64,000 bases of DNA, taken from Nanobdellota archaeon (GTDB lineage: Archaea; Nanobdellota; Nanobdellia; Pacearchaeales; GW2011-AR1). This document shows, piece by piece, positions 1 through 64,000 of the stretch. Made by a program: the position numbers and the translations under genes. How positions within the stretch are numbered: position 1 is the first letter of the stretch; each line of letters begins with the position of its first letter. The notes beneath the pieces are model-generated. The model saw only the letters and a list, made by a program, of their open reading frames with translations. It did no database searches and was not told the origin of the DNA. The DNA lies in NCBI GenBank assembly GCA_024654505.1, contig JANLHN010000007.1, positions 2,205 through 66,204 of the forward strand, in the 5' to 3' direction.

Positions 1-240
1 TTATGAGGGGATGAGAAATTGAATAAAATAGGGGTGTTTGGACAGCGAAACAATAATTAAGCTGTTATTATTAAAATTTTGTTGTCCAAACAGGTGTTTA
101 GAGATTATTGGGGGATTTTAGGAGTCTTTTAATTTTATCGACGAGAATTGCCCTGTTTATGTTTTGGACGGGGGGAGATTTTTATTGTTTTTTGGGGAGG
201 ATTTTAGGGTGGGTGAGTGTTTAGAAGAGATTTTAAGAAA
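1..240. promoter_or_regulatory. Repeat-rich region upstream of the 243..908 HTH gene
   Basis: TGTTTGGACA at 35-44 has its exact reverse complement TGTCCAAACA at 83-92. GTGTTTAGA occurs at 94-102 and 217-225. The 12-mer GTTGTCCAAACA (81-92) recurs inside the gene at 527-538. Confidence 0.35.
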
Positions 241-242
241 TA

Positions 243-908
243 ATGCGAAAGATTTATATATCTTCTTTCTTAGGAGTGTTTAATATGTTTAATTTTTTTT
301 GGAAAAAGAAGAATGTTGAGAAGTTAAGAGATGAGGTGAGAGATTCTTTTAGTCATGTTAAAAAAGATTTTGGGAAAGTTGGTGAATGGATAAGACATAT
401 CGACGATAAACACAACACCCATAAAGAGGAGATTCAGACTATAAAAGAGGCCATTCTTTCGCTACAAGGAGATTTAATTGAGATAAAAGATTTTATTTCT
501 TTCTTTGGACCCCAGTTGTCTAAGGGGTTGTCCAAACAAACACCAACAAGTGTGGTTAAACAGATGTCTGGGGGTGGTGTTCAAACGGTTGTGCAAACGG
601 CTGTTCAAACAGGTATTTTAGACAATTTAACTGTTATGGAGAGGGCAATTGTCTGGGCCTTATTAAATTCTGAAATGAGGTTAAGTTATGAGGATCTTGC
701 AGCATTACTTGGAAAGGATAAAAGTACAATTAGGGGCCAGATAAATGCTATAAAACAGAAAAGTGGGGGTCTAATTGAAGAAGTGAGAGAAGCTACAGGA
801 AAGAAAAGGCTCTACATTCCTGAAGAAGTACGTTCAGAAGTGATAAAAAGTGTAAAAGTGAAGGTTAAGGGGCCAAAAAAGGAGAAAAATAGGAAAAGTG
901 AGAGTTAA
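243..908 (+). CDS. Coiled-coil protein with C-terminal winged-helix/HTH-like domain
   Basis: ATG ORF of 221 aa. Coiled-coil-like N-terminus (EEIQTIKEAILSLQGDLIEIKD), a VQT-repeat linker and a C-terminal segment LTVMERAIVWALL..LSYEDLAALLGKDKSTIRGQINAIKQK typical of a wHTH. Same architecture as 1072..1716. Confidence 0.6.
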   Translation: MRKIYISSFLGVFNMFNFFWKKKNVEKLRDEVRDSFSHVKKDFGKVGEWIRHIDDKHNTHKEEIQTIKEAILSLQGDLIEIKDFISFFGPQLSKGLSKQTPTSVVKQMSGGGVQTVVQTAVQTGILDNLTVMERAIVWALLNSEMRLSYEDLAALLGKDKSTIRGQINAIKQKSGGLIEEVREATGKKRLYIPEEVRSEVIKSVKVKVKGPKKEKNRKSES

Positions 909-1071
909 GAGGAGTCCAAATAAGTAAATGGGTGGGAGAAAAGTGAGAAAAATCAGAAGGGGAGATATGAGATAGAAAGAGATTTAGAGGAAATGTGAGT
1001 GAAAGAGAGAATTTTTATAAAAAGTGAGTGAAGGGTTATTCGGTTAACCGAGTAAGGAGCATATTTATAGA

Positions 1072-1716
<645 letters not shown>

Positions 1717-1773
1717 ATTTTCTTAGGGGTCAAAGAGTTTATAATAATGTTTGTTTTGGAAGATATAGGTTGG

Positions 1774-2043
1774 CTATTGGTGTTTACTATATGCTTTGTG
1801 GGCTTGATTTGAAATCCTCCACCTAGACCTTTTTGAGTAAATTATGCCTGTAGGACTTTTAGTAATCCTTTTTACTAAGTCTTTTGATTCTAGATCTAAG
1901 AGGATTTTTTTTATAAACTCTTCATCTCTAGCTAATTCAGTGGCTATGTTTGAAGTGAATATTTGTTTGGGAAAAATTGAAAAAAGGTGGAATAATATCT
2001 GTTCAGATATTTTCTCTCTTTTTTGTTTAGAAATTGGTGGCAT
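1774..2043 (-). CDS. Small winged-helix DNA-binding protein (putative transcription regulator)
   Basis: ATG ORF of 89 aa. IFTSNIATELARDEEFIKKILLDLESKDLVKRI resembles an HTH plus wing. Confidence 0.5.
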   Translation of the reverse strand: MPPISKQKREKISEQILFHLFSIFPKQIFTSNIATELARDEEFIKKILLDLESKDLVKRITKSPTGIIYSKRSRWRISNQAHKAYSKHQ

Positions 2044-2079
2044 CTTAATTTATTAAATTATTGGTATTATTAAAATCTA

Positions 2080-2160
2080 CGCCCACACCCCGAATCGAAC
2101 GGGGATGCCCCGAAGAGCGCAGGGTTCGAGCCTGCTGCAATACCATTATGCTATGTGGGC
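2080..2160 (-). tRNA. tRNA-Ser (anticodon CGA)
   Basis: Hand fold of the minus strand. Acceptor GCCCACA/TGTGGGC, anticodon arm GCAGG-CTCGAAC-CCTGC, long variable arm GCTC-TTCG-GGGC, T arm CCCCG-TTCGATT-CGGGG, discriminator G. No encoded CCA. Confidence 0.85.
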
Positions 2161-2212
2161 AAGGAATTTAATGATGTATTTTTAGAATTCTTGAAGTATA
2201 TAAAACTCTTGA

Positions 2213-2611
2213 TTATTCTTTTATATCAAAAGAAGGGAGTCTTATATGGATTGGAAGGCCGAGTTCTTCTTCGATTTCTATGGCCCTAACCGAGGCTCTT
2301 TGGAATATAGAGTTCATTAAAATAATTTGTTCTTTAGATTCTACTTTCTGGGAGTTGATATTTTTTTGTATGTCTTTTAGGGTTTTTTGGTCTGAGGATA
2401 TAAAAAGAAGACCTTCAATACTCACGTTACCCAAACCCCCATAATTTATTCCAAAGCCATACTTTACTTTTAGTGTGTCTTTTGCCTCTTTTATTTTTTC
2501 TACAGAGATTATATGAATATTTGTTTTAATTTCTAATTTACCATCAAAATCTTCTACTCTTTCTCCATTTACTTTTGTTATCCTCGACCCCATTAATTTT
2601 AATTCTGCCAT
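2213..2611 (-). CDS. Hypothetical protein
   Basis: The tracked ORF starts at a TTG (2653). The first ATG (MAELKLMGSR) is at 2611. No recognisable motif. Lies directly downstream of the PRC-barrel gene. Confidence 0.45.
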   Translation of the reverse strand: MAELKLMGSRITKVNGERVEDFDGKLEIKTNIHIISVEKIKEAKDTLKVKYGFGINYGGLGNVSIEGLLFISSDQKTLKDIQKNINSQKVESKEQIILMNSIFQRASVRAIEIEEELGLPIHIRLPSFDIKE

Positions 2612-2649
2612 ATTATGATTTAAAGAAAGGAGTTTATAAATATTTGTAA

Positions 2650-2904
2650 TCAAATCAGATCTTCTTCCGAAACAACTATAAAATCACCAACGGCGATTAC
2701 TGCATTGTGAGGTATTAGGGCCTCTTTATCTTTTGTCCTTTCTAATGATAAATTTGCTGTGTAAGTTGTTAAATCTTTTAAAATAATATGAATTAACTCT
2801 CCTGTCCTTGCTTCAAAGGTAATGTCTTTTACAATACCTAATTTTTTACCTTCTTTTGTTACAACTTGTTTATTTAGTAATGCTTTAAAGGGTTTTTTCT
2901 CCAT
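2650..2904 (-). CDS. PRC-barrel domain protein
   Basis: 84 aa. The pattern LLNKQVVTKEGKKLGIVKDITFEARTGELIHIIL ... IPHNAVIAVGDFIVV is typical of small archaeal PRC-barrel proteins. Confidence 0.7.
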   Translation of the reverse strand: MEKKPFKALLNKQVVTKEGKKLGIVKDITFEARTGELIHIILKDLTTYTANLSLERTKDKEALIPHNAVIAVGDFIVVSEEDLI

Positions 2905-3044
2905 GAAGGAATTAGATTAAAATTCTTTATAAATCTTTCTTTTAGATTTTTATTAAATGATAGTAGTAATTAAGTATAAAATAAGATCGTTTGTCAAATT
3001 TACAATTATTAATTTTTTGATGATAGGGATTGTACGAACTTTTA

Positions 3045-3290
3045 TAATACATTCCCCTGACCCTATCATTTCTATTGGAAAGTTTTTTAAATGTATTGAA
3101 AGATTCTGTTTTTAATTTTTTTAATTTTTTATTTATAAATATTTATATATTATTATATATATTATATATTATATATATAATAATATATACTTTATATTAT
3201 ATATATTCAAATATAGTTATTTAAACAAGATAATAAACAAAGTATTATTGTTAATAACTTATTTCCTTTGGAGGAGAAATGAGGGGGTAG
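3045..3290. other. Candidate replication origin (oriC): inverted ORB-like boxes flanking an AT-rich unwinding element
   Basis: ORB-like box 1 on the minus strand at 3052-3083 (ACTTTCCAATAGAAATGATAGGGTCAGGGGAAT). ORB-like box 2 on the plus strand at 3262-3288 (TTTCCTTTGGAGGAGAAATGAGGGGGT). Both have TTTCC..GAAATGA..GGGG, with the G-strings pointing away from a nearly pure A/T tract at about 3100-3240. orc1/cdc6 starts at 3471. Confidence 0.55.
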
Positions 3291-3470
3291 GTCCTTTTTG
3301 ATGAATAATTTCTTTTTCGACGGCAAAGAGAAATTTTATAGAGAAATAGTATTACAATCAAAAAAAGGAGTTCTACAAGAAATAGAGGTAAGGAAAGTGA
3401 TATTTCTAGTATATGAAACTTTAAATAGTCTATTGTTTAATTTTGTTTATGGTTTTGGAAGAGGTGGGTT

Positions 3471-4685
3471 ATGAGTGTTGAATTAGGAGATATTTTTAAT
3501 TCTGCAGTAAATAATAGCCTTTTTGAAAACAAAAGTGTGCTCCAAGTTCGTTATACCCCTGAATCCATACCTCACCGGGATGAACAGATAAAGATGCTTG
3601 CAGGAATATTAGCATCTTCATTAAGGGGGGAGAGGCCAAGTAATCTTTTTGTTTATGGAAAAACAGGTACTGGGAAGACTCTTTCTGTTCAATACGTTCA
3701 AAATGAGCTTTCTAAGAAGGCAGAAGAGTTAGATGTGGATGTTAGGTTTGAATATTTAAATTGCAAATTAAAAAAGGTGGCAGATACGGAATATAGGATC
3801 TTAGCTGCTCTAATTACCCAATTAGGTGGAAGTGTTCCATCTACAGGTCTTCCCACAGACCAGGTATGGGCAAGGTTTTTGGAATTAATAGATAATAAAA
3901 AACAATTAATAATCTTTATTTTTGATGAAATAGACCAGGCCATTAAAAAAATATCAGATAATTTTCTTTATTCTTTAACAAGAATCAATCAAGAACTTAA
4001 TTTAGCTCAAATTTCTATAATTGGTATCTCTAATGATGTAACTTTTTTAGAAAATATAGACCCTAGAGTTAGATCCTCTTTAGGAGAAGAAGAATTTGTT
4101 TTCCCTCCTTATAATGCCTTACAATTAAGAGACATCCTAAACAATAGATGTAAAGATGCGTTTAAAAAAGAGGTAATTTCTGAGGGCGTTATTGAAAAAT
4201 GTGCTGCTTATGCCGCTAGAGAACATGGAGATGCTAGAAGGGCATTAGATTTGTTAAGGATTGCGGCAGAACTTTCGGAAAGGGACGGAAAAAGTAAAGT
4301 TTCAGAAGAATATATTGATTTAGCCAATTTAAAAATGGAAAGGGATAAGATTTTAGATATAGTAGAAAGTGAACCCAAACAATTTCAATTGGTACTTTAT
4401 GCTATAATGAAATTAGATAAATCTGCAAAAGATGAAAATTCAAAGAAATTCTACACAGGAGATGTTTATAATAGCTATCAAGAGTTATGTATTAAGACAA
4501 AAACCGATGTATTAACTCAAAGAAGGATTTCAGATATTTTGGCGGAAATTGATATGTTAGGTCTTATTAATGCAAAAATAATTTCTAAAGGAAGACATGG
4601 AAGGACAAGAGAGATAAAATCTTCAATACCCTCAAGTTTATTTAAAAAAGTAGAGGCAATCTTATTAGATTCTCTCTGTCTTTAA
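3471..4685 (+). CDS. cdc6: Orc1/Cdc6 replication initiator
   Basis: 404 aa. Walker A GKTGTGKT, Walker B IFIFDEID, sensor region GDARRALDLLR and a C-terminal winged helix. Archaeal Orc1/Cdc6 length and layout. Confidence 0.95.
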   Translation: MSVELGDIFNSAVNNSLFENKSVLQVRYTPESIPHRDEQIKMLAGILASSLRGERPSNLFVYGKTGTGKTLSVQYVQNELSKKAEELDVDVRFEYLNCKLKKVADTEYRILAALITQLGGSVPSTGLPTDQVWARFLELIDNKKQLIIFIFDEIDQAIKKISDNFLYSLTRINQELNLAQISIIGISNDVTFLENIDPRVRSSLGEEEFVFPPYNALQLRDILNNRCKDAFKKEVISEGVIEKCAAYAAREHGDARRALDLLRIAAELSERDGKSKVSEEYIDLANLKMERDKILDIVESEPKQFQLVLYAIMKLDKSAKDENSKKFYTGDVYNSYQELCIKTKTDVLTQRRISDILAEIDMLGLINAKIISKGRHGRTREIKSSIPSSLFKKVEAILLDSLCL

Positions 4686-4717
4686 ATAAAACAACTTAAA
4701 ATATCCTAGAGATATCC

Positions 4718-4792
4718 CTGAGGACAATTCCCAAAATACCATGTGAAATGGTTCAATAGAGAATTGTTTTCGCACTGAGGACAATTCCCAAA
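4718..4792. repeat. Two exact 18-bp direct repeats (CTGAGGACAATTCCCAAA) between cdc6 and the PolD small-subunit gene
   Basis: Copies at 4718-4735 and 4775-4792, a 57-bp period. The second copy ends 28 nt before the ATG at 4821. Confidence 0.9.
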
Positions 4793-4820
4793 GGAATGTA
4801 GTTTCCTCAATTTTATCAAA

Positions 4821-6374
4821 ATGGCATCAAAAATAATGACTTTGTGTATGGGAAAGGGCTTTTTATTAGATAAAGAGATGTTAGATTTCCTTTCTGGCTT
4901 GACTGAAGAGGGTGTGGAAGATGTTATAGATGTTCTGGGAAACTTAAAACTTGGAGAAAGAGTCATTACTAAACGATTATTTATAGAAAATTTTGAAAAA
5001 ATTCGTAATTTTTTAATAGAACTTCATGGAGAAACGGAAATTAAGACTTTTTTTGAGGGATTAGGATATACAAAAGAAGATACCCAAGAAAAAGTCTCGG
5101 AAGAGGGGGCCCCCCTTAGGCCGGGAAAAGTAAAACTCATATCTTCTCCTGCATTTCCCCAAAAAAAAATAGAAGTTAGAGATTTTGTTGACCATTTTAG
5201 GTCTAGATATGAGTATATGAGAGATGTTTTGAGCTCCGCAGATGTTGAAAATCTTAGTTCTATAAGAAAAATTGGTTCTGAAAGAGGAAGTTATACTATA
5301 ATTGCTATGGTCGTAGAAAAAAGAATAACAAAAAACAAAAATCTTTTTATAAAAGTAGAGGATTTGTCGGGGAATATTATGGTTTTAATAAACCAGAACA
5401 AGAAAGAGGTTTTTGAAAAGGCAAAAGACTTATTATTAGATGATATTGTCTCTTTTAATGTAACTGGGACAAAAGAAATGTTGTTTGCGAATGATATAAT
5501 TTTCCCAGAAGTGATTTTAGCAGAAAAAAAGTATAGTTCTTTTGATGAATGTGCTGTTTTTTCCTCTGATTTTCATGTTGGTTCCGCAAAATTTTTAGAA
5601 AAGAACCTTTTAAAATTCATAAGGTGGCTGAATGGGGTAGAAGGTGACAATTTACAAAGGGAATTGGCTAAAAAGGTGAGATATCTTTTTTTAGTGGGAG
5701 ATAATGTAGATGGTATTAGTGTATTCCCCGGCCAGGAAAAAGAACTTAAGATTCTAGATCTAAACAAACAATATGAAAAATTGGTAGAATTACTAAGATT
5801 AATCAGAAAAGACATTAAAATTATCATTTGTCCTGGGCAACACGACGCAGTTTGGATAGGTGAGCCTCAACCAATAATTGGAGAGGATTGGGCCCCAGGC
5901 CTTTATAGTATGGAAAATGTAACTCTTGTTCCCAATCCTGCATGGGTAGAGATTGATGGAAATTTTAAAGTTTTGATGTATCATGGGGCGAGTATGCATG
6001 GAATAATAGAAGAAATTCCAGAACTTAGATTAAAATATGGACATGACAGCCCTACAATGGTTGTTAAAGAAATGTTAAAAAGGAGACATTTAGCCCCTAT
6101 GCATGGATTATGTGATTATATCCCTTGCAAAAAAGACCCTCTTTTAATATTTCCAATTCCAGATATTATTGCTACAGGAGACCAACATAGGAGTGAGGTG
6201 GCAGTTCATAATAATATTCTTTTAATTGCCTCTTCTTGCTGGCAAGAAAAGACGGCTTTTGAAGAAAAAGTTGGAAATAATCCAGAACCATGTAAGGTAC
6301 CAATTCTTAATTTAAAAACTAGGGAGATTAAAATATTAGACTTTTCTGATGATGTTAAAGGGGGAGGGGAATAA
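4821..6374 (+). CDS. dp1: DNA polymerase II (PolD) small subunit DP1
   Basis: 517 aa. OB-fold region followed by calcineurin-like phosphoesterase motifs (SDFHVGS, GDNVDG, PGQHD, GDQH). Followed immediately by DP2. Confidence 0.9.
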   Translation: MASKIMTLCMGKGFLLDKEMLDFLSGLTEEGVEDVIDVLGNLKLGERVITKRLFIENFEKIRNFLIELHGETEIKTFFEGLGYTKEDTQEKVSEEGAPLRPGKVKLISSPAFPQKKIEVRDFVDHFRSRYEYMRDVLSSADVENLSSIRKIGSERGSYTIIAMVVEKRITKNKNLFIKVEDLSGNIMVLINQNKKEVFEKAKDLLLDDIVSFNVTGTKEMLFANDIIFPEVILAEKKYSSFDECAVFSSDFHVGSAKFLEKNLLKFIRWLNGVEGDNLQRELAKKVRYLFLVGDNVDGISVFPGQEKELKILDLNKQYEKLVELLRLIRKDIKIIICPGQHDAVWIGEPQPIIGEDWAPGLYSMENVTLVPNPAWVEIDGNFKVLMYHGASMHGIIEEIPELRLKYGHDSPTMVVKEMLKRRHLAPMHGLCDYIPCKKDPLLIFPIPDIIATGDQHRSEVAVHNNILLIASSCWQEKTAFEEKVGNNPEPCKVPILNLKTREIKILDFSDDVKGGGE

Positions 6375-6375
6375 A

Positions 6376-9300
6376 ATGGATAATAGGTTAAATGTTGAAG
6401 ACACAGAGAAATATTTTGAAGAGCTAGGCAACAGGGTGAAAGAGGAATACATTATTGCTAATGGGGCGAGGTCGAAAGGGTTAGACCCTGTTAATCGTGT
6501 TGAAATTCCCTTAGCAATGACTATGGCAGAAAAGTCTGTAGGGTTAATAACCACCATTTACCCAGACCTTCCTGTAGAGTCAATTACTGAGCGTATGCTT
6601 CAATTAGAAAAAGAATATGGTCAATTAGATACTTCTGTTAGTTTTTTTATTGCGAAGGAAATTGCGGAAGAGAAGTTTTGTAAATTTAAAGATCAATTAG
6701 AGGCAATTGATGCCGGTCTTAGGGTAGGTTTTGCATATATTACTTTAGGGGTTGTGGCATCTCCAATAGAAGGATATACTGGCCTTGAGCTAGGGAATAC
6801 TAGGGATGGTAAAAAATATTTTATTGCAAGTTTTAGTGGACCTATACGGTCTGCAGGAACTACTGCAACCTGTGTGTTTTTAATGCTTCTTGATTTTTTA
6901 AGAGAACATTTTGGTTATGCAAAATATGATCCCGATGAAAGAGAAATAAAAAGATATGTAACTGAAAATAGAGATTATCATGAGAGAGTGACTAATCTTC
7001 AATATTTCCCTACAGAGGAAGAGATGACATTTTTAGCTAAAAATTTACCAATACAAATTTCTGGAGATCCTACAGAGAAATTTGAAGTTTCTAATTACAA
7101 AGATTTAGATAGAGTTTCTACAAATTTCATTAGGGGAGGTATGTGTCTTACTTTTAGTGAGGGGCTTGCACAAAAGGCACAAAAGGCAATGATGAGGTTA
7201 GAGTCCCCAAAAAAAGCGGGACTTAAATGCACTGGGTGGGATTGGCTTAAAGATTATATTGAGTTACATAAAAAGAGAGAAAAAGGAACAAAAGATGTTG
7301 TTGCAACTTATATCAAAGATTTGGTGGCGGGAAGACCTGTTTATGGTCACCCTGGTGCTGCCGGAGGATTTCGATTTAGATATGGGAGAAGTAGAGTTGC
7401 GGGTTTCTCTGCAGTTTCAATTCACCCAGCTACAATGGGAATCACAAATGGCTTTTTATCTCATGGAACTCAATTGAAAATTGAAAAGCCTACAAAGGGG
7501 TGTATTATAACTTCTTGTGATAAAATTGATGGACCTATAGTTAAATTGAGGAATGGATCTGTGAGAAGAATTTCAGATTTTGAAGAGTCAAAAAGAATTT
7601 ATAAAGATGTTGAAGAAATAATCTATTTAGGAGATATTCTCTTTCCCTTAGGAGATGTTATAGATAGAAATGCGGCATTACCTAAACCAGGTTATGTTGA
7701 AGAGTGGTGGGAGTTAGATGTGGATGAAAAAACAAGTGTTATTGGTGAAAAGAAAGATTTTGATTCTTTCAAATTAAGTTTGGAAAAGGCTGAGGAAATC
7801 AGTAAGAAATATTTTGTTCCTCTCCATCCAAAATATATATTCTATTGGAACCAAATATCTTCAGAGGCCTTTTTTGAATTAATGAACTGGATAAAAAAGG
7901 CAGTTTGGAAGGGAGGAGGGGAGGGAAAGTTAGTTTTTCCTTGGGAGAATTCTATTAGAGAAGAATTTGCCGCGGCAAAAAGGGCATTGGAAATTTTGGG
8001 AGTGGAACATCAAGTAGTCTTAGATAATATAGTTCTTGATAAAGACTCCAAACCTTTTTTAATAAATATAGGTATATATAATTTAGCTGATGGAGAAAGT
8101 CTAAAGAAAAAATCTATAGATATAATAGAAAAAGCCAAAGGTATAGAAAATGTCTTAGAAATTATAAACCTTCTTTCAAATTATAAAATAAAAGATAAGG
8201 CGGGTACATTTATCGGGACTAGGATGGGTCGTCCAGAAAAGGCCAAACTTCGTAAGTTGACTGGTAGTCCAAATGTTCTCTTTCCTGTTTCAGAACAGGG
8301 AGGGAGATTAAGAAGTGTCCAGGCAGCGGTAGAATTAGGATATATTCGGTCAGATTGGCCCCTTTTTCATTGTAATTGTGAGCCTGGAGGTTATGAAACT
8401 CTTTACCCGATTTGTGAAAAGTGTGGAGAAAAAACTATAAGAAAATATTATTGTAGAGAATGTAGAAAAGTGATGGACGCTGAATGTAAGGATCATGAAC
8501 GTAGTAGTCCTTCTTCTCGGAGGAATATTGATAGTAAACATTATTTTGAGAATGCTGCAGAAAAAATAGGGTATAAAAATTATGAAATTCCTCCTTTAAT
8601 TAAGGGTGTGAGGGGAACTAGTAGTGAGGGTCATGAGGTAGAACATTTAGCAAAGGGGATTTTGAGGGCCAAATATAATTTAGCAGTGAATAAAGATGGA
8701 ACTGTGAGATATGATGGAACTGAAATTCCCTTGACTCATTTTAAACCTTTTGAAATAAGAACAAGTTTAGAGAAATTAAAGGGTTTGGGTTATACAAAAG
8801 ATCTTTATGGAGAGCCCCTTCTAAGGGAAGATCAAATCTTAGAATTGAAGCCTCATGACATTGTACTTCCCTCTTGTTCCGTTACTACTGATGAAAAAGC
8901 CGATGATGTTTTTTTTAATCTAGCGAATTTTGTAGATGAGGAATTAGAAAAATTTTATGGTGTTAAAAGATATTACAATTTAAAGTCTAAAGAAGATTTG
9001 ATTGGACACCTTGTTGCTTGTATGGCTCCCCATAATTGTGCAGGTGTTATTGGGAGAATAATTGGATTTAGCGAATTACAAGGTCTTGTGGCTAGCCCTT
9101 ATATGCATGCAGCTATGAGGAGGGATTGTGATGGTGATGAGGCCGCAGTTATGTTATTGATGGATGTCTTAATTAATTTTTCTAGGAAATTTTTGCCTAG
9201 CCATCGCGGAGGAACTCAAGATGCCCCTTTAGTTTTAAATGCGAGAATCCGTGCAGGAGAGGTTGATGACCAGATTTTGTCTTTTGAGGTTTGTGACCAT

Positions 9301-9876
9301 TATCCTTTAGAAGTTTATCGTTTGGCTGAGCAAGGAAAGCACTCTTCTGAATGTAAAATTGAAACAGTATCAGATAGGTTAAAAGAAGGAAGGGACCCCT
9401 TTACATCTACAGGATTTACTCATGACTCTAGTGATTTCAATTTAGGTGTTCTGAATGGGGCTTATAAAATTTTACCTACTATGAGAGAAAAAGTTGAAGG
9501 GCAAATGGAGTTAGTGGGAAAGATTAGGGCAGTAGACACTGAAGATGTAGCAAGACTAATTATAGAGAGACATTTTATCAGAGATATAAGGGGAAATCTT
9601 AGAAAGTTTTCCCAACAGAGGTTCAGGTGTGTGAAGTGTAATGAGAAATTTAGAAGACCTCCCTTAATAGGAGTATGTACAAAATGTGGAGGAAAAATAA
9701 TATTTACAATTAGTGAGGGTTCAATTAAAAAATATTTAGATCCTGCAATGGTTTTGGCAGTGAACTATAATATTTCTGCATATACTAAACAGGGGATGGA
9801 ATTGACAAAAATCTATATTGAAAGTATATTTGGAAAAGAAAAAGATAAACAGGTTGAGTTAGAGAAGTGGTTTTAA
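6376..9876 (+). CDS. dp2: DNA polymerase II (PolD) large subunit DP2
   Basis: About 1166 aa from the ATG at 6376, which is preceded by GGGGAGGGG; the tracked ORF begins at 6349. Cys clusters (CEKCGE..CRECRK, CVKCNEKF..CTKCGG) and MRRDCDGDE. The length argues against an intein. Confidence 0.95.
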   Translation: MDNRLNVEDTEKYFEELGNRVKEEYIIANGARSKGLDPVNRVEIPLAMTMAEKSVGLITTIYPDLPVESITERMLQLEKEYGQLDTSVSFFIAKEIAEEKFCKFKDQLEAIDAGLRVGFAYITLGVVASPIEGYTGLELGNTRDGKKYFIASFSGPIRSAGTTATCVFLMLLDFLREHFGYAKYDPDEREIKRYVTENRDYHERVTNLQYFPTEEEMTFLAKNLPIQISGDPTEKFEVSNYKDLDRVSTNFIRGGMCLTFSEGLAQKAQKAMMRLESPKKAGLKCTGWDWLKDYIELHKKREKGTKDVVATYIKDLVAGRPVYGHPGAAGGFRFRYGRSRVAGFSAVSIHPATMGITNGFLSHGTQLKIEKPTKGCIITSCDKIDGPIVKLRNGSVRRISDFEESKRIYKDVEEIIYLGDILFPLGDVIDRNAALPKPGYVEEWWELDVDEKTSVIGEKKDFDSFKLSLEKAEEISKKYFVPLHPKYIFYWNQISSEAFFELMNWIKKAVWKGGGEGKLVFPWENSIREEFAAAKRALEILGVEHQVVLDNIVLDKDSKPFLINIGIYNLADGESLKKKSIDIIEKAKGIENVLEIINLLSNYKIKDKAGTFIGTRMGRPEKAKLRKLTGSPNVLFPVSEQGGRLRSVQAAVELGYIRSDWPLFHCNCEPGGYETLYPICEKCGEKTIRKYYCRECRKVMDAECKDHERSSPSSRRNIDSKHYFENAAEKIGYKNYEIPPLIKGVRGTSSEGHEVEHLAKGILRAKYNLAVNKDGTVRYDGTEIPLTHFKPFEIRTSLEKLKGLGYTKDLYGEPLLREDQILELKPHDIVLPSCSVTTDEKADDVFFNLANFVDEELEKFYGVKRYYNLKSKEDLIGHLVACMAPHNCAGVIGRIIGFSELQGLVASPYMHAAMRRDCDGDEAAVMLLMDVLINFSRKFLPSHRGGTQDAPLVLNARIRAGEVDDQILSFEVCDHYPLEVYRLAEQGKHSSECKIETVSDRLKEGRDPFTSTGFTHDSSDFNLGVLNGAYKILPTMREKVEGQMELVGKIRAVDTEDVARLIIERHFIRDIRGNLRKFSQQRFRCVKCNEKFRRPPLIGVCTKCGGKIIFTISEGSIKKYLDPAMVLAVNYNISAYTKQGMELTKIYIESIFGKEKDKQVELEKWF

Positions 9877-9990
9877 CTTTGTTAAAACCTCATGTTTTTC
9901 TCACATGCTCAAAAAGAAGTGGTTTTAAATTATTCCAAATTGACGGCTGTGCCATAATTAGAGTCTTTGATTCTTCTAATAGGACTCTGT

Positions 9991-10314
9991 TTACTTAAGT
10001 TTCACTGCGGTTCCGTAAGCAAGCATCTCAGCAGCACCTTGCATTATCATAGAAGTTGCGTATCTTATTCCAATGACTGCGTCGGCCTTTAGGGCGATTG
10101 CTTCGTTAACCATTCTGTTAAATGCTTCTTCTCTTGCTTGGGTTGTCATTTCAGTGTAAGATTTGATTTCTCCTCCAACAATATTCTTTAGTCCAGCCAT
10201 GATATCTCTTCCAACATGTCTCGCCCTGATGGTGTTTCCTTTAACTACTCCAAGGACTTGTATAACTTTTTTCCCTGCGATTTCTTCTGTGGTAGATGTA
10301 ATTATTTCTTTCAT
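9991..10314 (-). CDS. YbjQ/UPF0145 family protein
   Basis: 107 aa. GVVKGNTIRARHVGRDIMAGLKNIVGGEI..Y..M...AREEA..RM...A..LKADAVIGIRY matches the YbjQ family signature from memory. Confidence 0.85.
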   Translation of the reverse strand: MKEIITSTTEEIAGKKVIQVLGVVKGNTIRARHVGRDIMAGLKNIVGGEIKSYTEMTTQAREEAFNRMVNEAIALKADAVIGIRYATSMIMQGAAEMLAYGTAVKLK

Positions 10315-10484
10315 TATTTTTTATCCCTCCTTTTTTCTATTGTATCTTCTTCTTTTCTAAAAAAGATTAATGCTAATCCTAAAATAATAATTATTAAAGA
10401 GGGCAAAATGATGTGTGTTTTTGTATATATTATTATACCTATTACAACTCCTAGAATTCCTATAATAAATTGTTCTTGTCCCAT
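10314..10484 (-). CDS. Small two-TM membrane protein (not in the ORF track)
   Basis: Hand translation gives MGQEQFIIGILGVVIGIIIYTKTHIILPSLIIIILGLALIFFRKEEDTIEKRRDKK (56 aa). Its TAA overlaps the ATG of the YbjQ gene (TAATG). Confidence 0.4.
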   Translation of the reverse strand: MGQEQFIIGILGVVIGIIIYTKTHIILPSLIIIILGLALIFFRKEEDTIEKRRDKK

Positions 10485-10558
10485 CTACTTTTTTAAGAAG
10501 AGTGGTTAATAAATGTTTAGAAAACTGGTCGGGATTCTTGGAGTTGTTTAGTCATAAT

Positions 10559-11023
10559 CTATTTTTTGAAGACTTTAGATTCTTTTAAGGCAGTTTTTAC
10601 ATAATCTTCTAAATCTTCTCCTATATTCTCTATCCATTTATACTCTTTTTGCGTTTTATCTAAATTGACTTTAAAATCTTTGTTTATAGGGTGTACTAAA
10701 TAAACTCTTGAAACATAATGAACTCCTGTTTTAATGTTGGGAAATGCCGTTTTTTTAAAAATAGGATCATATACACCTACAAGCTTACTGATGTTAACAT
10801 CTAAACCTATTTCCTTTTTTATTAGCCTTTTAACAGCCTCTTCTGGTAATTCTCCTTTTTTTTGTCTCCCTCCAGGGATCCACCATTTTCCTTTTGCTGG
10901 TTCTTGTGTTCTTTTTCCTACTAACACTTTTTTATTATAAACTATTATTGCATCAACAGCACTAATTATTGAATTTTCAATTATTTGTTCATAAAGCTTT
11001 TTTGGGATTAATTTTTTAACCAT
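10559..11023 (-). CDS. NUDIX hydrolase
   Basis: Nudix box GGRQKKGELPEEAVKRLIKKEIGL. The tracked start at 11038 is TTG. The first ATG is at 11023. Confidence 0.85.
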   Translation of the reverse strand: MVKKLIPKKLYEQIIENSIISAVDAIIVYNKKVLVGKRTQEPAKGKWWIPGGRQKKGELPEEAVKRLIKKEIGLDVNISKLVGVYDPIFKKTAFPNIKTGVHYVSRVYLVHPINKDFKVNLDKTQKEYKWIENIGEDLEDYVKTALKESKVFKK

Positions 11024-11102
11024 CTTCTTTTTTGTCAAAAATGATTAATAAACCTTTATATAAATAGTTACGAAGTCTTATTGATTTATTTTAATTATAA
11101 AC

Positions 11103-12299
11103 TTAGAAAAATGGAATATAAAATAATATTGTAGGAACTAGAAGGGCTCCCATTAGAAAACTTCTTCTAACTTGAAGTTCTATACAAGTTAATCCTATGG
11201 TTGTTGCTATAAAGAATACTAAGAGCCCAAGGAAGCCAGAGAAGACTGTGACAATTATTGTTAGGACTATTAAAATAGTTATAGAGATTTTTGTGTAAGA
11301 AATTTTGTGAATATTCCTTGCAAATATTTTTGATAGAGTAATTGTTAGAGGATAAACCATCATAGTAGATATAGCTATTACAGAAAAGATGATTATTAAT
11401 TCTCTAAGACCTATATTTGTTATTTGGTTTAACGCAACTACAGCACCAGTTCTTGTTTTTTGTAAGAGAAAGAGGGTTACAAATGAAATGGAAATTACTA
11501 AGGTGTTAATTGAGCCCAGGAGGATTAAAAATTGCTCCCTATTCAACTTCCCCCCAATCCTTGATCCAATTACTGCTGCCTGGCTGCTGCCAAGTCCAGG
11601 AAATAAAGAACATAAAGGGGAGACTAAAAGAGTTATTATTGTGGGTTTTATTAATTCTTTTTTTAGAATAGGAATCTTTTTTGTTTCTTGAGGAGGGACC
11701 TTTATACCAGATTTTATTGAAGCAAGGAGGGTCGAAGAACCAAAGAGGCCAGTTAGCATAGGGAGAAGAGGTTGGTCTAAGTTTAAATTTAATGAGGCTA
11801 AACCAAAGAACCCCACTAAGAGGAAGATAATCAAAGATTTTATTTTGGCTTCTCTTTCACCCAAGAGAAGAAAAATAACTATCCAAATCAAAAAGAACGC
11901 CATCATTCTTTGTAAGAAGGGATAGATTATTGGGATAAGAAGAATAAAGAGGGGAACAATTATTATTAAAGATATAATGGCAAGGGTAGACCCTATAAGT
12001 GTTAATCTTAGGGCGTGATGTCCATGACCTCTCAAAAGGAGTTTGTGGCCAGGGAGAACTCCCAACCCTGTATCTTCATCTGGAGCTCCAAGAAAGATGG
12101 ATGGAATAAAATCAATAAATGTGTGGGTAATTGCCATGGAAGTTATAAAAATTATAAAATTTGTTGGAGAAATTTTTAATATTAGGGGAGAAAAGAGGAT
12201 TGTGGTTGCTACGAGATTGATATGAATTCCCGGAATGAGCCCGGTAAATGTACCTGCAACTATTCCTAATAAGGTAAAAAGGAATAATTCTATTATCAT
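11103..12299 (-). CDS. Polytopic membrane protein, TctA/DUF112-like
   Basis: 398 aa with about 10 hydrophobic segments. N-terminal GTFTGLIPGIHINL and a central LFPGLGSSQAAVIG resemble TctA-family repeats. The assignment is from memory only. Confidence 0.5.
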   Translation of the reverse strand: MIIELFLFTLLGIVAGTFTGLIPGIHINLVATTILFSPLILKISPTNFIIFITSMAITHTFIDFIPSIFLGAPDEDTGLGVLPGHKLLLRGHGHHALRLTLIGSTLAIISLIIIVPLFILLIPIIYPFLQRMMAFFLIWIVIFLLLGEREAKIKSLIIFLLVGFFGLASLNLNLDQPLLPMLTGLFGSSTLLASIKSGIKVPPQETKKIPILKKELIKPTIITLLVSPLCSLFPGLGSSQAAVIGSRIGGKLNREQFLILLGSINTLVISISFVTLFLLQKTRTGAVVALNQITNIGLRELIIIFSVIAISTMMVYPLTITLSKIFARNIHKISYTKISITILIVLTIIVTVFSGFLGLLVFFIATTIGLTCIELQVRRSFLMGALLVPTILFYIPFF

Positions 12300-12310
12300 T
12301 TTATTTATTT

Positions 12311-12604
12311 CTACTCTATCATAGAGTATCTGACAATTTTGTCGATGAGTATCTGACTTTCGTTTTTGTAAATCTCTTTTTTCCCAGAGAATTCTATAGG
12401 GTCTCCAGTTTTTATATCTAAATCTTTTTCATTGAAGATAATTAATTTTTCCTTAAAATTCTCTAATCTAATAGTTATTTTATCTGGAGAGAAACTTATT
12501 GAAGATACTTCTCCTTTGAAAGTTTTTCCAGAATTTTGAGCTATTGCAATTAGAAGGAGAACACCAAGAATCGAAACGAGAAATAGTATTTTTTTTAATT
12601 TCAT
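12311..12604 (-). CDS. Signal-anchored small protein, OB-fold-like
   Basis: The ATG at 12604 (MKLKKILFLVSILGVLLLIA) overlaps the stop of the upstream GTPase gene (ATGA). The remainder (KGEVSSISFS..ITIRLEN..LIIFNEKDLDIKTGDPIEFSGKKEIYKNESQILIDKI) has an OB-fold-like beta pattern. Confidence 0.45.
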   Translation of the reverse strand: MKLKKILFLVSILGVLLLIAIAQNSGKTFKGEVSSISFSPDKITIRLENFKEKLIIFNEKDLDIKTGDPIEFSGKKEIYKNESQILIDKIVRYSMIE

Positions 12605-13515
12605 CTTGTTTGAAACTCTATGACATCTTTGTCTTTTAAGATGTGTTCTAATCCAATAATTTGTCCTCCAAACCTCGATGAAGGTCCCCAAATTCTTGCT
12701 CTTTTTATTTTCTTAGAAATTCCTTTAAGAATCTTTTCTGCCGCATCTTTAAAGGTTGAACCTACTTTTAGAATCATAGGCTCTTTGCTAGCCTCCTTTT
12801 TTGGTTCCTTTGTATATACTCTTATAATTGGGAATGTTTGAAATATTTCTTTTTTTAAGTTATTTAATTCTTCTATAGAGGGTTTTTGTGAAAAGAAGTG
12901 GTAATTATATTTTTTATATTTTGAGTCTAGGGTGGCTTTTATTTTCCTTTTCTCATTTTCAGATAATATATCTTCTTTATTAAATATTAAAATTATCTTT
13001 GCTTTTGTTCTATAAAGAAATTCTTCTGCTTTTGGGATTTGGGACAACTCATCGACCACAAATAAAAGTGTGTCTGTTCCATTTGTAAAATTTTTATCAT
13101 GGCTTGGGAATGCAGGGGCATCTATAATTTGGATAGGAGCATCTTCAAATTTGAAGGTTCCTAGCTGTGGTTGGTGTGTTGTAAAGGGATGTGGTGAAAT
13201 TTTAGGGTTTAACCCTGTTAGTATTTTGAATATTGTCGACTTTCCAGTGTTTGGGAATCCTGTAAGAACACATTGCATATCTGCTTTTTTTACTCCCGTT
13301 TTAGAAGATTTTCCAGCCTTCTTTTGTTTTTCGATGCTTTGGTTTAACTTTTTCAATCGGTTTGTTAGATTCTTTAGCATATTCTCTGAGGATTTGTGTT
13401 TTGGACATTCCTTTATCATAATTTCTAAACAAGAGATTCTTTCTTCATCCGTTGTTGCCTTATGAAATTCTTCTTCGGCCCTTTGGTAAAATGGTGACTG
13501 GTTTGTTGATGCCAT
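12601..13515 (-). CDS. DRG/Obg-family GTP-binding protein with C-terminal TGS domain
   Basis: G1 GFPNTGKST, G4 NKED and a TGS-like C-terminus (RIWGPSSRFGGQIIGLEHILKDKDVIEF). The G3 position reads DAPA rather than DxxG. Confidence 0.8.
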   Translation of the reverse strand: MASTNQSPFYQRAEEEFHKATTDEERISCLEIMIKECPKHKSSENMLKNLTNRLKKLNQSIEKQKKAGKSSKTGVKKADMQCVLTGFPNTGKSTIFKILTGLNPKISPHPFTTHQPQLGTFKFEDAPIQIIDAPAFPSHDKNFTNGTDTLLFVVDELSQIPKAEEFLYRTKAKIILIFNKEDILSENEKRKIKATLDSKYKKYNYHFFSQKPSIEELNNLKKEIFQTFPIIRVYTKEPKKEASKEPMILKVGSTFKDAAEKILKGISKKIKRARIWGPSSRFGGQIIGLEHILKDKDVIEFQTR

Positions 13516-13548
13516 AAGATTATTAAAAGAAGGATGTTTAAGTAAATT

Positions 13549-13905
13549 ATGGAAAGCAAGCCCTTTTTATTATTCTCTCTAGTTTTAGCAACAATCCTCT
13601 TTCTTTTTGTAGGGGTTTATGGTTTAGGTTGGGGGGAGTTTAGTGATGAGAATGGAAGTTCTGGAGAATCAAATATCTCTGGAGAAGAGGTCTCTGGAGG
13701 AGTTAACACCTCAGAGGTTAATAATATTTCAAACCCCACCCCTCTAATACAAGAAGTATCTCAGCAAGACATGGGAGAATCTTCACAATACACAGAGAAT
13801 TATTATTTAGCCCTTTGGGTTGGTGGAGGGGTCGTTCTTTTGGTGATAATCTCTTCGTATTTGTTTTTTAAGAAACCACGGGATGATTGGAAGTCTAAAA
13901 GATAG
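13549..13905 (+). CDS. Hypothetical surface protein (signal peptide plus C-terminal TM anchor)
   Basis: 118 aa. Hydrophobic N-terminus, an S/G/E/N-rich middle, a C-terminal TM (LALWVGGGVVLLVIISSYLFF) and a basic tail. Confidence 0.5.
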   Translation: MESKPFLLFSLVLATILFLFVGVYGLGWGEFSDENGSSGESNISGEEVSGGVNTSEVNNISNPTPLIQEVSQQDMGESSQYTENYYLALWVGGGVVLLVIISSYLFFKKPRDDWKSKR

Positions 13906-13940
13906 GTTTGTTTATTTTATAAATTATCAATCTGAATATT

Positions 13941-14558
13941 TTATCCACAAACAGTTATTGTTACTTGGTTTGCTGTTATGGAAGGACCCACCATTGCCCA
14001 GAAGTTCGGGTTAGAAGGGTTTGCCATGGCTACTTGGTCATCATAAATTGTGAAAGGATATCCTTGATTAAGGATTGTACTTTGTATTAGGTCTCCATTT
14101 GTCCCCGACCAGCTTGAACTTGTTCCTGGAGCAAAGGCGACGTCTCTAGCAGAAGAGTACCAGAAATTTGCATAGGAAGATAGTTGGGTGTATTCTACAT
14201 AGCTTGTTATTGTGCCCGTACCTCCATCAACTAGAATGTAACATTCGTTATCTAAACAATAGGGTGGCATCGGCATATCCCAAACGAAATTTGCTCCGCT
14301 TATAAGAAATGGTCCGAGTTGGGGCCCCCCCGGTCCAAAGACTACCCTACACCCTCTTCCCACAACAGCATCTGCCAAATCTACAATTCCATTAAGAGGA
14401 TTTGTATCAACAGAATTTGTTCCAGCTTCATCGGTAGTTATTTGTTGTAGAGAATGCCAGGGGGCATTGGCATTAAAAGAGTTAATTCCAATTACAAACC
14501 CTAAAGTTAGACCAATAATTATTGTTCCGAAAATCCCCAAATAAATTCTCTTTTTCAT
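13941..14558 (-). CDS. Hypothetical secreted or membrane-anchored protein
   Basis: 205 aa. N-terminal TM/signal MKKRIYLGIFGTIIIGLTLGFVIG. No recognised domain. Confidence 0.5.
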   Translation of the reverse strand: MKKRIYLGIFGTIIIGLTLGFVIGINSFNANAPWHSLQQITTDEAGTNSVDTNPLNGIVDLADAVVGRGCRVVFGPGGPQLGPFLISGANFVWDMPMPPYCLDNECYILVDGGTGTITSYVEYTQLSSYANFWYSSARDVAFAPGTSSSWSGTNGDLIQSTILNQGYPFTIYDDQVAMANPSNPNFWAMVGPSITANQVTITVCG

Positions 14559-14631
14559 AGTTTAATTTACTGGAGAAAGTATAAAAATGTTTCCTAGTAA
14601 GGCTCTTAAATAAGGGTTTCTATAAAACTTT

Positions 14632-15300
14632 ATGAAATTGGCAGTCTTGTTTTCTGGAGGGAAAGATAGCACCTATGCGGCTTGGCTTGCAAAGAAAGAG
14701 GGCCATGAGATAAGTTGTTTGATTAGTATTTTTTCAGAAAATCAAGACAGTTATATGTTTCATACCCCTTCGATATCTAGGGTAGAAGTTCAGGCGAGGG
14801 TTATGGATATTCCTTTAATCATTCAAAAGACCAAAGGGAAGAAGGAAGAAGAACTAAAAGATTTGGAGAAAGCAATTTTAAAGGCTAAGGAAGATTATGG
14901 GGTTGATGGTGTTGTGACAGGGGCAGTAGCAAGTGTTTATCAAGTAAGTAGAATACAGAAACTTTGTAAAAAATTGGGCCTTAAATGTATTAATCCTCTT
15001 TGGGGAAAAGATCAGATTGAACTTTTGAAAGGCTTAGTTAAAGATAATTTTGAAGTGATTATTACAGGTGTTGCGGCGTATCCTTTGGGGAAAGATTTTT
15101 TGGGAAGAAAGATTGATACCAAATTTATTAATGAAGTTAAAATTCTTCAAGAGAAGTATAAAATTAATCCTGCAGGTGAAGGCGGAGAGTTTGAATCTTT
15201 TGTTTTAAATTGTCCTCTGTTTAGCAGGGGTTTGAAGGTTGAAAGCTTTGAGGATTCTGGAGAAGGAAATAGTTGGAGGAGGGAGTTAGAAGTTAAATGA
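14632..15300 (+). CDS. PP-loop ATPase of the diphthine-ammonia ligase (Dph6 / MJ0570) family
   Basis: N-terminal MKLAVLFSGGKDSTYA PP-loop and EGGEFESFV near the C-terminus, typical of the family. Confidence 0.8.
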   Translation: MKLAVLFSGGKDSTYAAWLAKKEGHEISCLISIFSENQDSYMFHTPSISRVEVQARVMDIPLIIQKTKGKKEEELKDLEKAILKAKEDYGVDGVVTGAVASVYQVSRIQKLCKKLGLKCINPLWGKDQIELLKGLVKDNFEVIITGVAAYPLGKDFLGRKIDTKFINEVKILQEKYKINPAGEGGEFESFVLNCPLFSRGLKVESFEDSGEGNSWRRELEVK

Positions 15301-16037
15301 AAGAAATAATTGATAAAATCAAACAAAAAAAAGAGTTTTCTCAGTTGCCAGACTCCATTGTTGAAAGGGCAGCAGAATTGTCTAAGGGAGATGTTAAGGA
15401 CTCGAGGGCATTATTACGAAAATATTTTGGAGTTTTTTTGACTAATAGGGTTTTGAAAAGCGGATGGGGTTTTGAAGAGGTTTTAAATTTTCATTTATCA
15501 ACAAAAAAAAGGGATTATGAGGTTTTTTATAAAGAAATTTTTGAAGTAATTGGTCCTGTTAAATCTGTGATTGATTTGGGTGCTGGAGTTAATGGTTTTT
15601 CTTATAAGGTGTTAAGGAGGATTTTTGGAGATGTTAATTATCTAGCAATTGAAGCTGTGGGGCAATTAGTCTCAAATATGAATAATTATTTCAAAGATAG
15701 GGGTCTTGAGATGGCTCATGCTATTAAAGAAGATTTGTTTAATGTTGAAAAGATTTTGAAGCTTCTTTCACAACTAGAAAAGCCCAGAGCCACTTTTATG
15801 TTTCAGGTTGTTGATGCCTTGGAAAATATGGAAAAGAATTTTTCTAAAAAATTTATCTCTGAGATTTTTAAAGAATGTGAGTTTCTTGTTTTGACCTTAC
15901 CTACAGAGAGTTTGGGGGGGCGGAAACAATTTCTTGTTCAGAGAAAATGGATTGTAGAATATTTAGAAGATAATTTTAAGATTTTGAAGGATTTTCAGAT
16001 GAATGGGGAAAGGGTTCTTTGTGTGCGTAAGAAATAA
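15297..16037 (+). CDS. SAM-dependent methyltransferase resembling FmrO/ArmA-Rmt 16S rRNA (m7G1405-type) methyltransferases
   Basis: 246 aa. SAM motif VIDLGAGVNGFSY. Blocks IVERAAELSK, HLSTKKRDYEVFYKEIF and LTLPTESLGGRKQ run colinear with ArmA blocks (IVEKVVSISEKK, HSSTNERVATLNDFYTYVF, ISFPIKSLSGKEKG) as recalled from memory. The ATG overlaps the upstream stop (ATGA). Confidence 0.5.
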   Translation: MKEIIDKIKQKKEFSQLPDSIVERAAELSKGDVKDSRALLRKYFGVFLTNRVLKSGWGFEEVLNFHLSTKKRDYEVFYKEIFEVIGPVKSVIDLGAGVNGFSYKVLRRIFGDVNYLAIEAVGQLVSNMNNYFKDRGLEMAHAIKEDLFNVEKILKLLSQLEKPRATFMFQVVDALENMEKNFSKKFISEIFKECEFLVLTLPTESLGGRKQFLVQRKWIVEYLEDNFKILKDFQMNGERVLCVRKK

Positions 16038-16061
16038 AAAGGAGAGTTTGTAGTCTTGATT

Positions 16062-17252
16062 ATGAAATTTACTAAGAAGGTCTTGAAAAGCGGGCTTACT
16101 CTCTTACATGAGAAAAGAGACGTCCCTGTTACGACAGTTATGCTAGGGACAAAGTATGGGTATGGGTTTGAGGAAGAGAATGAGAAGGGTGTTGCTCACT
16201 TTCTAGAACATTTATGTTTTAAGGGAACAGGAAAAAGAACAACAAAACAGATAGCCGCAGAAGTTGAGGGGGTTGGAGGTATATTGAATGCTTTCACTCA
16301 TGAAGAGGCAACGGCATACCACGTAACACTCCCTAGTGAGCATTTTGAGATAGCTATGGATGTTATATTTGATATTTATTTTAATCCAATATTCCCTGAG
16401 GAAGAGGTCAAAAAGGAAGCGAACGTTATTTGTGAAGAAATAAAAATGTATTGGGATAATCCCCAGAGACATATTTTTGATAAAATCAAAGAGTCTTTGT
16501 ATGAGAAGCCTTTTGGGATTTCTGGTGCAGGGGTTGCAGAAGTTGTAAGGAGTATGACTCGAGAACAAATAAAAAAGAAACATGATGAGTATTATCATCC
16601 TAAGAATTCTGTTTTGGTTGTTGTAGGGAATAATAATTTTGATGAAGTGGAGAGATTAGCAAACGAACTAACTGTACAAAGGGATGGAGGAATTCCCATC
16701 TTGCCCTCTATAAGAAAGAAGACTTTTGAAGGGGTTGAAAAAAGGAATAACTTGCAGCAAGCAAACCTTGCTTTGGGAATTCATATTCCTACCCGTGGAA
16801 AAAAAGAAAGATACGTCTCTGAGGTTTTTTCCACCATATTAGGTTCTGGAATGTCAAGTAGATTATTTACTGAAGTAAGAGAGAAAAGAGGACTAGTTTA
16901 CAATATCAAAACAGAATTAGATATTGGAAAAAATTATGCCTATCTTATAATTTTTGCAGGGACGGAGCCATCTAAAGTTGGAGATGTAATCAAAATTTCT
17001 AAGGAAGAATATGCTAAGATGAGCGAGATATCTTCTAAAGAATTAGAAGAGGGGAAGGTGCAAATTCTAGGGAAAAGGAAAGTGGAGAATGAAGGGTCTA
17101 ATGGTACGGCCGTTAATCTTCTCTTAGAAGAAATTGGGGGAAACGCAGAAGATTACTATAAATATGAAGAAAAAATAAACTCTGTTACTTTAGAAGATAT
17201 CAGAAGGATGGCCAACCAAAAAGGGTTTTCTAGTTTTGTTCTAGGACCTTAG
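16062..17252 (+). CDS. M16 (pitrilysin/insulinase) family zinc peptidase
   Basis: HxxEH motif HFLEHLCFKG plus a downstream E (EEIKMYWDNP). The tracked start at 16056 is TTG. The ATG is at 16062, after GGAGAG. Confidence 0.85.
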   Translation: MKFTKKVLKSGLTLLHEKRDVPVTTVMLGTKYGYGFEEENEKGVAHFLEHLCFKGTGKRTTKQIAAEVEGVGGILNAFTHEEATAYHVTLPSEHFEIAMDVIFDIYFNPIFPEEEVKKEANVICEEIKMYWDNPQRHIFDKIKESLYEKPFGISGAGVAEVVRSMTREQIKKKHDEYYHPKNSVLVVVGNNNFDEVERLANELTVQRDGGIPILPSIRKKTFEGVEKRNNLQQANLALGIHIPTRGKKERYVSEVFSTILGSGMSSRLFTEVREKRGLVYNIKTELDIGKNYAYLIIFAGTEPSKVGDVIKISKEEYAKMSEISSKELEEGKVQILGKRKVENEGSNGTAVNLLLEEIGGNAEDYYKYEEKINSVTLEDIRRMANQKGFSSFVLGP

Positions 17253-17938
17253 TTGTCCAAGATTTCCTTAAAGTTATTCATCTTGTTCTCCTCAAATCTT
17301 TCTATCTCTTTAAGTTCTTCTTTTGATGCTTTAAAAACTTCTTTGAGACTACCAAATTTTTTTAGAAGCGCATAAGCTGTTGTTGGTCCAATCCCTGGAA
17401 ACCCCTCAAGAATAAAAAGTTTTTGTTCTTCTAAGGTTTTTGTAGTTTTTGTAGGTCTTGTTGAAAATTTTACTATTGGCTTTTCATATTTTCTTGCAGT
17501 TAGAATTAAAAATTTTGCAGTATCCCCTTCATCCTCTGTGAAGATTATTGGGACTTGAAAATCGATTGCAATTGAAAGTAGCATCCCCCTTATAGCATTT
17601 TCATGAACATTAAACTTTTTATAATCATAATCAAATCCCTCAATTATTAAGAAATGTTTTGGATATTTTTTTAGGTTAGAAAGTTGGTCTTGAAGTCTTT
17701 TATTTATCATTGAACCGACAAAGTCGGGGAATGATTTTCTTTCAATGATTGTATCTTGAATAAGGTAATCTCCAATTTCTAATTTTTCAAAATTTATGTT
17801 TGCTTTTTGTTCAATTAGGTTGGCTGCAATAAGAGATTGTTTTTCTCTAGTGTCTATTATAATTGGAATTTTTGGATTTGGGCAGAGCTGTTCTTTTTTT
17901 GTTTTAGTTTTTGCGAATATGTCTTCTATAGGTTTCAT
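17249..17938 (-). CDS. hef: XPF/ERCC4-type nuclease with C-terminal (HhH)2, the Hef nuclease module
   Basis: ERCC4 motifs (IIIDTREKQS, GDYLI, ERKS) and HhH GFPGIGPTTAYALLKKFGS. The start overlaps the stop of the helicase ORF. Confidence 0.85.
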   Translation of the reverse strand: MKPIEDIFAKTKTKKEQLCPNPKIPIIIDTREKQSLIAANLIEQKANINFEKLEIGDYLIQDTIIERKSFPDFVGSMINKRLQDQLSNLKKYPKHFLIIEGFDYDYKKFNVHENAIRGMLLSIAIDFQVPIIFTEDEGDTAKFLILTARKYEKPIVKFSTRPTKTTKTLEEQKLFILEGFPGIGPTTAYALLKKFGSLKEVFKASKEELKEIERFEENKMNNFKEILDN

Positions 17939-19476
17939 CTGAATAATTTCTTTTGGTTCTTACCAGAACTAAAATCTTTCTTTATTTCATCGATGGCGGA
18001 ATGCATTCTTTTTTCTTTATGATAAGCGGCGTAGTGGTATGCCTGATCTCTTGTATTTCTTGTTACAAGAATCTTTAGAGAACCTTTACTTAGTCTTGCT
18101 GTTCTTCCTGCCCTTTGTATTTTTCTTATTGCTGAAGGGATTGGTTCATAGAATATCACCTCATCAACTTCAGGAATGTCTAAACCCTCCTCCGCTATAG
18201 ATGTTGCAACAAGAACATTTACCTTCCCCTCTTTGAACCTTTCAATAACTTCTTTTTGTTCTTTTTGTTTTAGTCCAGTGAACTTCCCCTTTCCATGGTC
18301 TTTCATTGCTTGGCCAACAAAACTTTCTACCTTTACCTCTGGAATATCTTCCAAGGTTTCTACAATTTTTAAGACAGTTTCTCTGAATTGGGCAAAAATA
18401 ATCATTTTTGACTCTTTTTTATTTCTAAATTGTTTAACAACTAATTTTTTTAATAGATTTATTTTTGGGTGTTCTGTAGAGAGGGTTGTTGCTAAGGTGT
18501 AGGCTTTAGCAAATCCAGGATCCTTAACAAGTCTTTGAACTCCTTTTGATTTTGCTTCTACTGCCTGTTTAAATAAATCTTTAAGATAGGCTATAAATGA
18601 AGAAACTGTTTGAGTTTCCAAAAGTTCCAAGGCATGAGATATTTTTAACGCCTGAGCGCAAACAGAAACGGCCATCATTTTATTCATATCTCTCCCTCGA
18701 CGAATTTCTTCCATTAGTTTAGCCTGAAGTTGAAGAAGCATTGTTTTTGAAGTATAACTAAAAAGAACTCTTCTATTCTTTAATTCAGTAATCTTTCGAT
18801 TGTAAATGTTTTCTAGAAGGGCTCTTATTTCCTCTAGTTCTGCAGGGAAATCAATTTCTATTTTTTCAAATTCTAACTCTTGGAGGTATGGTTTTACATC
18901 AAGACTATCTCTTGTTCTTATTTCTACAGCCTCTATTCCAAGATTTTCACAGACCTTGTTAATTGTTTTTTTATCTGAACCTGGAGAGGCAGTCAGCCCC
19001 AAAACTCTTCCCCCCACTTTTTGATTTTTGTATCTTTGAGCAACAGTATTATATGCATAATTTTTAAGACATCTGTGGCACTCATCTACTACTAAAAGAG
19101 TCACATCTTCTAATTTGTATAAGTTTTTGTCCAAATCATTTGCTATACATTGGGGTGTAGAAAAAATAAACTCTGCCGTTTTCCAAATCTCTTTTCTTTT
19201 ATCTGAAGGAGTTTTCCCAGTGAAGAGTTGCATGTCTGCCCATCCCTCTGGAAGACTTTTTTTAAAATATTCTAGGTGTTGTTCAATTAAAGGTCTTGTC
19301 GGGGCCAAAATTAATACTTTTTCTAATGGCTTTTTTTTAAATCTTTCAATTGCGAGCATTAAAGCAATAAGTGTTTTTCCAGTCCCTGTTGGGAGGACGA
19401 CCAAACAATCTTTTTCTTTACATATCTCAAAAATTTTATTTTGATATTCTCTTGGAATTATTGAAATTTCCTCCAT
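17935..19476 (-). CDS. hef: Hef/FANCM-like SF2 helicase module
   Basis: Walker A PTGTGKT, DECH box and motif VI QRAGRTAR. 513 aa. Directly upstream of the ERCC4 nuclease ORF. Confidence 0.85.
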   Translation of the reverse strand: MEEISIIPREYQNKIFEICKEKDCLVVLPTGTGKTLIALMLAIERFKKKPLEKVLILAPTRPLIEQHLEYFKKSLPEGWADMQLFTGKTPSDKRKEIWKTAEFIFSTPQCIANDLDKNLYKLEDVTLLVVDECHRCLKNYAYNTVAQRYKNQKVGGRVLGLTASPGSDKKTINKVCENLGIEAVEIRTRDSLDVKPYLQELEFEKIEIDFPAELEEIRALLENIYNRKITELKNRRVLFSYTSKTMLLQLQAKLMEEIRRGRDMNKMMAVSVCAQALKISHALELLETQTVSSFIAYLKDLFKQAVEAKSKGVQRLVKDPGFAKAYTLATTLSTEHPKINLLKKLVVKQFRNKKESKMIIFAQFRETVLKIVETLEDIPEVKVESFVGQAMKDHGKGKFTGLKQKEQKEVIERFKEGKVNVLVATSIAEEGLDIPEVDEVIFYEPIPSAIRKIQRAGRTARLSKGSLKILVTRNTRDQAYHYAAYHKEKRMHSAIDEIKKDFSSGKNQKKLFR

Positions 19477-19527
19477 TAAATTTTTTAGATTAAGTAAGTT
19501 TATAAATATTGGAGTGCTCGGGTATGA

Positions 19528-19791
19528 ATGGTTATTCAGGAAGGAGGATTATATTTGGCTTGGTGGTTTATTCCAGTCATAGTCTGGATGATAATCTGGA
19601 AATTAATGGCTATGTGGAGAGCAGCGAGAAATAATCAAATCTTCTGGTTTATTGCTTGTTTAGTCATTAATACTGTAGGGGTTTTACCAATGCTTTATTT
19701 AATCTTCTTTCAGAAAGATATGAATCACTTGAGGAAGGCTAAAAAAATAGAAGTGAAAAAAGTAGTTGGAAAGAAAATTAAGAAAAAATAA
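19528..19791 (+). CDS. Small two-TM membrane protein with lysine-rich tail
   Basis: 87 aa. WWFIPVIVWMIIWKLMAMWRAARNNQIFWFIACLVINTVGVLPMLYLIFF, then KKIEVKKVVGKKIKKK. Confidence 0.5.
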   Translation: MVIQEGGLYLAWWFIPVIVWMIIWKLMAMWRAARNNQIFWFIACLVINTVGVLPMLYLIFFQKDMNHLRKAKKIEVKKVVGKKIKKK

Positions 19792-19806
19792 TTCTAAATA
19801 TATCTA

Positions 19807-20433
19807 TTAAAGTACAATTCCCCATCTTAAGAATACTGCGGCTATAACTGCTAGGACCATCCATAAACCTCTATTTGAAAATAAAATCTTTGAACCATCA
19901 AGACTTGATAGAGGGATTAAAGACCACACAACAAAATAAATGCTTAATTTTGTGAATAATTCGAACCCTAGAAGGTATCCTCCGATTGCGAGGAGAAGGT
20001 TTACGATTATACCCCACATAGCAATCATCGCTATGTGCCACTCAGTTACTTCTGTGAACCTATATAGCCCATGCCTTCTTGAGACTCTCTCTGTTTTTGC
20101 TTCAACATCAAACTCTAAAATTGCAAGCCACCAAATAGCTCCCTTTGTAAAAAGGGTTAAGAGTAGGGGGAGCCAAATCATTGGAACGGGTTTCTTAAAA
20201 TGTGAGTCTCCTCTGAACCAGAATTGGTAGATTGACCAGAATCCAATTTTGACATTTGTCTCGAAGTAATATCCAACAATCTTCTTAGCAAGGATATTTG
20301 CCCCAATTATTACAAGGAATATCAAGAAAACTTTATAGACGAGGTTTGTTGTTCTGAAAGCAACACTAAAGGAGAGGACTATCGAGGCAATAAGCCAAAG
20401 AAAAAGTCTCTTAAAAAATTCCTTTTTTTCCAT
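19807..20433 (-). CDS. Hypothetical polytopic membrane protein
   Basis: 208 aa with 5-6 hydrophobic segments. No catalytic motif recognised (no HExxH). Confidence 0.5.
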   Translation of the reverse strand: MEKKEFFKRLFLWLIASIVLSFSVAFRTTNLVYKVFLIFLVIIGANILAKKIVGYYFETNVKIGFWSIYQFWFRGDSHFKKPVPMIWLPLLLTLFTKGAIWWLAILEFDVEAKTERVSRRHGLYRFTEVTEWHIAMIAMWGIIVNLLLAIGGYLLGFELFTKLSIYFVVWSLIPLSSLDGSKILFSNRGLWMVLAVIAAVFLRWGIVL

Positions 20434-20544
20434 GTTTGGTGTGAGTATCCATTTTTTATAAATTTATTGGGCGGCTTGAAGGCCTTCTTTTCATATAGGT
20501 TAGAACATAGAAATGTATTTAAATGAAGCGGTTTTATCTGATTT

Positions 20545-20838
20545 ATGTTAAAGATAAAGAGATTGAGCGAGGTTATTGGAAAGAAAGTTTATACCGATTC
20601 GGGTGATCTTTTTGGACTTGTTGAAGAGGTTAATTTATTAGACAACAAAATTGATGGATGGAGAATTGTTGTTGCAAGAGAGTCTGGAATGATTCAGGTT
20701 CTTGGTGGTGCTCGGGGAATTATTGTCCCTCACCAGTTTATCAAAGCTATTGGAGATGTTTTAATAATCAATAAGAATGCCGTTCCAGTAAGGGCTGAGG
20801 AAGATGGAATGTCTTTGGAAGAGGAAGAGTTAATTTAA
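20545..20838 (+). CDS. PRC-barrel domain protein
   Basis: 97 aa. VIGKKVYTDSGDLFGLVEEVNLLDNKIDGWRIV ... IVPHQFIKAIGDVLII. Second PRC-barrel protein in the window. Confidence 0.7.
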   Translation: MLKIKRLSEVIGKKVYTDSGDLFGLVEEVNLLDNKIDGWRIVVARESGMIQVLGGARGIIVPHQFIKAIGDVLIINKNAVPVRAEEDGMSLEEEELI

Positions 20839-20884
20839 TTTTTTAGGAGTCTTTATGGTGGTTGTTTATTTTTCATTAAATTTA

Positions 20885-20908
20885 AAAGTAACGGCGAAGC
20901 CGTTTCGA
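20885..20908 (+). repeat. Orphan copy of the tRNA-linked hairpin element core
   Basis: AAAGTAACGGC-GAA-GCCGTTTCGA. Same stem (AACGGC/GCCGTT) and flanks as the copies at 59871-59893 and 50759-50780 (minus strand), with a different 3-nt loop. Confidence 0.7.
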
Positions 20909-20961
20909 ACTAAACTTTCCGACAGAAACTTTAAATAGTTCTTATCTTTGGAGATAGTAAT

Positions 20962-21456
20962 ATGGCATTCGCAGAGTTTTTAACAGAGATGATTTTACCT
21001 TTTTTATTAGTCTTTGTTGTCATTTTCGCTATTCTTCAAAGATCAAAGATTTTAGAAAATGCCCAGGTAGATGCCATGGTCTCTTTAGTTGTGGGTCTTC
21101 TTTTAATTGGGTTACCTGGTCCAAGGGATATAATTATTAATATAATGCCTTGGCTCGCCGTTGGCGTTGCCGTGATGTTGGTCTTTTTTATTCTTTATGG
21201 CTTTGCTGCAGGAGATATTTCTGGGAGTTCTAAATGGATGAAGATTACTTTTGGAATTTTAGCTGGTCTTTTTACTATTGGGATTGTTTTGTATGTTACA
21301 GGTCTATGGGAAACTATTGTGGGTTGGTTTTCTGGAGATGTTTTTAGTGAAGGGTTATGGATGAGTATTGTAGTAGTTATTCTCGTTGTTGTGGCCATGG
21401 TTTTTGCTGTGAATGGAAGTAAGGGTTCTGAAGGAACTACTCCTGCCGTAGGTTAG
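20962..21456 (+). CDS. 4-TM membrane protein, paralog 1 of 3
   Basis: 164 aa. Shares the N-terminal motif ILPFLLVFVVIFAILQRSKIL with the next two ORFs. TTTAAATA at 20930-20937 lies about 25 nt before the ATG. Confidence 0.55.
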   Translation: MAFAEFLTEMILPFLLVFVVIFAILQRSKILENAQVDAMVSLVVGLLLIGLPGPRDIIINIMPWLAVGVAVMLVFFILYGFAAGDISGSSKWMKITFGILAGLFTIGIVLYVTGLWETIVGWFSGDVFSEGLWMSIVVVILVVVAMVFAVNGSKGSEGTTPAVG

Positions 21457-21505
21457 TATTATCTTCTTTCAAAACATATATAAATAAGATTTTTCTTTAG
21501 ATGAT

Positions 21506-22033
21506 ATGGTTATGACAGTTACAGACATTTTGAATATATGGAATCAAATGGGTGTCTTTTCATATGTTATACCTTTTCTTCTAATGTTTGCTGTTATCTT
21601 TGCCGTTATTCAAAAGTCTAAGATTTTTGCAAAAAAAGAGAAAGATGGTGAGCCTCTAAAACATAACGCGACGATAGAAGCAATTATTGCCGCAGCTATT
21701 GGTCTTTTGGCTTTACAGTTTGATATTGTTTCTGTATTCTTTGCAGATATTTTCCCAAAGTTTGGAGTTGGACTTTCAGTTTTCTTAGTTCTTTTAATCT
21801 TTTTCGGAATGTTTTATAAGCCTATAGAGGATGATGGAAAAAGTAAAATGAGGTGGATTGCCTGGCTTGTTGGTCTTGGTGTTCTTTTTTGGACTCTCTC
21901 AAATTGGACTACTTGGTTTGGAGGATATAATAATTATGGTTTTGGTGGGTGGTTAGGGGATTATTTCTGGCCATTAGTTATTTTAGTAATTGTTATTGGG
22001 GGAATAATTGGGATTATAAAAGCGTCTAAATAA
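21506..22033 (+). CDS. 4-TM membrane protein, paralog 2 of 3
   Basis: 175 aa. Motif VIPFLLMFAVIFAVIQKSKIF. Confidence 0.55.
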   Translation: MVMTVTDILNIWNQMGVFSYVIPFLLMFAVIFAVIQKSKIFAKKEKDGEPLKHNATIEAIIAAAIGLLALQFDIVSVFFADIFPKFGVGLSVFLVLLIFFGMFYKPIEDDGKSKMRWIAWLVGLGVLFWTLSNWTTWFGGYNNYGFGGWLGDYFWPLVILVIVIGGIIGIIKASK

Positions 22034-22035
22034 AA

Positions 22036-22515
22036 ATGGTTGTTGAATCTTCTTTATCAGCGATGGGTTACTTTTTACCTATCTTTGCGTTCTTGTTAGT
22101 GTTCATTGTTGTTTATGCTCTTCTAATTAAGGCAAAAGTTCTTGGGGATAATCAGGCAGTTATGTTGTTTATTTCTTTTATATTGTCTGCTTTTTTTATT
22201 GTTGAGGCCTCTTTAGTAGAGTTTGTGAGGTTTACATCTGCGTGGTTTGGAGTTATTGTCGTTGTCGTTTTCTTTTTGTTAGCTTTGTTGGCAATAATGC
22301 CTGGAGATAATCCTCTTGGATTCTTGGTGAAGGGAAGTTGGTTTTCTTGGGTTCTACTTGGTTTGATGGTTGGATTTTTTATTATTTCCTCTGCATATAT
22401 CTTTAATTGGGTTATCAATTGGGGAATGATTAGGGAATGGTTTGATACAGAATGGTTTGGTATGTTGCTTCTTTTAGTGATTGCAGGTATTGTTTCTTGG
22501 AAGATAAAAGGGTAA
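22036..22515 (+). CDS. 4-TM membrane protein, paralog 3 of 3
   Basis: 159 aa. Motif FLPIFAFLLVFIVVYALLIKAKVL. Starts 3 nt after the previous stop. Confidence 0.55.
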   Translation: MVVESSLSAMGYFLPIFAFLLVFIVVYALLIKAKVLGDNQAVMLFISFILSAFFIVEASLVEFVRFTSAWFGVIVVVVFFLLALLAIMPGDNPLGFLVKGSWFSWVLLGLMVGFFIISSAYIFNWVINWGMIREWFDTEWFGMLLLLVIAGIVSWKIKG

Positions 22516-22552
22516 AACTTTTTTAGAGTGATTTGTTCAGGAAGGAGATTCT

Positions 22553-23377
22553 TTATTTTTTATGGACTGTATGATGAGATGTATGGTGTGTAGGGGTTGT
22601 GTGATGTTCGGGTTCCTTATGATGGATAGTATGATGTACTGGTTCCTTATGACTCGCAATCTTTCTTAATTCATGGTAATTATCCATTAAAGGATTCATC
22701 ATCTTGGACATCGTTCCGTGGAGGTTCTCAAGGTCTTGATGAATCATCGCAGAACTTTCTCCAAATTCTCCAACCTTCCCAATTATAGAATTGTATATCT
22801 TGTCTATTGAATGTTCAATTCTCTTTAGTCTTTCATCTAGGTCTGATAGTTTTTCATGAACCTCATTTTTAAAGGAGGGTATATCCCCAATTTTCTTTTT
22901 TAATTCACTAATTTTTTCAGAGGCGACTTGTTCGGCAATTTCTGTAATTGCCTCTGTGTCTGTTGTTTGAGGAGCGTAATAGTCTTGTTGTTCTTGATAT
23001 GCCTGTGGTGTTTGTGTGTAATAGTCTCCATATTGTTGTTCTGGAGGGTAACTTTCTGGGGAAGGTGCTTGTGGAGGTTGCATTTGTGGAGGTGCCATTC
23101 CTTGATACTGCTGTGTTCCTTCCGAAGCTAGATACTGTCCTGACGGAGATTGATTTGTGGGTGGAGGCATTATAGATTGTTGCATTTGCTGGTCGGATTG
23201 TTCTTGGGAATAGGGAGAAGAATCTTCTGGAAAAGAGACAGCCCTTTTTACCCTTGCCTGGTTTAATGAATCATTAATTTCTTTTGAAGAAATCCCCTCA
23301 TTTTTTAATTGCATTACAATATCTAAGTCAAGCATTCCTTTTTGTTGCATTTCTATAATTCTATCTAATGTTGTCAT
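22553..23377 (-). CDS. Hypothetical protein: small N-domain, P/Q-rich linker, coiled coil, His-rich tail
   Basis: 274 aa. The Q/P/Y-rich region spans about residues 55-135. Coiled-coil region KISELKKKIGDIPSFKNEVHEKLSDLDERLKRIEHSIDKI. C-terminus HKEPVHHTIHHKEPEHHTTPTHHTSHHTVHKK. Confidence 0.5.
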   Translation of the reverse strand: MTTLDRIIEMQQKGMLDLDIVMQLKNEGISSKEINDSLNQARVKRAVSFPEDSSPYSQEQSDQQMQQSIMPPPTNQSPSGQYLASEGTQQYQGMAPPQMQPPQAPSPESYPPEQQYGDYYTQTPQAYQEQQDYYAPQTTDTEAITEIAEQVASEKISELKKKIGDIPSFKNEVHEKLSDLDERLKRIEHSIDKIYNSIIGKVGEFGESSAMIHQDLENLHGTMSKMMNPLMDNYHELRKIASHKEPVHHTIHHKEPEHHTTPTHHTSHHTVHKK

Positions 23378-23393
23378 ACTATTTGTTGGTTTC

Positions 23394-23834
23394 TTAGGTA
23401 TTTATTTGTTTCTCGATGTCATGGTTTCCTTTAACTCGGTGGTCTAAGAGATCTTCTACGTCTTTTCTCCTTACAAACTCAAGGGGTTGAAAATCTTTAA
23501 GCATTCTTTCTACTAATATTAACTCATCTCTTTTTACAAATTTATTAAATTCTGAAAGGAGGCTATTTGAAACTTTTTTTAACTTTTCTAAATCTTTTTT
23601 AATCTCATTATTCTCTTTTTTAATCTCATTCAGAGAATCTTCTAAATCTTGTCTTGAAGAAATAAGGTTCTTTCCAAGTAATAGGACCCTCTCTCTGATA
23701 AGCCTATTCCTTTCATCAATATCTCTTAGTCTAGTGTTAAAATCACTTAAAAGAAACTGTGTCTGGTCACCACTATTTTGTTGTTCTGCCATCCTCGTTA
23801 ATATGTATCTTGGGATGTTTATAATGATTTCCAT
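23394..23834 (-). CDS. Hypothetical coiled-coil protein
   Basis: 146 aa, heptad-rich (LEDSLNEIKKENNEIKKDLEKLKKVSNSLLSEFNKF). Co-oriented with 22553..23377 and divergent from the pilus ATPase gene. Confidence 0.5.
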   Translation of the reverse strand: MEIIINIPRYILTRMAEQQNSGDQTQFLLSDFNTRLRDIDERNRLIRERVLLLGKNLISSRQDLEDSLNEIKKENNEIKKDLEKLKKVSNSLLSEFNKFVKRDELILVERMLKDFQPLEFVRRKDVEDLLDHRVKGNHDIEKQINT

Positions 23835-23956
23835 TTAGCATACATAAACTTTAATATGTTCTTTGATTTAGTTTTTTGAGGTTTTAAAGGGGATAAAAAA
23901 AGGTTGGCTGATTTCCACGTTTTTATTTACCTTAAAGACGAGACAGAAACTAAAAA

Positions 23957-26227
23957 ATGATGTTCAAACCAGGTACACCGCTTTATTCTTATGAGGTTAT
24001 TCGGGAATCTGGCGAAAATGTGATGTATATTAATTATTTAGGGGCAGAGATTGTTCCCTCTTTAATAGATTACGCCGAAGTAATGGCAAGAACTATAGAT
24101 AACTTAAAAGAAGACCCTAATATCTCTAGGATTGTTTTTGTTCAACAAAGGAACTATTCACATGATTTTAAACAGGTTAAAATGTTGGCAGAAATTTCTA
24201 ATCTTTACGAATTTTTGACTAAACAAGAAAGAATAGTTTCCGTCGAGAAGTTGTCTCATTTAACAGTTTCTTATCATGAAGCGTATTCTTTTTTAAATTA
24301 TATTCTCAATGAAGTTTTGAAGACAGACCCTATAAGGGCCTATAAAGAATTAAGGGCTGCACTTTTTGAGCAAAGGGCACATTTTGAAAAGGGAAAAGAC
24401 ACCCTACCTTATGTTAGGGTTTTAGAAAGGATTATGGGATTCTTTGAATCCTTGACATTGATTCAAAAAGTTATGCCTGTTTTAGATGATTATTCTGCGA
24501 CAGAAAGAGGAATTTATTCAAATGTTTTTAGGGCAGATATTATGCCTAATTTTACTTTTACTCGAATGGTTGCAAGTATTCCCGAGGATGCAGATATTGT
24601 TAAGCAGTATAATATTGCCGAAGGGCCAGACGAGAGTTTAGTTACTATTTTCCGTCGACCGAATAAAGCAAAACTAGTCTATCATTTATCTCCCCCAGAA
24701 TATCTTCTAGAAGAGGACCACCATATGTTATTGAACCTTGCACGAAATGTTTTAATTGAGCATAGACCCACTGAAGAAGAATTTCATGACCCTGAAAGGA
24801 CTCGTCAGATTTTTTTGAATGTTGCTAAAGATTTGTTGTCTGACCTTGCATCTAATAAAAATGTTAGTTTAAGTTACGATCTTTTAATAAAATTGGCAAA
24901 TATTTTAGTGAGACATACTATTGGGTTTGGAATCTTAGAGGTTTTGTTGAAAGACGAGAGCTTACAAGATATTATAGTTAATGCTCCCGTTTCTCTTTCC
25001 CCTATTTTTGTTAGGCATAATGATTTTGGAGAATGTGTTAGTAACTTGATTCCTTCTCAAGAGGATGCGGATTCTTGGGCAGCGAAATTTAGGATGACTA
25101 GTGGGCGGGCCCTCGATGAGGCGAACCCGATTTTAGATACCAATTTGGACTTAGGGAGCATTAGTGCAAGAATTGCTATTATTCAACAGCCCCTTTCTGC
25201 AAGTGGACTTGCATATGCAATTAGGAGACATAGGGCTAAACCTTGGACTTTGCCTCTTTTTATTAAAAATCAGATGATTGATAGTCTGGGTGCAGGACTT
25301 TTGAGTTTTATGATTGATGGGGCAAGAACCTTATTGGTTGCTGGAACTCGGTCGTCTGGTAAAACTTCTCTTCTTGGGGCTTTACTTTTAGAGATTATGT
25401 CAAGCCATAGAATTATTACTGTTGAGGATACATTGGAATTACCCGTTTCTGCGATGAGAAATTTAGACTATGATATTCTTTCTATGAAGGTTCGTTCTGC
25501 TCTTGCTGGAGAATCTACAGAGGTTGCTGCGGAAGAAGGGATTAGGGCATCTTTACGTTTAGGTGATTCTTCTTTAATTGTTGGAGAAATTCGTTCTGCA
25601 GAGGCGAAGGCACTTTATGAGGCGATGAGGGTTGGTGCCTTGGCAAATGTTGTTGCGGGAACTATTCATGGTGGGAGCCCATATTCTGTTTTTGATAGGG
25701 TTGTTAATGACCTAGGGGTTCCAATAACTTCTTTTAAGGCTACAGATTTAATTGTCGTTGCTAATCCTATTAAATCTCCTGATGGATTACATTCTTGGAG
25801 AAGAGTACTACAAATTACAGAAGTTAGAAAGCATTGGACTAAAGACCCCTTGACTGAGGGAGGATTTGTTGATTTAATGAAATATGATGTGAAGGTAGAT
25901 AAGTTATTGCCTTCGGAAGATTTGATAAATGGAGATTCGGAGATTATGAAAGATATTGCATCTAATGTAAAGGGGTGGGCGGGTGATTGGGATGCCGTTT
26001 GGGATAATGTGGTTCTTAGACAGAAGATTAAACAGGAGACAGTTGATTTTGCAGAGAAGATGAACAAACCAGATTTATTAGAGGCAGGGTTTACGGTAAA
26101 GTCGAATAATGCTTTTCATCAGATTTCGGACAAAGTGACTAAGGAGATAGGGTTGCCGACCAGTGATAGGGTTTTTCCCGAATGGAAGAATTGGTTAGAG
26201 AGGGAAGTTAAAAGGTTGGATTTATAA
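23957..26227 (+). CDS. Type II/IV secretion-family ATPase (archaeal PilB/ArlI(FlaI)-like) with long N-terminal region
   Basis: 756 aa. Walker A GTRSSGKTS, Asp box ITVEDTLEL, Walker B LIVGEIRSAEA, His box GTIHG. About 430 aa precede the Walker A. Confidence 0.9.
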   Translation: MMFKPGTPLYSYEVIRESGENVMYINYLGAEIVPSLIDYAEVMARTIDNLKEDPNISRIVFVQQRNYSHDFKQVKMLAEISNLYEFLTKQERIVSVEKLSHLTVSYHEAYSFLNYILNEVLKTDPIRAYKELRAALFEQRAHFEKGKDTLPYVRVLERIMGFFESLTLIQKVMPVLDDYSATERGIYSNVFRADIMPNFTFTRMVASIPEDADIVKQYNIAEGPDESLVTIFRRPNKAKLVYHLSPPEYLLEEDHHMLLNLARNVLIEHRPTEEEFHDPERTRQIFLNVAKDLLSDLASNKNVSLSYDLLIKLANILVRHTIGFGILEVLLKDESLQDIIVNAPVSLSPIFVRHNDFGECVSNLIPSQEDADSWAAKFRMTSGRALDEANPILDTNLDLGSISARIAIIQQPLSASGLAYAIRRHRAKPWTLPLFIKNQMIDSLGAGLLSFMIDGARTLLVAGTRSSGKTSLLGALLLEIMSSHRIITVEDTLELPVSAMRNLDYDILSMKVRSALAGESTEVAAEEGIRASLRLGDSSLIVGEIRSAEAKALYEAMRVGALANVVAGTIHGGSPYSVFDRVVNDLGVPITSFKATDLIVVANPIKSPDGLHSWRRVLQITEVRKHWTKDPLTEGGFVDLMKYDVKVDKLLPSEDLINGDSEIMKDIASNVKGWAGDWDAVWDNVVLRQKIKQETVDFAEKMNKPDLLEAGFTVKSNNAFHQISDKVTKEIGLPTSDRVFPEWKNWLEREVKRLDL

Positions 26228-26253
26228 AGTTACCTTAAGTTACCTTTAGTAAC
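26221..26253 (+). promoter_or_regulatory. TATA box followed by three pentamer repeats at 10-bp phasing (operator-like)
   Basis: TTTATAAA at 26221-26228. GTTAC at 26229-26233 and 26239-26243, then its complement GTAAC at 26249-26253. The ATG of the RHH-like ORF is at 26258. Confidence 0.45.
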
Positions 26254-26257
26254 TCTC

Positions 26258-26422
26258 ATGGGGAAAAAGAAGGGCGATTCTGTTGTCAAGATAAGTTCTG
26301 AATTACTTAGAGATGTGGAAGAGTTTATTAAACTAGAAGAAAATAAATTTAAGTATGTGAATCGGAAACAGTTTATTGATATTGCTGTTGCTGAGAAACT
26401 AAAGAAAGAGGGGAAAAGATGA
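26258..26422 (+). CDS. Small ribbon-helix-helix (CopG/Arc-like) protein (not in the ORF track)
   Basis: Hand translation gives MGKKKGDSVVKISSELLRDVEEFIKLEENKFKYVNRKQFIDIAVAEKLKKEGKR (54 aa), a beta-strand plus two helices. The stop overlaps the ATG of the GNAT ORF (ATGA). Confidence 0.5.
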   Translation: MGKKKGDSVVKISSELLRDVEEFIKLEENKFKYVNRKQFIDIAVAEKLKKEGKR

Positions 26423-26961
26423 AAATTGAGATTAAAAAAGTAAGTGATTTATCTTCTGGAGAGAGAAGCTTAATTAATAAACATCGGGTGAAAGAATTTG
26501 ATGGAGAGGCAGCAATGGATTTTAATAAAAAGGAAAATCTCGATAGTGAATTCTTTCTGATTAAATCTAACCAAAAATTGGTTGCCTTTGGAATGCTAAC
26601 CCCTGTGATTATTACTTATCAGAATAAGAAGTATCCTATATTGGGGTTTGGAAGTGGAATTGCTATTGAAAAGAAGAAAGGGTATGGTAGATTACTTATG
26701 GCGCTGAGAATTGCTTATACAAAAAGCCAAGGAAAGACAGGTATTGGTTTTTGTGGAAGACATAATCTTAAGAGATTTGAAGCATATGGAATGAAAACAA
26801 AGAAAAATTACATTAAGAGGTTTATTTATGTTAATCCTACGACGTGGGAAGAATCTAAAGACCCTGATGGAGATATGATTTATATAGAGGGCCCGGATAA
26901 ACTTGTTTCAAAAATGCTCAAAACTAAATCTATTGCGTATTGCAATAAACCTCATTGGTAA
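26419..26961 (+). CDS. GNAT-family N-acetyltransferase
   Basis: 180 aa. Motif A-like IAIEKKKGYGRLLM (xxxGxG) after beta strands LVAFGMLTPV and ILGFGSG. Confidence 0.6.
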   Translation: MKIEIKKVSDLSSGERSLINKHRVKEFDGEAAMDFNKKENLDSEFFLIKSNQKLVAFGMLTPVIITYQNKKYPILGFGSGIAIEKKKGYGRLLMALRIAYTKSQGKTGIGFCGRHNLKRFEAYGMKTKKNYIKRFIYVNPTTWEESKDPDGDMIYIEGPDKLVSKMLKTKSIAYCNKPHW

Positions 26962-26962
26962 T

Positions 26963-29131
26963 ATGGTAAGCACGGACGACATTTTGAAAAAGTATGGGGC
27001 GAAGATAGATGGACAAATGAAGGGATATAATAAAACTCCTGCGGTTAAAGGGGAATTCAGTCAGAGCTACGAAACATTTCGCTCAGAGATGATGCCTGAG
27101 TTTACAAAGTATGAGAAGTGGTGTAAATCTCTAGGGAATGTTTTCAAGATGAATGTGGGAGAAAAGGATAAAAAAAAGATTGAAAGGAATATATACATCT
27201 CCCATCTTAATATTACTGCCAGTGAAGTTGTAGTTTTTGCGACGATGCTTTTACTCCTTACCCTTTTTGGAGGAGTTTTGTTTTTTGTAGGGATATGGTT
27301 ATTGACTGGAGCTTTTTCAATCATGTTCTTATTTTTAGTATTTATTTTATCTGTTTTTTTATTCTTTTATTCTGTTAGTACTCCTGACCGTCTTGCGATG
27401 AAATGGCGTTTGAAAGCGAGTAGTCAAATGGTCCCTGCGATTTTGTATATTGTAATTTATATGAAGCATACTTCTAATTTTGAGAAGGCCGTTGCTTTTG
27501 CGGCAGAACACTTAGAACCCCCTCTTTCGCTGGACTTCAGAAAGATTTTTTGGGATGTTGAAGTGGGAAGATTTTCTACTATAAAGGCAAGTATTGATTA
27601 TTATCTTGAAGATTGGAAAGACTATAGTACAGAATTTATTGAATCCTTCCATTTAATTGAGTCTAGCCTCTACGAACCTGAGGAAGCAAGGCGGGTTGGA
27701 GTTCTTGAGAAATCTCTACAAGTTATTCTTGATGGAGTTTATGATAAGATGCTTAAATATACTCACGAAGTTAAATCTCCTTTGACAAATGTTTACATGT
27801 TGGGAATTGTTTTACCAACGCTCGCTCTTGCGATTTTGCCTTTGGCTTCGACGATGCTTGGTGGGGCAATCAAATGGTATCATGTTTTAATGATTTTTAA
27901 TGTAATTATTCCCTTTATGGTTATTTATTTAACACAAAACGTTATGATGCAGCGTCCAGGAGGATATGGAGAGTCCAGTCTTTTGGAAAAGAATCCCCTT
28001 TATGGAAAATATCTCAGTAAGAAACCCTATTGGAAGGCGTTGGTTTTTACAATTCCTTTGTTTTTAGTTGGTTTAATTCCATTTTTTTGGAGATATACCC
28101 ATCTTCCATTAACTCTTGGATTCGCTAGAGATTATTCTTGGATTGAACTTGGTCTTCCTTTCCTTGGGAGGTCTGGTGCATTTGGTATAATTGAGCAAGG
28201 TGGTAACTTGTTTGGGCCTTTTGGAGCTCTTTCTTTGATATTAAGTTTGTTTATTCCTCTCTCGATTGCATTGTTTTTTGTTATAGCTTATAAGGGAAAA
28301 ACAGAGGAGATTCTTACTGCTAGAGAAAAATCAAAGTCTCTTGAAAAGGAGTTTACTTCTTCCTTATTTCAATTAGGGAATAGGATTGGTGATGGAATTC
28401 CTGCAGAAATTGCTTTTGCGAAAATTGCGGATTCTACAAAAGGAACTGCAACAGAAGGATTTTTTAGATTAGTTAATGGGAATATTCAACAACTTGGGAT
28501 GAGTTTGGAAAGGTCTTTATTTGACCCAAAAAGGGGTGCAGTGATTTTTTACCCTTCCCAGTTGGTTGCGACCTCTATGAGGATTTTAGTAGAGTCTGTT
28601 AAAAAAGGTTTGAAGGTTGCTGCTAGAAGTTTAATGTCTATTAGTGATTATGTTAAGAATATTAAAAAGATTAATGAGAGATTGAATGATTTGCTTGCAG
28701 ATATTATTTCTGATATGAAAAGTAATATGACTTTTTTAGCACCCCTCCTTTCAGGAATCATCGTCGGTTTGTCTGGAATGATTACAACTATTTTAGGGAG
28801 TTTATCTGCAATGTTTGCATCTGGAGCAGCGGGTGATTCGGCGGCAATTAGCGATGCTGGAGGGGTACAAGGGATACTTTCTATTTTTGATATCACTCAG
28901 ATGATTCCTACTTATTGGCTCCAGATTGTTGTAGGAATTTATTTAGTTCAGATTGTCTTTATTTTAACATCTACCTTGGTTACAATTAAATCTGGAAGAG
29001 ACCTGTTACAGTCGACGGCAGAAACTGGAAGAAATTTGAAAAGGACAATTGTTCTTTACACTATCATTGCTTTTGTCTCTGTTGTTTTATTAACCTTGAT
29101 TGCTTCTGTTGCTTTGTCTGGTTTGACTTAA
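26963..29131 (+). CDS. Large polytopic membrane protein, candidate pilus platform (TadC/ArlJ(FlaJ)/PilC-like role)
   Basis: About 722 aa from the ATG at 26963; the tracked ORF starts at 26903 and overlaps the GNAT gene. Clusters of TM segments alternate with soluble segments. It sits next to the ATPase. Role inferred from context. Confidence 0.55.
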   Translation: MVSTDDILKKYGAKIDGQMKGYNKTPAVKGEFSQSYETFRSEMMPEFTKYEKWCKSLGNVFKMNVGEKDKKKIERNIYISHLNITASEVVVFATMLLLLTLFGGVLFFVGIWLLTGAFSIMFLFLVFILSVFLFFYSVSTPDRLAMKWRLKASSQMVPAILYIVIYMKHTSNFEKAVAFAAEHLEPPLSLDFRKIFWDVEVGRFSTIKASIDYYLEDWKDYSTEFIESFHLIESSLYEPEEARRVGVLEKSLQVILDGVYDKMLKYTHEVKSPLTNVYMLGIVLPTLALAILPLASTMLGGAIKWYHVLMIFNVIIPFMVIYLTQNVMMQRPGGYGESSLLEKNPLYGKYLSKKPYWKALVFTIPLFLVGLIPFFWRYTHLPLTLGFARDYSWIELGLPFLGRSGAFGIIEQGGNLFGPFGALSLILSLFIPLSIALFFVIAYKGKTEEILTAREKSKSLEKEFTSSLFQLGNRIGDGIPAEIAFAKIADSTKGTATEGFFRLVNGNIQQLGMSLERSLFDPKRGAVIFYPSQLVATSMRILVESVKKGLKVAARSLMSISDYVKNIKKINERLNDLLADIISDMKSNMTFLAPLLSGIIVGLSGMITTILGSLSAMFASGAAGDSAAISDAGGVQGILSIFDITQMIPTYWLQIVVGIYLVQIVFILTSTLVTIKSGRDLLQSTAETGRNLKRTIVLYTIIAFVSVVLLTLIASVALSGLT

Positions 29132-29161
29132 ATTTATAAACTTTAGATTGTTGTGCTTGTT

Positions 29162-29503
29162 ATGATGAATAAAAGAGGTTTGGAGATGGCTGTTAAGACA
29201 GTTATTTTAATGATACTTGGGATATTGATTTTAGTAGGGACGATATACATGGTTACTGTTCAAGGAAATATGTTTAGAGAAAAGACAGCCGGAACAAAAA
29301 GTAATGTTGATGTGGTGGTTGATTCTTGTAATACTCTAGCTTCTACAGAGTCTTATTATGCTTATTGTTGTGAGAAAAGAACAGTTATTTTTGGGAGTGG
29401 TGTTGCAGATGCAGAATTGAATTGTGAAGAAGTGGCTTCGGCAGATTGGACTCCTGGAAACACAAAAATCCTTGATTGTTCTTCAATTAATTGTGTCGAG
29501 TAA
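29162..29503 (+). CDS. Pilin-like protein with class III signal peptide, Cys-rich
   Basis: MMNKRG/LEMAVKTVILMILGILILVG, with 6 Cys in the globular part. TTTATAAA at 29134-29141 lies about 25 nt before the ATG at 29162; the tracked start at 29153 is GTG. Confidence 0.65.
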   Translation: MMNKRGLEMAVKTVILMILGILILVGTIYMVTVQGNMFREKTAGTKSNVDVVVDSCNTLASTESYYAYCCEKRTVIFGSGVADAELNCEEVASADWTPGNTKILDCSSINCVE

Positions 29504-29583
29504 ACTTTATAAAGCAACATTAAAATGTTCCATAATAAAAGTTTCTTCGGAAACTTTATAAAGAATAAATGGGTGAGTATATT

Positions 29584-30087
29584 ATGAGAGAGATGAATAA
29601 AAGGGGGCAGGGTATGAGTATTACCACAATTATTTTGATTGTGATTGGTATTGTTGTCTTGGTTATTTTAATCTGGGGTTTTTCTACAGGATGGAATAAT
29701 TTATGGGACAAGGTTAGTGGAAGAACTTCTTCTTCAAATGTCGATGATGTTGTGGCTGGTTGTAAGGTTGCTTGTGATACTGGTGCCAGAGATGATTTTT
29801 GTAATGCTGGTAGGACTATAAAGTTTGGTGCTGAGCGAGAGGTTACTAAGACTGTTGTAGTGGATGAGAATAAAAAAGCAGAATTGAAGAGTTTATGGGA
29901 TGCTGAAGTTGCCAAGAACCCCCAAGAGAAGGATAAGCTTGATGCAGCTAAAAAAGCTTACGATGATTATGAAAAAGGAATTTTAGTTGAAAGTGTTAGT
30001 GAAATATCTGGAACATGTAATGATTTTTCAGGGAAGGTTTATACTGGTCTCCGAGTTGCTAGGTGTACCAAATTTCAATGTGCATAA
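29584..30087 (+). CDS. Pilin-like protein with class III signal peptide, Cys-rich
   Basis: MREMNKRGQG/MSITTIILIVIGIVVLVIL. The TATA-like CTTTATAAAG at 29554-29563 favours a start at 29584 or 29593 over the tracked 29569. Confidence 0.6.
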   Translation: MREMNKRGQGMSITTIILIVIGIVVLVILIWGFSTGWNNLWDKVSGRTSSSNVDDVVAGCKVACDTGARDDFCNAGRTIKFGAEREVTKTVVVDENKKAELKSLWDAEVAKNPQEKDKLDAAKKAYDDYEKGILVESVSEISGTCNDFSGKVYTGLRVARCTKFQCA

Positions 30088-30194
30088 TTTCTTTTAATTC
30101 TTTTCGGAATCTTTATTAATCTATAAAGTCTGTTTTATCTATGGAAAAGGAAGTTCTTTGAACTTTCGATTCCATTTTATAGAGGAATGAAAAA

Positions 30195-30335
30195 ATGGAA
30201 ATGGAGGAGATAGTAAAGATGGTGATTTTTGTTGTTATTTTGGTTGTTCTTGTTGGAGCGGTCTTCCTTCTTCTTAGTGGGAAAGGTGCCGCCGTTTTAG
30301 ATTCTATTCGGAATTTATTAAGGAGGGGTGGTTAA
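30195..30335 (+). CDS. Small single-TM protein (not in the ORF track)
   Basis: Hand translation gives MEMEEIVKMVIFVVILVVLVGAVFLLLSGKGAAVLDSIRNLLRRGG (46 aa). Ends immediately before the ATG at 30336. Confidence 0.35.
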   Translation: MEMEEIVKMVIFVVILVVLVGAVFLLLSGKGAAVLDSIRNLLRRGG

Positions 30336-31769
30336 ATGGATTCTAGGAGGGGAACTCAAGGATGGACGATGCAAAAGCTTATCACAATTATTCTCTTAGT
30401 TCTGGTAATGGCTTTAGTGATTTATGGAATTACTATTGGAGGTTTTGGCCCTCTTGTTGATAGGGCAGAAGGAGCCTTTAATGAAGTTTTGATATTTTTA
30501 GGTATTAAGGATGGTCCTCCATCAGTTACAAACTGTTTTAAGAAGTTTCTTTTCGATGTTCCTGGAGGAAATGAGTTGTTAGATTCTCTCGGGTTGGATG
30601 GAGAAGTCAGGCGAAATGTGAAATTTGAATATTGTGAGAATGTTTGTACTTTAAATGACACTAGTCTGGGAGATTATAGGAGACTTTCAGATAGTTATGA
30701 AATTTTTGGAGAAGGCCTAGTTTATAATGATGTGGTGGGTTCCGAAAGGAAAATGGGATGGCACGAATATGAAGATTACCTTAAAGACCCTGATGGAATA
30801 AAATCTTCGGAGTTCTACTGGGAGCTTTACGACCAGCTCGTAAAGGCTATTATTGGGGAAAGTAAAGAAAATTCAATGTTTGTAGACAGGCTTTATTCTT
30901 CAAGGTTCTCCAAAGACCTAACCTTCTATGGTAATGGAGGGGGCTTGTTCGACAAACCTTCATCCGCTCTTTGGAAAGAGGGAGAGTGGATTGTCATGGG
31001 AGATGGGGAGAAAGTTTATACTGGTCTAGATGATAGAAAAGCAATTGAGACTTTTAAGAGTTATGTTGATGATGCGTATGATGATAAAGTTTATTATCAA
31101 ATAAGGGACCCTGTTCCGGTTGGGGGTAGCTCAATGAGTAATTCGGATTATCATGGAGAGTCAATTCAAGAAATATTTGGTGGGACAAATGTTGAAGGAG
31201 ATGAGGGTGAGTTTGATCACTATACTAAAACAGAGGCACTAATAGATTATGTCACCAAGAAGAAAATAGAATTTTCCGAAGCAGTCAAACCGTCTTCCGA
31301 AGAGGTGGCTAAACTTCGTTCTCTTGTTGAGAGTAAGAAAGTGATAGTAGATGAGGAGGTTTATGATTTGGGAATCAAAGTTCATAACGGATTTCCTCTT
31401 ATAATTATTTCAGGAGATAAGGAATACGCTCTTGCTTTTTCTCCAAGAGTTAAATTAAATTTATTATCTGGAACTAGGAAACCTGCAGAGAAGTTTTCTC
31501 CTTATCATGTTTCTATTCCATTGAATTTTTATTCTTGGGAGATTGTTTCTTTAGACGATGGGGAGAGATTCTTGAAACCTGTTGGCTCGTGGGAAGATTA
31601 TATGCTTTTTGAAAATGACTTTAAATTGTTTAGGACTGGAAGATTGATTAAAGACTTTTTAGATAAAACTTGTGGTTTTTTATCTTATTATAGAGATTTG
31701 AGTGAAGATGAACTTATGTTGAGGTATTATCAAAATCTTTATGGCCCCAACGTTCTTGTGATGAGATAA
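30336..31769 (+). CDS. Large pilin-like or pilus-associated protein (class III signal peptide-like N-terminus)
   Basis: 477 aa. MDSRRGTQG/WTMQKLITIILLVLVMALVIYGI followed by a large soluble domain. Confidence 0.55.
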   Translation: MDSRRGTQGWTMQKLITIILLVLVMALVIYGITIGGFGPLVDRAEGAFNEVLIFLGIKDGPPSVTNCFKKFLFDVPGGNELLDSLGLDGEVRRNVKFEYCENVCTLNDTSLGDYRRLSDSYEIFGEGLVYNDVVGSERKMGWHEYEDYLKDPDGIKSSEFYWELYDQLVKAIIGESKENSMFVDRLYSSRFSKDLTFYGNGGGLFDKPSSALWKEGEWIVMGDGEKVYTGLDDRKAIETFKSYVDDAYDDKVYYQIRDPVPVGGSSMSNSDYHGESIQEIFGGTNVEGDEGEFDHYTKTEALIDYVTKKKIEFSEAVKPSSEEVAKLRSLVESKKVIVDEEVYDLGIKVHNGFPLIIISGDKEYALAFSPRVKLNLLSGTRKPAEKFSPYHVSIPLNFYSWEIVSLDDGERFLKPVGSWEDYMLFENDFKLFRTGRLIKDFLDKTCGFLSYYRDLSEDELMLRYYQNLYGPNVLVMR

Positions 31770-31772
31770 AAT

Positions 31773-32282
31773 ATGAAAATAAAATATGAAAAAAAAGCGG
31801 CATTTCTTTGGAATAATACTTTTAGTTTGATTATTGGTGCAGCAATAGTTGTTCTTTTAGTAATTTTCTTTTTTATGATTCTTGCTCCAGTGTATGATAG
31901 GGCTGACGAGATAGCAAAAGCGAACAAAGAGGCTTTAGTAAAGGAATTGGAAAAGGCTGCTTTGGGAAATGGAGGAGAGTTTAGTTTATGGGGACTTCCA
32001 GAAGATGGTGTGGCTGTTTATTTAGTTTATTTTGGGGGAGAGGCCGCCCACGTTACTGATGATTTTCTTTTTTGGGCACCTAATGCTGCAGAACATAATC
32101 TTTGTATTTGTTATTTTTCTGGTCAGGTTTTTTGTAAGCATTGTATAGATTTGGAAGCGGATGAGGTGGTATTAAATGGCTCTATCGAAAAATCATGGTC
32201 TTTTAAAGAAAATCAAAATGGAGAGACTGCTAGATTGAAAATTATTAAAGAGGATGGGGCTTATGTTTTTGAAAAGATTTAG
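31773..32282 (+). CDS. N-terminally anchored pilus-locus protein
   Basis: 169 aa. Basic N-terminus, then NNTFSLIIGAAIVVLLVIFFFMILAP. Cys-containing C-domain. Confidence 0.5.
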   Translation: MKIKYEKKAAFLWNNTFSLIIGAAIVVLLVIFFFMILAPVYDRADEIAKANKEALVKELEKAALGNGGEFSLWGLPEDGVAVYLVYFGGEAAHVTDDFLFWAPNAAEHNLCICYFSGQVFCKHCIDLEADEVVLNGSIEKSWSFKENQNGETARLKIIKEDGAYVFEKI

Positions 32283-32403
32283 TTTATTTAACCATCGTGC
32301 TGAAAGCAATATTACAGAGGTTCTTAAATGGATTCTCTTCCTTGCTATTGCGGTTGCTGCGGGTTTTGCAATAATAACTGCTGTAGGGAATATGGCAGGA
32401 TAA
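32263..32403 (+). CDS. Small hydrophobic protein, Flp-pilin-like in shape (not in the ORF track)
   Basis: Hand translation gives MFLKRFSLFNHRAESNITEVLKWILFLAIAVAAGFAIITAVGNMAG (46 aa). Overlaps the end of 31773..32282 in another frame. Confidence 0.3.
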   Translation: MFLKRFSLFNHRAESNITEVLKWILFLAIAVAAGFAIITAVGNMAG

Positions 32404-32427
32404 ATTTATTAAGATGGAGAAAGAATA

Positions 32428-33345
32428 ATGATTATGTTGAAAAAAAGAGGACAATGGAGAGGTTATCTTCTTCCCTTGATTTTAGGACTAATTGTAGTGG
32501 CACTCGTTCTTTATTTTATTTTTAATGAGTATTTTACTAGTGATGAATTAAATTGGGAACAATGTAGCCAAAGTTTTACTCTTAGGGCCACGATGCCTGA
32601 ATCTAAATTTATTGGAATGAATTTTAACTCTTTTAAGAACGAATTTCCTTTAAAATGTAAGACACAAATTATTGAAATAGATGATTCTCTTCTCAAGGAG
32701 GAAAACGGAATTACCAAAGCCGAAAGTATAATTGCAGAGACTATGGCACAGTGTTGGAATTTATACGGTCGAGGGGATGGAAATGCATTCCCTTCTAGCT
32801 TTTTAGGTATAAATTCTTTTTGTGTCCCCTGTGCTAGGATTCATTTTACTGAAGAAGCAAAGAAATATCTTAAAGAGATAGAACCTGATTCTACAAAAGG
32901 AGTTATTGACATTAAAAGAGGGTTGGAGACTGGCGGCGCTGATTCTGCATTTAGTTATTTACAAAATTCTGGGAAGAAATTTTCTGCATTTTCTCCTGGA
33001 AATGCCCTTCCCTTTGAATTTGGAAAAGTCTTTAGGGTTTATGAAGATAAGTTGGATAAGGAGATTTGTAATAGACTTAATGGAGAGTGTGAAAGTGGTG
33101 CCGCTTTTCATAAGACTACATTACCTATATTCTTTTATCCAGATTTGGGAGATATATTGGTAAGTTATGGAGTCATTGTTTCTTCAGATGATAGTGGGCC
33201 CGGGGATTATCTTCCATATTTGTTTTATTTTCAAATAGACCAAAAAAATCCAAACCCTTTTTCAGAGTTAACAAAAGAATATTTAGATGGTCCTAGATGG
33301 CATAATTCTGATTTTTGTGAGGAGTGGGATGGGGTTCCCAATTAA
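32428..33345 (+). CDS. Large pilin-like protein (class III signal peptide-like N-terminus)
   Basis: 305 aa. MIMLKKRGQ/WRGYLLPLILGLIVVALVLYFIF, then a Cys-containing soluble domain. Confidence 0.55.
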   Translation: MIMLKKRGQWRGYLLPLILGLIVVALVLYFIFNEYFTSDELNWEQCSQSFTLRATMPESKFIGMNFNSFKNEFPLKCKTQIIEIDDSLLKEENGITKAESIIAETMAQCWNLYGRGDGNAFPSSFLGINSFCVPCARIHFTEEAKKYLKEIEPDSTKGVIDIKRGLETGGADSAFSYLQNSGKKFSAFSPGNALPFEFGKVFRVYEDKLDKEICNRLNGECESGAAFHKTTLPIFFYPDLGDILVSYGVIVSSDDSGPGDYLPYLFYFQIDQKNPNPFSELTKEYLDGPRWHNSDFCEEWDGVPN

Positions 33346-33851
33346 TCTATCTTACACAATTTGATTTTTCTATCAAAGTAAGAATCATTCCTATGTCGTC
33401 TCCAAAGTTCTATACTCCCATTTCCCATATCCTTAATTTTCCATGATGATGGATACTTATTAGTATTTGTTTCTTCTTGAGACATGCCATCTTTTTCATA
33501 TATCAATTTTATAACTCTTCTTTCAAAAAACCCATTTCTTACTCCAGCATCTTCTGTGAGAAATCTTTCTTTTCCTCTTGGATTTGTAAAGCTCCCCTTA
33601 TGGGTTGTGAAATCTATTTCGGAGTCTTTTATTTCTACTAAGTTGTCGGTATAATATTTTTCTCCCCAAACACGTTTTACTTCTCCAGTTCTAGAATCTA
33701 TTTCTTCTTCACTTTCTATCTTATAAACCCCATAAAAATCCTTTTGGCTTTCTCCACAGGAGGGAAGTATGGCAGATACTGCAAGTGCCCCTGCAAGGCC
33801 GAGAAATCCTCTCCTAGAAACGGCTAGGTCTTCTAATCTTTCTTTTGCCAT
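33342..33851 (-). CDS. Putative Tat-exported lipoprotein
   Basis: 169 aa. Twin-arginine motif SRRGFLGLAGALAVSAILPSC with a lipobox-like LPSC. The only minus-strand gene inside the pilus locus. Confidence 0.55.
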   Translation of the reverse strand: MAKERLEDLAVSRRGFLGLAGALAVSAILPSCGESQKDFYGVYKIESEEEIDSRTGEVKRVWGEKYYTDNLVEIKDSEIDFTTHKGSFTNPRGKERFLTEDAGVRNGFFERRVIKLIYEKDGMSQEETNTNKYPSSWKIKDMGNGSIELWRRHRNDSYFDRKIKLCKID

Positions 33852-33931
33852 TGTTTTATTAGGTGTTTGGAGTTTTAAAGTTTTTATATAGTCAAAGATA
33901 CTTTTATTAATTGGTTTTGTTATGTCTTTTT

Positions 33932-34285
33932 ATGAGGAATAAGAGGGCTGCGATTTTGAATCAAATTGTTATCCAAATAATTTTGATTGGACTTGTCTTT
34001 TCCGTTTTTATTATGGCTACTGCAGGGAAAGTAAACGGCAGAGGGGTTCGACAACAAATCATAGAAAAGCAGACGGCTATTTTAATTGAGTCTGGCATTC
34101 CTGGAGTTTCATTTTCTATAGAAAAATTACAGTTTAATGGTTACATCGAAGAGGTAAATGTCAAGGAAGGGAAGGTCTATGTTAATATAGATGGCCTTCC
34201 GTCTGGAAAAGGATATCCTTTTTTTAGTCCATACCCTGTAGAGGTTATTGAAGAAGAAAATAAATTTGTAATTTTTATAGGATGA
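33932..34285 (+). CDS. Pilin-like protein
   Basis: First in-frame ATG at 33932 gives MRNKRA/AILNQIVIQIILIGLVFSVFIMA. The tracked start at 33911 is TTG. Confidence 0.55.
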   Translation: MRNKRAAILNQIVIQIILIGLVFSVFIMATAGKVNGRGVRQQIIEKQTAILIESGIPGVSFSIEKLQFNGYIEEVNVKEGKVYVNIDGLPSGKGYPFFSPYPVEVIEEENKFVIFIG

Positions 34286-34782
34286 TAAACAAAAGGGCTG
34301 TAGCTTTGGGTTCAGCTGTAGTAACTCTTTATAGAGTTATGATGGTAATCGTAATCGCATTTATTGTTTTGGGGGTATCTTCAATATTTTATGTGCATTA
34401 TATTAATATTCGGGCAACAGAAGCGGTTTTATTGACTAGACATGTTGTTGATTGTTTTGCACCAGACGGTTCTTTGGATTTAAATCTTCTTAGAGACAAT
34501 AAAGGGATTGAAGTTTTTGATTATTGTCATATTAGTGGGGCAAATTTGGAGAGATTTTTTGTGAGAGTCAACATAAGCAAGGTGTCTGGAGAAAATATTT
34601 TTATGTTTGAGCAAGGAGATTCTGGGTCGTTATGGGTCCGAAAAGCTATTGAGGTTGGAATTGACAAAAAATATGCTCCTGGTTATTATAAAGGGGAATA
34701 TCCAGTCCTATTGATGGAAGATTTAAATAAGGTTGGGGACGGCAAATTGATTGTTGAATCTCTAGTTAAATATGAAAAATAA
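34282..34782 (+). CDS. Pilin-like protein
   Basis: 166 aa. MINKRA/VALGSAVVTLYRVMMVIVIAFIVLGV. ATGA overlap with the previous gene. Confidence 0.55.
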   Translation: MINKRAVALGSAVVTLYRVMMVIVIAFIVLGVSSIFYVHYINIRATEAVLLTRHVVDCFAPDGSLDLNLLRDNKGIEVFDYCHISGANLERFFVRVNISKVSGENIFMFEQGDSGSLWVRKAIEVGIDKKYAPGYYKGEYPVLLMEDLNKVGDGKLIVESLVKYEK

Positions 34783-35059
34783 AAATGGAATGATTGGGCT
34801 TTTACCAATATGGTTAATATTTACCCTCCTTATAGTTGTAATTTTAATCTTTTTTGTGATGGTTTCTTCTATGATCAAAACACTTGATGATGCGAATTCT
34901 GGAGTCAAGGTTCTGAAGGAAAGGGCAATTGGGTTGCAAAAAGTAGAACCTTATGTTCAGAAGGAATACCTGCAGCTAACTCAAATAAAATTTTTAAGTA
35001 AGAGTACCAACAAGTCATTAAATGAAATTATATTGGAGGTGACTCATGAAAAACAATAG
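34772..35059 (+). CDS. Small pilin-like protein
   Basis: 95 aa. MKNKNG/MIGLLPIWLIFTLLIVVILIFFVMV. Overlaps its neighbours. Confidence 0.5.
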   Translation: MKNKNGMIGLLPIWLIFTLLIVVILIFFVMVSSMIKTLDDANSGVKVLKERAIGLQKVEPYVQKEYLQLTQIKFLSKSTNKSLNEIILEVTHEKQ

Positions 35060-35624
35060 GGGCCAAATTTTTGCATTGTATCTTTTTTTATTGACTATAG
35101 CTATGTGTACTTTGGTGCTCAGTCTTTATCTTGTTCAACAAAAAAATGCAAGAAATTCGTTGGTTTCACCATTGGAGGTTTTAAAATTACGAAATGATTT
35201 GGCTATTTTTGAGCTTTTAGAAGAAGAAGCAGTAGAAGATTCAATTGGAGAAGTTTTTCAAAGTAATGGATTACCAAAAACAGACTCAAATAGGGAAGAA
35301 TTTATTTTAGCATTTAGGAGTTCTTTTCTTCAAAAAATCAAGTCTGAACCAAAGATGATGAATTTTTTATCAGAGAACTTGGTTGTAAATGGGGAGAAGG
35401 TTAACTTAAAATTGTTTAATATTGATAAGTTTATAGAAAATGGAATCTACAAAAAATCAGAGAATACAATAGAAGGCAATAAAATTTTAATAAAGAGGGG
35501 TAAGGTTATCAAAACGATGCCGCTGGAGGCAGAGGAAGTATTTGGAGCTAAGATTAGTTTTCCTGTAGAATTTTCTTTCGAATTTGAAAAATCTTATGAA
35601 AAGGAGATTTCGGGAGGAATATAA
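35046..35624 (+). CDS. Pilin-like protein
   Basis: 192 aa. MKNNRGQ/IFALYLFLLTIAMCTLVLSLYLV. Confidence 0.55.
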   Translation: MKNNRGQIFALYLFLLTIAMCTLVLSLYLVQQKNARNSLVSPLEVLKLRNDLAIFELLEEEAVEDSIGEVFQSNGLPKTDSNREEFILAFRSSFLQKIKSEPKMMNFLSENLVVNGEKVNLKLFNIDKFIENGIYKKSENTIEGNKILIKRGKVIKTMPLEAEEVFGAKISFPVEFSFEFEKSYEKEISGGI

Positions 35625-35773
35625 TGGATTATGGTGGAGTAGACAAGCGAAGGACGAAGAAGGACTTGAAGAGGAAGAGGCTTGCTAGAGGGTACAAGCG
35701 TGGAGGGCAGTTTAGATCCTCTGAAGTAGAAGAAGGAAAGGAGAAAAAGAACGAAAAGGGGAAGAAGAAATGA
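35624..35773 (+). CDS. Small, highly basic protein (not in the ORF track)
   Basis: Hand translation gives MDYGGVDKRRTKKDLKRKRLARGYKRGGQFRSSEVEEGKEKKNEKGKKK (49 aa). TAATG overlap upstream and ATGA overlap downstream. Confidence 0.3.
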   Translation: MDYGGVDKRRTKKDLKRKRLARGYKRGGQFRSSEVEEGKEKKNEKGKKK

Positions 35774-36786
35774 ATTTTCTCTTTTGGTTATTCTTGGTAG
35801 GGATTATTGTTGCTAGTTTGCAAGATTTAAAACGGAGGGAGGTTGATGATTGGTTGAATTTGTTCTTGTTGGTGACTGGAATTTCTTATATTTTCTTTAG
35901 GGGTTTTGGCAACGAGACTCTTCTAAGTTTATTAGTCCTCCTTGTTTCATTTGGTTTAACTTCCTTTTTTTATTTTTATAATCCTAAACCAAAAAAAGGG
36001 AGACAGGAACCAAAAAAAGATAAAAGAAAAGAAATGCTAGAAGTTTCTTTAGTTCTTTTTTTAATATCTCTTCTTTTTATTCTTATTTTAAGTTATCTTA
36101 ATAATACTTCTCCCTCATCAATTTATCTTTTAACTTCATTAACTCTTTTGGGCGTGTATGTTATCTCAAATCTTATGTATTATGGCAGAGTTTTTGCGGG
36201 GGGAGATGCTAAACTTTTGTTTGCGATGACTGCCTTTTTTATTGGCACAACTTTTTTTGATACTATATCTAATGTGGGTATCTTTCTTATTTTTTTAATG
36301 GTTTCTGGCGCTGTATATGGGTTAATTTATTCATTATTCCTTTATTCTAAAGACTATAAAATAATTAACAAAAAAATTCTTGAAGGATTTAAGATTCTTT
36401 GGATTAGGCTAGTTATAGGAATTGGAGTTGTTGCTCTTGTTCTAGGTCTTTTTGATTTAATGTTTTTTATTCTTGCTTTTTTTGCAATTTTTTTCCCAAT
36501 ACTTTATCTTTTTGCGAAAGGTTTGGAAGAAGTTTCTATGACTCGGGTGGTTTCTGGATGGCAGCTAAGAGAAGGAGATTGGTTAGTCGACGATGTTCAT
36601 GTTGGAAAGGTTGTTGTTAAGGCAGATTGGGATGGTTTAACTTTGGCAAATCTGAAGTTATTAAAGGGGAAAAAGAAAATTAAGATTAAAGATGGATTAC
36701 CTTTTGTTCCTGCATTTTTGATTGCCTTTTTATCATATGTTTTTTTGAGAGAATGGTTGACTAGTTTTCTTGGAGCGTTAGTTTAG
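35770..36786 (+). CDS. Prepilin/prearchaellin peptidase (A24 family, PibD/EppA/FlaK-like) with extra C-terminal region
   Basis: First catalytic Asp region ASLQDLKRREVDDW, second GGDAKLLFAM (GxGD-type). 338 aa. The C-terminal third contains a soluble segment (VSGWQLREGDWLVDDVHVGKVVVKADWDG). Confidence 0.8.
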   Translation: MNFLFWLFLVGIIVASLQDLKRREVDDWLNLFLLVTGISYIFFRGFGNETLLSLLVLLVSFGLTSFFYFYNPKPKKGRQEPKKDKRKEMLEVSLVLFLISLLFILILSYLNNTSPSSIYLLTSLTLLGVYVISNLMYYGRVFAGGDAKLLFAMTAFFIGTTFFDTISNVGIFLIFLMVSGAVYGLIYSLFLYSKDYKIINKKILEGFKILWIRLVIGIGVVALVLGLFDLMFFILAFFAIFFPILYLFAKGLEEVSMTRVVSGWQLREGDWLVDDVHVGKVVVKADWDGLTLANLKLLKGKKKIKIKDGLPFVPAFLIAFLSYVFLREWLTSFLGALV

Positions 36787-37382
36787 GAGGGAATTCTTTC
36801 TCGTATCTTATAAAGTTCTCTCATCTCCCCTAATGGGGCATCCTCTTTTATTTCTGCTTTTGTTTCTTCTTTTCTCAAAATTTCTTCTTGGAGAGATTTT
36901 AATTCTTCTTCTGTTGCGGGTTTTCTTTCTCCATCATCTCCATAAATTGGGAGAACTTCTAAAAGAGAATGTCCTGTAATCTTAATTTCTTCTATTTTGA
37001 TTTTTTTTGGACTAAATTTTTCTTGAATTTCTTTTGCAACTTTGTTTGCTAAATCGTGTGTGGACCGATTTATCTCTTTTGTATGTCCTTTTGGAACAAT
37101 GAAGGCGTGACCCTTGCTTATAGGATTTATTTCTAAAATTGCAAGGTTATAGGTGTCTTCTCCAATTGAGACCGAAGGCGAGTGTCCAGCAACTATTGAA
37201 CAGAATATACATTTCCCTCCAAGGTGTGTCAATTGGTTTTCTTGAATAAATTCTTCTACCTGAGGTGGTGTTAAAGCGTTTACTTGCTCTTTTATTTGTC
37301 TTTGTTTTTCTTTAGGAAAGTTAGAGAGTTGATTTAAGAGATGTTCTTTAATTTTTTTTGATTCTTCTTCTGAGAGGGCCAT
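36783..37382 (-). CDS. HIT-like protein with N-terminal extension and non-canonical triad
   Basis: CIFCSIVAG..., NPISKGHAFIVPKGH. The expected HxHxHxx position reads ITGHSLLEVLP. About 55 extra N-terminal residues. Confidence 0.55.
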   Translation of the reverse strand: MALSEEESKKIKEHLLNQLSNFPKEKQRQIKEQVNALTPPQVEEFIQENQLTHLGGKCIFCSIVAGHSPSVSIGEDTYNLAILEINPISKGHAFIVPKGHTKEINRSTHDLANKVAKEIQEKFSPKKIKIEEIKITGHSLLEVLPIYGDDGERKPATEEELKSLQEEILRKEETKAEIKEDAPLGEMRELYKIRERIPS

Positions 37383-37416
37383 ATAAGACCTAGTATTGGA
37401 AAGGTTATAAATTTAA

Positions 37417-37692
37417 TTATCCAATGGCTCTTCTGTAATCAGTCATTTCGATTGAAGAAACCCCTTCTATTTCTCTAATAGCATTTTCTACACTGTCTAC
37501 TTCTTCACTTTCCGATAAAGCAAATGTCACAAGAAGAGCTTTTAATCCAAAAGCAATTGGTTGTTCTTCTGTAGAATTAAAGACCCCTGACTCAAAAGAT
37601 TCTATTTTTTCTTGAATTTTCTTTGCTAATTCTTTCAAATCTATCTCTAAGTTTTCTGGCATTATCTTAAATTGAATTCCTGCTGTTGCCAT
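37417..37692 (-). CDS. ef1b: Translation elongation factor aEF-1 beta
   Basis: The ATG at 37692 gives MATAGIQFKIMPE...IAFGLKALLVTFAL..EGVSSIEMTDYRRAIG, about 91 aa, the typical aEF-1beta pattern. Confidence 0.85.
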   Translation of the reverse strand: MATAGIQFKIMPENLEIDLKELAKKIQEKIESFESGVFNSTEEQPIAFGLKALLVTFALSESEEVDSVENAIREIEGVSSIEMTDYRRAIG

Positions 37693-37697
37693 CCTGA

Positions 37698-37844
37698 TTA
37701 AGGTCCTACATACCCGCATTTAGGACATTTATACTCAATTGAGAGGTTTCTACATCTATCGCATCTTAGAATTTCCTTCCCGCATTTAGGACATGGAAAT
37801 CTCACACATTTTTGTGCATCTTTATTACAACCTGTACATTTCAT
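37698..37844 (-). CDS. Zn-ribbon protein (four CxxC pairs), the type commonly found upstream of aEF-1beta
   Basis: Hand translation gives [48 protein letters not shown] (48 aa). Not in the ORF track. Confidence 0.7.
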
Positions 37845-37951
37845 AAGACATGGAATTCTGAGGGGTTTATAAAAGTTTGGAGGGTTCTTTTTTCTTAGAA
37901 GTTGTATTTTACCCCAATAATACTTAAAAACTGATTTATCCCAGTTTAACC

Positions 37952-38896
37952 ATGCAAAACTATGAGTCGCTTATCGGGAAAATAGCAAAGTCTGCTGGGT
38001 TGAATATTGAAGAGATTGAGAGGAGGGTGGAAGCGAAAAAAGCGAAGCTTTCTGGATTGATTTCTAAAGAGGGTGCTGCCCAGATTATTGCTGCAGAATT
38101 GGGAGTTAGTTTTGAGGATCAGGACCTAAAAATTAGTGAGGTTGTACCTGGAATGAGAAAAGTAAATGTTGTTGCGAAGATTATAAATTTGTTCCCCGTT
38201 AGAGAATTTGAGAGGAATGGTCGAGCAGGGAAGGTTGTGAACCTTATTGTTGCGGATGATACAGGGAATACCAAGGTTGTTCTTTGGGATATAAATCACA
38301 TTGAGCTGATTGAAAGTGGGAAAGTCAAACAAGGCGATGTGATTGAGATTAAGAATGGTTCTGTAAGAGAAAATGAAATTCATCTATCGGGTTTTTCTGA
38401 ATTAAAAAAGAGTCTTGTCGCTATGAAAAACGTTAAAACCGAATTGGCTGTTTCTGAGATACCTCTCAATGAGGCAAGACAAGGACAAAATATTGGGGTT
38501 AGGGGGATAGTGGTCCAAATTTTTCAACCAAGGTTTTACTCCGTTTGCCCTGAGTGTAATAAGAAAGCGATTTTAGAAGGAGAGAAATACAAATGTATGG
38601 AACATGGAATTGTTGTTCCTAAGGAAAAAGCTATTTTGAATTTTGTTTTAGATGATGGAACAGAAACAATGAGGGTAGTAATGTTCTCTAACCAAATTAA
38701 TCTACTAATTCCTGAAGAAGATTTAAAAGATTTAGATAAGACTGCTATATTCAGAGATGATCTGATGGGAACGGAGATATACTTATCAGGGGCAGTAAAA
38801 AGAAATCAATTATTTAATAATCTTGAAATTGTCGCTTCTGGGGTTGAAAAGGTAAATGTTGAAAAATTGATTGTCAAATTAGAAAAAGAGACTTAA
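37952..38896 (+). CDS. rpa: Replication protein A (RPA)-like ssDNA-binding protein
   Basis: 314 aa. OB-fold regions ([37 protein letters not shown]) and a Zn finger [15 protein letters not shown]. Confidence 0.8.
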
Positions 38897-38898
38897 AT

Positions 38899-39516
38899 TT
38901 ATTTTAATCTAAATGTTGAAAGAATCTTAGGATATATGTCTCTTTTTTCTTCATCACTTATTTTTGAATACATTTTCTTAATTTTTTCATATTCTTTCCT
39001 TACTTCTTTATTCTCTAAAGAAGGAGTTAATTTCTCATTTAATGAATTAATTTCTCTTTCTAATTTTTCAAATGTCTTTGATTTATCTTTTCTTTCATAT
39101 TTTGGGAGGGGGGGTTTTTCAGTAATTTTCTCCCCACTGTTTTTTTTGTGCAATATCTCTCTTTCTTTAGACAATATTTTAATTATTTTAAGAGAGTAGT
39201 TTATTAATTTCTTGAATTCTTCTTCTGTTATCTTTTCCTTTGTTTTGTACTCTTTTTTTTGAATTTGGAGAATTAAGTCTATCAATGAAAGTTTAGTTTT
39301 TTTGTCAATTCTTTTTTGAGATATCTTGTCAGATAGTTCTTCTACAGTTAGACTTTCATCAAGTTTATACTTATTTTTTAAAAACGTCTTGATTATGTTA
39401 TTAAGCTCTACAACAGAGTTTTCATTGATTTTTTCATTTTTCAGTTTATTTATCTTTTTCACAGCGTTATAGAATAACACCTCTTTTTTCACCACCCTCT
39501 TTTTAAAGAACCACAT
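38899..39516 (-). CDS. Hypothetical K/E-rich protein
   Basis: 205 aa, strongly charged and helical. No motif recognised. Confidence 0.4.
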   Translation of the reverse strand: MWFFKKRVVKKEVLFYNAVKKINKLKNEKINENSVVELNNIIKTFLKNKYKLDESLTVEELSDKISQKRIDKKTKLSLIDLILQIQKKEYKTKEKITEEEFKKLINYSLKIIKILSKEREILHKKNSGEKITEKPPLPKYERKDKSKTFEKLEREINSLNEKLTPSLENKEVRKEYEKIKKMYSKISDEEKRDIYPKILSTFRLK

Positions 39517-39600
39517 GTATTATCGAGGGATTTTAATTATATAAATCTTTATTTTGGCAAAGTTTATATATTCTCTCTTATATTCTTTAATGAGGTGAAG

Positions 39601-40653
39601 ATGAGAAAGAAAAATTCTATTAGTCATTTGAAAAAGGTTGGAAATAAGAAGCACCACTCTGAAGAAGACAGGGTTTCAAGAAAGATTCAATTAGGGATTA
39701 ATCACTCAAATTATTTAGATGCAATCAAAAAAGAGGTTGCAAGAATTGTTGTTGGTCAGGATGTGATTGTAGAGTCTATTTTGAGAGGGATTATTGCAGA
39801 CGGACACGTCTTAATTGAGGGTGTTCCTGGAATTGCAAAAACATTACTAATTAGGGCAATTTCTTATACCGTAGGCTGTGAGTTTTCAAGGGTCCAATTT
39901 ACTGTAGACTTACTCCCAGCAGATATTACCGGTCTTACTACCTATACTCCCCAAAAAGGTTTTGAAACGATAAAAGGACCTATTTTTGCGAATTTTGTGA
40001 TTGCAGATGAAATTAACAGGGCTCCCCCAAAGACACAATCTGCCCTGTTAGAAGCTATGCAAGAGAAACAAGTTACTATTGGTAGGGAGACTTTCAAATT
40101 ACCTATTCCATTTTTTGTTATGGCGAATAATAACCCTCTAGAGAGTGCGGGAACGTATAAGCTCCCAGAAGCGCAAACAGACAGGTTTTTGTTTAAATTA
40201 AAAATGGGGTATCCTTCTATGGAGGAGGAAGAAAAGATTATAGACCAAAATATAACTATTCATAAATTTGAAGATTTTGGTTTAAAGAAGATTCTTTCAC
40301 CCGAGAAGATTCTTTCACTTCAGAAGGCTGCAAAAAATATCCATTCTAGTCTTCCTGTTAAAAAATATATTATTCAAATTGTTGATTGCACTAGAAATCC
40401 TCAAAAATATGGGCTAAAACATGGGAAATATATTGAGTTTGGTGGAAGTCCTAGGGCCAGTATCTCTTTACAAATTGCGGCTAAGGCAGATGCTATCTTA
40501 AGGGGCCAGGAAAGTATTACTCCTCAAAACGTCAAAAACATCGCTCATGATGTTTTGAGACATAGAATTTTGTTAAATTATGAGGGTCAGGCGGAAAATA
40601 TTGAGACTGATAAAATTATAGATGAGATTCTATCCATAGTGAAGGTGCCTTAA
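39601..40653 (+). CDS. MoxR-family AAA+ ATPase
   Basis: Walker A GVPGIAKT, Walker B VIADEINRAPPKTQSALLEAMQE. ATG at 39601 after GAGGTGA; the tracked start at 39595 is GTG. Confidence 0.9.
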   Translation: MRKKNSISHLKKVGNKKHHSEEDRVSRKIQLGINHSNYLDAIKKEVARIVVGQDVIVESILRGIIADGHVLIEGVPGIAKTLLIRAISYTVGCEFSRVQFTVDLLPADITGLTTYTPQKGFETIKGPIFANFVIADEINRAPPKTQSALLEAMQEKQVTIGRETFKLPIPFFVMANNNPLESAGTYKLPEAQTDRFLFKLKMGYPSMEEEEKIIDQNITIHKFEDFGLKKILSPEKILSLQKAAKNIHSSLPVKKYIIQIVDCTRNPQKYGLKHGKYIEFGGSPRASISLQIAAKADAILRGQESITPQNVKNIAHDVLRHRILLNYEGQAENIETDKIIDEILSIVKVP

Positions 40654-40654
40654 G

Positions 40655-41542
40655 ATGGCAAGACTGAAAATAGGTCCAGAATTTGCATTAAATAGGCTAG
40701 ACTTGGCAGTTAAGGGCTTGAGGGATACGGCCTTTCTTGGAGAATATAAAAGTGTTTTTAAGGGGGGAGGATTAGAGTTTTTGGGATATCGTAACTATAA
40801 CTCTTCTAGTGATGATGCTTCACGAATTGATTGGAAGGCAAGTAAGAGGGTAGGTAAGATGGTTGTTAAAGAATTTGAGGAAGAGAGAGATTCAGATGTA
40901 ATTTTTGTTGTAGACGCGTCTTCTCAGATGCTTATAGGTTCTACAAAAAAATTAAAGGCGGAGTATGTCGCAGAATTAGTTTCTGTTCTTAGCCAAAGTG
41001 TTTTGTCAGCAGGAGATTCCTTTGGATTATTATTATTTTCTAATAAAATTATAAAAAATGTTCTTCCTGAAAGGGGGAAGGTCCAATTTTTTAGGTTAAC
41101 TGATGAGCTTAGTGATGTTTCTAATTATGGAGGTTATAGTGATGTTGATATGGCTTTGGATTATGCTTTTAAGAATTTTCGTAGGGGTTCTCTGGTAGTC
41201 TTTATATCTGATTTTGTTTATGGAGTTAATAGTGAAAGACTTTTGAAACTAGCTGCTAAAAAATTTGATTTAATTTTGATGATGGTCCGAGACCCAAGGG
41301 ACATGACTCTTCCGAAAGGTTCTGGAGAGGTTCTTTTTGAAGACCCATTTTCTGGGGAAACACTCTTGGTTACTCCTAACGAGATTTGGAAAGAGTTTTC
41401 CCAAGTAGTTAGTGGAGATATTCATCATCTATCAAAAATATTAAAAAAGTATGGTTCTGATTTTTTGTTTTTAGACACGGAGAAACCATTTATCAAAGAG
41501 ATAATTAAATTTTTTAAAATTAGGGCTTCAAGATGGAGATAG
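40655..41542 (+). CDS. DUF58 (VWA-like) protein, MoxR partner
   Basis: Motif GEYKSVFKGGGLEFLGYRNY..DDASRIDWKASKR, then VFVVDASSQM. Classic position after moxR. Confidence 0.8.
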   Translation: MARLKIGPEFALNRLDLAVKGLRDTAFLGEYKSVFKGGGLEFLGYRNYNSSSDDASRIDWKASKRVGKMVVKEFEEERDSDVIFVVDASSQMLIGSTKKLKAEYVAELVSVLSQSVLSAGDSFGLLLFSNKIIKNVLPERGKVQFFRLTDELSDVSNYGGYSDVDMALDYAFKNFRRGSLVVFISDFVYGVNSERLLKLAAKKFDLILMMVRDPRDMTLPKGSGEVLFEDPFSGETLLVTPNEIWKEFSQVVSGDIHHLSKILKKYGSDFLFLDTEKPFIKEIIKFFKIRASRWR

Positions 41543-42471
41543 TATTTAGGAATTCGTTTTATCTCTGGTCTTTGGTAGTGGTTCCAATAATAATAATTGC
41601 ACATTTTCTTTCTTTAAGATATTCAAGACAGAGGGCAATTAAATTTGCCAATTTTGTTGCTTTGGCAAGAGTTTCTGAGAAGATTAGAATGACTTCTAAT
41701 TTTTCTGTTTTGTTTATGAGGGTTTTTGTTTTTATTGCAATAGTTTTTGCAATTGCTGGAACGACGCTTCATTATTCTGGTTCCCAAGTTGATGCGGATT
41801 ATGTTGTTGCAATTGATGCCAGTGCTAGTATGCTTGCAGAAGATTTTTTACCAAATAGGTTTGAGGCTGCAAAGGCGTCTGCTATTGGTTTTGTAGATAG
41901 TTTGCCTATTTATTCTTCTGTGGGAGTTATTAGTTTTTCTGGGACGAGCTATGTTAATCAACCCCTAACTATGGATAAAACTATTGTAAAATCTGCAATT
42001 GAAGGACAAGAAATTTTGGTTGCTGGGGGAACGTCTATTGGAGATGCGGTAATTACTTCTACAAATCTTCTTATGAATTCTAATAAACCTAAGGTTATTA
42101 TTCTTCTTACAGATGGGCGGTCTAATCTAGGCATTAGCACAAATGCAGCAATTGATTATGCTAGTAAAAATAGGGTGGTTATTAATGCAATAGGTATTGG
42201 GACTGAAGAGGGTTATTTTGTTGATATAGGGAATACAGATGTTTTGTTAGGAATTAATCTGGATGAACTTCAAAGCCTTGCAGATTATACTGGGGGGAAA
42301 GTTTATAGTCCTACTTCTGAAACAGATTTGGAGGCAGTTTACAAAGAGATTGCTCTTAGTGAGAAAACAAATGCTTCCCTTGACCTGACTTTTTTCTTAC
42401 TAATATTCATTTTATTTGTTTTGACTCTAGAATGGGTTTTGATTAATACAAGGTATAGGATAATTCCTTAG
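41533..42471 (+). CDS. Membrane-anchored von Willebrand factor A domain protein (BatA-like)
   Basis: N- and C-terminal TMs. MIDAS-like VVAIDASASM ... GGTSIGDA ... LLTDGRSN. Confidence 0.8.
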   Translation: MEIVFRNSFYLWSLVVVPIIIIAHFLSLRYSRQRAIKFANFVALARVSEKIRMTSNFSVLFMRVFVFIAIVFAIAGTTLHYSGSQVDADYVVAIDASASMLAEDFLPNRFEAAKASAIGFVDSLPIYSSVGVISFSGTSYVNQPLTMDKTIVKSAIEGQEILVAGGTSIGDAVITSTNLLMNSNKPKVIILLTDGRSNLGISTNAAIDYASKNRVVINAIGIGTEEGYFVDIGNTDVLLGINLDELQSLADYTGGKVYSPTSETDLEAVYKEIALSEKTNASLDLTFFLLIFILFVLTLEWVLINTRYRIIP

Positions 42472-42478
42472 GTGAAAC

Positions 42479-42949
42479 ATGTTGTTTAGAACCCACCTCG
42501 TTTTTTCTTTGGCCCTTTACTTCTTTTTAATTTGGATTTTGGAAGTGCCAAATAAATTATTATTCTTAATCTTTATTTTGTTTGCTACAATCTTTGTAGA
42601 TATTGATACTAAAAAAAGCAAATTTGGAAAGAAGTGGTTTTTTCGTCCCCTACAACTTTTTTTGAACCATAGAGGAATGGTTCATAGCATTTTTTTTGCA
42701 AGTCTTCTTTCACTAATCGTTGGCAGTTTTAATCTATGGGCTGGATTTGGGTTTTTTGTGGGCTATGTCTCTCATCTTTTTATAGATGGTTTGACTAAAA
42801 GTGGGGTTGCTTTTCTTTGGCCTTTAACTAAAAAAAAGTTTGGGTTTGGGATTAAGACTGGGGGGATTTTTGAGGAAGTAATATTTGTTTTATTACTCTT
42901 AGGGAATATTTTCCTCGTCGGTAAAGGTGTTTTTAATTACTTGTTTTGA
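42479..42949 (+). CDS. Membrane-bound metal-dependent hydrolase (YdjM/DUF457-like)
   Basis: 156 aa. THLVFS..., DIDT, HRGMVHS, SHLFIDGLTKSGV. Confidence 0.65.
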   Translation: MLFRTHLVFSLALYFFLIWILEVPNKLLFLIFILFATIFVDIDTKKSKFGKKWFFRPLQLFLNHRGMVHSIFFASLLSLIVGSFNLWAGFGFFVGYVSHLFIDGLTKSGVAFLWPLTKKKFGFGIKTGGIFEEVIFVLLLLGNIFLVGKGVFNYLF

Positions 42950-42962
42950 ATCATATAAATCC

Positions 42963-42970
42963 TTATAAAG
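42963..42970 (+). promoter_or_regulatory. TATA box for a leaderless radA transcript
   Basis: TTATAAAG lies about 25 nt upstream of the first ATG (42991) of radA. The tracked ORF start at 42946 is TTG. Confidence 0.45.
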
Positions 42971-42990
42971 GTGTCCCGGTTTTTGAGACT

Positions 42991-44004
42991 ATGGTCGAAG
43001 AGGAAGAAGAAAGTTTGGCAAAGGTCAAGAAAACTACTAAAAAATCTGATGAGAAAGAATCTCAATTAATTGATATTCCTGGTGTTGGTCCTGGAGCTGT
43101 TGCAAAGCTTGAGGCGGCAGGGATATACGATTTAATGGGTTTGGCTGTTTTGACTCCATCCAATCTGGCAGAGACTACTGGGATGAGCGAAGCGGTTTCT
43201 AGAAAGGCTATTCAGGCTGCGAGAAAGATGATGGATTTGGGTTTTAGAGATGGACTTCAACATGAGGAACAAAGAAAAGAGGTGGATTACATTACTACAG
43301 GTTGTAAAAATTTAGATAATCTTCTGGGTGGAAAAGGGATTCAGACGAAAGCGATAACTGAGGCTTTTGGAGCCTTTGGTTCTGGAAAGACTCAGCTTGC
43401 TTTGTCGTTGGCCATTAATGTTCAACTCCCTAAGGAGAAGGGTGGAGCTAATGGGAAGGCAGTTTACATAGATACTGAGGGAACATTTAGACCAGAGAGG
43501 ATTAGGCAGTTTGCAGAAGGTATAGGGGCAAATCCTGAGAAGGTTTTAAAAAATATTTTAGTTGCTCGAGCTTTTAATTCCGACCACCAGATGTTATTAT
43601 TGGAGAAGGTTTCGTCTATGATTAAGGATGGAGAACCAATAAAATTACTAATTATTGATTCTTTGACTGCACATTTTAGGGCAGAGTTTACTGGTCGTGG
43701 TCAGTTAGCAGATAGACAACAAAGACTAAACAGGTATCTTCATGATTTGATGAAGATTGCTGAACAAAATAATTTAGCAGTTTACGTGACTAATCAGGTG
43801 ATGTCAGATCCCGCACAATTATTTGGTGATCCCACAAAAGCAATTGGTGGAAATATCGTTGGACATGCATGTACCTATCGTATTTATCTCAGAAGGGGAA
43901 AGAAAGATTCTAGAATTGCTAAAATGATTGATAGTCCAGATTTGCCTGATGATGCGACAGCATTTATGATTGAAAAAGATGGTTTGAAGGATTTTGACGT
44001 CTAG
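42991..44004 (+). CDS. radA: RadA recombinase
   Basis: N-terminal HhH (IPGVGPGAVAKLEAAGIYDL), Walker A GAFGSGKTQ, Walker B LLIIDSL. Confidence 0.95.
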   Translation: MVEEEEESLAKVKKTTKKSDEKESQLIDIPGVGPGAVAKLEAAGIYDLMGLAVLTPSNLAETTGMSEAVSRKAIQAARKMMDLGFRDGLQHEEQRKEVDYITTGCKNLDNLLGGKGIQTKAITEAFGAFGSGKTQLALSLAINVQLPKEKGGANGKAVYIDTEGTFRPERIRQFAEGIGANPEKVLKNILVARAFNSDHQMLLLEKVSSMIKDGEPIKLLIIDSLTAHFRAEFTGRGQLADRQQRLNRYLHDLMKIAEQNNLAVYVTNQVMSDPAQLFGDPTKAIGGNIVGHACTYRIYLRRGKKDSRIAKMIDSPDLPDDATAFMIEKDGLKDFDV

Positions 44005-44035
44005 AAATATTTACATAACTCTATAATTTATTTAA

Positions 44036-44476
44036 CTAACAATTAAGGATTTCATTTTCGGTGCCTTCACATTCATTCGTGATTATAGATATGGAGTCTG
44101 GTTTTTCTGATAGGGGGATGTAGTAAATCTTTGAATCAGAAGTAGAGCCCACAAGCTCACAAGTTGAACATCCACTTCCACAACTATAACTGTCTGTATT
44201 ACCTTCCTTGCTTACCTGAAACTTTAGAGAAGCTATTGTTCCACTCTTTCTCACTACTTCTATCTCTATTTTTTTCGTTTCTTGGTTGTAACAGGCGTAC
44301 ATTCCAATTAAGGGATTTTCTGCCTGATTACTACAAGAAATTTCGGGGGATAAAAGTGGCTCGTCGACCATGCCTCTTAAAGGCATATATATTATTCCTG
44401 CCAAACTTACAGTTATAAGAATTAGTAACGATACCTCTACAACTGCAGAGATTGCTTTTTTATTTATTGTTTGCAT
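44036..44476 (-). CDS. Archaeal type IV pilin-like protein (pilin N-terminal domain)
   Basis: MQTINKKA/ISAVVEVSLLILITVSLAGIIY resembles the archaeal pilin N-terminal (DUF1628-type) motif. Cys-rich C-domain. Confidence 0.6.
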   Translation of the reverse strand: MQTINKKAISAVVEVSLLILITVSLAGIIYMPLRGMVDEPLLSPEISCSNQAENPLIGMYACYNQETKKIEIEVVRKSGTIASLKFQVSKEGNTDSYSCGSGCSTCELVGSTSDSKIYYIPLSEKPDSISIITNECEGTENEILNC

Positions 44477-45597
44477 GGTATATTGTCTATATCGGTTGGA
44501 CTCATTCCCAAACTCTCTTCTAAATTTATTTTTGCTAGGGTGGAATCTTCCTTTTTAATCTCTAAAGATTGGATTTCTTCTAGATTTGGATAGGTGGCTT
44601 TAATGTAGAATGGACGGTCTGTAATTAAAAAAGTCTCTCCACTGATTTCTTCCTCACCTTCTTCTTGAGAATCTGTAAACATGAGTTGTGGATTAAAATT
44701 CTTGGTAGATGTAGAACCACTCTTCAGTGTGACTTTATATTCAAATCCTTCAACTCCTCCGCTTCCTACACACCCCATTTGTGTGCTTGTGTCACTTATA
44801 GTCATTGTTCCATCTTTATGATATGTTCCTTCGATTAACAAATATTCCTCAGAGCAATCCTTTGTGTTTTCTATTACATTACCTGTTATTGGAGTATTTC
44901 TATTCAAGCCCATTCTTTCTCTTAAAAGATTTTCGTTGAATTCTCCGAAGCTTTCTGAAGAAAGTGTTCTCATTATGCCTGCATCTATTGACCTATAGTA
45001 ATCCTCTTCGGAGCAACCCTTTTTGCATTCATTATTGTATCCTTTAAATTCCTCACAACTGCTTGCACAGTTTTCTGAATTCTTTGGGATTTTCGCAGGA
45101 GTATATTCTTCAGCAAAATTTGCAAAAGAATGCGCAAATTCATGAGCGATAACTGTTAATTGGTGGTTAAGGTTAATACTTAAAACATCCATATATGCCG
45201 AGCTTCTTATTTTTTCGTCTTTATCTTCAATTACAACAATAAAATCGTTTGGACATATAGATGCTTTTTTTATTAAGTCTTTGTTGTAACAGAGGATGGC
45301 TACGTCTTCGTATAGTTCGCATTCTGGTTGATAGTTGTCTATATAATAAAAATTGAATTCGTTTTTATTTTCATTGAATGGGGAAATACTCATTAAAAAG
45401 TCTGAATATTTTTCTGCTTGTTTCTTGGTGGAGAAAAAGACAAGATTTATTCTGTTTTCCCCATTATAAGTTAAAGTATTACATTCTTTTTTTTCTTCAG
45501 GGCTTGGTTGTGGGTTGGAGAGATTCTTCATTAGTATGAAACTTGTTATGCCAAGAAGGACTATTATTACTATAGAGATTATTATCCATTTATCCAT
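44464..45597 (-). CDS. Secreted or anchored zinc metalloprotease, M64-like
   Basis: N-terminal TM (WIIISIVIIVLLGITSFILM). HEFAHSFANFAEEY matches the HExxHxxxxxxxEY signature of the M64 family as recalled. Confidence 0.6.
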   Translation of the reverse strand: MDKWIIISIVIIVLLGITSFILMKNLSNPQPSPEEKKECNTLTYNGENRINLVFFSTKKQAEKYSDFLMSISPFNENKNEFNFYYIDNYQPECELYEDVAILCYNKDLIKKASICPNDFIVVIEDKDEKIRSSAYMDVLSINLNHQLTVIAHEFAHSFANFAEEYTPAKIPKNSENCASSCEEFKGYNNECKKGCSEEDYYRSIDAGIMRTLSSESFGEFNENLLRERMGLNRNTPITGNVIENTKDCSEEYLLIEGTYHKDGTMTISDTSTQMGCVGSGGVEGFEYKVTLKSGSTSTKNFNPQLMFTDSQEEGEEEISGETFLITDRPFYIKATYPNLEEIQSLEIKKEDSTLAKINLEESLGMSPTDIDNIPCKQ

Positions 45598-45785
45598 GTT
45601 TTCCTTAATAATCCCTTATTTATAAGTTTTTATTGGTTTGGATTTCTGAACTTTTAGTTAGGAAGATATTTTTAAAAATAGTGAGGGTTTTTTTAAAAGT
45701 CAGATTTTAGTTCTAAAGAATAGAAATATATATATATATATATAACTTGGCTAAAATTTTTATGAATTTAGAAGGAGGTATTAAA

Positions 45786-46301
45786 ATGAATGATAAAAAG
45801 TTAGGTAATTTTTTATGGTTTGTTGTAGTAGTCCTAACATTAATGTTGGTATTACAAATTTTATCTTATTCTAAAATCTCTGACAGTGTTTTTTCTGATG
45901 TTAGATTAAGCCCTACAACTGCTGGAACAACTGTTGGAGGAACTGTAACAAGTTCAGCTACTGGACTTTCCTTGGGTGATGGGTATATCGGTGTAGTGTA
46001 TGTAGATGTTAATGGTGATGGAAAATCGGATTATAGCTTATATTTGAATTGTCCTCCAACAAATATTGATATTTGTAATCAAAAGTATGTTGATGGATCC
46101 ACGGTTAGTCTTAGTAATTTAAAATTAATTAATGGTTCAAATTACGCATACGAATCAACCGCTGACACAGTTAAAACGGTTTCCGCCGGCACTGAAAACA
46201 AGAAGGTAAACATAATGGGTGTTTGGGAACCTATGGAGTCTGGGGAATTTGACGGACAACCGGACGAACCATTTACAGGTGGACAGGGAACACTTCAATG
46301 A
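45786..46301 (+). CDS. Hypothetical N-terminally anchored surface protein
   Basis: ATG at 45786 preceded by GAAGGAGGT. MNDKKLGNFLWFVVVVLTLMLVLQIL. The tracked start at 45747 is TTG. Confidence 0.45.
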   Translation: MNDKKLGNFLWFVVVVLTLMLVLQILSYSKISDSVFSDVRLSPTTAGTTVGGTVTSSATGLSLGDGYIGVVYVDVNGDGKSDYSLYLNCPPTNIDICNQKYVDGSTVSLSNLKLINGSNYAYESTADTVKTVSAGTENKKVNIMGVWEPMESGEFDGQPDEPFTGGQGTLQ

Positions 46302-46389
46302 CAGTTCAATAAACAAAATTTTTTTATTTTTTAAATTAAACATTCTTTAATAAAGATAATTTTATTAATCTAGATTATTATTTTAGATT

Positions 46390-46998
46390 ATGTCAAATAA
46401 GACTTCTCCAGAATTCAACTTTTTGGAAGCCGCATTAGTTAAACGAACAGATTTGTTTAAGAATTGTACAAATATTGTTGTTGGGAAGGGGAATATTAAT
46501 GCAGGCATTTTGTTTGTTGGAGAGGCTCCTGGGAGGAATGAAGACGAGCAAGGGTTGCCTTTCGTAGGGGCTGCAGGTAAGAATTTGGACAAATTGTTGG
46601 AAACGGTGGGATTGAGTATGGAAGACATTTATGTTGCAAATATCTTAAAATGTAGGCCCCCAGAAAACAGGGACCCTCTGCCAGAAGAAATTAAAGCCCA
46701 TACACCTTGGTTGCTTAAACAAATTAAGGATATGAAACCAAAAGTTGTTTGTTCTCTGGGGAACTATGCAACAAAGTTTTTTTTGGCTTTGGGAGATGTT
46801 GATAAAATGAAAGACCAGTTAGGAATAACTTCTGTTCATGGGAAGGTTCGCGAGATTAAGATGGATGGTCTGAGTTTCAAATTGATTCCTTTATTTCATC
46901 CTGCAGCGATTATTTACAATCGGACGAAGTTGACTCCTCTTTGGGAAGCGGATATAGAGATTGTTAAAAAAGAAGTTGGGCAGAAAAGGCAATTTTAA
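46390..46998 (+). CDS. udg: Uracil-DNA glycosylase, family 4
   Basis: GEAPGRNEDEQGLPFVGAAGKNLD and HPAA motifs. Confidence 0.9.
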   Translation: MSNKTSPEFNFLEAALVKRTDLFKNCTNIVVGKGNINAGILFVGEAPGRNEDEQGLPFVGAAGKNLDKLLETVGLSMEDIYVANILKCRPPENRDPLPEEIKAHTPWLLKQIKDMKPKVVCSLGNYATKFFLALGDVDKMKDQLGITSVHGKVREIKMDGLSFKLIPLFHPAAIIYNRTKLTPLWEADIEIVKKEVGQKRQF

Positions 46999-47321
46999 TA
47001 TGTTTTATATCTTTCATCTATACGGGCTACATAAACAGGGGGTATACTTCCTCCAAACTGGTCCCCTGATATATCCACAATTCCTCCCTGAGGGGTAGTG
47101 TTCCACTCATGTGTACAAAATCCATTCTTTAGTCTAAATATTCCTCCCACTCTTCTTAAACCAAGCTCAATTTCGACAGCCTCTGCCATTTTTCTACAAA
47201 GACCTTTAGGAAAGGAAAGATTATTTGTATTATTTCTTTCAAATTCTTGTCTTATTTCCTCTAATCTTGCCCTTTCTTCAAGAGTTACTAATTCAATTGG
47301 TCCAGAGTCTTTGTTGTCCAT
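46995..47321 (-). CDS. Hypothetical protein
   Basis: 108 aa ATG ORF with no recognised motif. The plus-strand ORF 47098..47601 overlapping it looks like a shadow. Confidence 0.4.
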   Translation of the reverse strand: MDNKDSGPIELVTLEERARLEEIRQEFERNNTNNLSFPKGLCRKMAEAVEIELGLRRVGGIFRLKNGFCTHEWNTTPQGGIVDISGDQFGGSIPPVYVARIDERYKTY

Positions 47322-47366
47322 AAAAATTGATATTATATTGGCTTTAAAAAGATTGTCTAGAACAAA

Positions 47367-48071
47367 TTATTTCTCTTCAATTGCCGAAAATTCACAATCG
47401 TTTTCTTTTGCTCTTTTTCCTAATTTTTCTAAGATCTCCGTCATTTCTTTTTTTCCTTGTTTGAAATCGTCTACAGTTAGGTCTAGTTTAAACTTTCCCG
47501 CCGAGATGTACGTAATAGAAATGGCATTGTTATCAAAATCAAACACCTTTTTTATTTTCATTAAACCATCACTTTTTAGGCATTTTATATTGATTATTTG
47601 ATGGAGTTCTTGACTTCTTCTTTTTTTATTAGTTATCTTTTTTATTGCTTCTTGTTTTTCTTTTGGGATATATCTCCCTAAAACAGATTCGTCTTGTTTT
47701 GTTTTTTCTACAAACTCTGTTAAACTTTTGAAGTCTTGGAGAATTTTCCCCTTTGTTAATTCTTCTTTTTCTCCTAGAATTTGCTTAAAAGAAATATTAA
47801 ATGCTTGGTCTTGCTGGAATAATTGCATTATTTCTTTCTTTTCTTTTGAAGTAACTCTTCTTAAGGATAGGTGGACATTATCTCCAGAGATAGTCAAAAC
47901 CTTACAGACTATCTTTTTATTTGGGACAACGTATTGACGCATGAACTTAATTCTCCCTGGCGCGATTTCTGAAGAAATGATAGTGCCTGCCTTTCCATTT
48001 GGTAGTTCTACGAACGTAATTGTGTTCGTTACTTCCTTAACAGTGCATAATACGAGGTCTCCTTCCTTCAT
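47367..48071 (-). CDS. eif2a: Translation initiation factor aIF2 alpha subunit
   Basis: N-terminal S1 domain (EGDLVLCTVKEV...), a helical middle and a C-terminal alpha/beta domain (ISITYISAGKFKLDLTVDDFKQGKKEM). Lies downstream of the S27e gene, as in many archaea. Confidence 0.7.
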   Translation of the reverse strand: MKEGDLVLCTVKEVTNTITFVELPNGKAGTIISSEIAPGRIKFMRQYVVPNKKIVCKVLTISGDNVHLSLRRVTSKEKKEIMQLFQQDQAFNISFKQILGEKEELTKGKILQDFKSLTEFVEKTKQDESVLGRYIPKEKQEAIKKITNKKRRSQELHQIINIKCLKSDGLMKIKKVFDFDNNAISITYISAGKFKLDLTVDDFKQGKKEMTEILEKLGKRAKENDCEFSAIEEK

Positions 48072-48257
48072 GAGAAGATGAGAAAGGAGGGTTATTTAAG
48101 ATTGTCGCTCGCAATCGGCTTTGTCAGATTGCTCGCTTTAGGGAGACAGTTTGGTAATGTGTAAATTTCTCGATAAGTTGTTCAACAAAGGTCATGAGAT
48201 TTATTAATTGCTGGGGGTGTTAGATTACTATAATCTTTGCGAAGAAGTAGCCTAGAA

Positions 48258-48422
48258 TTATAAAACTTCTTCGACTCTGGATCTTATTTTTGCCTTCCCA
48301 CCCGATGGAACTGCGAGAGTAGTGTTACACGCAAGGCATCTGACCTTTGTTGAAGCTTTTCCAAATATAGTTTGAGATTCTTTACATTTTGGGCAGCTTA
48401 CCCTAATAAATTTTCCTTTCAT
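48258..48422 (-). CDS. rps27e: Ribosomal protein S27e (eS27)
   Basis: Hand translation gives MKGKFIRVSCPKCKESQTIFGKASTKVRCLACNTTLAVPSGGKAKIRSRVEEVL (54 aa, CxxC..CxxC). Not in the ORF track. Confidence 0.85.
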   Translation of the reverse strand: MKGKFIRVSCPKCKESQTIFGKASTKVRCLACNTTLAVPSGGKAKIRSRVEEVL

Positions 48423-48596
48423 AGATTAAAATGATAAATTGAGTTTTTAAGGTTTATGTCTTATAAATTATCTCTATCTAAGGAGTTTTTCCCTTTAGGC
48501 GTTTCTGGTGAAACGACCCTGTAGGTACTTCTGGTGAAGTAAGGTTTACTTAAAGAAATTGTTATAAAACTAAAGAGTCGCTAAATGGTCTCAGAG

Positions 48597-49946
48597 TTAA
48601 ACCTTCATAATTTCTACTTCTAGATTCTTTTTTAAGGCTTCAATAAAATCTTCTTCTCTGTCTTTATCTAATAGGCATCCTGCTGCGAAGTGGTGTCCTC
48701 CAACTTCAACATTTACTCTAGAATCTCCGTTTTTGAAGGTTATAATTGTTTTTTCCAAAAACTCCTTTAAGTTTCTTCCTTCTCTTCCTACCATTCTTGC
48801 AGAAACTTTTATTTTGTCTTTATTGTAAGCCATACCTATAAGGATTGTTCCTTCTTCATAGGTTTGGGAAGAAGACAACATTGAACATATTGTTCCTACA
48901 ATAACATCTTTTATTTGGTCTTTTGCATTTAGGATTACGAATCCTTTTCCATCAATTTTATTCATCTTTTCTGCAACCCTTAGCCCCGAGACTAATTCTT
49001 GCCTATAGTTTGTGTAAATTTCCATAGCTCTTTCTTTAGCCTTTTCATTTCCTAAACAGTATGAGACTGCTACGTCGCTGAAACCAAGTCTTGAACAAGA
49101 ATTAATTAAAGTTGAAATCTCTCTAACATCTTCTTGGGTGTTAAAAAATTTTAATATGTAAAGATTTCCAATAGTGTCTTTTTGTTTCTCTTTCTTTGAC
49201 TGCCTCATCATTACTGCAGTAATTAGTCTTGACATTTCTTCTTTGCTTAATTCTAAAAGGCTTTTTCCCGCACTAATGTCTACTTCTCTCAATAAATTTA
49301 TTACTCCAGGACCATTACCCGTTACTCCTGGAATGTAGGGAGAGGTTGAATATTCTAATGCTCTTCTTAACGGTCTTGTTGCTGGATAAAGGATTAAACC
49401 TTTTTTTATTTGAAGATTTTCTGAGTCTTTTATAAATTGTTGATTGATTTTTGAAAGATTTGATTCTTGTCTATCTCCTATCATCCCAATGACTGCTAAG
49501 TATGAAAGGTCTTTGTTTTTTTCAGAAATTTCTTTCGAAAGGAGATAACAGGCTCCTGCACCAGAACAATTATTCTCTTCCAGTTTATTGGTTAGATGGG
49601 GATTAATTATATTGATGTTTGCATTTAGTTTGGTCTTATCTATTTCATGATGATCTAAGATGAAAATAGGTCCTTTCAAATTTTGAAAGTATTCTAAACT
49701 TCCAGAAGCCAAATCGCTAAAGACTAAGATTTCTTTTGGTTGGCGTAGTAATTCTTTTTCTAAGATTTCCCTGTCTAAGCTTTTTACTATCCTCAGAGTA
49801 AATTTTTTATCAAGTCTTTGTAATGTCTTTGTAAGAATTGCAGCAGAGGTTATCCCATCGGTGTCATAGTGGGAGATGATTCTGACTGGCTTGTCCTTTA
49901 TAGCCTCTAAAAATTCTTTAGTTACCCTCTTTACCTCTTTTAACAT
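48597..49946 (-). CDS. DHH-family RecJ-like protein (GAN/Cdc45-like)
   Basis: 449 aa. DHH motifs HYDTDGITSA, FSDLASG, LDHHE, and GGHHFAAG in the DHHA1 region. Confidence 0.8.
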   Translation of the reverse strand: MLKEVKRVTKEFLEAIKDKPVRIISHYDTDGITSAAILTKTLQRLDKKFTLRIVKSLDREILEKELLRQPKEILVFSDLASGSLEYFQNLKGPIFILDHHEIDKTKLNANINIINPHLTNKLEENNCSGAGACYLLSKEISEKNKDLSYLAVIGMIGDRQESNLSKINQQFIKDSENLQIKKGLILYPATRPLRRALEYSTSPYIPGVTGNGPGVINLLREVDISAGKSLLELSKEEMSRLITAVMMRQSKKEKQKDTIGNLYILKFFNTQEDVREISTLINSCSRLGFSDVAVSYCLGNEKAKERAMEIYTNYRQELVSGLRVAEKMNKIDGKGFVILNAKDQIKDVIVGTICSMLSSSQTYEEGTILIGMAYNKDKIKVSARMVGREGRNLKEFLEKTIITFKNGDSRVNVEVGGHHFAAGCLLDKDREEDFIEALKKNLEVEIMKV

Positions 49947-50004
49947 AAGGGGTTAAAATGGCATTAGCTTAAAAAGATTTGTGTGATTTATAGAGTGACA
50001 AACC

Positions 50005-50355
50005 CTATTTTTTCTTTTTGGAGAGGTTAGAATATTTTTGTGTAGCGTTTAGTCTACTTTGTGCTTTTTGTAGTTTATGTTTGGCTTTTCTATCAGTAAG
50101 ATTTGATTTTAAATGCTCCTTTATACCGGCTACTTTCTTCTCTGCATTTTCTAAGTTCTCATTTCTTTCAATACCTAGTTCTGTTAAATACCTCTTTAGT
50201 TTTTTTCCAAATACTTTTGTGGTTGGAATCCCATATTGGTCTCTAAGGATTAGTCCTATTTGGGAAGGGGCGTTTTTTTCTGCGAGCTCTGCTATAACTT
50301 TTTTGAGCTCTGACTCATTTATTTTAACCCATGTTGGCTTTTCCAATTTTACCAT
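50005..50355 (-). CDS. rps15: Ribosomal protein S15 (uS15), short form
   Basis: SQIGLILRDQYGIP and the HLKSNLTDRKAKHKL..SRL pattern. 116 aa; lacks the usual basic N-terminal segment. Confidence 0.8.
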   Translation of the reverse strand: MVKLEKPTWVKINESELKKVIAELAEKNAPSQIGLILRDQYGIPTTKVFGKKLKRYLTELGIERNENLENAEKKVAGIKEHLKSNLTDRKAKHKLQKAQSRLNATQKYSNLSKKKK

Positions 50356-50640
50356 GTTATATCTGGGAAAAATTGGTTTTTAAAGTTAAGGGTAGGAGAC
50401 AGTCCCACCAGTGCTCGCAATTTGCATTTCGCAATCAGATATTTCTCTATTAGATTACTCGAAGTAACTTCAAAGAAGTTTCATGTTTTTCTCCAAGGAG
50501 AAAAGAAGCGAATTGCTCGTCGAACCTCCAAGTTCTCATTCTCTCCATATAGCCCCGCCGACTCACGCCTAGGTCTGCGATTATCTATTTTATTTGTCCA
50601 GACCTAAACGTTCGGGATTCGATTTCGAATTCTGGAATTA

Positions 50641-50660
50641 ATGCTATCTTGAGATAGCAT
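50641..50660. repeat. Perfect palindrome (9-bp arms) immediately 3' of tRNA-Gln
   Basis: ATGCTATCT-TG-AGATAGCAT. Confidence 0.9.
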
Positions 50661-50661
50661 A

Positions 50662-50734
50662 TAGCCCCGCCAGGATTCGAACCTGGGTCCCAGGCTTCAA
50701 AGGCCTAGATCCTTGACCGCTAGACTACGGGGCT
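50662..50734 (-). tRNA. tRNA-Gln (anticodon TTG)
   Basis: Minus strand reads AGCCCCG-TA-GTCT..GGAT-C-TAGGC-CTTTGAA-GCCTG-GGAC-CCAGG-TTCGAAT-CCTGG-CGGGGCT-A. 73 nt, no encoded CCA. Confidence 0.9.
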
Positions 50735-50736
50735 AG

Positions 50737-50796
50737 TATTTTTGCCACGTTGTCTTCTCGAAACGGCCCTGCCGTTACTTTAGACTACGGGGCTAG
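50737..50796 (-). repeat. 44-nt conserved hairpin element plus an exact 16-nt copy of the tRNA-Gln 5' end
   Basis: Minus strand reads CTAGCCCCGTAGTCTA (50796-50781), then AAGTAACGGC-AGG-GCCGTTTCGAGAAGACAACGTGGCAAAAATA (50780-50737), then the same 16-mer (50736-50721) starting the tRNA. Confidence 0.9.
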
Positions 50797-50902
50797 TGTA
50801 ATTATGAAAGAATGGGATGATTTTTAAGGTTTATGTAACATAAACAATGGCCAAATCATAGACTCTCTAAAGGTTTTGATGGGGGGTTTTAATATGGAGG
50901 GG

Positions 50903-51505
50903 CTAGTGTTTATATCTTCCCCTTCTTTCTACTTCTTTTAACCTTTCCAGAACCTCATTCTTTTCTTTCCATTTGTAACTCTTTAGAAAGTTTTTGAAAA
51001 GGTCTTCGTGGTTCTGGAAATGTTTTGCTTCGAGTGCTTGTTTGATGAGGTGTATATCAACGGCTTTGTCTTCAATTTTTGCAGATATAAACCCTAGGCC
51101 AAAGTCAATTAAGAAAACTTCGTTATCTTTTAAAATTGTGTTGGAGGTTGTGAGGTCTCCATGGATAATATTGTTTTGGTGGAGAAGTGCTGTCTGATGC
51201 CCTAGTTTTTCCATTGTTTGGTATTGCTTTTCTTTTGGATAGGAGTTTAGAGTTTCTGAGAGTCGGTCTCCTTCGATAAATTGGATTTGTAAATTGTGTT
51301 TGTCAACAGATATGACTTCTGGAACATTTATTTGTAAGGCGAGAGCTTTGGTTAAGATTTTTGCTTCACACTTTGTTCTTTTGTTTCTTATTTGTTCATC
51401 AAGAATTGGATGACGATAAGATTTTGATGTTCTCTCTTTTGAAATGATTTTGTCTGATAGAAATATTTTAGCTTCGGCGCCTTGGGCTATTAGTTGTGGT
51501 TTCAT
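50903..51505 (-). CDS. bud32: Bud32/PRPK-type atypical kinase (KEOPS subunit)
   Basis: 200 aa. GAEAKIF, catalytic HGDLTTSN, IDFGL. Confidence 0.8.
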   Translation of the reverse strand: MKPQLIAQGAEAKIFLSDKIISKERTSKSYRHPILDEQIRNKRTKCEAKILTKALALQINVPEVISVDKHNLQIQFIEGDRLSETLNSYPKEKQYQTMEKLGHQTALLHQNNIIHGDLTTSNTILKDNEVFLIDFGLGFISAKIEDKAVDIHLIKQALEAKHFQNHEDLFKNFLKSYKWKEKNEVLERLKEVERRGRYKH

Positions 51506-51506
51506 C

Positions 51507-52865
51507 TTAAAACTTGATTTTCCCTTTAAACTTCTTAGCCATTTTCTGCATGGTTCTTTGGTCTATTTTTCCTTCGGCTAGGCCGCCCTGCATTCCCATC
51601 ATTTCCTTTAGTAGTTTATATTGTTTGAGAAGTTCTCTTATCTCGGTGGTTGTTGTGCTTGAACCTTTTGCGATTCTCTTTATTCTGTTTGTTTGTTTTT
51701 CTATAATTTCAGGGTTTTCAATTTCTTCTTCAGTCATGCTACTAATTGCTGTTTTCCAATGTTTCATTTTTTCTTCTTGCTTTTTCAAAACATCTTTTGG
51801 AACTTTTGCTGCAGATATTCCAGGAACCATTCCCATTAGTTTATCCATGCCCCCCATTTTGTTCATTTGTTCTAGTTGGCTGTAAAGGTCTAGTAATGTG
51901 AATTTCCCTTCTCCAAGTCTGGCTTCCATTCTCTTTTGTTGTTTTTCTGTCGTTGCCGATTTTACTTTTTCTAAAAGACCTTGGAGGTCTCCCATGCCCA
52001 AAAGTCTTTGAATAAAGGACTCCGGGTCAAATGTTTCTACTTCGTGGATTTGTTCTCCAACACCAATAAAGTAGACGGGGGCTTTTGTTTCTGCGCAGGC
52101 GGTTAGGGCTCCACCAGCTTTAGATGTTCCATCCATTCTTGTTATGACTACACCATCAATTGAAAGTGCTTTTTGAAATTCACTTGCTTGTGTTTTTGCG
52201 GCCTGTCCAATATCTGCAGGCATTACCAAAATTCTATAATCTGGTTTTGTTGCTTTGTTTATTCTTTCAATTTCTTTGATTAACTCTTTATTTAACCCAT
52301 CTCTTCCAGCAGTGTCAATTAAAATTAGGTCGTATTTTTCTAAATCTTTTTCATAATTCTTAATTATCTTGAGAGGGTCTTTTTCTTTTTTGTCGATGAA
52401 AACAGCTACGTTGGCTTTCTTGGCCATTTGCTCTAATTGATCCATTGCTGCAGGTCTTTGAGTGTCAAGTCCGAGAAGTGCGACCTTTCTTCCTCTTTTT
52501 GCAAAATAGAAACCTAGTTTTGCAATAGTTGTAGTTTTTCCGGCACCATAGAGTCCTAAAAACATTAGCTTCGCTTTCTTTGGAAGTTTCAATTCAGTCT
52601 TTTCACCTAAGAGATATAATATTTCATCATGGATTAATTTGACTAATTGCTCTTTCTTTTCAATTCCCCTTATCTTTTCATCATAGGCTAGCTTCTTTAT
52701 TTTTTGGGATAGCGCAAAAACGAGCTCGATATTTACATCTGCTTCGATAAGAGACTTTTGGATGTCTTTTACTATTCCATCTATTAGTTTTTTATCTACA
52801 AAAATTGCATTACTAATCTTTTTGATTCCATCTTTCAAGGCAGAGCCCAATCTTTCAAGCACCAT
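51507..52865 (-). CDS. srp54: Signal recognition particle protein SRP54
   Basis: N domain, G domain (GLYGAGKTTT, DTAGR, TRMDG) and a Met-rich M domain. Confidence 0.95.
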   Translation of the reverse strand: MVLERLGSALKDGIKKISNAIFVDKKLIDGIVKDIQKSLIEADVNIELVFALSQKIKKLAYDEKIRGIEKKEQLVKLIHDEILYLLGEKTELKLPKKAKLMFLGLYGAGKTTTIAKLGFYFAKRGRKVALLGLDTQRPAAMDQLEQMAKKANVAVFIDKKEKDPLKIIKNYEKDLEKYDLILIDTAGRDGLNKELIKEIERINKATKPDYRILVMPADIGQAAKTQASEFQKALSIDGVVITRMDGTSKAGGALTACAETKAPVYFIGVGEQIHEVETFDPESFIQRLLGMGDLQGLLEKVKSATTEKQQKRMEARLGEGKFTLLDLYSQLEQMNKMGGMDKLMGMVPGISAAKVPKDVLKKQEEKMKHWKTAISSMTEEEIENPEIIEKQTNRIKRIAKGSSTTTTEIRELLKQYKLLKEMMGMQGGLAEGKIDQRTMQKMAKKFKGKIKF

Positions 52866-52951
52866 ATAATATGAAGAAAATGGATGTTATTTAAGTTTTG
52901 GGTTTGGGTAAGTTTTTAAAGGAAAAGAAATTTCAGAGGGCATTATAAAAA

Positions 52952-53656
52952 ATGGTGAGTGAAAAGAAGACTATTGGCTTTTTTGATATATTATGGCAAT
53001 TTATCTTTGTTTTCATTGGGATGTTGGGTGTTAGGCTTGATCGTGGAAAAACTTTGTTTGTTTGGATTCCTCTTGCAATACTTTCCTACCTATTAAGTTT
53101 GTTTATTTATACAAAGGGGTGGTGGATATCCTATGTTATTTTCTTCTGGGTTTTTTATTATGTGGGGAATGCTTTGATTCTAGGTACCCCAATTAGTTCT
53201 TGGATGATAAAAAAATTTGGAGAGAAGATGGCATTTTCTATTTATGAAGTCATTTTAGGATTGATGTTTATGAATAGTGCTTTCGCGATTACTCAATTTA
53301 TCGCATTCCATTCAAACACTGTTTTTATTTCACCAATTATTTTATGGGTTATTAGTGTGCCTATTTTTATAATTAGTTTTGGAAGTAAGTTTTGGGCTGC
53401 ATGGCTAACTGGACTGGATATCTATTACTACAAAGATCTTTTCTTAAATAAGAGGGTCGGTAAATTCATTAAAGCTGGTCCATATAAAATATTTAAAAAT
53501 CCTATGTATGGGGTTGGATATCTTTATGGGTATCTTGGTGCCTTAATTTTCCAATCTAAAGAAGGGTTGATTTTTGTAGCGATTTGTCATGCTGGAATTT
53601 ATACATTTAATTATTTAGTTGAACAACCTTTTGTGAAAAGAACGTATCTTTCTTAA
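52952..53656 (+). CDS. Membrane methyltransferase-like protein (ICMT/PEMT-like C-terminus)
   Basis: 234 aa, multi-TM. C-terminal GPYKIFKNPMYGVGYLYGYLGALIF resembles the ICMT/PEMT family signature. Confidence 0.5.
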   Translation: MVSEKKTIGFFDILWQFIFVFIGMLGVRLDRGKTLFVWIPLAILSYLLSLFIYTKGWWISYVIFFWVFYYVGNALILGTPISSWMIKKFGEKMAFSIYEVILGLMFMNSAFAITQFIAFHSNTVFISPIILWVISVPIFIISFGSKFWAAWLTGLDIYYYKDLFLNKRVGKFIKAGPYKIFKNPMYGVGYLYGYLGALIFQSKEGLIFVAICHAGIYTFNYLVEQPFVKRTYLS

Positions 53657-54261
53657 CTAAGTGTTCTTTTTTTCTTCATTAAATTAGCCAGAATAATGCT
53701 TGTGGGGATTACGAATATTAAAAGATATCCAAAGAAGATGAAGAAGGGGTAGAGAGTGGAATGACTCATCCAGACGACGCAAGGTCTTGCTAGGCAGTTG
53801 ATATTGAAAGATTGGCTAAAGTATAATGAAATTGGAACAAGAATTATCATGTGGATGATGGAGATTTTCCAGGCTTTTGGTTCTGGTTTGTTCATTAGGA
53901 AAAGGGCAATTAATGCCAATGGGAGGACGCTTAGGTGAGATATAATAGAAATTATCGAATTTGCTGAGAGGTCCGCGAAGATTTCATAAGTGGAACCTAA
54001 GAGATATTTATTGAAGAGGAGTTTTGAAAGGAAGTCTAGGGACCAGTTTAGGGAGCCAAAAAATAAGAGGGCAATTTCTGCTGATAGTATAAAAGAATTT
54101 CTAAAAAGTATTGCAATCCCTATGATTAGAGGTATGTGATTACATAGCCAAAAGATGTGGATTGGGGAGCTGTAAAGAATTAATATAGCAATTCTAATCA
54201 AGGAAATGACGATTAATGTGATGCCTATTATGTTGAGAATCTCTTTTTTTGTTATTTTCAT
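53653..54261 (-). CDS. Hypothetical polytopic membrane protein
   Basis: 202 aa with about 6 hydrophobic segments. Confidence 0.45.
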   Translation of the reverse strand: MKITKKEILNIIGITLIVISLIRIAILILYSSPIHIFWLCNHIPLIIGIAILFRNSFILSAEIALLFFGSLNWSLDFLSKLLFNKYLLGSTYEIFADLSANSIISIISHLSVLPLALIALFLMNKPEPKAWKISIIHMIILVPISLYFSQSFNINCLARPCVVWMSHSTLYPFFIFFGYLLIFVIPTSIILANLMKKKRTLS

Positions 54262-54266
54262 TTGGA

Positions 54267-55364
54267 TTAAAGTCCCAACTTCTCTATTAATTTTTCTTTT
54301 TTGAATATCTCTAAGTCATCATAACTTTGTCCGACTCCGAGAAAGAGGATGGGTTTTCCTGTGACTTGGGAGACTGAGATTGCAGTTCCCCCCTTTTCAT
54401 CAACATCTGCTTTGGAAAGGATTATCCCATCGATATTGATTGAATCATCAAATGCTTTGGCTTGTTCTGTTGCATCGTTTCCAGTTATGGATTCTCCAAG
54501 AAATATCTTCATGTCTGGCTTGTTTACTCTAACAATCTTTTCCATTTCTCTCATAAGAGAATCTTTATTTTGCATTCTTCCTGCAGTATCAATTAAGACC
54601 ACATTAATATGGTGCTTTTTTGCATACTGGATTGCATCGAAACCGACAGAGGCGGGGTCTGAACCATAGTCTTTTTTTATTAAGTTTATTTTTAATTTAT
54701 CTGCATGTTGTTGTATTTGTTCAATGCTTGCTGCTCTGAATGTATCTGCTGCGGCTAGACAAACAGTTAATTTATTTTTTTGGAGGAGATTGGCTACTTT
54801 TGCGATTGTGGTGGTTTTCCCAGAACCATTGATTCCGGCAAAGAGGATAACAAAAGGAGATTTTTCTTTTAGAGAATCTTTAATAGTTTTTATAAAATTT
54901 GGGGGGTCAAGAAGCAATTCTTCAATAGAGCTCTTTAGTTCTTCTGAAAGATTTACATCTTTGGGGTTTTTTCCAATTAGTTTTTGTGCAAGGGATTCTC
55001 TTATGGCTGCGACTGCAGAATAGGCTACATTATTTTGTAAGAGAATCATTTCTAACTCCTCAAAGAGTTCATCGAATCTTTCATTAGTTAATCTTTTTTT
55101 AAACCTTGAGAAGAACCCACCACTATCTACGGGGGCTTTAATTGTTTCTTCAAGAGACTCTTCTAAAATGTCTTTAGTGGCTTCTTCTTTTGATGGTTCG
55201 ATAGCTTCTTCTTTTGTTGGTTTTGGGATGGGTGTTTTCTTTTTTTCTTTTTTGACTCGAGCTTTCTTTTCTTTTGTAGGTTTTTCTTCTTTTGGAGTTT
55301 CTTCTACAACTTTCTTATTTTTGCTCAACCAGCTCTTAAGCTTCTCTTTTAGTTTGCCGAACAT
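54267..55364 (-). CDS. ftsY: SRP receptor FtsY
   Basis: Lys/Glu-rich A region, then the NG domain (GINGSGKTTT, DTAGR, SKADVDEKGG). Confidence 0.95.
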   Translation of the reverse strand: MFGKLKEKLKSWLSKNKKVVEETPKEEKPTKEKKARVKKEKKKTPIPKPTKEEAIEPSKEEATKDILEESLEETIKAPVDSGGFFSRFKKRLTNERFDELFEELEMILLQNNVAYSAVAAIRESLAQKLIGKNPKDVNLSEELKSSIEELLLDPPNFIKTIKDSLKEKSPFVILFAGINGSGKTTTIAKVANLLQKNKLTVCLAAADTFRAASIEQIQQHADKLKINLIKKDYGSDPASVGFDAIQYAKKHHINVVLIDTAGRMQNKDSLMREMEKIVRVNKPDMKIFLGESITGNDATEQAKAFDDSINIDGIILSKADVDEKGGTAISVSQVTGKPILFLGVGQSYDDLEIFKKEKLIEKLGL

Positions 55365-55449
55365 GGTTTTTCGAAGGGTTTTTCGTTTAAAATCCTTTGG
55401 AAAGGGACCACAATAATTCTTTTAAACTGAGGCGGTTTCATAGGGGGAA

Positions 55450-56007
55450 ATGGTAACTTTTAGTGATATTTACGAGGCTATGCGAAAGGAGAAGTATAGC
55501 GAGCAATTACAGGCGTTACCTCGAAAGTTTCTCTTGGATTCAGCCCAATATTTTGCTGAAAAGAAGGAGTTTTTGAGTAAAGAAGAGGATTTATTTTCTG
55601 ATATGGCTATTAAGAATAAGAAAAAATTAGAGAATGCTCTTTCTAGCTTTAGGGATTTATTAAGGACTAGGAAGAAAAAAATTCTTTCTCTTGCTTTCGT
55701 GGCTGCTGAAGTAGGGATTAGCAAGAAGGATTTTGAAAATTTACTTGGTTTTGAAAAGGATTTGTTTGAAGAGGTTGTTAGGAGTCTTGAAAATGCAGAG
55801 AAGAACTTGGGTACAGATATGGATAGTTCACAAAAAGAGGAGAAGAGGCATAAATTAGTAAGGTTTTTAGAACATGTTCCAGAATTTTTGAATTTTGAGG
55901 GAGAAGGGATAGGTCCTTTTGAAAAAGGGGAAATGGCTAATTTAGAGAGCGGGCTTATCGAGATTCTTGAGAAGGATAAGAGGGTTGAGGTTATTGAGGA
56001 GGATTAG
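55450..56007 (+). CDS. Hypothetical protein, possibly GINS (Gins51-like)
   Basis: 185 aa. TFSDIYEAMRKEK...LQALPRKFLLDSAQYF ... LRTRKKKILSLAF resembles the GINS A-domain pattern. Weak call. Confidence 0.4.
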   Translation: MVTFSDIYEAMRKEKYSEQLQALPRKFLLDSAQYFAEKKEFLSKEEDLFSDMAIKNKKKLENALSSFRDLLRTRKKKILSLAFVAAEVGISKKDFENLLGFEKDLFEEVVRSLENAEKNLGTDMDSSQKEEKRHKLVRFLEHVPEFLNFEGEGIGPFEKGEMANLESGLIEILEKDKRVEVIEED

Positions 56008-56052
56008 TCTTCAGCAAAATGCTTAAAAAGAGTTTTTTCGAGGTAAGTACAT

Positions 56053-56083
56053 GCCTCCTGCATAGCTCAGTTGATAAAGCGCA
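56053..56083 (+). repeat. Degenerate copy of the 5' third of tRNA-Thr
   Basis: GCCTCCTGCATAGCTCAGTTGATAAAGCGCA compared with tRNA nt 1-28 GCCTGCATAGCTCAGTTGATAGAGCACA. Differences: a 3-nt insertion and two substitutions. Confidence 0.85.
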
Positions 56084-56116
56084 CTTCGTTTGCGATATCA
56101 CCTCGCTTGTGGGAAT

Positions 56117-56189
56117 GCCTGCATAGCTCAGTTGATAGAGCACAAGTTTTGTAAACTTGGGGTCGGGGGTTTGACTCCCTCTGCAGGCT
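56117..56189 (+). tRNA. tRNA-Thr (anticodon TGT)
   Basis: GCCTGCA-TA-GCTC-AGTTGATA-GAGC-A-CAAGT-TTTGTAA-ACTTG-GGGTC-GGGGG-TTTGACT-CCCTC-TGCAGGC-T. The T loop is atypical (TTT instead of TTC). Confidence 0.85.
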
Positions 56190-56202
56190 TATTTCTTTAA
56201 AC

Positions 56203-56297
56203 ACTTGACAGTCGGGGGCGAACAATTTGCTTTGAGAAAATAAATGTTAAAATCTTTTTCGAGATGCAAATTGTGAGGTGACTCCCTCTGCAGGCTT
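56203..56297 (+). repeat. Interrupted copy of the 3' part of tRNA-Thr
   Basis: ACTTGACAGTCGGGGG (56203-56218) resembles tRNA ACTTGGGGTCGGGGG. Next comes a hairpin, ACAATTTGC (56222-56230) paired with GCAAATTGT (56266-56274). Then an exact 18-nt GACTCCCTCTGCAGGCTT (56280-56297) identical to tRNA 56173-56190. Confidence 0.85.
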
Positions 56298-56396
56298 CAT
56301 GAGGTGAATGTTGTGTAACAAACCATCTTAGAACTTTTGCGGGCTTTGATTTCCTAAAGCTTAATAAATCTCTCTTCCCATTATTTCTTAGATAAG

Positions 56397-57296
56397 ATGG
56401 CTAAGTATATTTATTCAATTGGAGGAGGAGGAATAGCTTTAGTGGTTTTTGTAATAACGGCTTTTTTAACTCCAGTTGTAAATTATAATGAAGAAATTAA
56501 AACAATGCTTACCATAAATACTTTTTTGTTTGCAATTTTAGCAGGCTTTTTTATTTCAAGGTCTAATAGCAGATACGATAATATTAGAGAATATCTCTCA
56601 ACAGAGGATGCCTTATGGTTAAGTGTGTATGAACTGTCAAAAACTGTAGGGGGCAATTTTCAAAAGAAGATGAGAAGTTTGATAGATGAGTATTATGTTT
56701 TATGTTATGATTATGAGGACCAAAATTATTATAAACCTACTCAGAAAGTTTTTTTACAAATTTATAACATTGTGAACGAACTTTATAAAAAGACATTCAA
56801 AACAAAAGGAAAAAGGCCTGCAGATACTTCTCTTTCTAGAATTTATGTCTATCTTGGGGGGATAGAAGAGGTAAGAAACAAGACCTCTGTTTTACTAGAA
56901 GAAAAAGTTACAAATGGAAAATGGGTTGTTCTCTTTCTCTTATCTGCAATAATAATTTTTAGTGTTTACCATCTTAGAACTTTTGCATTTTATACTCAAG
57001 TAATTGCAGTAATTCTTTCAACAACTTTAGTGTTAGTATTATTAATTCTTAGAGATTTACAGAACTTGCGCCTTGGGGGAGAAGTTATAGCTTCAGAATC
57101 TGGGCAAGAGGTTTTAGAGACTATTGGTACTGGAAGATATTATTCCCAATATCATATAATAATGGGAGAGATACCTGAAGATATAGGCCCATATAGGCTA
57201 GGTCTGCATAGGCCTGGTGAAAAACAGAAGATAAAATGGATAAGAAGGGATTCTGATAGTATTGGGACGCAAAGATTTAAAACCGAACATTCTTAA
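56397..57296 (+). CDS. Hypothetical membrane protein
   Basis: 299 aa with 4-5 TM segments. No motif recognised. Confidence 0.5.
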   Translation: MAKYIYSIGGGGIALVVFVITAFLTPVVNYNEEIKTMLTINTFLFAILAGFFISRSNSRYDNIREYLSTEDALWLSVYELSKTVGGNFQKKMRSLIDEYYVLCYDYEDQNYYKPTQKVFLQIYNIVNELYKKTFKTKGKRPADTSLSRIYVYLGGIEEVRNKTSVLLEEKVTNGKWVVLFLLSAIIIFSVYHLRTFAFYTQVIAVILSTTLVLVLLILRDLQNLRLGGEVIASESGQEVLETIGTGRYYSQYHIIMGEIPEDIGPYRLGLHRPGEKQKIKWIRRDSDSIGTQRFKTEHS

Positions 57297-57304
57297 AATA
57301 TAAC

Positions 57305-57550
57305 ATGCCATCAAAGAATAAACCAAAGAGACTTGACCGAGCTAGAAGTTGGAGAGTTGCTAGAAGGAAGAGAGAAAAGAGAGCTGCCATTTTATGGACT
57401 GGAAGGGGTAGGAAGAAAAGACCTAAAAATAAGGCAGCCATTATCTCAAGAGACCCTCTAAGAAAGTCTCAAATGCCTGTAAAGGTCGTTGCGGTAAAGA
57501 AAGTTATAAGGAAAGTAGCTAAGAAATCTATTAAGAAAGTTGTTGAGTAA
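57305..57550 (+). CDS. Small, highly basic protein
   Basis: 81 aa, about 40% K/R (RLDRARSWRVARRKREKRAA..., KKVIRKVAKKSIKKVVE). Confidence 0.45.
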   Translation: MPSKNKPKRLDRARSWRVARRKREKRAAILWTGRGRKKRPKNKAAIISRDPLRKSQMPVKVVAVKKVIRKVAKKSIKKVVE

Positions 57551-57586
57551 AGGCAATTATTTAAATTTAGAATTCATTTTATAATC

Positions 57587-58000
57587 ATGGAAGAACCTTG
57601 TGAACTTTGTTTAGCTATCGACGAAGATTATAGAGTAATTGAAAGAACGGACCATTCTTTTTGTTTAATTGCCTTAAGTCCTATAAAGGCGAAACATTTG
57701 CTTATTTTACCGAGGCGCCATGTTCTTGATTGGAAGGATTTGTCTATGGAAGAGTCTAAGGATCTTTTTGAAATGGTTTCAAGGTATAAAGATAAAATAT
57801 TAAAAATATCTAATGAGGAACCCACATTACATATGAACTTTGAGAGGCACGGAACACAGAGACATATTCATTGTCATCTTCTCCCAACAAAAGGGGGCTT
57901 TCGAGATTTGGTTTCTGCCCATGAGGGAATTCCTCGGTGGGGGGTTGTTTCAAAAGAAGAGATGGAAAAATTAAGAGACGAATTTTCTAGAGATAATTAG
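57587..58000 (+). CDS. HIT-family hydrolase
   Basis: CELCLAI..., KAKHLLILPRRH and the histidine triad HIHCHLLP. Confidence 0.85.
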   Translation: MEEPCELCLAIDEDYRVIERTDHSFCLIALSPIKAKHLLILPRRHVLDWKDLSMEESKDLFEMVSRYKDKILKISNEEPTLHMNFERHGTQRHIHCHLLPTKGGFRDLVSAHEGIPRWGVVSKEEMEKLRDEFSRDN

Positions 58001-58467
58001 TCTTCCTCTATATGTTTCTCGTAGAGGGTTTTGTATCCAAACAACTCTTCTTTCTTAAACCATAATTCAACTTCTTTTTTAGCTTCGTCTAAATTCCCCG
58101 AAGCATGAACTAAATTTTTTGTTCCTTTGTAACCAAGGTTAACATGTCCGAAGTCACCTCGGATTGTTCCGGGCCCGGATTTGCTGGAGTCTGTTAACCC
58201 CACTATTTTTCTAACAACTTCTATTGCCTTTATTCCTTCTAAAATCATTGCGATTACTGGTCCAGAAGTTATTCTTTTTTCTAATTCTGGGTAAAAATCT
58301 TTTTCCGTATGGGCGAAATAATGTTTTTTAGCAAAGTCTGGAGTTATATGATTCATTTTCATTCCGACTATTTTTAATCCAGCGACTTCAAATCTTCTGA
58401 TTATTTCTCCAATAAGACCTCTTACTACCCCATCTGGTTTAACTAAGACTAATGTCTTTTCAATCAT
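57997..58467 (-). CDS. ndk: Nucleoside diphosphate kinase
   Basis: TLVLVKPDGV, GPV, TIRGDFG, NLVHAS. Confidence 0.95.
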   Translation of the reverse strand: MIEKTLVLVKPDGVVRGLIGEIIRRFEVAGLKIVGMKMNHITPDFAKKHYFAHTEKDFYPELEKRITSGPVIAMILEGIKAIEVVRKIVGLTDSSKSGPGTIRGDFGHVNLGYKGTKNLVHASGNLDEAKKEVELWFKKEELFGYKTLYEKHIEED

Positions 58468-59158
58468 CTTCTTTTTGGTTTTTCTTTACTTTGCTCTTTT
58501 TTGGTTTTTCTTCCTTTTCTTCTTCAACCTCTTCCTTTTCTTCTTCAACCTCTTCTGGATTTTCCTCAGTGTCTTCTTGGGGGATTTCTATTTCTCCTTT
58601 TTTGCCCATATTGACTTCTTTTTGGATATCTACCTTCTCTAATTCTTTCGTTTCAAAGATTCTAAGGTCACAGAAAGACAAGGGATAGATTTTCTTTAAT
58701 TTTGGAAGTAGTGTTTTCTGTAGACTTCCCTCAAGAAGTTCATAACAAATTTCATTATAGCTTCTTTCTTTGAGGTATTCTAATAAAAATTCCTTGCAGG
58801 TGTTTCTAAGATTTTTTCTGACTACTCTGGAAACTTTCTTTCTAGTTATCAATAGTGGTTTGACTATCGTTTGAATATCTGAGCAATGTGCAAGAAAAGA
58901 GTCTTCTACATAATCTGTTCTCTTTCTCATAACTCTTCGAATATATGCTTTTACTAATTCCATCTTCTTTGGGATAGCCACGAGTTTTTTCTCATTTTGG
59001 AAAATTTTGAATGTTATTGTTAGACCCTTTCCTCTCATTCTTCGAGTTAAGTCTAATTTGATTGTTTTATCTTTTAGGTTTTCAAAGGTTCCGAGAACCC
59101 TTACAGAGTCACTTATCAGGGGAATTTCAACTTCAATGTATTTCTTTCTTTCTGCCAT
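58460..59158 (-). CDS. rps3ae: Ribosomal protein S3Ae (eS1) with acidic C-terminal extension
   Basis: YIEVEIPL..., LDLTRRMRGKGL. The C-terminal EEVEEEK x2 is encoded by a 21-bp tandem repeat (58511-58552). Confidence 0.9.
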   Translation of the reverse strand: MAERKKYIEVEIPLISDSVRVLGTFENLKDKTIKLDLTRRMRGKGLTITFKIFQNEKKLVAIPKKMELVKAYIRRVMRKRTDYVEDSFLAHCSDIQTIVKPLLITRKKVSRVVRKNLRNTCKEFLLEYLKERSYNEICYELLEGSLQKTLLPKLKKIYPLSFCDLRIFETKELEKVDIQKEVNMGKKGEIEIPQEDTEENPEEVEEEKEEVEEEKEEKPKKSKVKKNQKEDD

Positions 59159-59162
59159 TAGT

Positions 59163-59465
59163 TTATTCTATAGTTATTTTACTGGTTCGTTTGCCTTTCT
59201 TTTGGTCTTTACCCTTTCCACAGACAGAGCATGTGTAAACGATTGCTGTTTTTTTAGTTGTCTTTCTTTTTTGTTTTGCCTGATTTTTCATACGAGAAAA
59301 ACGTCCTTTATTTCCAATTCCCCTATTGAGTCCCCTAAGCATAGCTCTTTGTTTTGAGCCCCTCTTTAGAGTGGAAGGTTTCCCGTGACTTTGTTCTTTT
59401 ACCTTTTGTTCGGTTCGCTTTTTACAATAAGGACAGAACCTGTTTACTTTCCTTGGCATCTTCAT
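59163..59465 (-). CDS. rpl44e: Ribosomal protein L44e (eL42)
   Basis: MKMPRKVNRFCPYCKKRTEQKV...YTCSVCGK. CxxC..CxxC zinc ribbon. Confidence 0.9.
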   Translation of the reverse strand: MKMPRKVNRFCPYCKKRTEQKVKEQSHGKPSTLKRGSKQRAMLRGLNRGIGNKGRFSRMKNQAKQKRKTTKKTAIVYTCSVCGKGKDQKKGKRTSKITIE

Positions 59466-59556
59466 GTAATTGTCTTGAGAATTTGCTTTTTAAAGTTTGT
59501 TGTTTTCTTATGGAGTGGACACGCAGTTATTTAAATAGTCTTGATTTGTTTAATTG

Positions 59557-59829
59557 ATGGATAGAATTAAAATTAATAGTATAAGTCAGAGAAAGTTTTT
59601 AGATTTGATGGTTGAGAAATTAAATTCTCCCTCTCTTCGAGGGCTTTTACAATTTGGATTTGATGTTAAATATTCTTCGTTGAAGAATTATTATTCCGGA
59701 ATTCGTCTGATACCTAAAGATTTGTTTGATGATTTAATTGAATTGAGTGGGGTGAGTGTCGATTTTGAAATTGTTGGGGGAAGTTGGGGACAGATTAAGG
59801 GAGGGAAGTTAGGGAAGAAGAAGGTTTAA
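59557..59829 (+). CDS. Hypothetical protein
   Basis: First ATG at 59557; the tracked start at 59554 is TTG. ATTTAAATAG at 59529-59538 lies about 24 nt upstream. Confidence 0.45.
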   Translation: MDRIKINSISQRKFLDLMVEKLNSPSLRGLLQFGFDVKYSSLKNYYSGIRLIPKDLFDDLIELSGVSVDFEIVGGSWGQIKGGKLGKKKV

Positions 59830-59855
59830 AAATTTTAGGTGTTGATAAAATCTAA

Positions 59856-59914
59856 GACCCTGTAGTCTAAAGTAACGGCCTAGCCGTTTCGAGAAGACAA
59901 CATGGTTATAGACT
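59856..59914 (+). repeat. Exact 15-nt copy of the tRNA-Val 5' end plus the 44-nt conserved hairpin element
   Basis: GACCCTGTAGTCTAA (59856-59870), then AGTAACGGC-CTA-GCCGTTTCGAGAAGACAACATGGTTATAGACT (59871-59914), then the same 15-mer (59915-59929) starting the tRNA. Confidence 0.9.
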
Positions 59915-59985
59915 GACCCTGTAGTCTAATGGCAGTACGTATCGTTGACTTCGATGAGGCCCAAGTTCGATTCTTGGCAGGGTCA
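59915..59985 (+). tRNA. tRNA-Val (anticodon GAC)
   Basis: GACCCTG-TA-GTCT-AATGGCA-GTAC-G-TATCG-TTGACTT-CGATG-AGGC-CCAAG-TTCGATT-CTTGG-CAGGGTC-A. Irregularities: one D-stem mismatch and a pyrimidine at position 37. Followed by a T5 run. Confidence 0.8.
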
Positions 59986-60095
59986 TTTTTCTATGAAACT
60001 TACTAAGTTATAATATTGTTAGTAACTAACTTAGTAAGTAATTAACTAAGAAATATTTATAAGTGGGCTTTTCTTGTAATCTCTTAGAGGATTGT

Positions 60096-60227
60096 ATGAA
60101 AAAGTATTTACTTTTGATTGAGGATGAAGAGCTTTGGAAGAAGTTTAAAGAAAGTATACAAAAAGATATTAACAGCGAAATTTTGGAATTGATTGAAAAA
60201 AGGATTAAAAAGGAGAATAAAAAATGA
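60096..60227 (+). CDS. Small RHH-like protein (not in the ORF track)
   Basis: Hand translation gives MKKYLLLIEDEELWKKFKESIQKDINSEILELIEKRIKKENKK (43 aa). ATGA overlap with the 60224 gene. Confidence 0.4.
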   Translation: MKKYLLLIEDEELWKKFKESIQKDINSEILELIEKRIKKENKK

Positions 60228-62056
60228 AAAGAGGACAAGTGACTATATTCATCATTGTTGCAATTGTGATAGTTGTTGGAATTATTCTTTATTTTGCTAT
60301 AGACTGGAATTTTTCTAAAACACTTCCTGTTAATATGGAGCCCGTCTATGATTATTATAAAGAATGTTTAACGGCGACGGCACTTGAAGGGATTTCTTTG
60401 TTGGGGGAGCAAGGGGGTTATATCGAAGTTCCAGAATTTGTTCCAGGTTCGCAATACATGCCCTTTTCTTCTCAGTTGGACTTCCTTGGACAACCAGTTC
60501 CCTATTGGATGTATGTTTCGGGGAATAATCTTCTAAGGGAACAGGTTCCAACAGAGACTTCTATGGAAGAGGAGTTGTCTAAATATGTTCGTGAAAGAGT
60601 AAGTTATTGTGATTTTACTGATTTTGAATTGGCTGGTTATGATATTTATGTTGATGAAGATGCTTTTGTTGGGGTTCAGATTAATGATTATAATGTTGAT
60701 TTGAATATTGATAATGTTTTGACAATATTCTTTGAGAATCAATCCGCTGTTGTTAGTGCTCATGAGGTTTCGGTGGATAGCAAGCTTGGAAGGTTCTATT
60801 CTCTGGCGAAACAAGTTTACGATTTTGAAAAAACAAATATGTTTTTAGAAAGTTATGCTCTAGATGTTATGAGGCTTTACGCTCCCGTGACTGGTACAGA
60901 GGTTGGGTGTTCACCTAAAGTTTTTATTGACGAAGAAATCCGAAAAGATATTGTTAATGGGCTTGTATCAAATATTCCAGCCATAAAACTTGATGGAGAC
61001 TATTACGATTTATCTTCTCAAGAGAGGTCTTATTTTGTTACGGATGCCGGATTAAATATTGGAGAAAATTTGAACTTTGTATATTCTGCTGATTGGCCAA
61101 CTAGAATTGAAATCTCTGGGGATAAAGTTGTTGAACCCGTTGGTTTACAACAGGGGCTGGGAATGATGGGATTCTGTTATACTCCTTATCATCTTGTTTA
61201 TGATATTGATTTTCCAGTTCTTGTGCAGTTTTTTGATGAGAAAGAAATCTTTCAATTCCCTCTTGCAGTGATTATTTCAAAAAATCAACCTAGAGAAGCC
61301 TTGCCAACAATTGGAGGTGCTTCAATAGAGTCTCCTATTTGTGATTATAAAAATCAACAGGTCGATGTTTATACTTATGATCTTAATTTGAATCCTGTTC
61401 CAGCAAGAATTAGTTTTAAGTGTTTGAATTCTGTTTGTGATATTGGCAAGACCTCTTTAAAAGGTGGTGATGCTTTCTTAGATGGACAATTCCCCCAATG
61501 TGTAAATGGATTTATTGTTGCTCAAGCAGAAGGTTATGCAGATTCTAAGGTCGAGATTTCTACCAACGAAGAAAGGCTTTCAAATATTCTCATGAATAAA
61601 AAACATAATATTTCTATAGATTTGGGGAATGTCAAGAAGGCAATGGTCTCGTTTAATTCAGATGATTATTCTACCACGATTGTTTATCCGGAGATGAAGT
61701 CTATTGAGCTGATTGAAGCCTATTATAATGTTACAGTCTATGTTTATGAAAATTCTTCATTGAGATTCCCTGGGATTAACGAAAGGAAGTGTGTTGATGT
61801 CCCTGAGAGTGGAATCGCAGGGTTTTTTGGTGCTGAGACGGAGAAGTGCTATGATATTAATATTCCAGCAACTGATATATCTTTTGCAATTGTTGGTGGT
61901 GGAAAAACTCAAGAGTATGTTCTTGATAGTGTCTTAGAAGATTCAAAAGAATTAAATATAAATATTCCTCTTTTTGGTTTGCCTACGAGTTTAGATGATT
62001 TACAGAAGAATCAGGCTCTAGTTGAATCTGAGAGAGTATATTTGAGTTTTGAATAA
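60224..62056 (+). CDS. Large extracellular protein with class III signal peptide-like N-terminus
   Basis: 610 aa. MKRGQ/VTIFIIVAIVIVVGIILYFAI, then a large Cys-containing soluble region. Confidence 0.55.
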   Translation: MKRGQVTIFIIVAIVIVVGIILYFAIDWNFSKTLPVNMEPVYDYYKECLTATALEGISLLGEQGGYIEVPEFVPGSQYMPFSSQLDFLGQPVPYWMYVSGNNLLREQVPTETSMEEELSKYVRERVSYCDFTDFELAGYDIYVDEDAFVGVQINDYNVDLNIDNVLTIFFENQSAVVSAHEVSVDSKLGRFYSLAKQVYDFEKTNMFLESYALDVMRLYAPVTGTEVGCSPKVFIDEEIRKDIVNGLVSNIPAIKLDGDYYDLSSQERSYFVTDAGLNIGENLNFVYSADWPTRIEISGDKVVEPVGLQQGLGMMGFCYTPYHLVYDIDFPVLVQFFDEKEIFQFPLAVIISKNQPREALPTIGGASIESPICDYKNQQVDVYTYDLNLNPVPARISFKCLNSVCDIGKTSLKGGDAFLDGQFPQCVNGFIVAQAEGYADSKVEISTNEERLSNILMNKKHNISIDLGNVKKAMVSFNSDDYSTTIVYPEMKSIELIEAYYNVTVYVYENSSLRFPGINERKCVDVPESGIAGFFGAETEKCYDINIPATDISFAIVGGGKTQEYVLDSVLEDSKELNINIPLFGLPTSLDDLQKNQALVESERVYLSFE

Positions 62057-64000
62057 TGGGAAGCAAAAATATTTTATTAGTTATGGGGGTTTTGTTATTT
62101 GGAATTATTTTACAAAATGTATCTGGTGCAGCTTTTTCTGGACAAACGAGCCCGGCATTTTCAGGTTCAACAAATAATTGGCAGTCTTATCAACCAAATT
62201 TTCAAACACTTTATTCTGGACAGATGAATAATTATTGGCCTATTTTGAGAGATATACAAAATGACCAGTGTGAAGCAAATAGTGATTTTGTTATTGGTAT
62301 TCCCCCTGGTGGATGTACTCCTATGGTTGTTAGAAGTGACTTACTTGAAGAACAAAATGTTCCTGTGTTTTGCCAATTGTATGCTATTAAAGTTAATCCT
62401 TTAATTAAGGTGTCTTCAATAAAATCTATTGCATTTAAAGGAAGTTATCCCGAGGGGGTTAGTGGGATTAGCTTTCATCCGGCAAGGGCGGCGATTAGGT
62501 CTTACACAACTCTTCTTGGAGACCCTTTGATAAATAATATTGGTTATGTTGTAATTATTTTGAAACAGAATAAGGTTGAAAGTGAAATGGAAGACTGGAT
62601 TGCAGGAAATTTAACTGCTACGATTAGTTACGATGCGGACCAGGCCTATGGTACCGGAAGTTCGGAATATTATTCTCCAGTAATGAACGAAAGAAATTGG
62701 AGCATGAATTACGAAGCATATTCTTTTTGGAATGGAAAAGGATATTTGAGAGTTACGGGAATTGACCGAAACAGTGCAACAATTGAAATTTTATCTGATA
62801 AAGACCGTGTTTTGAAAACTTTTGTTTTGGAAGAGGGGAAGACGAGTGATTTGACTTACATGCCTGGTTATTATTGTAGGGCTGGATTAAAAGTTAGACT
62901 TAATGGATTAGATACTCCTGCAGATATGGCTTTGATTAATATGGATGGTTCTAATATATGGGTTCGTGAAGGGACAAAGTTGTTGAATGGGGCTTGTAGT
63001 GTTAGGGCATTGAAGGTTGGGTTGGTGGACACTGTAGGTAAAACAATAGTTCCAAATCAAAGCGGGACTTGGCCAGAAGAATTAATTGTTACTTCGGATG
63101 GGACCAACTTAACCTTGGGGCATAATGTTAAGCCAATAGCTCTTGCAGGTCATTCTTTAATAAACTTTAAAACAATAAAGAATCAGAGAGAAGTAACTGT
63201 TGGTGGATTTAAGGTAACTTTTGATAATCCAACAAATATCTCAGAGAAGATTACTTATTATGTTGAAACGGATTCGTTGAGTTCCCCTGGTCCAAAAACA
63301 ATTTGGAAAGAGTCTTACATTGATAGGATAAAAAATGCTTCTAACAAGTCTGTAACTTCGTCTACATTGCCATTAAAGGACTTTGAAACTGGTTCTATTA
63401 GTATCAGTTGTCCTGGAAAGACTATTGATTTAAAATTGGGTGCTGCAGATTTGGCAAAAGATGGAAGTGGTTCTATAGGTTCTTTGGGGACTGATAAGAC
63501 AAACCCTAATATCGATGCCGTATTTGAGGAGGGGAAAAATACTGTTGAGGAATTAGTAAGTTCCTATGTTAGTGAAATGAAAGATGGGGAGATTGGTCTT
63601 TATAGTGAGGAAGCGCTTTTCGAACAGATTCAATTGGCAGGAAGGGCAAGCAAGTTTGTAACAAAGGCGGCTCTGATTGATTTATTTTTAGAAAAGTATC
63701 CCACCTCTACTTCTGTTAATGGTTTAATGGAGGAAAGACAAAGACTAGGTTATTTAGATTATTCTGGAGCGTATGGAATGATTTATGCGAATGGAGGATT
63801 CCATTCCGTGAATCTTGTGAAGTTTGAGAATTTTGAGGAAGGGAAGAAGAGTATTGATTTGGGAATTAGTGGTAAGGGAATTCAAAGGGGATTGAAAGAG
63901 CTTGGGAGAGTAGAGTTGGATGTTGGAGAATATATTTTTATTGAAAAAATTTATCCTAACAAAGTCCAAATGAGATATGTTAATGATGACCTTAACGCGG
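62056..64000 (+). CDS. Large secreted protein, partial (runs off the window end)
   Basis: Not in the ORF track. I translated frame 1 from the ATG at 62056 (TAATG overlap) to 64000 and found no stop (at least 648 aa). N-terminal signal MGSKNILLVMGVLLFGIILQNVSGAAF. Confidence 0.6.
   Translation, partial: MGSKNILLVMGVLLFGIILQNVSGAAFSGQTSPAFSGSTNNWQSYQPNFQTLYSGQMNNYWPILRDIQNDQCEANSDFVIGIPPGGCTPMVVRSDLLEEQNVPVFCQLYAIKVNPLIKVSSIKSIAFKGSYPEGVSGISFHPARAAIRSYTTLLGDPLINNIGYVVIILKQNKVESEMEDWIAGNLTATISYDADQAYGTGSSEYYSPVMNERNWSMNYEAYSFWNGKGYLRVTGIDRNSATIEILSDKDRVLKTFVLEEGKTSDLTYMPGYYCRAGLKVRLNGLDTPADMALINMDGSNIWVREGTKLLNGACSVRALKVGLVDTVGKTIVPNQSGTWPEELIVTSDGTNLTLGHNVKPIALAGHSLINFKTIKNQREVTVGGFKVTFDNPTNISEKITYYVETDSLSSPGPKTIWKESYIDRIKNASNKSVTSSTLPLKDFETGSISISCPGKTIDLKLGAADLAKDGSGSIGSLGTDKTNPNIDAVFEEGKNTVEELVSSYVSEMKDGEIGLYSEEALFEQIQLAGRASKFVTKAALIDLFLEKYPTSTSVNGLMEERQRLGYLDYSGAYGMIYANGGFHSVNLVKFENFEEGKKSIDLGISGKGIQRGLKELGRVELDVGEYIFIEKIYPNKVQMRYVNDDLNA

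Follow-up and report, generated by a model that had tools for sequence, protein, structure and literature searches.

Short structured units that duplicate tRNA ends flank a tRNA-Gln gene of a DPANN archaeon and resemble a tRNA-targeting insertion element of undescribed type

Results

The tRNA-Gln gene lies between direct copies of its own ends

The window, that is, the whole stretch of 64,000 nt analysed here, belongs to a DPANN archaeon of the Pacearchaeota/Woesearchaeota type and carries a tRNA-Gln gene whose neighbours encode a RIO kinase, SRP54 and ribosomal protein S15 (Table 1). An exact-protein look-up of both flanking genes returned no other assembly of the same strain. Both sides of the gene carry an insert bounded by exact direct repeats of the tRNA end, 17 nt long on the 5′ side and 14 nt long on the 3′ side. 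The 5′ repeat, ACTAGCCCCGTAGTCTA, occurs twice on the minus strand (50797–50781 and 50737–50721), with 60 nt from start to start; the initial annotation of this DNA had described it as a 16-mer, and the repeat is real and correctly placed but measures 17 nt. The 14-nt repeat, GGCGGGGCTATATG, is found at 50671–50658 and again at 50559–50546, which puts a copy of the tRNA 3′ end 112 nt downstream; its coordinates, like those of the TTAAAAA box ahead of the gene, were correct on re-checking. The spacers between the direct repeats measure about 43–44 nt (5′ side) and 98 nt (3′ side), and neither contains an ORF. A third partial copy of the tRNA 5′ end, previously overlooked, lies farther upstream and opens a segment of ~75 nt that is missing in relatives, as seen by comparison with the upstream sequences of L003, L004 and L005. 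This segment provides the stop codon of the RIO-kinase gene.

Table 1 Features of the tRNA-Gln locus and of related sites in the window
Feature	Position	Strand	Evidence or remark
tRNA-Gln(TTG), complete, uninterrupted, 73 nt	50734–50662	minus	ARAGORN; Rfam RF00005, 61.7 bits
Outer 5′ copy, exact, 17 nt (tRNA-Gln positions −3 to +14)	50781–50797	minus	repeat search
5′ leader unit (“rod”)	50742–50794	minus	covariance model R1, 73.4 bits, E 1.8e-16
P3 hairpin cassette AAGTAAC-GGC-AGG-GCC-GTTTC	50760–50780	minus	inner stem covaries across genomes (pairs 22/30, 23/29)
A-rich linker, inverted copy to mature 5′ end	50735–50743	minus	2–10 nt across the family
TATA-like box TTAAAAA of the tRNA-Gln promoter	50821–50827	minus	33 nt upstream of the first tRNA nucleotide in the outer copy
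Third partial copy ACACTAGCCCC, 11 nt	50899–50911	minus	repeat search
Trailer unit A	50546–50661	minus	left part shares homology with trailer units of L005, L016 and L052
Trailer unit B, older	~50400–50545	minus	T-arm-like segment, double-GA hairpin, decayed 3′-end copy
Nested 40-nt insertion, apical part of unit B hairpin, CTTC-flanked	50465–50504	minus	R1, 21.1 bits
tRNA-Thr, same layout as tRNA-Gln	56053–56297	plus	decayed 5′ pseudo-copy 56053–56116; gene 56117–56189
Sister 5′ leader unit ahead of tRNA-Val(GAC) (gene 59915–59985)	59856–59908	plus	R1, 74.4 bits
Stand-alone P3 cassette AAGTAACGGCGAAGCCGTTTC	20886–20906	plus	intergenic spacer, no adjoining tRNA

Among 101 tRNA genes taken from the window and 80 related loci, a 5′-end copy of at least 12 nt was found upstream in 7 and a 3′-end copy downstream in 22. 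The reverse arrangements served as controls, and none of the 101 genes had a 5′ copy downstream (0) or a 3′ copy upstream (0). Chance or an assembly artefact was ruled out by these controls and by the recurrence of the architecture in many independent assemblies. Simple tandem duplication was ruled out because the spacer is not copied from the upstream flank, and a split or permuted tRNA gene because the tRNA is encoded in full with its parts in the usual order, and none of the partial copies has its own promoter.

The 5′ insert is predicted to fold as a closed rod

The 5′ unit of 60 bp begins with tRNA nucleotides 1–14, continues with a hairpin cassette of 21 nt and with nucleotides 13–1 as an imperfect inverted copy, and closes with a short linker; that the spacer ends in an inverted copy of the tRNA 5′ end had been overlooked. 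Modelled as RNA, the insert is a closed rod supported by covariation. In helix P1, nucleotides 2–7 of the copy pair with CGTGGC (50749–50744); in P2, GTCT (50785–50782) pairs with AGAC (50755–50752); and P3 is the hairpin cassette. The RNAfold centroid and folding of the isolated leader agree with the structure of model R1. Across the rod alignment 85% of the cells are paired and eight pairs show compensatory changes; the covariation score was reached by 0/500 shuffles. The spacer had earlier been taken for a shared 44-nt element whose stem is conserved and whose loop varies, and the covarying stem bears this out. On the tRNA strand the rod has 10 G-U as against 2 A-C pairs, and one P1 pair (5/48) is unpaired in 12/15 sequences, a conserved defect. 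Outside the tRNA-derived positions, the core is invariant across genomes and tRNA types in 22/53 columns. The exact identity of the 5′ duplications extends over 15–19 nt, with nucleotides 1–14 as the common core. By inspection, the ends of the 44-nt insert carry no terminal inverted repeats. Two conformations of the pre-tRNA are predicted to be isoenergetic. For the P3 stem, an origin as a remnant of the cognate anticodon stem was ruled out, as it fits tRNA-Gln alone. An integron attC-like site was also ruled out: the AAC...GTT ends are suggestive of one, yet neither the RYYYAAC/GTTRRRY consensus nor the size agrees.

As had been claimed, the sister unit ahead of tRNA-Val shares a core with the tRNA-Gln unit; this core, GCCGTTTCGAGAAGACAAC, occurs at these two sites only (0 expected). 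When 1.07 Mb of related DNA was searched with R1, 7 full-length copies were found, all directly before tRNA-Gln or tRNA-Val genes. Collection-wide pattern scans gave genuine matches only ahead of tRNA-Gln, tRNA-Val or tRNA-Glu genes in DPANN contigs, the other matches being unrelated sequences without tRNA context. The window's own 30-mer had no match in the exact-match scan, and a looser pattern scan returned neither of the window's units; the window genome is probably outside the GTDB representatives that were scanned. The core has two subtypes, CGAGAAGAC and CATGAAGAC, each present at tRNA-Gln, tRNA-Val and tRNA-Glu. Because both subtypes occur at all three tRNAs and both window copies belong to one subtype, the cores appear to have moved between tRNA loci. 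All members of the family retain the inner copy, and in each of them the outer copy corresponds to the tRNA that it precedes (Gln, Val or Glu), in agreement with the earlier view that the flanking copies are locus-specific. Outer copies range from exact to four differences (L047), as expected if the insertions differ in age. P1 pairing is mostly kept in L047 despite the divergence of its outer copy from the tRNA.

The promoter lies ahead of the outer copy and the insertion is polymorphic

Of 95 related tRNA genes that lack a leader unit, 71 have a TATA-like box beginning 29–34 nt upstream. At 13/13 unit-bearing loci the nearest box is instead 73–94 nt before the tRNA, which is 29–34 nt before the outer copy. 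A TATA-like box 20–40 nt before the gene was present in 0/13, ruling out a unit-internal promoter for the inner tRNA, and the variable distance from core to tRNA is a further argument against a promoter inside the 5′ unit. Since the promoter lies ahead of the outer copy, the insert is most likely transcribed as a 60-nt tRNA leader. Pairing of leader with trailer as a processing stem was ruled out, as inspection showed no complementarity between them.

At most of the orthologous tRNA-Gln and tRNA-Val loci no unit is present and the promoter immediately precedes the tRNA. The number of units also changes among near-identical strains: L108 and L097 carry one 5′ unit and L107 and L118 carry three, in flanks that are 99.8% (upstream) and 97.5% (downstream) identical. 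The insertion is thus polymorphic, as the initial annotation had suspected.

Two trailer units follow the gene

Downstream of the gene, unit A is followed by the older unit B, which had been overlooked. Three separate elements had been listed here, and these are parts of one conserved trailer unit, with the second unit beyond. In unit A, the “perfect palindrome” (50660–50641) consists of two 9-nt arms that are indeed perfect, around a CA centre that is not palindromic. T-loop-like inverted and direct copies follow at 50635–50609. The hairpin, described as having an 8-bp stem, is where it had been placed but its arms are longer: 50609–50599 pairs with 50577–50567, framed by C-GA-AC and GT-GA-G, and the arms extend to 50565–50577 and 50599–50611 (13 nt, 85% complementary). 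The unit ends in the exact copy of the tRNA 3′ end with 4 flanking nucleotides (50559–50546). Unit B has a double-GA hairpin of the main family (5′ arm at ~50521–50505; 3′ arm, CGAAATGCAAATTGCGAG, at 50431–50414) and, at 50411–50401, the sequence CTGGTGGGACT, which repeats the tRNA 3′ end in decayed form with 2 mismatches; its hairpin arms are nearly identical to those of unit 1 of the tRNA-Gln gene in L002.

In the trailer hairpin 12/16 pairs covary, and the four GA dinucleotides of its two tandem-GA motifs are invariant; the 12 alignment columns per strand between the two motifs pair with each other. Within the window this hairpin motif occurs at 2 tRNA trailers only. The tRNA-Thr gene has a layout like that of tRNA-Gln, which had likewise escaped notice, and its trailer unit combines the main-family hairpin with an exact 19-nt copy of the tRNA 3′ end (56279–56297). 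Relatives carry the same kind of trailer unit after tRNA-Thr, tRNA-Gln, tRNA-Lys and tRNA-Val genes, sometimes in arrays of 2–3 units, and the outer copy is the more decayed one in the window, L002 and L016. Orthologous trailer hairpins resemble each other more closely than do the paralogous ones of L002. The 3′ duplications measure 11–28 nt; the exact copies fall into two length groups (11–14 and 17–22 nt) and start at the acceptor strand or in the T-loop.

The P3 cassette also occurs outside leaders

The pattern AAGTAAC-N5-13-GTTTC has 4 copies in the window as against 0.08 expected, and the 21-nt cassette is the only part with extra window copies (2) beyond the full leader units. Neither extra copy had been recorded before: one stands alone at 20886–20906, and the other is carried in inverted orientation (plus strand, 50462–50482) by the nested insertion in the hairpin of unit B. 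A further motif, UUUCGAGA, is common to the leader and trailer families, and 3/4 of its window matches lie in tRNA flanks.

The units match neither known RNA families nor spliced introns

With Rfam 15, the interval 50350–50950 gave only tRNA matches, all others being far below the gathering scores (E 0.02–6). By inspection, the unit sequences contain no C (RUGAUGA) or D (CUGA) boxes of the type known from the tRNA-Trp intron; C/D box and H/ACA RNAs, and a canonical K-turn for the GA motifs, were ruled out by box sequences and bulge geometry. A brute-force search of five precursors for a bulge-helix-bulge, with a 4-bp helix between two 3-nt bulges and with cuts one repeat period apart at equivalent points of both copies, found none, and recovered as its positive control the tRNA-Gln insert of L066 (CCGU/GCGG helix, 25-nt intron). 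An intron spliced between the repeats was ruled out by this result.

Discussion

The inserts resemble a tRNA-targeting insertion element of a type not described before, rather than introns or chance repeats. The reading that we tentatively prefer is that the units are non-autonomous insertion modules which regenerate the tRNA end and stack up. The tRNA-Gln gene would then be embedded among stacked modules, small and non-coding, that duplicate tRNA ends and are peculiar to this DPANN lineage. On the 5′ side, one 60-bp module lies between the promoter and the gene. Because the leader would be transcribed first, its spare 5′ copy could pair with its own inverted copy into the closed rod; thus sequestered, the spare copy would leave the acceptor stem to the genuine 5′ strand, and the leader would be cleaved off by RNase P. 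On the 3′ side two modules would have accumulated, with the exact copy next to the gene and the decayed copy farther out, each built of a T-arm-like pseudo-copy, a double tandem-GA hairpin and a copy of the tRNA 3′ end. Transcripts would run through the units, which RNase P and RNase Z together would remove. As to the DNA-level mechanism and the enzyme responsible, we infer an origin by duplicative insertion or template switching in DNA that would always regenerate an intact gene, and precise loss would be possible by recombination between the direct copies. Such modules would be selfish or nearly neutral, and would not be introns.

The nested cassette and the stand-alone cassette at 20886 speak for insertion modules, as they point to movement of the cassette. 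The same reading draws on the direction-specific copies, the confinement of full units to tRNA leaders, the empty orthologous sites, the strain-level change in unit number, the arrays with decayed outer copies, the core subtypes spread over three tRNAs, the graded divergence of the outer copies and the supported rod fold. Several observations count against them. The 5′ insert has no terminal inverted repeats. No transposase, integrase, Cas1 or reverse transcriptase gene was found near the copies among the 30 ORFs scanned in the window, which are housekeeping or unassigned. The copy number per genome is very low, the length of the 3′ duplications varies, unlike a fixed transposase stagger, and the apical stem-loops of tandem units in near-identical flanks are unrelated to one another. 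Simple target-site duplication, moreover, fails to account for the inverted, tRNA-specific copies that the units contain.

The invariant core positions and the closer likeness of trailer hairpins between orthologues accord with a selected function no less than with mobility. It is conceivable, if on balance unlikely, that the rod in the leader and the double-GA hairpin in the trailer are functional cis-acting modules of the pre-tRNA, selected as RNA structures and probably protein-binding, which would serve folding of the adjacent tRNA, 5′ or 3′ processing, stability or quality control, or would release tRNA-matched small RNAs as decoys or spare parts. The strong sequence conservation at positions not derived from the tRNA, both between genomes and between the Gln, Val and Glu loci, is consistent with this, as are the compensatory changes in P3 and in the trailer hairpin with its invariant GA dinucleotides, the conserved P1 defect, and the P1 pairing that L047 largely keeps beside a diverged outer copy. 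The units also lie inside the transcription unit, G-U exceed A-C pairs on the sense strand, and leaders and trailers have UUUCGAGA in common. However, presence is patchy (7 and 22 of the 101 tRNAs), most close relatives lack the units at the same tRNAs, near-identical strains carry one or three copies, outer copies decay, and cassettes also occur inverted or away from tRNAs. There is, in addition, no Rfam family, C/D box or canonical K-turn geometry (the latter by inspection), and the isoenergetic pre-tRNA conformations show no obvious switch design. We hold it similarly unlikely, though worth considering, that the units are a new class of cis-encoded, tRNA-matched RNA, or the product of an undescribed recombination system that adds units to the ends of tRNA genes much as CRISPR arrays gain repeats. 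As such an RNA, the leader rod might mimic an acceptor/D-arm minihelix and, together with the tandem-GA trailer hairpin, act in folding, processing or protection of pre-tRNA in these ultra-small archaea; as such a system, tRNA ends might be growing arrays.

Direct repeats of tRNA ends are a known signature of integration, and the units might be scars of integrase-bearing plasmids or viruses that inserted at the T-loop, the 3′ end or the 5′ part of the tRNA, duplicated the attachment core and were later lost save for short remnants of the attachment arms, with arrays arising from repeated integration at the same site. The newest unit adjoins the gene, which speaks for this reading, and the two length groups of the 3′ copies also fit. 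For a recombinase, a circle of 60 bp is an implausible substrate. The spacers are just 44 nt (5′) and about 40–180 nt (3′) and hold no gene remnant, their size and structure are uniform over many loci and genomes, unlike random deletion remnants, and the tRNA-like parts within the units follow each host's own tRNA variant. Exact scans of IMG/VR with both motifs returned no genuine copy, the matches being unrelated and without tRNA context, and these two scans leave a viral or plasmid origin unsupported. Integration scars therefore seem improbable to us, even with start sites and lengths of the 3′ copies that we take to resemble the integrase sublocations known from Williams 2002. Least probable of all are former or incipient non-canonical introns, either D-loop and T-loop introns that were bypassed when re-duplication of the neighbouring exon made the gene contiguous, or leaders that deletion of the inner copy could turn into introns. 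Distant Woesearchaeota (L066, L075) do have a tRNA-Gln with a 25-nt insert after nucleotide 10 that forms a bulge-helix-bulge and has a similar layout (exon, AAG, hairpin, exon-complementary segment), and related cores in different tRNAs recall intron transposition. The insertion points after nucleotide 14 and in the T-loop also match what we take to be the non-canonical intron positions reported in Archaea. Nevertheless, the downstream tRNA is complete, no bulge-helix-bulge joins the copies, all family members keep the inner copy, and neither arrays nor copies away from tRNAs would be expected of introns.

Partial tRNA copies beside tRNA genes are usually taken as scars of large elements, and here the same signature comes from structured modules, 44 to about 150 nt long, which are present at several tRNAs in many DPANN genomes, vary between near-identical strains and form arrays. 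If mobile, they would be among the smallest target-regenerating elements known and would offer tRNA genes a concrete route to leaders and pseudo-exons, and perhaps also to non-canonical introns or a split structure, a question that has stood since Nanoarchaeum. If functional, they would add two RNA motifs to the pre-tRNA biology of organisms with minimal genomes. In practice, they can mislead tRNA annotation and attachment-site-based searches for elements in metagenome-assembled genomes.

Our literature search found no description of these leader or trailer units, and their nearest likenesses lie in several known systems. The 21-kb island PYG1 at a tRNA-Gln gene of Pyrococcus yayanosii is flanked by 44-bp repeats and a partial Gln-TTG copy (PMC9897764), and an integration model of the same kind was proposed for a tRNA-Thr fragment of Caldiarchaeum (PMC3293823). 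As in those cases, a complete tRNA stands beside a partial direct copy of its end, events stack and the gene is regenerated; those elements, however, span kilobases and carry an integrase, whereas the units described here are 44 to about 180 nt long, non-coding, and form conserved structured families with inverted copies of tRNA segments. Casposon and CRISPR-repeat integration by the Cas1 family produces 14-bp duplications at the 3′-distal part of tRNA-Leu genes (PMC4779613), which resembles the long target duplication at a tRNA gene end seen here, of 14–15 nt at the 5′ units, and repeated gene-proximal insertion recalls the leader-proximal gain of spacers in CRISPR. Unlike casposons, our units have no terminal inverted repeats, their 44-bp inserts are all interrelated, their 3′ duplications vary between 11 and 28 nt, and the 30 window ORFs scanned include no Cas1 gene. 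Archaeal bulge-helix-bulge introns share with the units the D- and T-loop positions, related inserts across tRNAs and a segment that pairs with the 5′ exon, but here the gene is uninterrupted and the motif absent, so that removal would have to proceed by end-processing rather than splicing. In the split tRNAs of Nanoarchaeum equitans, of the same GTDB phylum, pieces likewise adjoin sequences complementary to the other part of the tRNA, whereas here a complete gene is adjacent and the copies have neither their own promoter nor an evident trans-splicing helix. MITEs and REP-like hairpins are also small non-coding hairpin repeats with nested insertion into loops and variable presence among strains, and the arms of the trailer hairpin are inverted repeats, albeit internal to the unit. 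What sets the present units apart from MITEs and REP-like hairpins is that they are nearly confined to tRNA flanks at very low copy number, and that their target-derived direct and inverted copies far exceed the usual target duplications.

Flank units at tRNA-Gln and neighbouring tRNA genes

Every feature that the initial annotation had listed at tRNA-Gln was confirmed in the sequence: the TTAAAAA, the 5′ self-copy ACTAGCCCCGTAGTCTA, the 3′-end copy GGCGGGGCTATATG, the palindrome, the downstream hairpin, whose arms pair, and the core common to the tRNA-Gln and tRNA-Val leaders, which was found at these two sites only. The "three further elements" described downstream are present, but they belong to one unit, trailer unit A, rather than being separate. 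The start of tRNA-Gln is partly copied a third time (ACACTAGCCCC), and this copy begins a segment that is missing in three related loci (L003, L004 and L005). In these loci the RIO-kinase gene terminates with AAACACTAA immediately ahead of the promoter; in the window, this gene takes its stop, a TAG, from the third copy.

Positions of the tRNA flank units and associated features (window, unless a related locus is named)
Feature	Position	Strand	Remarks
tRNA-Gln(TTG) gene	50734-50662	−	complete
TTAAAAA	50827-50821
5′ copies ACTAGCCCCGTAGTCTA	50797-50781, 50737-50721	−	spacing 60 nt
3′-end copies GGCGGGGCTATATG	50671-50658, 50559-50546	−	spacing 112 nt
Third partial copy ACACTAGCCCC	50899-50911	−
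Segment missing in relatives	about 50830-50905		~75 nt
Trailer unit A	50661-50546		palindrome; T-loop-like inverted and direct copies; hairpin in C-GA-AC / GU-GA-G frame; exact 3′-end copy
Palindrome	50660-50641		two perfect inverted arms, 9 nt each
Downstream hairpin arms	50565-50577, 50599-50611
Trailer unit B	about 50545-50400		main-family hairpin; decayed copy CTGGTGGGACT immediately ahead of S15 promoter
tRNA-Thr(TGT) with flank units	56053-56297	+
Octamer TTTCGAGA in leader cores	50756-50763, 59887-59894
Octamer TTTCGAGA in Thr trailer hairpin	56257-56264
AACTTACTAAGT-type repeats at tRNA-Val	59998-60064	+	perfect 13-nt arms, 59998-60010 and 60027-60039
Stand-alone 21-nt P3 cassette AAGTAACGGCGAAGCCGTTTC	20886-20906	+	no tRNA adjoining
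Cdc6/Orc1, then both DNA polymerase D subunits	3471-9876	+
tRNA-Met(CAT) with end copies	L106 3380-3600	−	43% G+C DPANN contig
~25-nt tRNA-Gln insert after nt 10, Woesearchaeota	L066 about 7860-7957; L075 about 12060-12163

The gene content of the window is archaeal (SRP54, FtsY, S15, RIO kinase, GINS-associated nuclease, Cdc6 and PolD; 34% G+C). The nearest SRP54 loci come from metagenome-assembled genomes that carry the labels Pacearchaeota, Woesearchaeota or Nanoarchaeota, and they keep the Val/Thr/SRP54/Gln synteny. In seven related loci (L002, L011, L015, L027, L028, L037 and L059) the tblastn match to SRP54 spans ~600 nt more DNA than in the window, suggesting that the gene there holds an insertion, an intein or other. 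Because Cdc6/Orc1 and both PolD subunits lie in a row, a replication origin probably adjoins the window.

Among 101 tRNA genes with full flanks, taken from the window and 80 related loci, seven had an exact copy of at least 12 nt of their own 5′ end upstream and 22 had an exact copy of their own 3′ end downstream; both reciprocal controls (5′ copy downstream, 3′ copy upstream) gave 0. Within the window, the layout of tRNA-Gln recurs on the two flanks of tRNA-Thr and on the 5′ flank of tRNA-Val. The 5′ pseudo-copy of tRNA-Thr is decayed: nt 1-26 with a CCT insertion are followed by an internally deleted tRNA-like remainder that ends with the acceptor-complementary UGUGGG. The trailer unit of tRNA-Thr contains a double-GA hairpin of the main family and an exact copy of the 3′ end, 19 nt long. 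In L106, tRNA-Met is flanked by end copies of 23 nt (5′) and 28 nt (3′) whose spacers are different, and its leader carries UUUCGAGAU again together with the acceptor-complementary CAGACC.

Different ~44-nt leader inserts were seen between promoter and tRNA-Gln in L028, with CCCATAG...CTATGGG pairing, and in L038, L039 and L040, with the D-arm-like TAGTCTAGGGACTGGACC and a UUCG-type hairpin. Conserved AACTTACTAAGT-type inverted repeats adjoin tRNA-Val in the window, between this gene and a 610-aa ORF that had no Pfam match, and also in L010, L012, L022 and L052.

Structure of the leader and trailer units

Fifteen 5′ units from genomes and metagenomes were aligned without difficulty. Each consists of tRNA nt 1-14; AAAG(T/C)AAC, a variable stem-loop and GTTTC; (GA/AT)GA-AGAC-AA and a stretch of 6-7 nt complementary to nt 7-1; and a linker of 2-10 nt ahead of the complete tRNA. 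Pairing of AGAC with GUCU (nt 10-13) makes the tail an inverted, though imperfect, copy of nt 13-1 and gives the unit the fold of a closed rod. This rod is the RNAfold centroid of the tRNA-Gln precursor, and the leader folded by itself has it as its minimum-energy structure. In this rod 85% of the alignment cells were paired, falling to 31-50% when the registers were slid; eight pairs had changes on both sides, and none of 500 shuffles reached the covariation score. Pair 5/48 was unpaired in 12 of the 15 members, and the pair involving nt 1 was mostly weak (G-U). Counted on the tRNA (sense) strand, there were 10 G-U against 2 A-C. Covariation is free in the inner stem (GGC/GCC, AUC/GAU, GG/CC, GC/GC, AG/CU). 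In the outer helix, part of it may be due to the units having descended from different tRNAs. A U recurs opposite nt 5, which argues for an ancestral tail common to the units and later adapted to each tRNA. The cores are of two subtypes, CGAGAAGAC, in which the stem is GGC/GCC, and CATGAAGAC, in which the stems vary; each was present at Gln, Val and Glu, and both leader copies of the window are of the former. Of the four occurrences of the octamer TTTCGAGA in the window, three fall within flank units, which hints at a recognition motif common to these units.

In many relatives, main-family trailer units occur 3′ of tRNA-Thr, Gln, Lys and Val genes. In each unit the 5′ half of the T-arm is present first as an inverted and then as a direct copy; the hairpin comes next, and last a copy of the 3′ strands of the T-loop/T-stem and of the acceptor. 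RNAalifold on 11 hairpins gave 16 pairs, 12 with compensatory changes, and four invariant GA dinucleotides forming two tandem-GA motifs, separated by 12 alignment columns on each strand. Arrays of two or three units were found in L004, L002, L035 and L016; outer copies were more decayed than inner ones in the window, L002 and L016, and the two units of L004 were near-identical apart from unrelated apical loops.

Probable transcription and folding of the leader

A TATA-like box starts 29-34 nt ahead of the tRNA in 71 of 95 related unit-free genes. No such box lay 20-40 nt ahead of the inner gene at any of the 13 unit-bearing loci; the nearest one was always 29-34 nt ahead of the outer copy, so that the 5′ unit is probably transcribed as a tRNA leader. 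The upstream context of the window tRNA-Gln agrees with that of the empty loci L003-L005. RNP-type RNase P has been reported in essentially all archaeal groups, DPANN included (PMC6380272), so that removal of the leader by this enzyme is plausible. The precursor can adopt two folds, with the acceptor stem formed from the inner or the outer copy, that differ by ~1.6 kcal/mol or less. The rod would be made first during transcription and would thereby lock away the spare 5′ copy, which would explain simply the persistence of only those units that have the inverted copy.

Distribution and copy number

A search of 1.07 Mb with R1, the covariance model of the leader unit, gave seven full copies, each immediately 5′ of tRNA-Gln or Val. 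In GTDB genomes and JGI metagenomes, genuine pattern matches were found only 5′ of tRNA-Gln, Val or Glu on DPANN contigs, the remaining matches being unrelated sequences. The majority of orthologous loci were empty. One 5′ unit precedes tRNA-Gln in L108 and L097 and three tandem units do so in L107 and L118, with 99.8% identity over the upstream 2.6 kb between one-unit and three-unit contigs; the additional units have the flanks of the first but other inner stem-loops. Diverged 5′ copies were found in L041, L106 and L047; in the last, the outer copy reads AGCTCTA whereas the tRNA reads AGTCCCG, and pairing of the tail with the outer copy is largely retained. The stand-alone cassette lies between two protein genes, 3′ of a T-rich stretch and 5′ of the next promoter, and an inverted 21-nt cassette sits inside a 40-nt CTTC-flanked insertion within the hairpin of trailer unit B.

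No mobile-element genes were seen nearby among the ORFs scanned, and scans of IMG/VR viral contigs gave no genuine unit copy. In the Rfam comparison the tRNA alone matched, with no other RNA family. An intron joining the repeats was rejected, as a brute-force search of five precursors gave no bulge-helix-bulge with cuts one repeat period apart. In L066 and L075, which are more distant, the same search recovered a genuine-looking 25-nt intron within tRNA-Gln. Its bulge-helix-bulge is a good one, with a CCGU/GCGG helix and with AG↓A and AA↓U as bulges; ARAGORN places the 5′ end of these tRNA genes wrongly.

Discussion

We favour the interpretation that the units are small non-autonomous duplicative insertion modules, because they are strictly associated with tRNA ends, carry target-derived direct copies and are matched by empty sites in relatives, and because they change in copy number between strains and stack with older copies outward. 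Nested and stand-alone cassettes, and cores common to different tRNAs, point the same way. Insertion would duplicate and regenerate the tRNA end, and the direct copies would allow precise deletion by recombination. Strong conservation, as seen at the non-tRNA positions and in the double-GA hairpin, would also be expected of functional RNAs, a reading that we keep as a less likely alternative. It is more doubtful still that the units are scars left by integrases: the repeat signature fits, but the spacers are tiny, uniform and structured. Descent from former introns, with which the insert positions and the L066/L075 layout agree, appears very improbable given the intact gene and the arrays.

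Literature searches gave no description of these tRNA-flank units. We regard them as a form of tRNA-end duplication by insertion, a kind already known, and there is a real chance that they are something more. The closest known systems are the attachment-site duplications made at tRNA genes by integrated elements (PMC9897764, PMC3293823), the target duplications of Cas1 type, 14 bp long, at the 3′ ends of tRNAs (PMC4779613), non-canonical introns and split tRNA genes, and from each of these the units differ in lacking a defining feature.

Follow-up and report, generated by a model that had tools for sequence, protein, structure and literature searches.

The window, by which is meant the whole 64-kb stretch of DNA that was analysed, contains a complete tRNA-Val(GAC) gene preceded by a copy of its own 5' end and a short structured insert, an arrangement referred to here as a cassette. 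The tRNA was placed at 59914-59986 by ARAGORN and at 59915-59985 by Rfam, and acceptor pairing sets G1 at 59915 and the discriminator A at 59985. The features of the unit are as follows.

59825-59832, plus strand: TATA box TTTAAAAA, which serves the partial tRNA-Val copy and ends exactly 23 nt before 59856
59856-59870, plus strand: arm A, an exact copy of tRNA-Val nt 1-15 (15-nt repeat), predicted transcription start and 5' arm of the leader hairpin
59872-59890, plus strand: inner hairpin GUAACGGC-CUA-GCCGUUUC, conserved and always with a Y.U mismatch; its stem covaries in nine copies and its loop is free
59895-59907, plus strand: arm A', AGACAACAUGGUU, an antisense copy of tRNA-Val nt 1-13 that pairs with 59856-59868
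59908-59914, plus strand: spacer AUAGACU, from the leader hairpin to tRNA-Val
59915-59985, plus strand: complete tRNA-Val(GAC), then a T5 terminator (ARAGORN; Rfam RF00005, 51.3 bits)

Nucleotides 1-15 of tRNA-Val, GACCCTGTAGTCTAA, are found at 59915-59929 and also at 59856-59870, and two such matches were obtained in 0 of 100 shuffles. The preliminary description of this DNA was right both on the exact 15-nt upstream copy (59856-59870 is identical to 59915-59929) and on the 44 nt in between (59871-59914), which hold AACGGC-CTA-GCCGTT followed by TCGAGAAGACAACATGG. It requires one correction, however, in that AGACAACATGGTT, the 13 nt with which the element ends (59895-59907), base-pairs with the first 13 nt of the partial copy, A' being a perfect complement at 10 of the 13 positions. 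The tRNA-Val unit is a single long hairpin and not a copy joined to an unrelated small hairpin; because the 3' end of the insert is complementary to the partial copy, the cassette constitutes a 52-nt hairpin composed of A, the conserved inner hairpin and A'. The leader folds independently into this 52-nt hairpin (-18.8 kcal/mol, z = -3.9) and leaves the tRNA free.

Cassettes are carried by three of the four tRNAs of the window. The 32-nt core of the element, AAGTAACGGC-NNN-GCCGTTTCGAGAAGACAAC, has one further occurrence in the window, at 50749-50780 on the minus strand, where it sits between a 17-nt copy, ACTAGCCCCGTAGTCTA (50781-50797), and tRNA-Gln(TTG), and where a covariance-model match extends over 50743-50794 (76.6 bits). 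The claim that the same element lies in the same geometry at tRNA-Gln is thus upheld by both the core and the 17-nt copy. The third cassette, at tRNA-Thr, has a direct repeat of 27 nt (93% identity, spacing 61) and folds into a hairpin of -19.1 kcal/mol. The two units are arranged as follows.

50821-50828, minus strand: TATA box CTTAAAAA belonging to the tRNA-Gln unit; the duplicated ACT follows 23 nt downstream and A1 of the first copy 26 nt downstream
50743-50797, minus strand: second cassette, consisting of ACT plus tRNA-Gln nt 1-14, the inner hairpin and A' AGACAACGUGGCA (17-nt direct repeat, fold)
50662-50734, minus strand: complete tRNA-Gln(TTG) (ARAGORN, Rfam)
56022-56029, plus strand: TATA box CTTAAAAA of the tRNA-Thr cassette, its end 23 nt before G56053
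56053-56116, plus strand: tRNA-Thr cassette, in which nt 1-22 are copied with a CCU slip and followed by an inner hairpin of unrelated sequence and then an antisense arm
56117-56189, plus strand: complete tRNA-Thr(TGT) (ARAGORN, Rfam)

The copy-to-copy spacing in the three cassettes is 59, 60 and 61 nt. Where three copies of the element had been counted in the window, the layout does recur at Val, Gln and Thr, but the sequence does not extend to Thr, the insert there being unrelated.

To place these units in a wider context, related loci from Pacearchaeota/Woesearchaeota (1.25 Mb, labelled L001, L008, L051 and so on) were searched with a covariance model, as the preliminary description had proposed in asking whether hits are always adjacent to a tRNA. 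Nine full copies were found in the 1.25 Mb, all nine immediately upstream of a Val, Gln or Glu tRNA, and nothing comparable was found there away from tRNA 5' ends. The order is the same in each cassette: the native TATA box plus 23 nt, arm A, the inner hairpin, A' as an imperfect inverted copy of A, a spacer of 3-9 nt that is unconserved among copies, and an intact tRNA (51-66 bits). Arm A spans the tRNA from about -3/+1 to nt 13-15, and the left boundary of the repeat, as read from the sequences, varies from about -4 to +1. The direct repeats are 13-27 nt long and 55-69 nt apart with 40-54 bp between them, and the complete copies occur in one orientation and within a narrow range of 55-61 nt.

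The nine-copy alignment supports the fold. Pairing was found in 88.8% of cells, six base pairs show compensatory change on both sides, the observed covariation was reached by 0 of 500 shuffles, and a partner-sliding control lowers pairing to 31-51%. Pair 22:30 of the inner stem is seen as GC, UA and AU, whilst arm pairs 2:51, 6:47 and 7:46 vary on both sides according to tRNA identity (GACCCUG/CAUGGUU in Val, AGCCCCG/CGUGGCA in Gln), with 7:46 being A7-U46 in L051 and G7-C46 in all other copies. An internal loop at pairs 4:49 and 5:48 is conserved in 5-6 of the nine copies. The first copy is 95% identical to its tRNA and A' is 74% identical to the perfect complement. The inner hairpin has the consensus AAAGYAAC-stem-loop-stem-GUUUCRWGA, and four copies, which belong to different tRNAs and contigs, share an identical 29-nt core, with differing loops; the inner sequences of the Thr and Met cassettes are unrelated to it. 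Two first copies depart further from their tRNAs: that of tRNA-Thr has a 3-nt slip (GCCU-CCU-GCA), and that of L051 differs at 4 of 14 positions, including an A7 that is unable to pair with C66. First-copy variants are seen in L045 (U5) and in L001 and L051 (U4); L011, L012, L045, L050 and L051 are among the loci that bear a cassette.

The promoter lies with the partial copy. All 12 cassette tRNA genes examined have a strong TATA 8-mer 22-26 nt upstream of the first copy, as had been proposed for tRNA-Val, and none of the 12 has a comparable 8-mer before the complete tRNA. At tRNA-Val the best candidate is GTTTCGAG, which matches at 5/7 and lies inside the element, so that the earlier statement that no well-placed TATA precedes the complete gene also stands. 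In cassette-free tRNA genes of the related genomes, some 80 of about 109 strong-TATA assignments put the 8-mer 22-24 nt before +1; most of these genes have a leaderless-style layout, their start sites being predicted from promoter position. The evidence therefore favours the first of the two earlier alternatives, an unusually long structured leader, over an insertion at the D-loop. It could instead be argued that the TATA box drives the hairpin as a small RNA gene in its own right, and that the complete tRNA has a weak promoter of its own inside the element; in every case the TATA-like 8-mer that scores best upstream of the complete tRNA is the conserved element motif GTTTC(G/A)(A/T)GA, 16-23 nt from +1. 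However, this motif reaches only 5-6/7 against the clade TATA pattern, its distances are spread over 16-23 nt as opposed to the sharp 22-24-nt peak of real promoters, and the hairpin and the tRNA have no oligo-T terminator between them, and we regard a separate gene as improbable.

In favour of the D-loop alternative, the tRNA sequence is recovered whichever 59-nt register of the repeat is excised. On this view the first copy would be the true 5' exon and the 59 nt an intron of non-canonical type, and a splicing endonuclease would yield the same mature tRNA; transcription appears to begin at +1 of the first copy, as this requires, and DPANN splicing endonucleases are reported to accept relaxed motifs (PMC5829648). 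However, when all 12 cassettes were scanned for a bulge-helix-bulge, none had a register that combined a central helix and both flanking helices at the right repeat spacing; neither the hBHBh' motif nor its relaxed HBh' form, with both splice sites in 3-nt bulges 4 bp apart, is thus present, and a 4-bp central helix would need to be self-complementary because both splice sites fall in identical repeats. Furthermore, the first copies of tRNA-Thr and L051 would give defective acceptor stems, and since a complete tRNA lies downstream no splicing is needed. A canonical BHB intron is ruled out by the lack of the motif in any cassette and by the uninterrupted tRNA; the same evidence, together with the Thr and L051 differences, goes against the spliced D-loop insertion of the preliminary description, and an intron of a non-canonical kind is very hard to credit.

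The distribution of the cassettes is patchy, the same tRNAs being without one in sister genomes. The closest relatives have empty sites at the orthologous tRNA-Val, -Gln and -Thr genes, as do the genomes that are sisters of cassette-bearing ones on an SRP54 tree, and thus cassettes have been both gained and lost. The nearest homologues of the neighbouring proteins are 67% identical, and the tRNA-Val sites beside them are likewise empty; in some relatives tRNA-Val is inverted with respect to its flanks. The inner-hairpin motif has 15 matches where 3 are expected, among them solo hairpins at 20886-20907 and 50462-50483 of the window and in L008, that at 50462-50483 being antisense to the adjoining tRNA-Gln. 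A scan of metagenomes with the window core gave two true and two chance matches, and an exact-pattern scan of GTDB genomes with the same core gave none. A generic scan for A-x-A'-A structures was noisy; its best non-tRNA case, 4718-4792 between orc1/cdc6 and PolD, was not accepted as the same element, as the repeats in this interval may be origin recognition boxes.

Cassettes in mirror image flank the 3' ends of tRNAs. Partial 3'-end copies, some of them in tandem, accompany 27 of 147 tRNAs in the related genomes, and the conserved end of the element adjoins the distal copy, as in att arms.

The possibility that a tiny mobile element had left a target-site duplication was raised previously. 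The empty orthologous sites and the solo hairpins speak for it, whereas the duplications, which vary in length from 13 to 27 nt, and the tRNA-specific arm speak against it. Neither a target duplication of fixed length nor terminal inverted repeats belonging to the element were seen, the inverted repeat pairing the duplicated target with the element end and changing with the target; since the duplication varies and the inverted arm is tRNA-specific, a fixed transposon with terminal inverted repeats is disfavoured. The inner hairpin taken by itself is another matter. Short dispersed hairpin repeats are known as REP or palindrome-associated and MITE-like repeats, and the inner hairpin resembles these in being a short imperfect palindrome whose stem is conserved and whose loop is free, and in having intergenic copies that are dispersed and differ in orientation. 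No Y1/HUH transposase was seen among the window ORFs scanned, and no transposase or recombinase linked to the hairpin was found.

Partial tRNA duplications reportedly occur at the att sites of archaeal and bacterial integrative elements (Williams 2002), and a cassette could be the remnant or miniature of an integrase insertion into a tRNA gene, resembling a cis-mobilisable mini-element, with an att-site duplication, crossover in the D-arm and, for the 3' cassettes, crossover via the T-arm. Direct repeats of a tRNA segment (13-27 nt, 55-69 nt apart) do flank foreign DNA and leave a restored tRNA, it is the distal copy that keeps the native promoter, tRNA 3' ends are commonly found as partial copies (the 27 of 147 above, with the conserved element end next to the distal copy), and the inversion of tRNA-Val in some relatives points in the same direction. 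However, the 40-54 bp between the 5' repeats could accommodate neither a double-stranded circle nor an integrase gene, the narrow size range is not the spread expected of deletion remnants, and an arm that is complementary to the duplicated segment and varies with tRNA identity is not predicted. Recombinase genes, an element body and an attP were sought among the approximately 50 window ORFs (Pfam) and in IMG/VR and were not found, the ORFs including no integrase. As for a viral or plasmid attP, the two IMG/VR matches to the junction motif are chance matches, lying inside ORFs and having no hairpin, and the 3'-cassette motif had no match. On balance, an origin from an integrase insertion seems unlikely to us.

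A further route is offered by replication itself. Template switching is described in two reports as both creating and re-perfecting hairpins (PMC10710096; bioRxiv 10.1101/2021.04.15.439925). In the cassettes one arm is the reverse complement of adjoining sequence and the empty state exists: A' has the length of the reverse complement of A1-13 and contains AGAC, the complement of GUCU. It is unlike the tRNA's own D-stem 3' strand (GUAC or GGAU), and derivation of A' from the tRNA's own 3' strands, as in a mini-tRNA made by internal deletion, is accordingly disfavoured. A simple fold-back event does not account for the conserved inner hairpin common to the Val, Gln and Glu cassettes. Likewise, the single orientation and the narrow 55-61-nt size are not predicted by random replication error, and the degree of constraint (a 95% first copy and an identical 29-nt core) is more in keeping with a functional element than with a scar under no selection.

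The cassette may be a functional RNA module, either a tRNA-mimicking minihelix that directs an alternative 5' maturation or a device that controls the folding or expression of the tRNA; this we hold to be conceivable though doubtful. Equally doubtful are the parts that such a minihelix would comprise (a 7-bp acceptor-like stem with an internal loop, a 4-bp D-like stem and a protein-binding inner hairpin), as is an enzyme such as an RNase Z-like or other nuclease that would cut 3' of it. The strongly conserved inner hairpin with free loops and covarying stems, the near-identity of the first copy to its tRNA, the conserved internal loop at 4:49 and 5:48, leaderless-type promoters throughout the clade and the cassettes on three of four window tRNAs all speak for a module, as does a discriminator-like A, seen on reading the upstream sequences, behind the 3' arm in seven of the nine copies. 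However, sister genomes manage with the same tRNAs cassette-free, the Thr and Met inner sequences are unrelated, the inner hairpin also occurs solo and antisense as a DNA repeat would, and no Rfam family and no K-turn, C/D box or ribozyme match was found. Known RNA families were sought with Rfam at permissive thresholds in both 5' and 3' cassettes, yielding only tRNA and noise; C/D boxes and a canonical K-turn were not seen by eye in the inner hairpin, and Rfam gave no H/ACA sRNA or ribozyme.

The explanation that we favour, and to which we give about an even chance, is that the feature is a small fold-back leader cassette, situated between a leaderless-type promoter and the tRNA, which is transcribed as a structured 5' leader and later cut off. 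What is observed is the architecture, the hairpin fold with its compensatory changes, the position at tRNA 5' ends only, the promoter geometry and the patchy presence; from these we infer a function and an origin. Transcription would begin at arm A, as it presumably did at tRNA +1 before insertion, and A:A' pairing during RNA synthesis would keep the antisense arm off the acceptor and D stems of the tRNA. Processing of the RNase P type would then remove the 55-69-nt hairpin leader to give a normal tRNA. Start site, cleavage and enzyme alike are predicted from sequence, and the processing step fails if this clade, like N. equitans, has no RNase P. Within the 64-kb window, a small part of a genome of ~1 Mb, RNase P RNA had no match, and a Pfam scan of its approximately 50 ORFs returned no RNase P subunit, splicing endonuclease, integrase or transposase.

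At the DNA level the fold-back cassette would have originated when the tRNA 5' end was duplicated in both inverted and direct form, probably through template switching during replication or the insertion of a REP-like hairpin repeat. Gene conversion or re-templating may then keep the arms matched to the adjoining tRNA, and recombination between the direct copies would lead to precise loss of the cassette. If so, the genome most probably tolerates the cassette as a semi-selfish element, one that is not essential to tRNA biogenesis. A bolder proposal, which we consider unlikely, is a self-templating hairpin element or host module at the ends of structured-RNA genes, in which a protein-bound hairpin copies the terminal 13-27 nt of its target in direct and inverted form, at tRNA 5' ends and mirrored at 3' ends, the resulting minihelix then directing RNase P-independent maturation or serving as an intermediate to split or intron-containing tRNA genes. 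If so, it could be of a previously undescribed kind, in a lineage without 5' leaders and possibly without RNase P.

Here, then, is a DPANN archaeon with a 55-69-nt hairpin insert at some of its tRNA genes, from which the tRNAs would have to be cut out of a structured leader. In these DPANN archaea tRNA promoters are arranged as in Nanoarchaeum, the only organism reported to be free of RNase P, yet a subset of the tRNA genes has a long structured leader; either RNase P has been kept, with the cassettes as what makes it necessary, or tRNA 5' ends are trimmed by some other enzyme. The cassettes may also represent small-scale genome change in progress, in which a hairpin repeat gains direct and inverted copies of its target, the arms stay matched and precise loss is possible, and this has a bearing on the origin of disrupted, split and intron-containing archaeal tRNA genes. 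There is in addition a practical consequence, as tRNA finders call the intact copy and annotation thus overlooks the leader and misplaces transcription starts.

Several known systems bear a partial resemblance to the cassettes. As in archaeal non-canonical introns and split tRNA genes, extra sequence is found at a D-loop position, related inserts occur in different tRNAs, and a promoter-proximal tRNA 5' fragment is followed by sequence complementary to the tRNA; unlike BHB-dependent introns, the cassettes have no BHB motif and are followed by a complete tRNA. With att sites they share tRNA-segment repeats that bracket foreign DNA, retention of an intact tRNA and tandem accretion, a comparison that fits the 3' cassettes, whereas the 5' cassette is on the promoter side, measures ~59 bp, is without a recombinase and contains one arm that is reverse-complementary to the duplicated segment. 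The inner hairpin is REP- or MITE-like in its conserved mismatch, its free loop and its dispersed intergenic solo copies, one of them antisense to a tRNA, but the complete unit is confined to tRNA 5' ends and its outer arms are copied from the target and not carried by the element. Template switches, as described in the reports cited above, likewise make a reverse-complement copy of adjoining sequence in one event, and an upstream return point can duplicate a segment; they are however sporadic and may occur anywhere, whereas the cassettes repeat the same geometry and inner hairpin at several tRNAs in several genomes. Finally, Nanoarchaeum equitans, which has leaderless tRNA promoters and no RNase P (Randau 2008 and 2012, PMC3491384), belongs to the same phylum-level group (Nanoarchaeota/DPANN), and its box A/TATA likewise stands at a fixed distance with the start at tRNA +1, as in most genes here (22-24 nt, with predicted starts); in N. 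equitans no tRNA has a leader, whereas here a minority of genes bears one of 55-69 nt that is structured.

The 15-mer GACCCTGTAGTCTAA occurs at 59856-59870 of the window and again at 59915-59929, where it forms nt 1-15 of tRNA-Val(GAC); two matches were obtained in none of 100 shuffles. By acceptor pairing, G1 of this tRNA lies at 59915 and the discriminator A at 59985. The preliminary description had reported this exact duplicate and the make-up of the 44 nt that separate the copies, and both agree with the sequence, as does its placing of the same element at tRNA-Gln: a 32-nt core, AAGTAACGGC-NNN-GCCGTTTCGAGAAGACAAC, lies there between a 17-nt copy (ACT plus tRNA-Gln nt 1-14) and the complete tRNA. 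The tRNA-Thr gene also has a 5'-end copy, with an insert unrelated in sequence to the Val/Gln core, and no such copy was found upstream of tRNA-Ser (2080-2160). The features in the window are:

59914-59986 (ARAGORN) or 59915-59985 (Rfam), tRNA-Val(GAC)
50749-50780, minus strand, second occurrence of the 32-nt core
50662-50734, complete tRNA-Gln(TTG)
56117-56189, tRNA-Thr, with a 27-nt 5'-end copy 61 nt upstream (93% identity)

A small hairpin within the Val element had been recognised correctly, but the pairing of the last 13 nt of the element, AGACAACAUGGUU, with nt 1-13 of the partial copy had been overlooked. Because of this complementarity the unit is a single structure, predicted by RNAfold as a 52-nt hairpin (-18.8 kcal/mol, z = -3.9) that does not interfere with folding of the tRNA. 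Its parts are an acceptor-like stem containing an internal loop, a U8-A pair, a 4-bp GUCU/AGAC stem, a further internal loop and the conserved inner hairpin. A similar fold is obtained for the Gln and Thr leaders. Outside the loop, the Val and Gln cores differ solely by A versus G in AAC-R-TGG, and the pairing partner of this R is tRNA position 6, a U in Val and a C in Gln. We call the whole insert (the first copy or arm A, inner hairpin, antisense arm A' and spacer) a 5' cassette.

The genes of the window are archaeal (SRP54, FtsY, RIO kinase, GINS, S3Ae, L44e, orc1/cdc6 and PolD), and for SRP54 the relatives come from MAGs of Pacearchaeota, Woesearchaeota and Nanoarchaeota, with amino-acid identities of up to 87%. 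Scanning metagenomes with a portion of the core recovered two more true copies:

Locus L001, upstream of tRNA-Gln(CTG)
Locus L004, upstream of an intron-containing tRNA-Glu(CTC)

The latter gene (L004 7684-7902, minus strand) combines a 5' cassette with an 89-nt intron, at position 40 according to ARAGORN, thus a cassette and a true intron can coexist in one gene. Among 147 ARAGORN tRNAs from the window, the metagenome loci and 80 SRP54 loci, 11 have a 5' partial copy 55-69 nt upstream. A covariance model built from eight cassette copies and searched against 1.25 Mb returned nine full copies, every one directly upstream of a tRNA, and added the copy at a further related locus, L051. In the nine-copy alignment 88.8% of cells are paired, falling to 31-51% when partners are slid out of register, and two-sided changes are seen at six pairs (1:52, 2:51, 5:48, 6:47, 7:46 and 22:30), a degree of covariation attained by none of 500 shuffles. 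Pairs 4:49 and 5:48 are unpaired in five to six of the nine copies and form a conserved internal loop. The outer arms track the identity of the adjoining tRNA, whilst the inner stem shows compensated variation around a free loop, with invariant flanking AAAG-AAC and GUUUC. The first copy of L051 has drifted (10 of 14 positions match its tRNA), and its pairing is kept by an A7-U46 double change.

TATA-like 8-mers were scored 10-45 nt upstream of each cassette-free tRNA and kept at a score of at least 6.5 of 7; for cassette-free tRNAs of the related loci, the 8-mer ends 22-24 nt before +1 in about 80 of about 109 passing assignments. This placement agrees with the box A position of Nanoarchaeum equitans, in which tRNAs are transcribed without leaders (PMC3491384; PMC10941002). 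Each of the 12 cassette-bearing genes has a top-scoring TATA 22-26 nt upstream of its first copy. In front of the complete tRNA even the best 8-mer is weak and scores no more than 6 of 7; for Val, Gln and Glu cassettes it is usually the GTTTC(G/A)(A/T)G of the element itself, at a distance that varies from 16 to 23 nt. The earlier argument that the TATA box of tRNA-Val serves the partial copy therefore holds and is general, with transcription predicted to start at the first copy. That the cassette is instead a separate small-RNA gene, the tRNA using an internal promoter, seems to us quite improbable.

Across loci L005-L084, the TATA 8-mer ends 22-24 nt before +1 in most tRNA genes of the Pacearchaeota-like clade and each gene is solitary, which hints at a leaderless style, like that of Nanoarchaeum, specific to this clade. 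At four more distant Woesearchaeota loci (L067, L070, L078 and L079) tRNAs are 0-11 nt apart and must be co-transcribed, then cut apart.

In a bulge-helix-bulge the 4-bp central helix is formed by the 4-mers that immediately precede the two splice-site bulges. As both splice sites would lie in identical repeats, the central-helix 4-mer must be self-complementary, and a scan of the 12 cassettes found no register with a central helix and both flanking helices. Moreover, a complete tRNA follows every cassette, and defective acceptor stems would result from the first copy of Thr, which has a CCU slip, and from that of L051. The proposed D-loop insertion, removed to give the same mature tRNA, is thus not supported, and we give very little credence to an intron.

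Arm A' looks like an inverted copy of A rather than a remnant of the tRNA 3' half, since its length equals that of reverse-complemented A1-13 and it carries AGAC (the complement of GUCU), unlike the D-stem 3' strand (GUAC in Val, GGAU in Gln). The first copy shares 95% identity with the tRNA and A' only 74% with a perfect complement, with 84% of arm positions still pairing; the first copy is either homogenised with the tRNA or under constraint. Template switching in replication is documented as giving reverse-complement copies and re-perfected stems (PMC10710096; bioRxiv 10.1101/2021.04.15.439925). A switch whose return point lay upstream of its departure point would produce the order A, A', A in one event.

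The orthologous tRNA-Val, -Gln and -Thr sites of the closest relatives (L005, L006, L008 and L010) are empty, in the order TATA, 23 nt, tRNA, as are the tRNA-Val sites beside the nearest homologues (67% identical) of a 91-aa neighbour protein. In the SRP54 tree the cassette-bearing genomes are scattered within one sub-clade among empty sisters (L012 with L014, L011 with L019, L015 with L016), which implies repeated gain or loss of cassettes; the empty site would be exactly restored if the two direct copies recombined. The Val and Gln cores are identical in the window and the cores at orthologous tRNAs of other genomes differ, which indicates spread or homogenisation of the core within a genome.

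Relative to the same flanking genes, tRNA-Val is inverted in L014, L016, L056, L091 and L092 compared with the window (59915-60060), and a ACTTACTAAGT-rich repeat lies downstream of it in the window and upstream in L014, L016 and L056. Its anticodon loop (59945-59951) is UUGACUU; position 37, normally a purine, is a pyrimidine here and in several relatives, and G in L087.

For the inner hairpin, written AAGTAAC-stem-loop-stem-GTTTCR, the loci contain 15 occurrences where 3 are expected. Three are solo copies without a tRNA copy, which suggests a REP-like dispersed DNA hairpin repeat:

Window 20886-20907, plus strand, intergenic
Window 50462-50483, plus strand, antisense to tRNA-Gln, inside a 3' cassette hairpin loop
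L008 14285-14306, minus strand

No Rfam family matched, no matching element was found in IMG/VR, and no transposase or recombinase was found among approximately 50 scanned window ORFs. At 9877-9935 (minus strand), between convergent PolD DP2 and YbjQ-like genes, direct copies of the 14-mer TTAAAACCACTTCT, spaced 52 nt apart, accompany an inner hairpin and an inverted copy, the tRNA-cassette layout without a tRNA. Two direct 18-mers CTGAGGACAATTCCCAAA, 57 nt apart at 4718-4792 (plus strand), enclose a degenerate inverted copy between orc1/cdc6 (3471-4685) and PolD DP1/DP2 (4821-9876). Considered together with the intergenic stretch 2905-3470, these repeats may belong to a replication origin, as its origin recognition boxes, and not to a cassette. 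Ten ORFs of 95-305 aa without any Pfam match (26419-35624) may mark a lineage-specific or mobile region.

Mirror-image 3' cassettes were also found. A 3'-end copy lies 56-283 nt downstream of 27 of the 147 tRNAs, some in tandem. Many of these intervals contain a partial T-arm copy whose T-loop carries a long conserved hairpin terminating in CGARAUGCAAAUUGYGAG, followed by the tRNA 3'-end copy plus 1-4 nt. The hairpin motif has 10 occurrences, each 60-230 nt downstream of a same-strand tRNA (Thr, Gln or Lys), and has no Rfam match:

56190-56297, plus strand, 3' cassette of tRNA-Thr
50546-50661, minus strand, 3' cassette of tRNA-Gln, with an older second unit further downstream (region 50400-50661)
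L005, L006, L008, L013, L016, L045 and others, further 3' cassettes

In this clade, then, the 5' as well as the 3' end of tRNA genes attracts hairpin-bearing partial duplications. An origin as integrase-type or cis-mobilisable att remnants suits the 3' cassettes better than the 5' ones, for which an integrase att remnant is improbable. The tRNA-Met gene at L001 (3220-3590, minus strand) carries a 5' cassette in which the copy measures 21 nt, the spacing is 69 nt and the inner sequence differs; downstream are two tandem copies of the whole T-arm and acceptor 3' strand, with a strong oligo-T terminator only after the last.

The best supported reading, which we hold to be evenly poised between right and wrong, is that a DNA insertion or a fold-back duplication has placed the 5' cassette between a leaderless-type promoter and its tRNA; the native promoter would transcribe it as a 55-69-nt hairpin leader, A:A' pairing would hold the antisense arm off the tRNA, and ordinary 5' processing would take off the leader. 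A functional minihelix or processing module is unlikely in our judgement; if true, it would be of great importance should the clade lack RNase P. Such functional readings stay open, as neutral insertion does not fully explain the strong conservation of core and first copy or the fixed orientation and size. No description of the cassette layout was found in Rfam or the literature searched, and to our knowledge no element whose arms reproduce the target in both orientations has been described before. We nevertheless doubt that the cassette is something categorically new: its ingredients, namely leaderless tRNA promoters, tRNA-targeted partial duplications, REP-like hairpins and template-switch hairpins, are all known.
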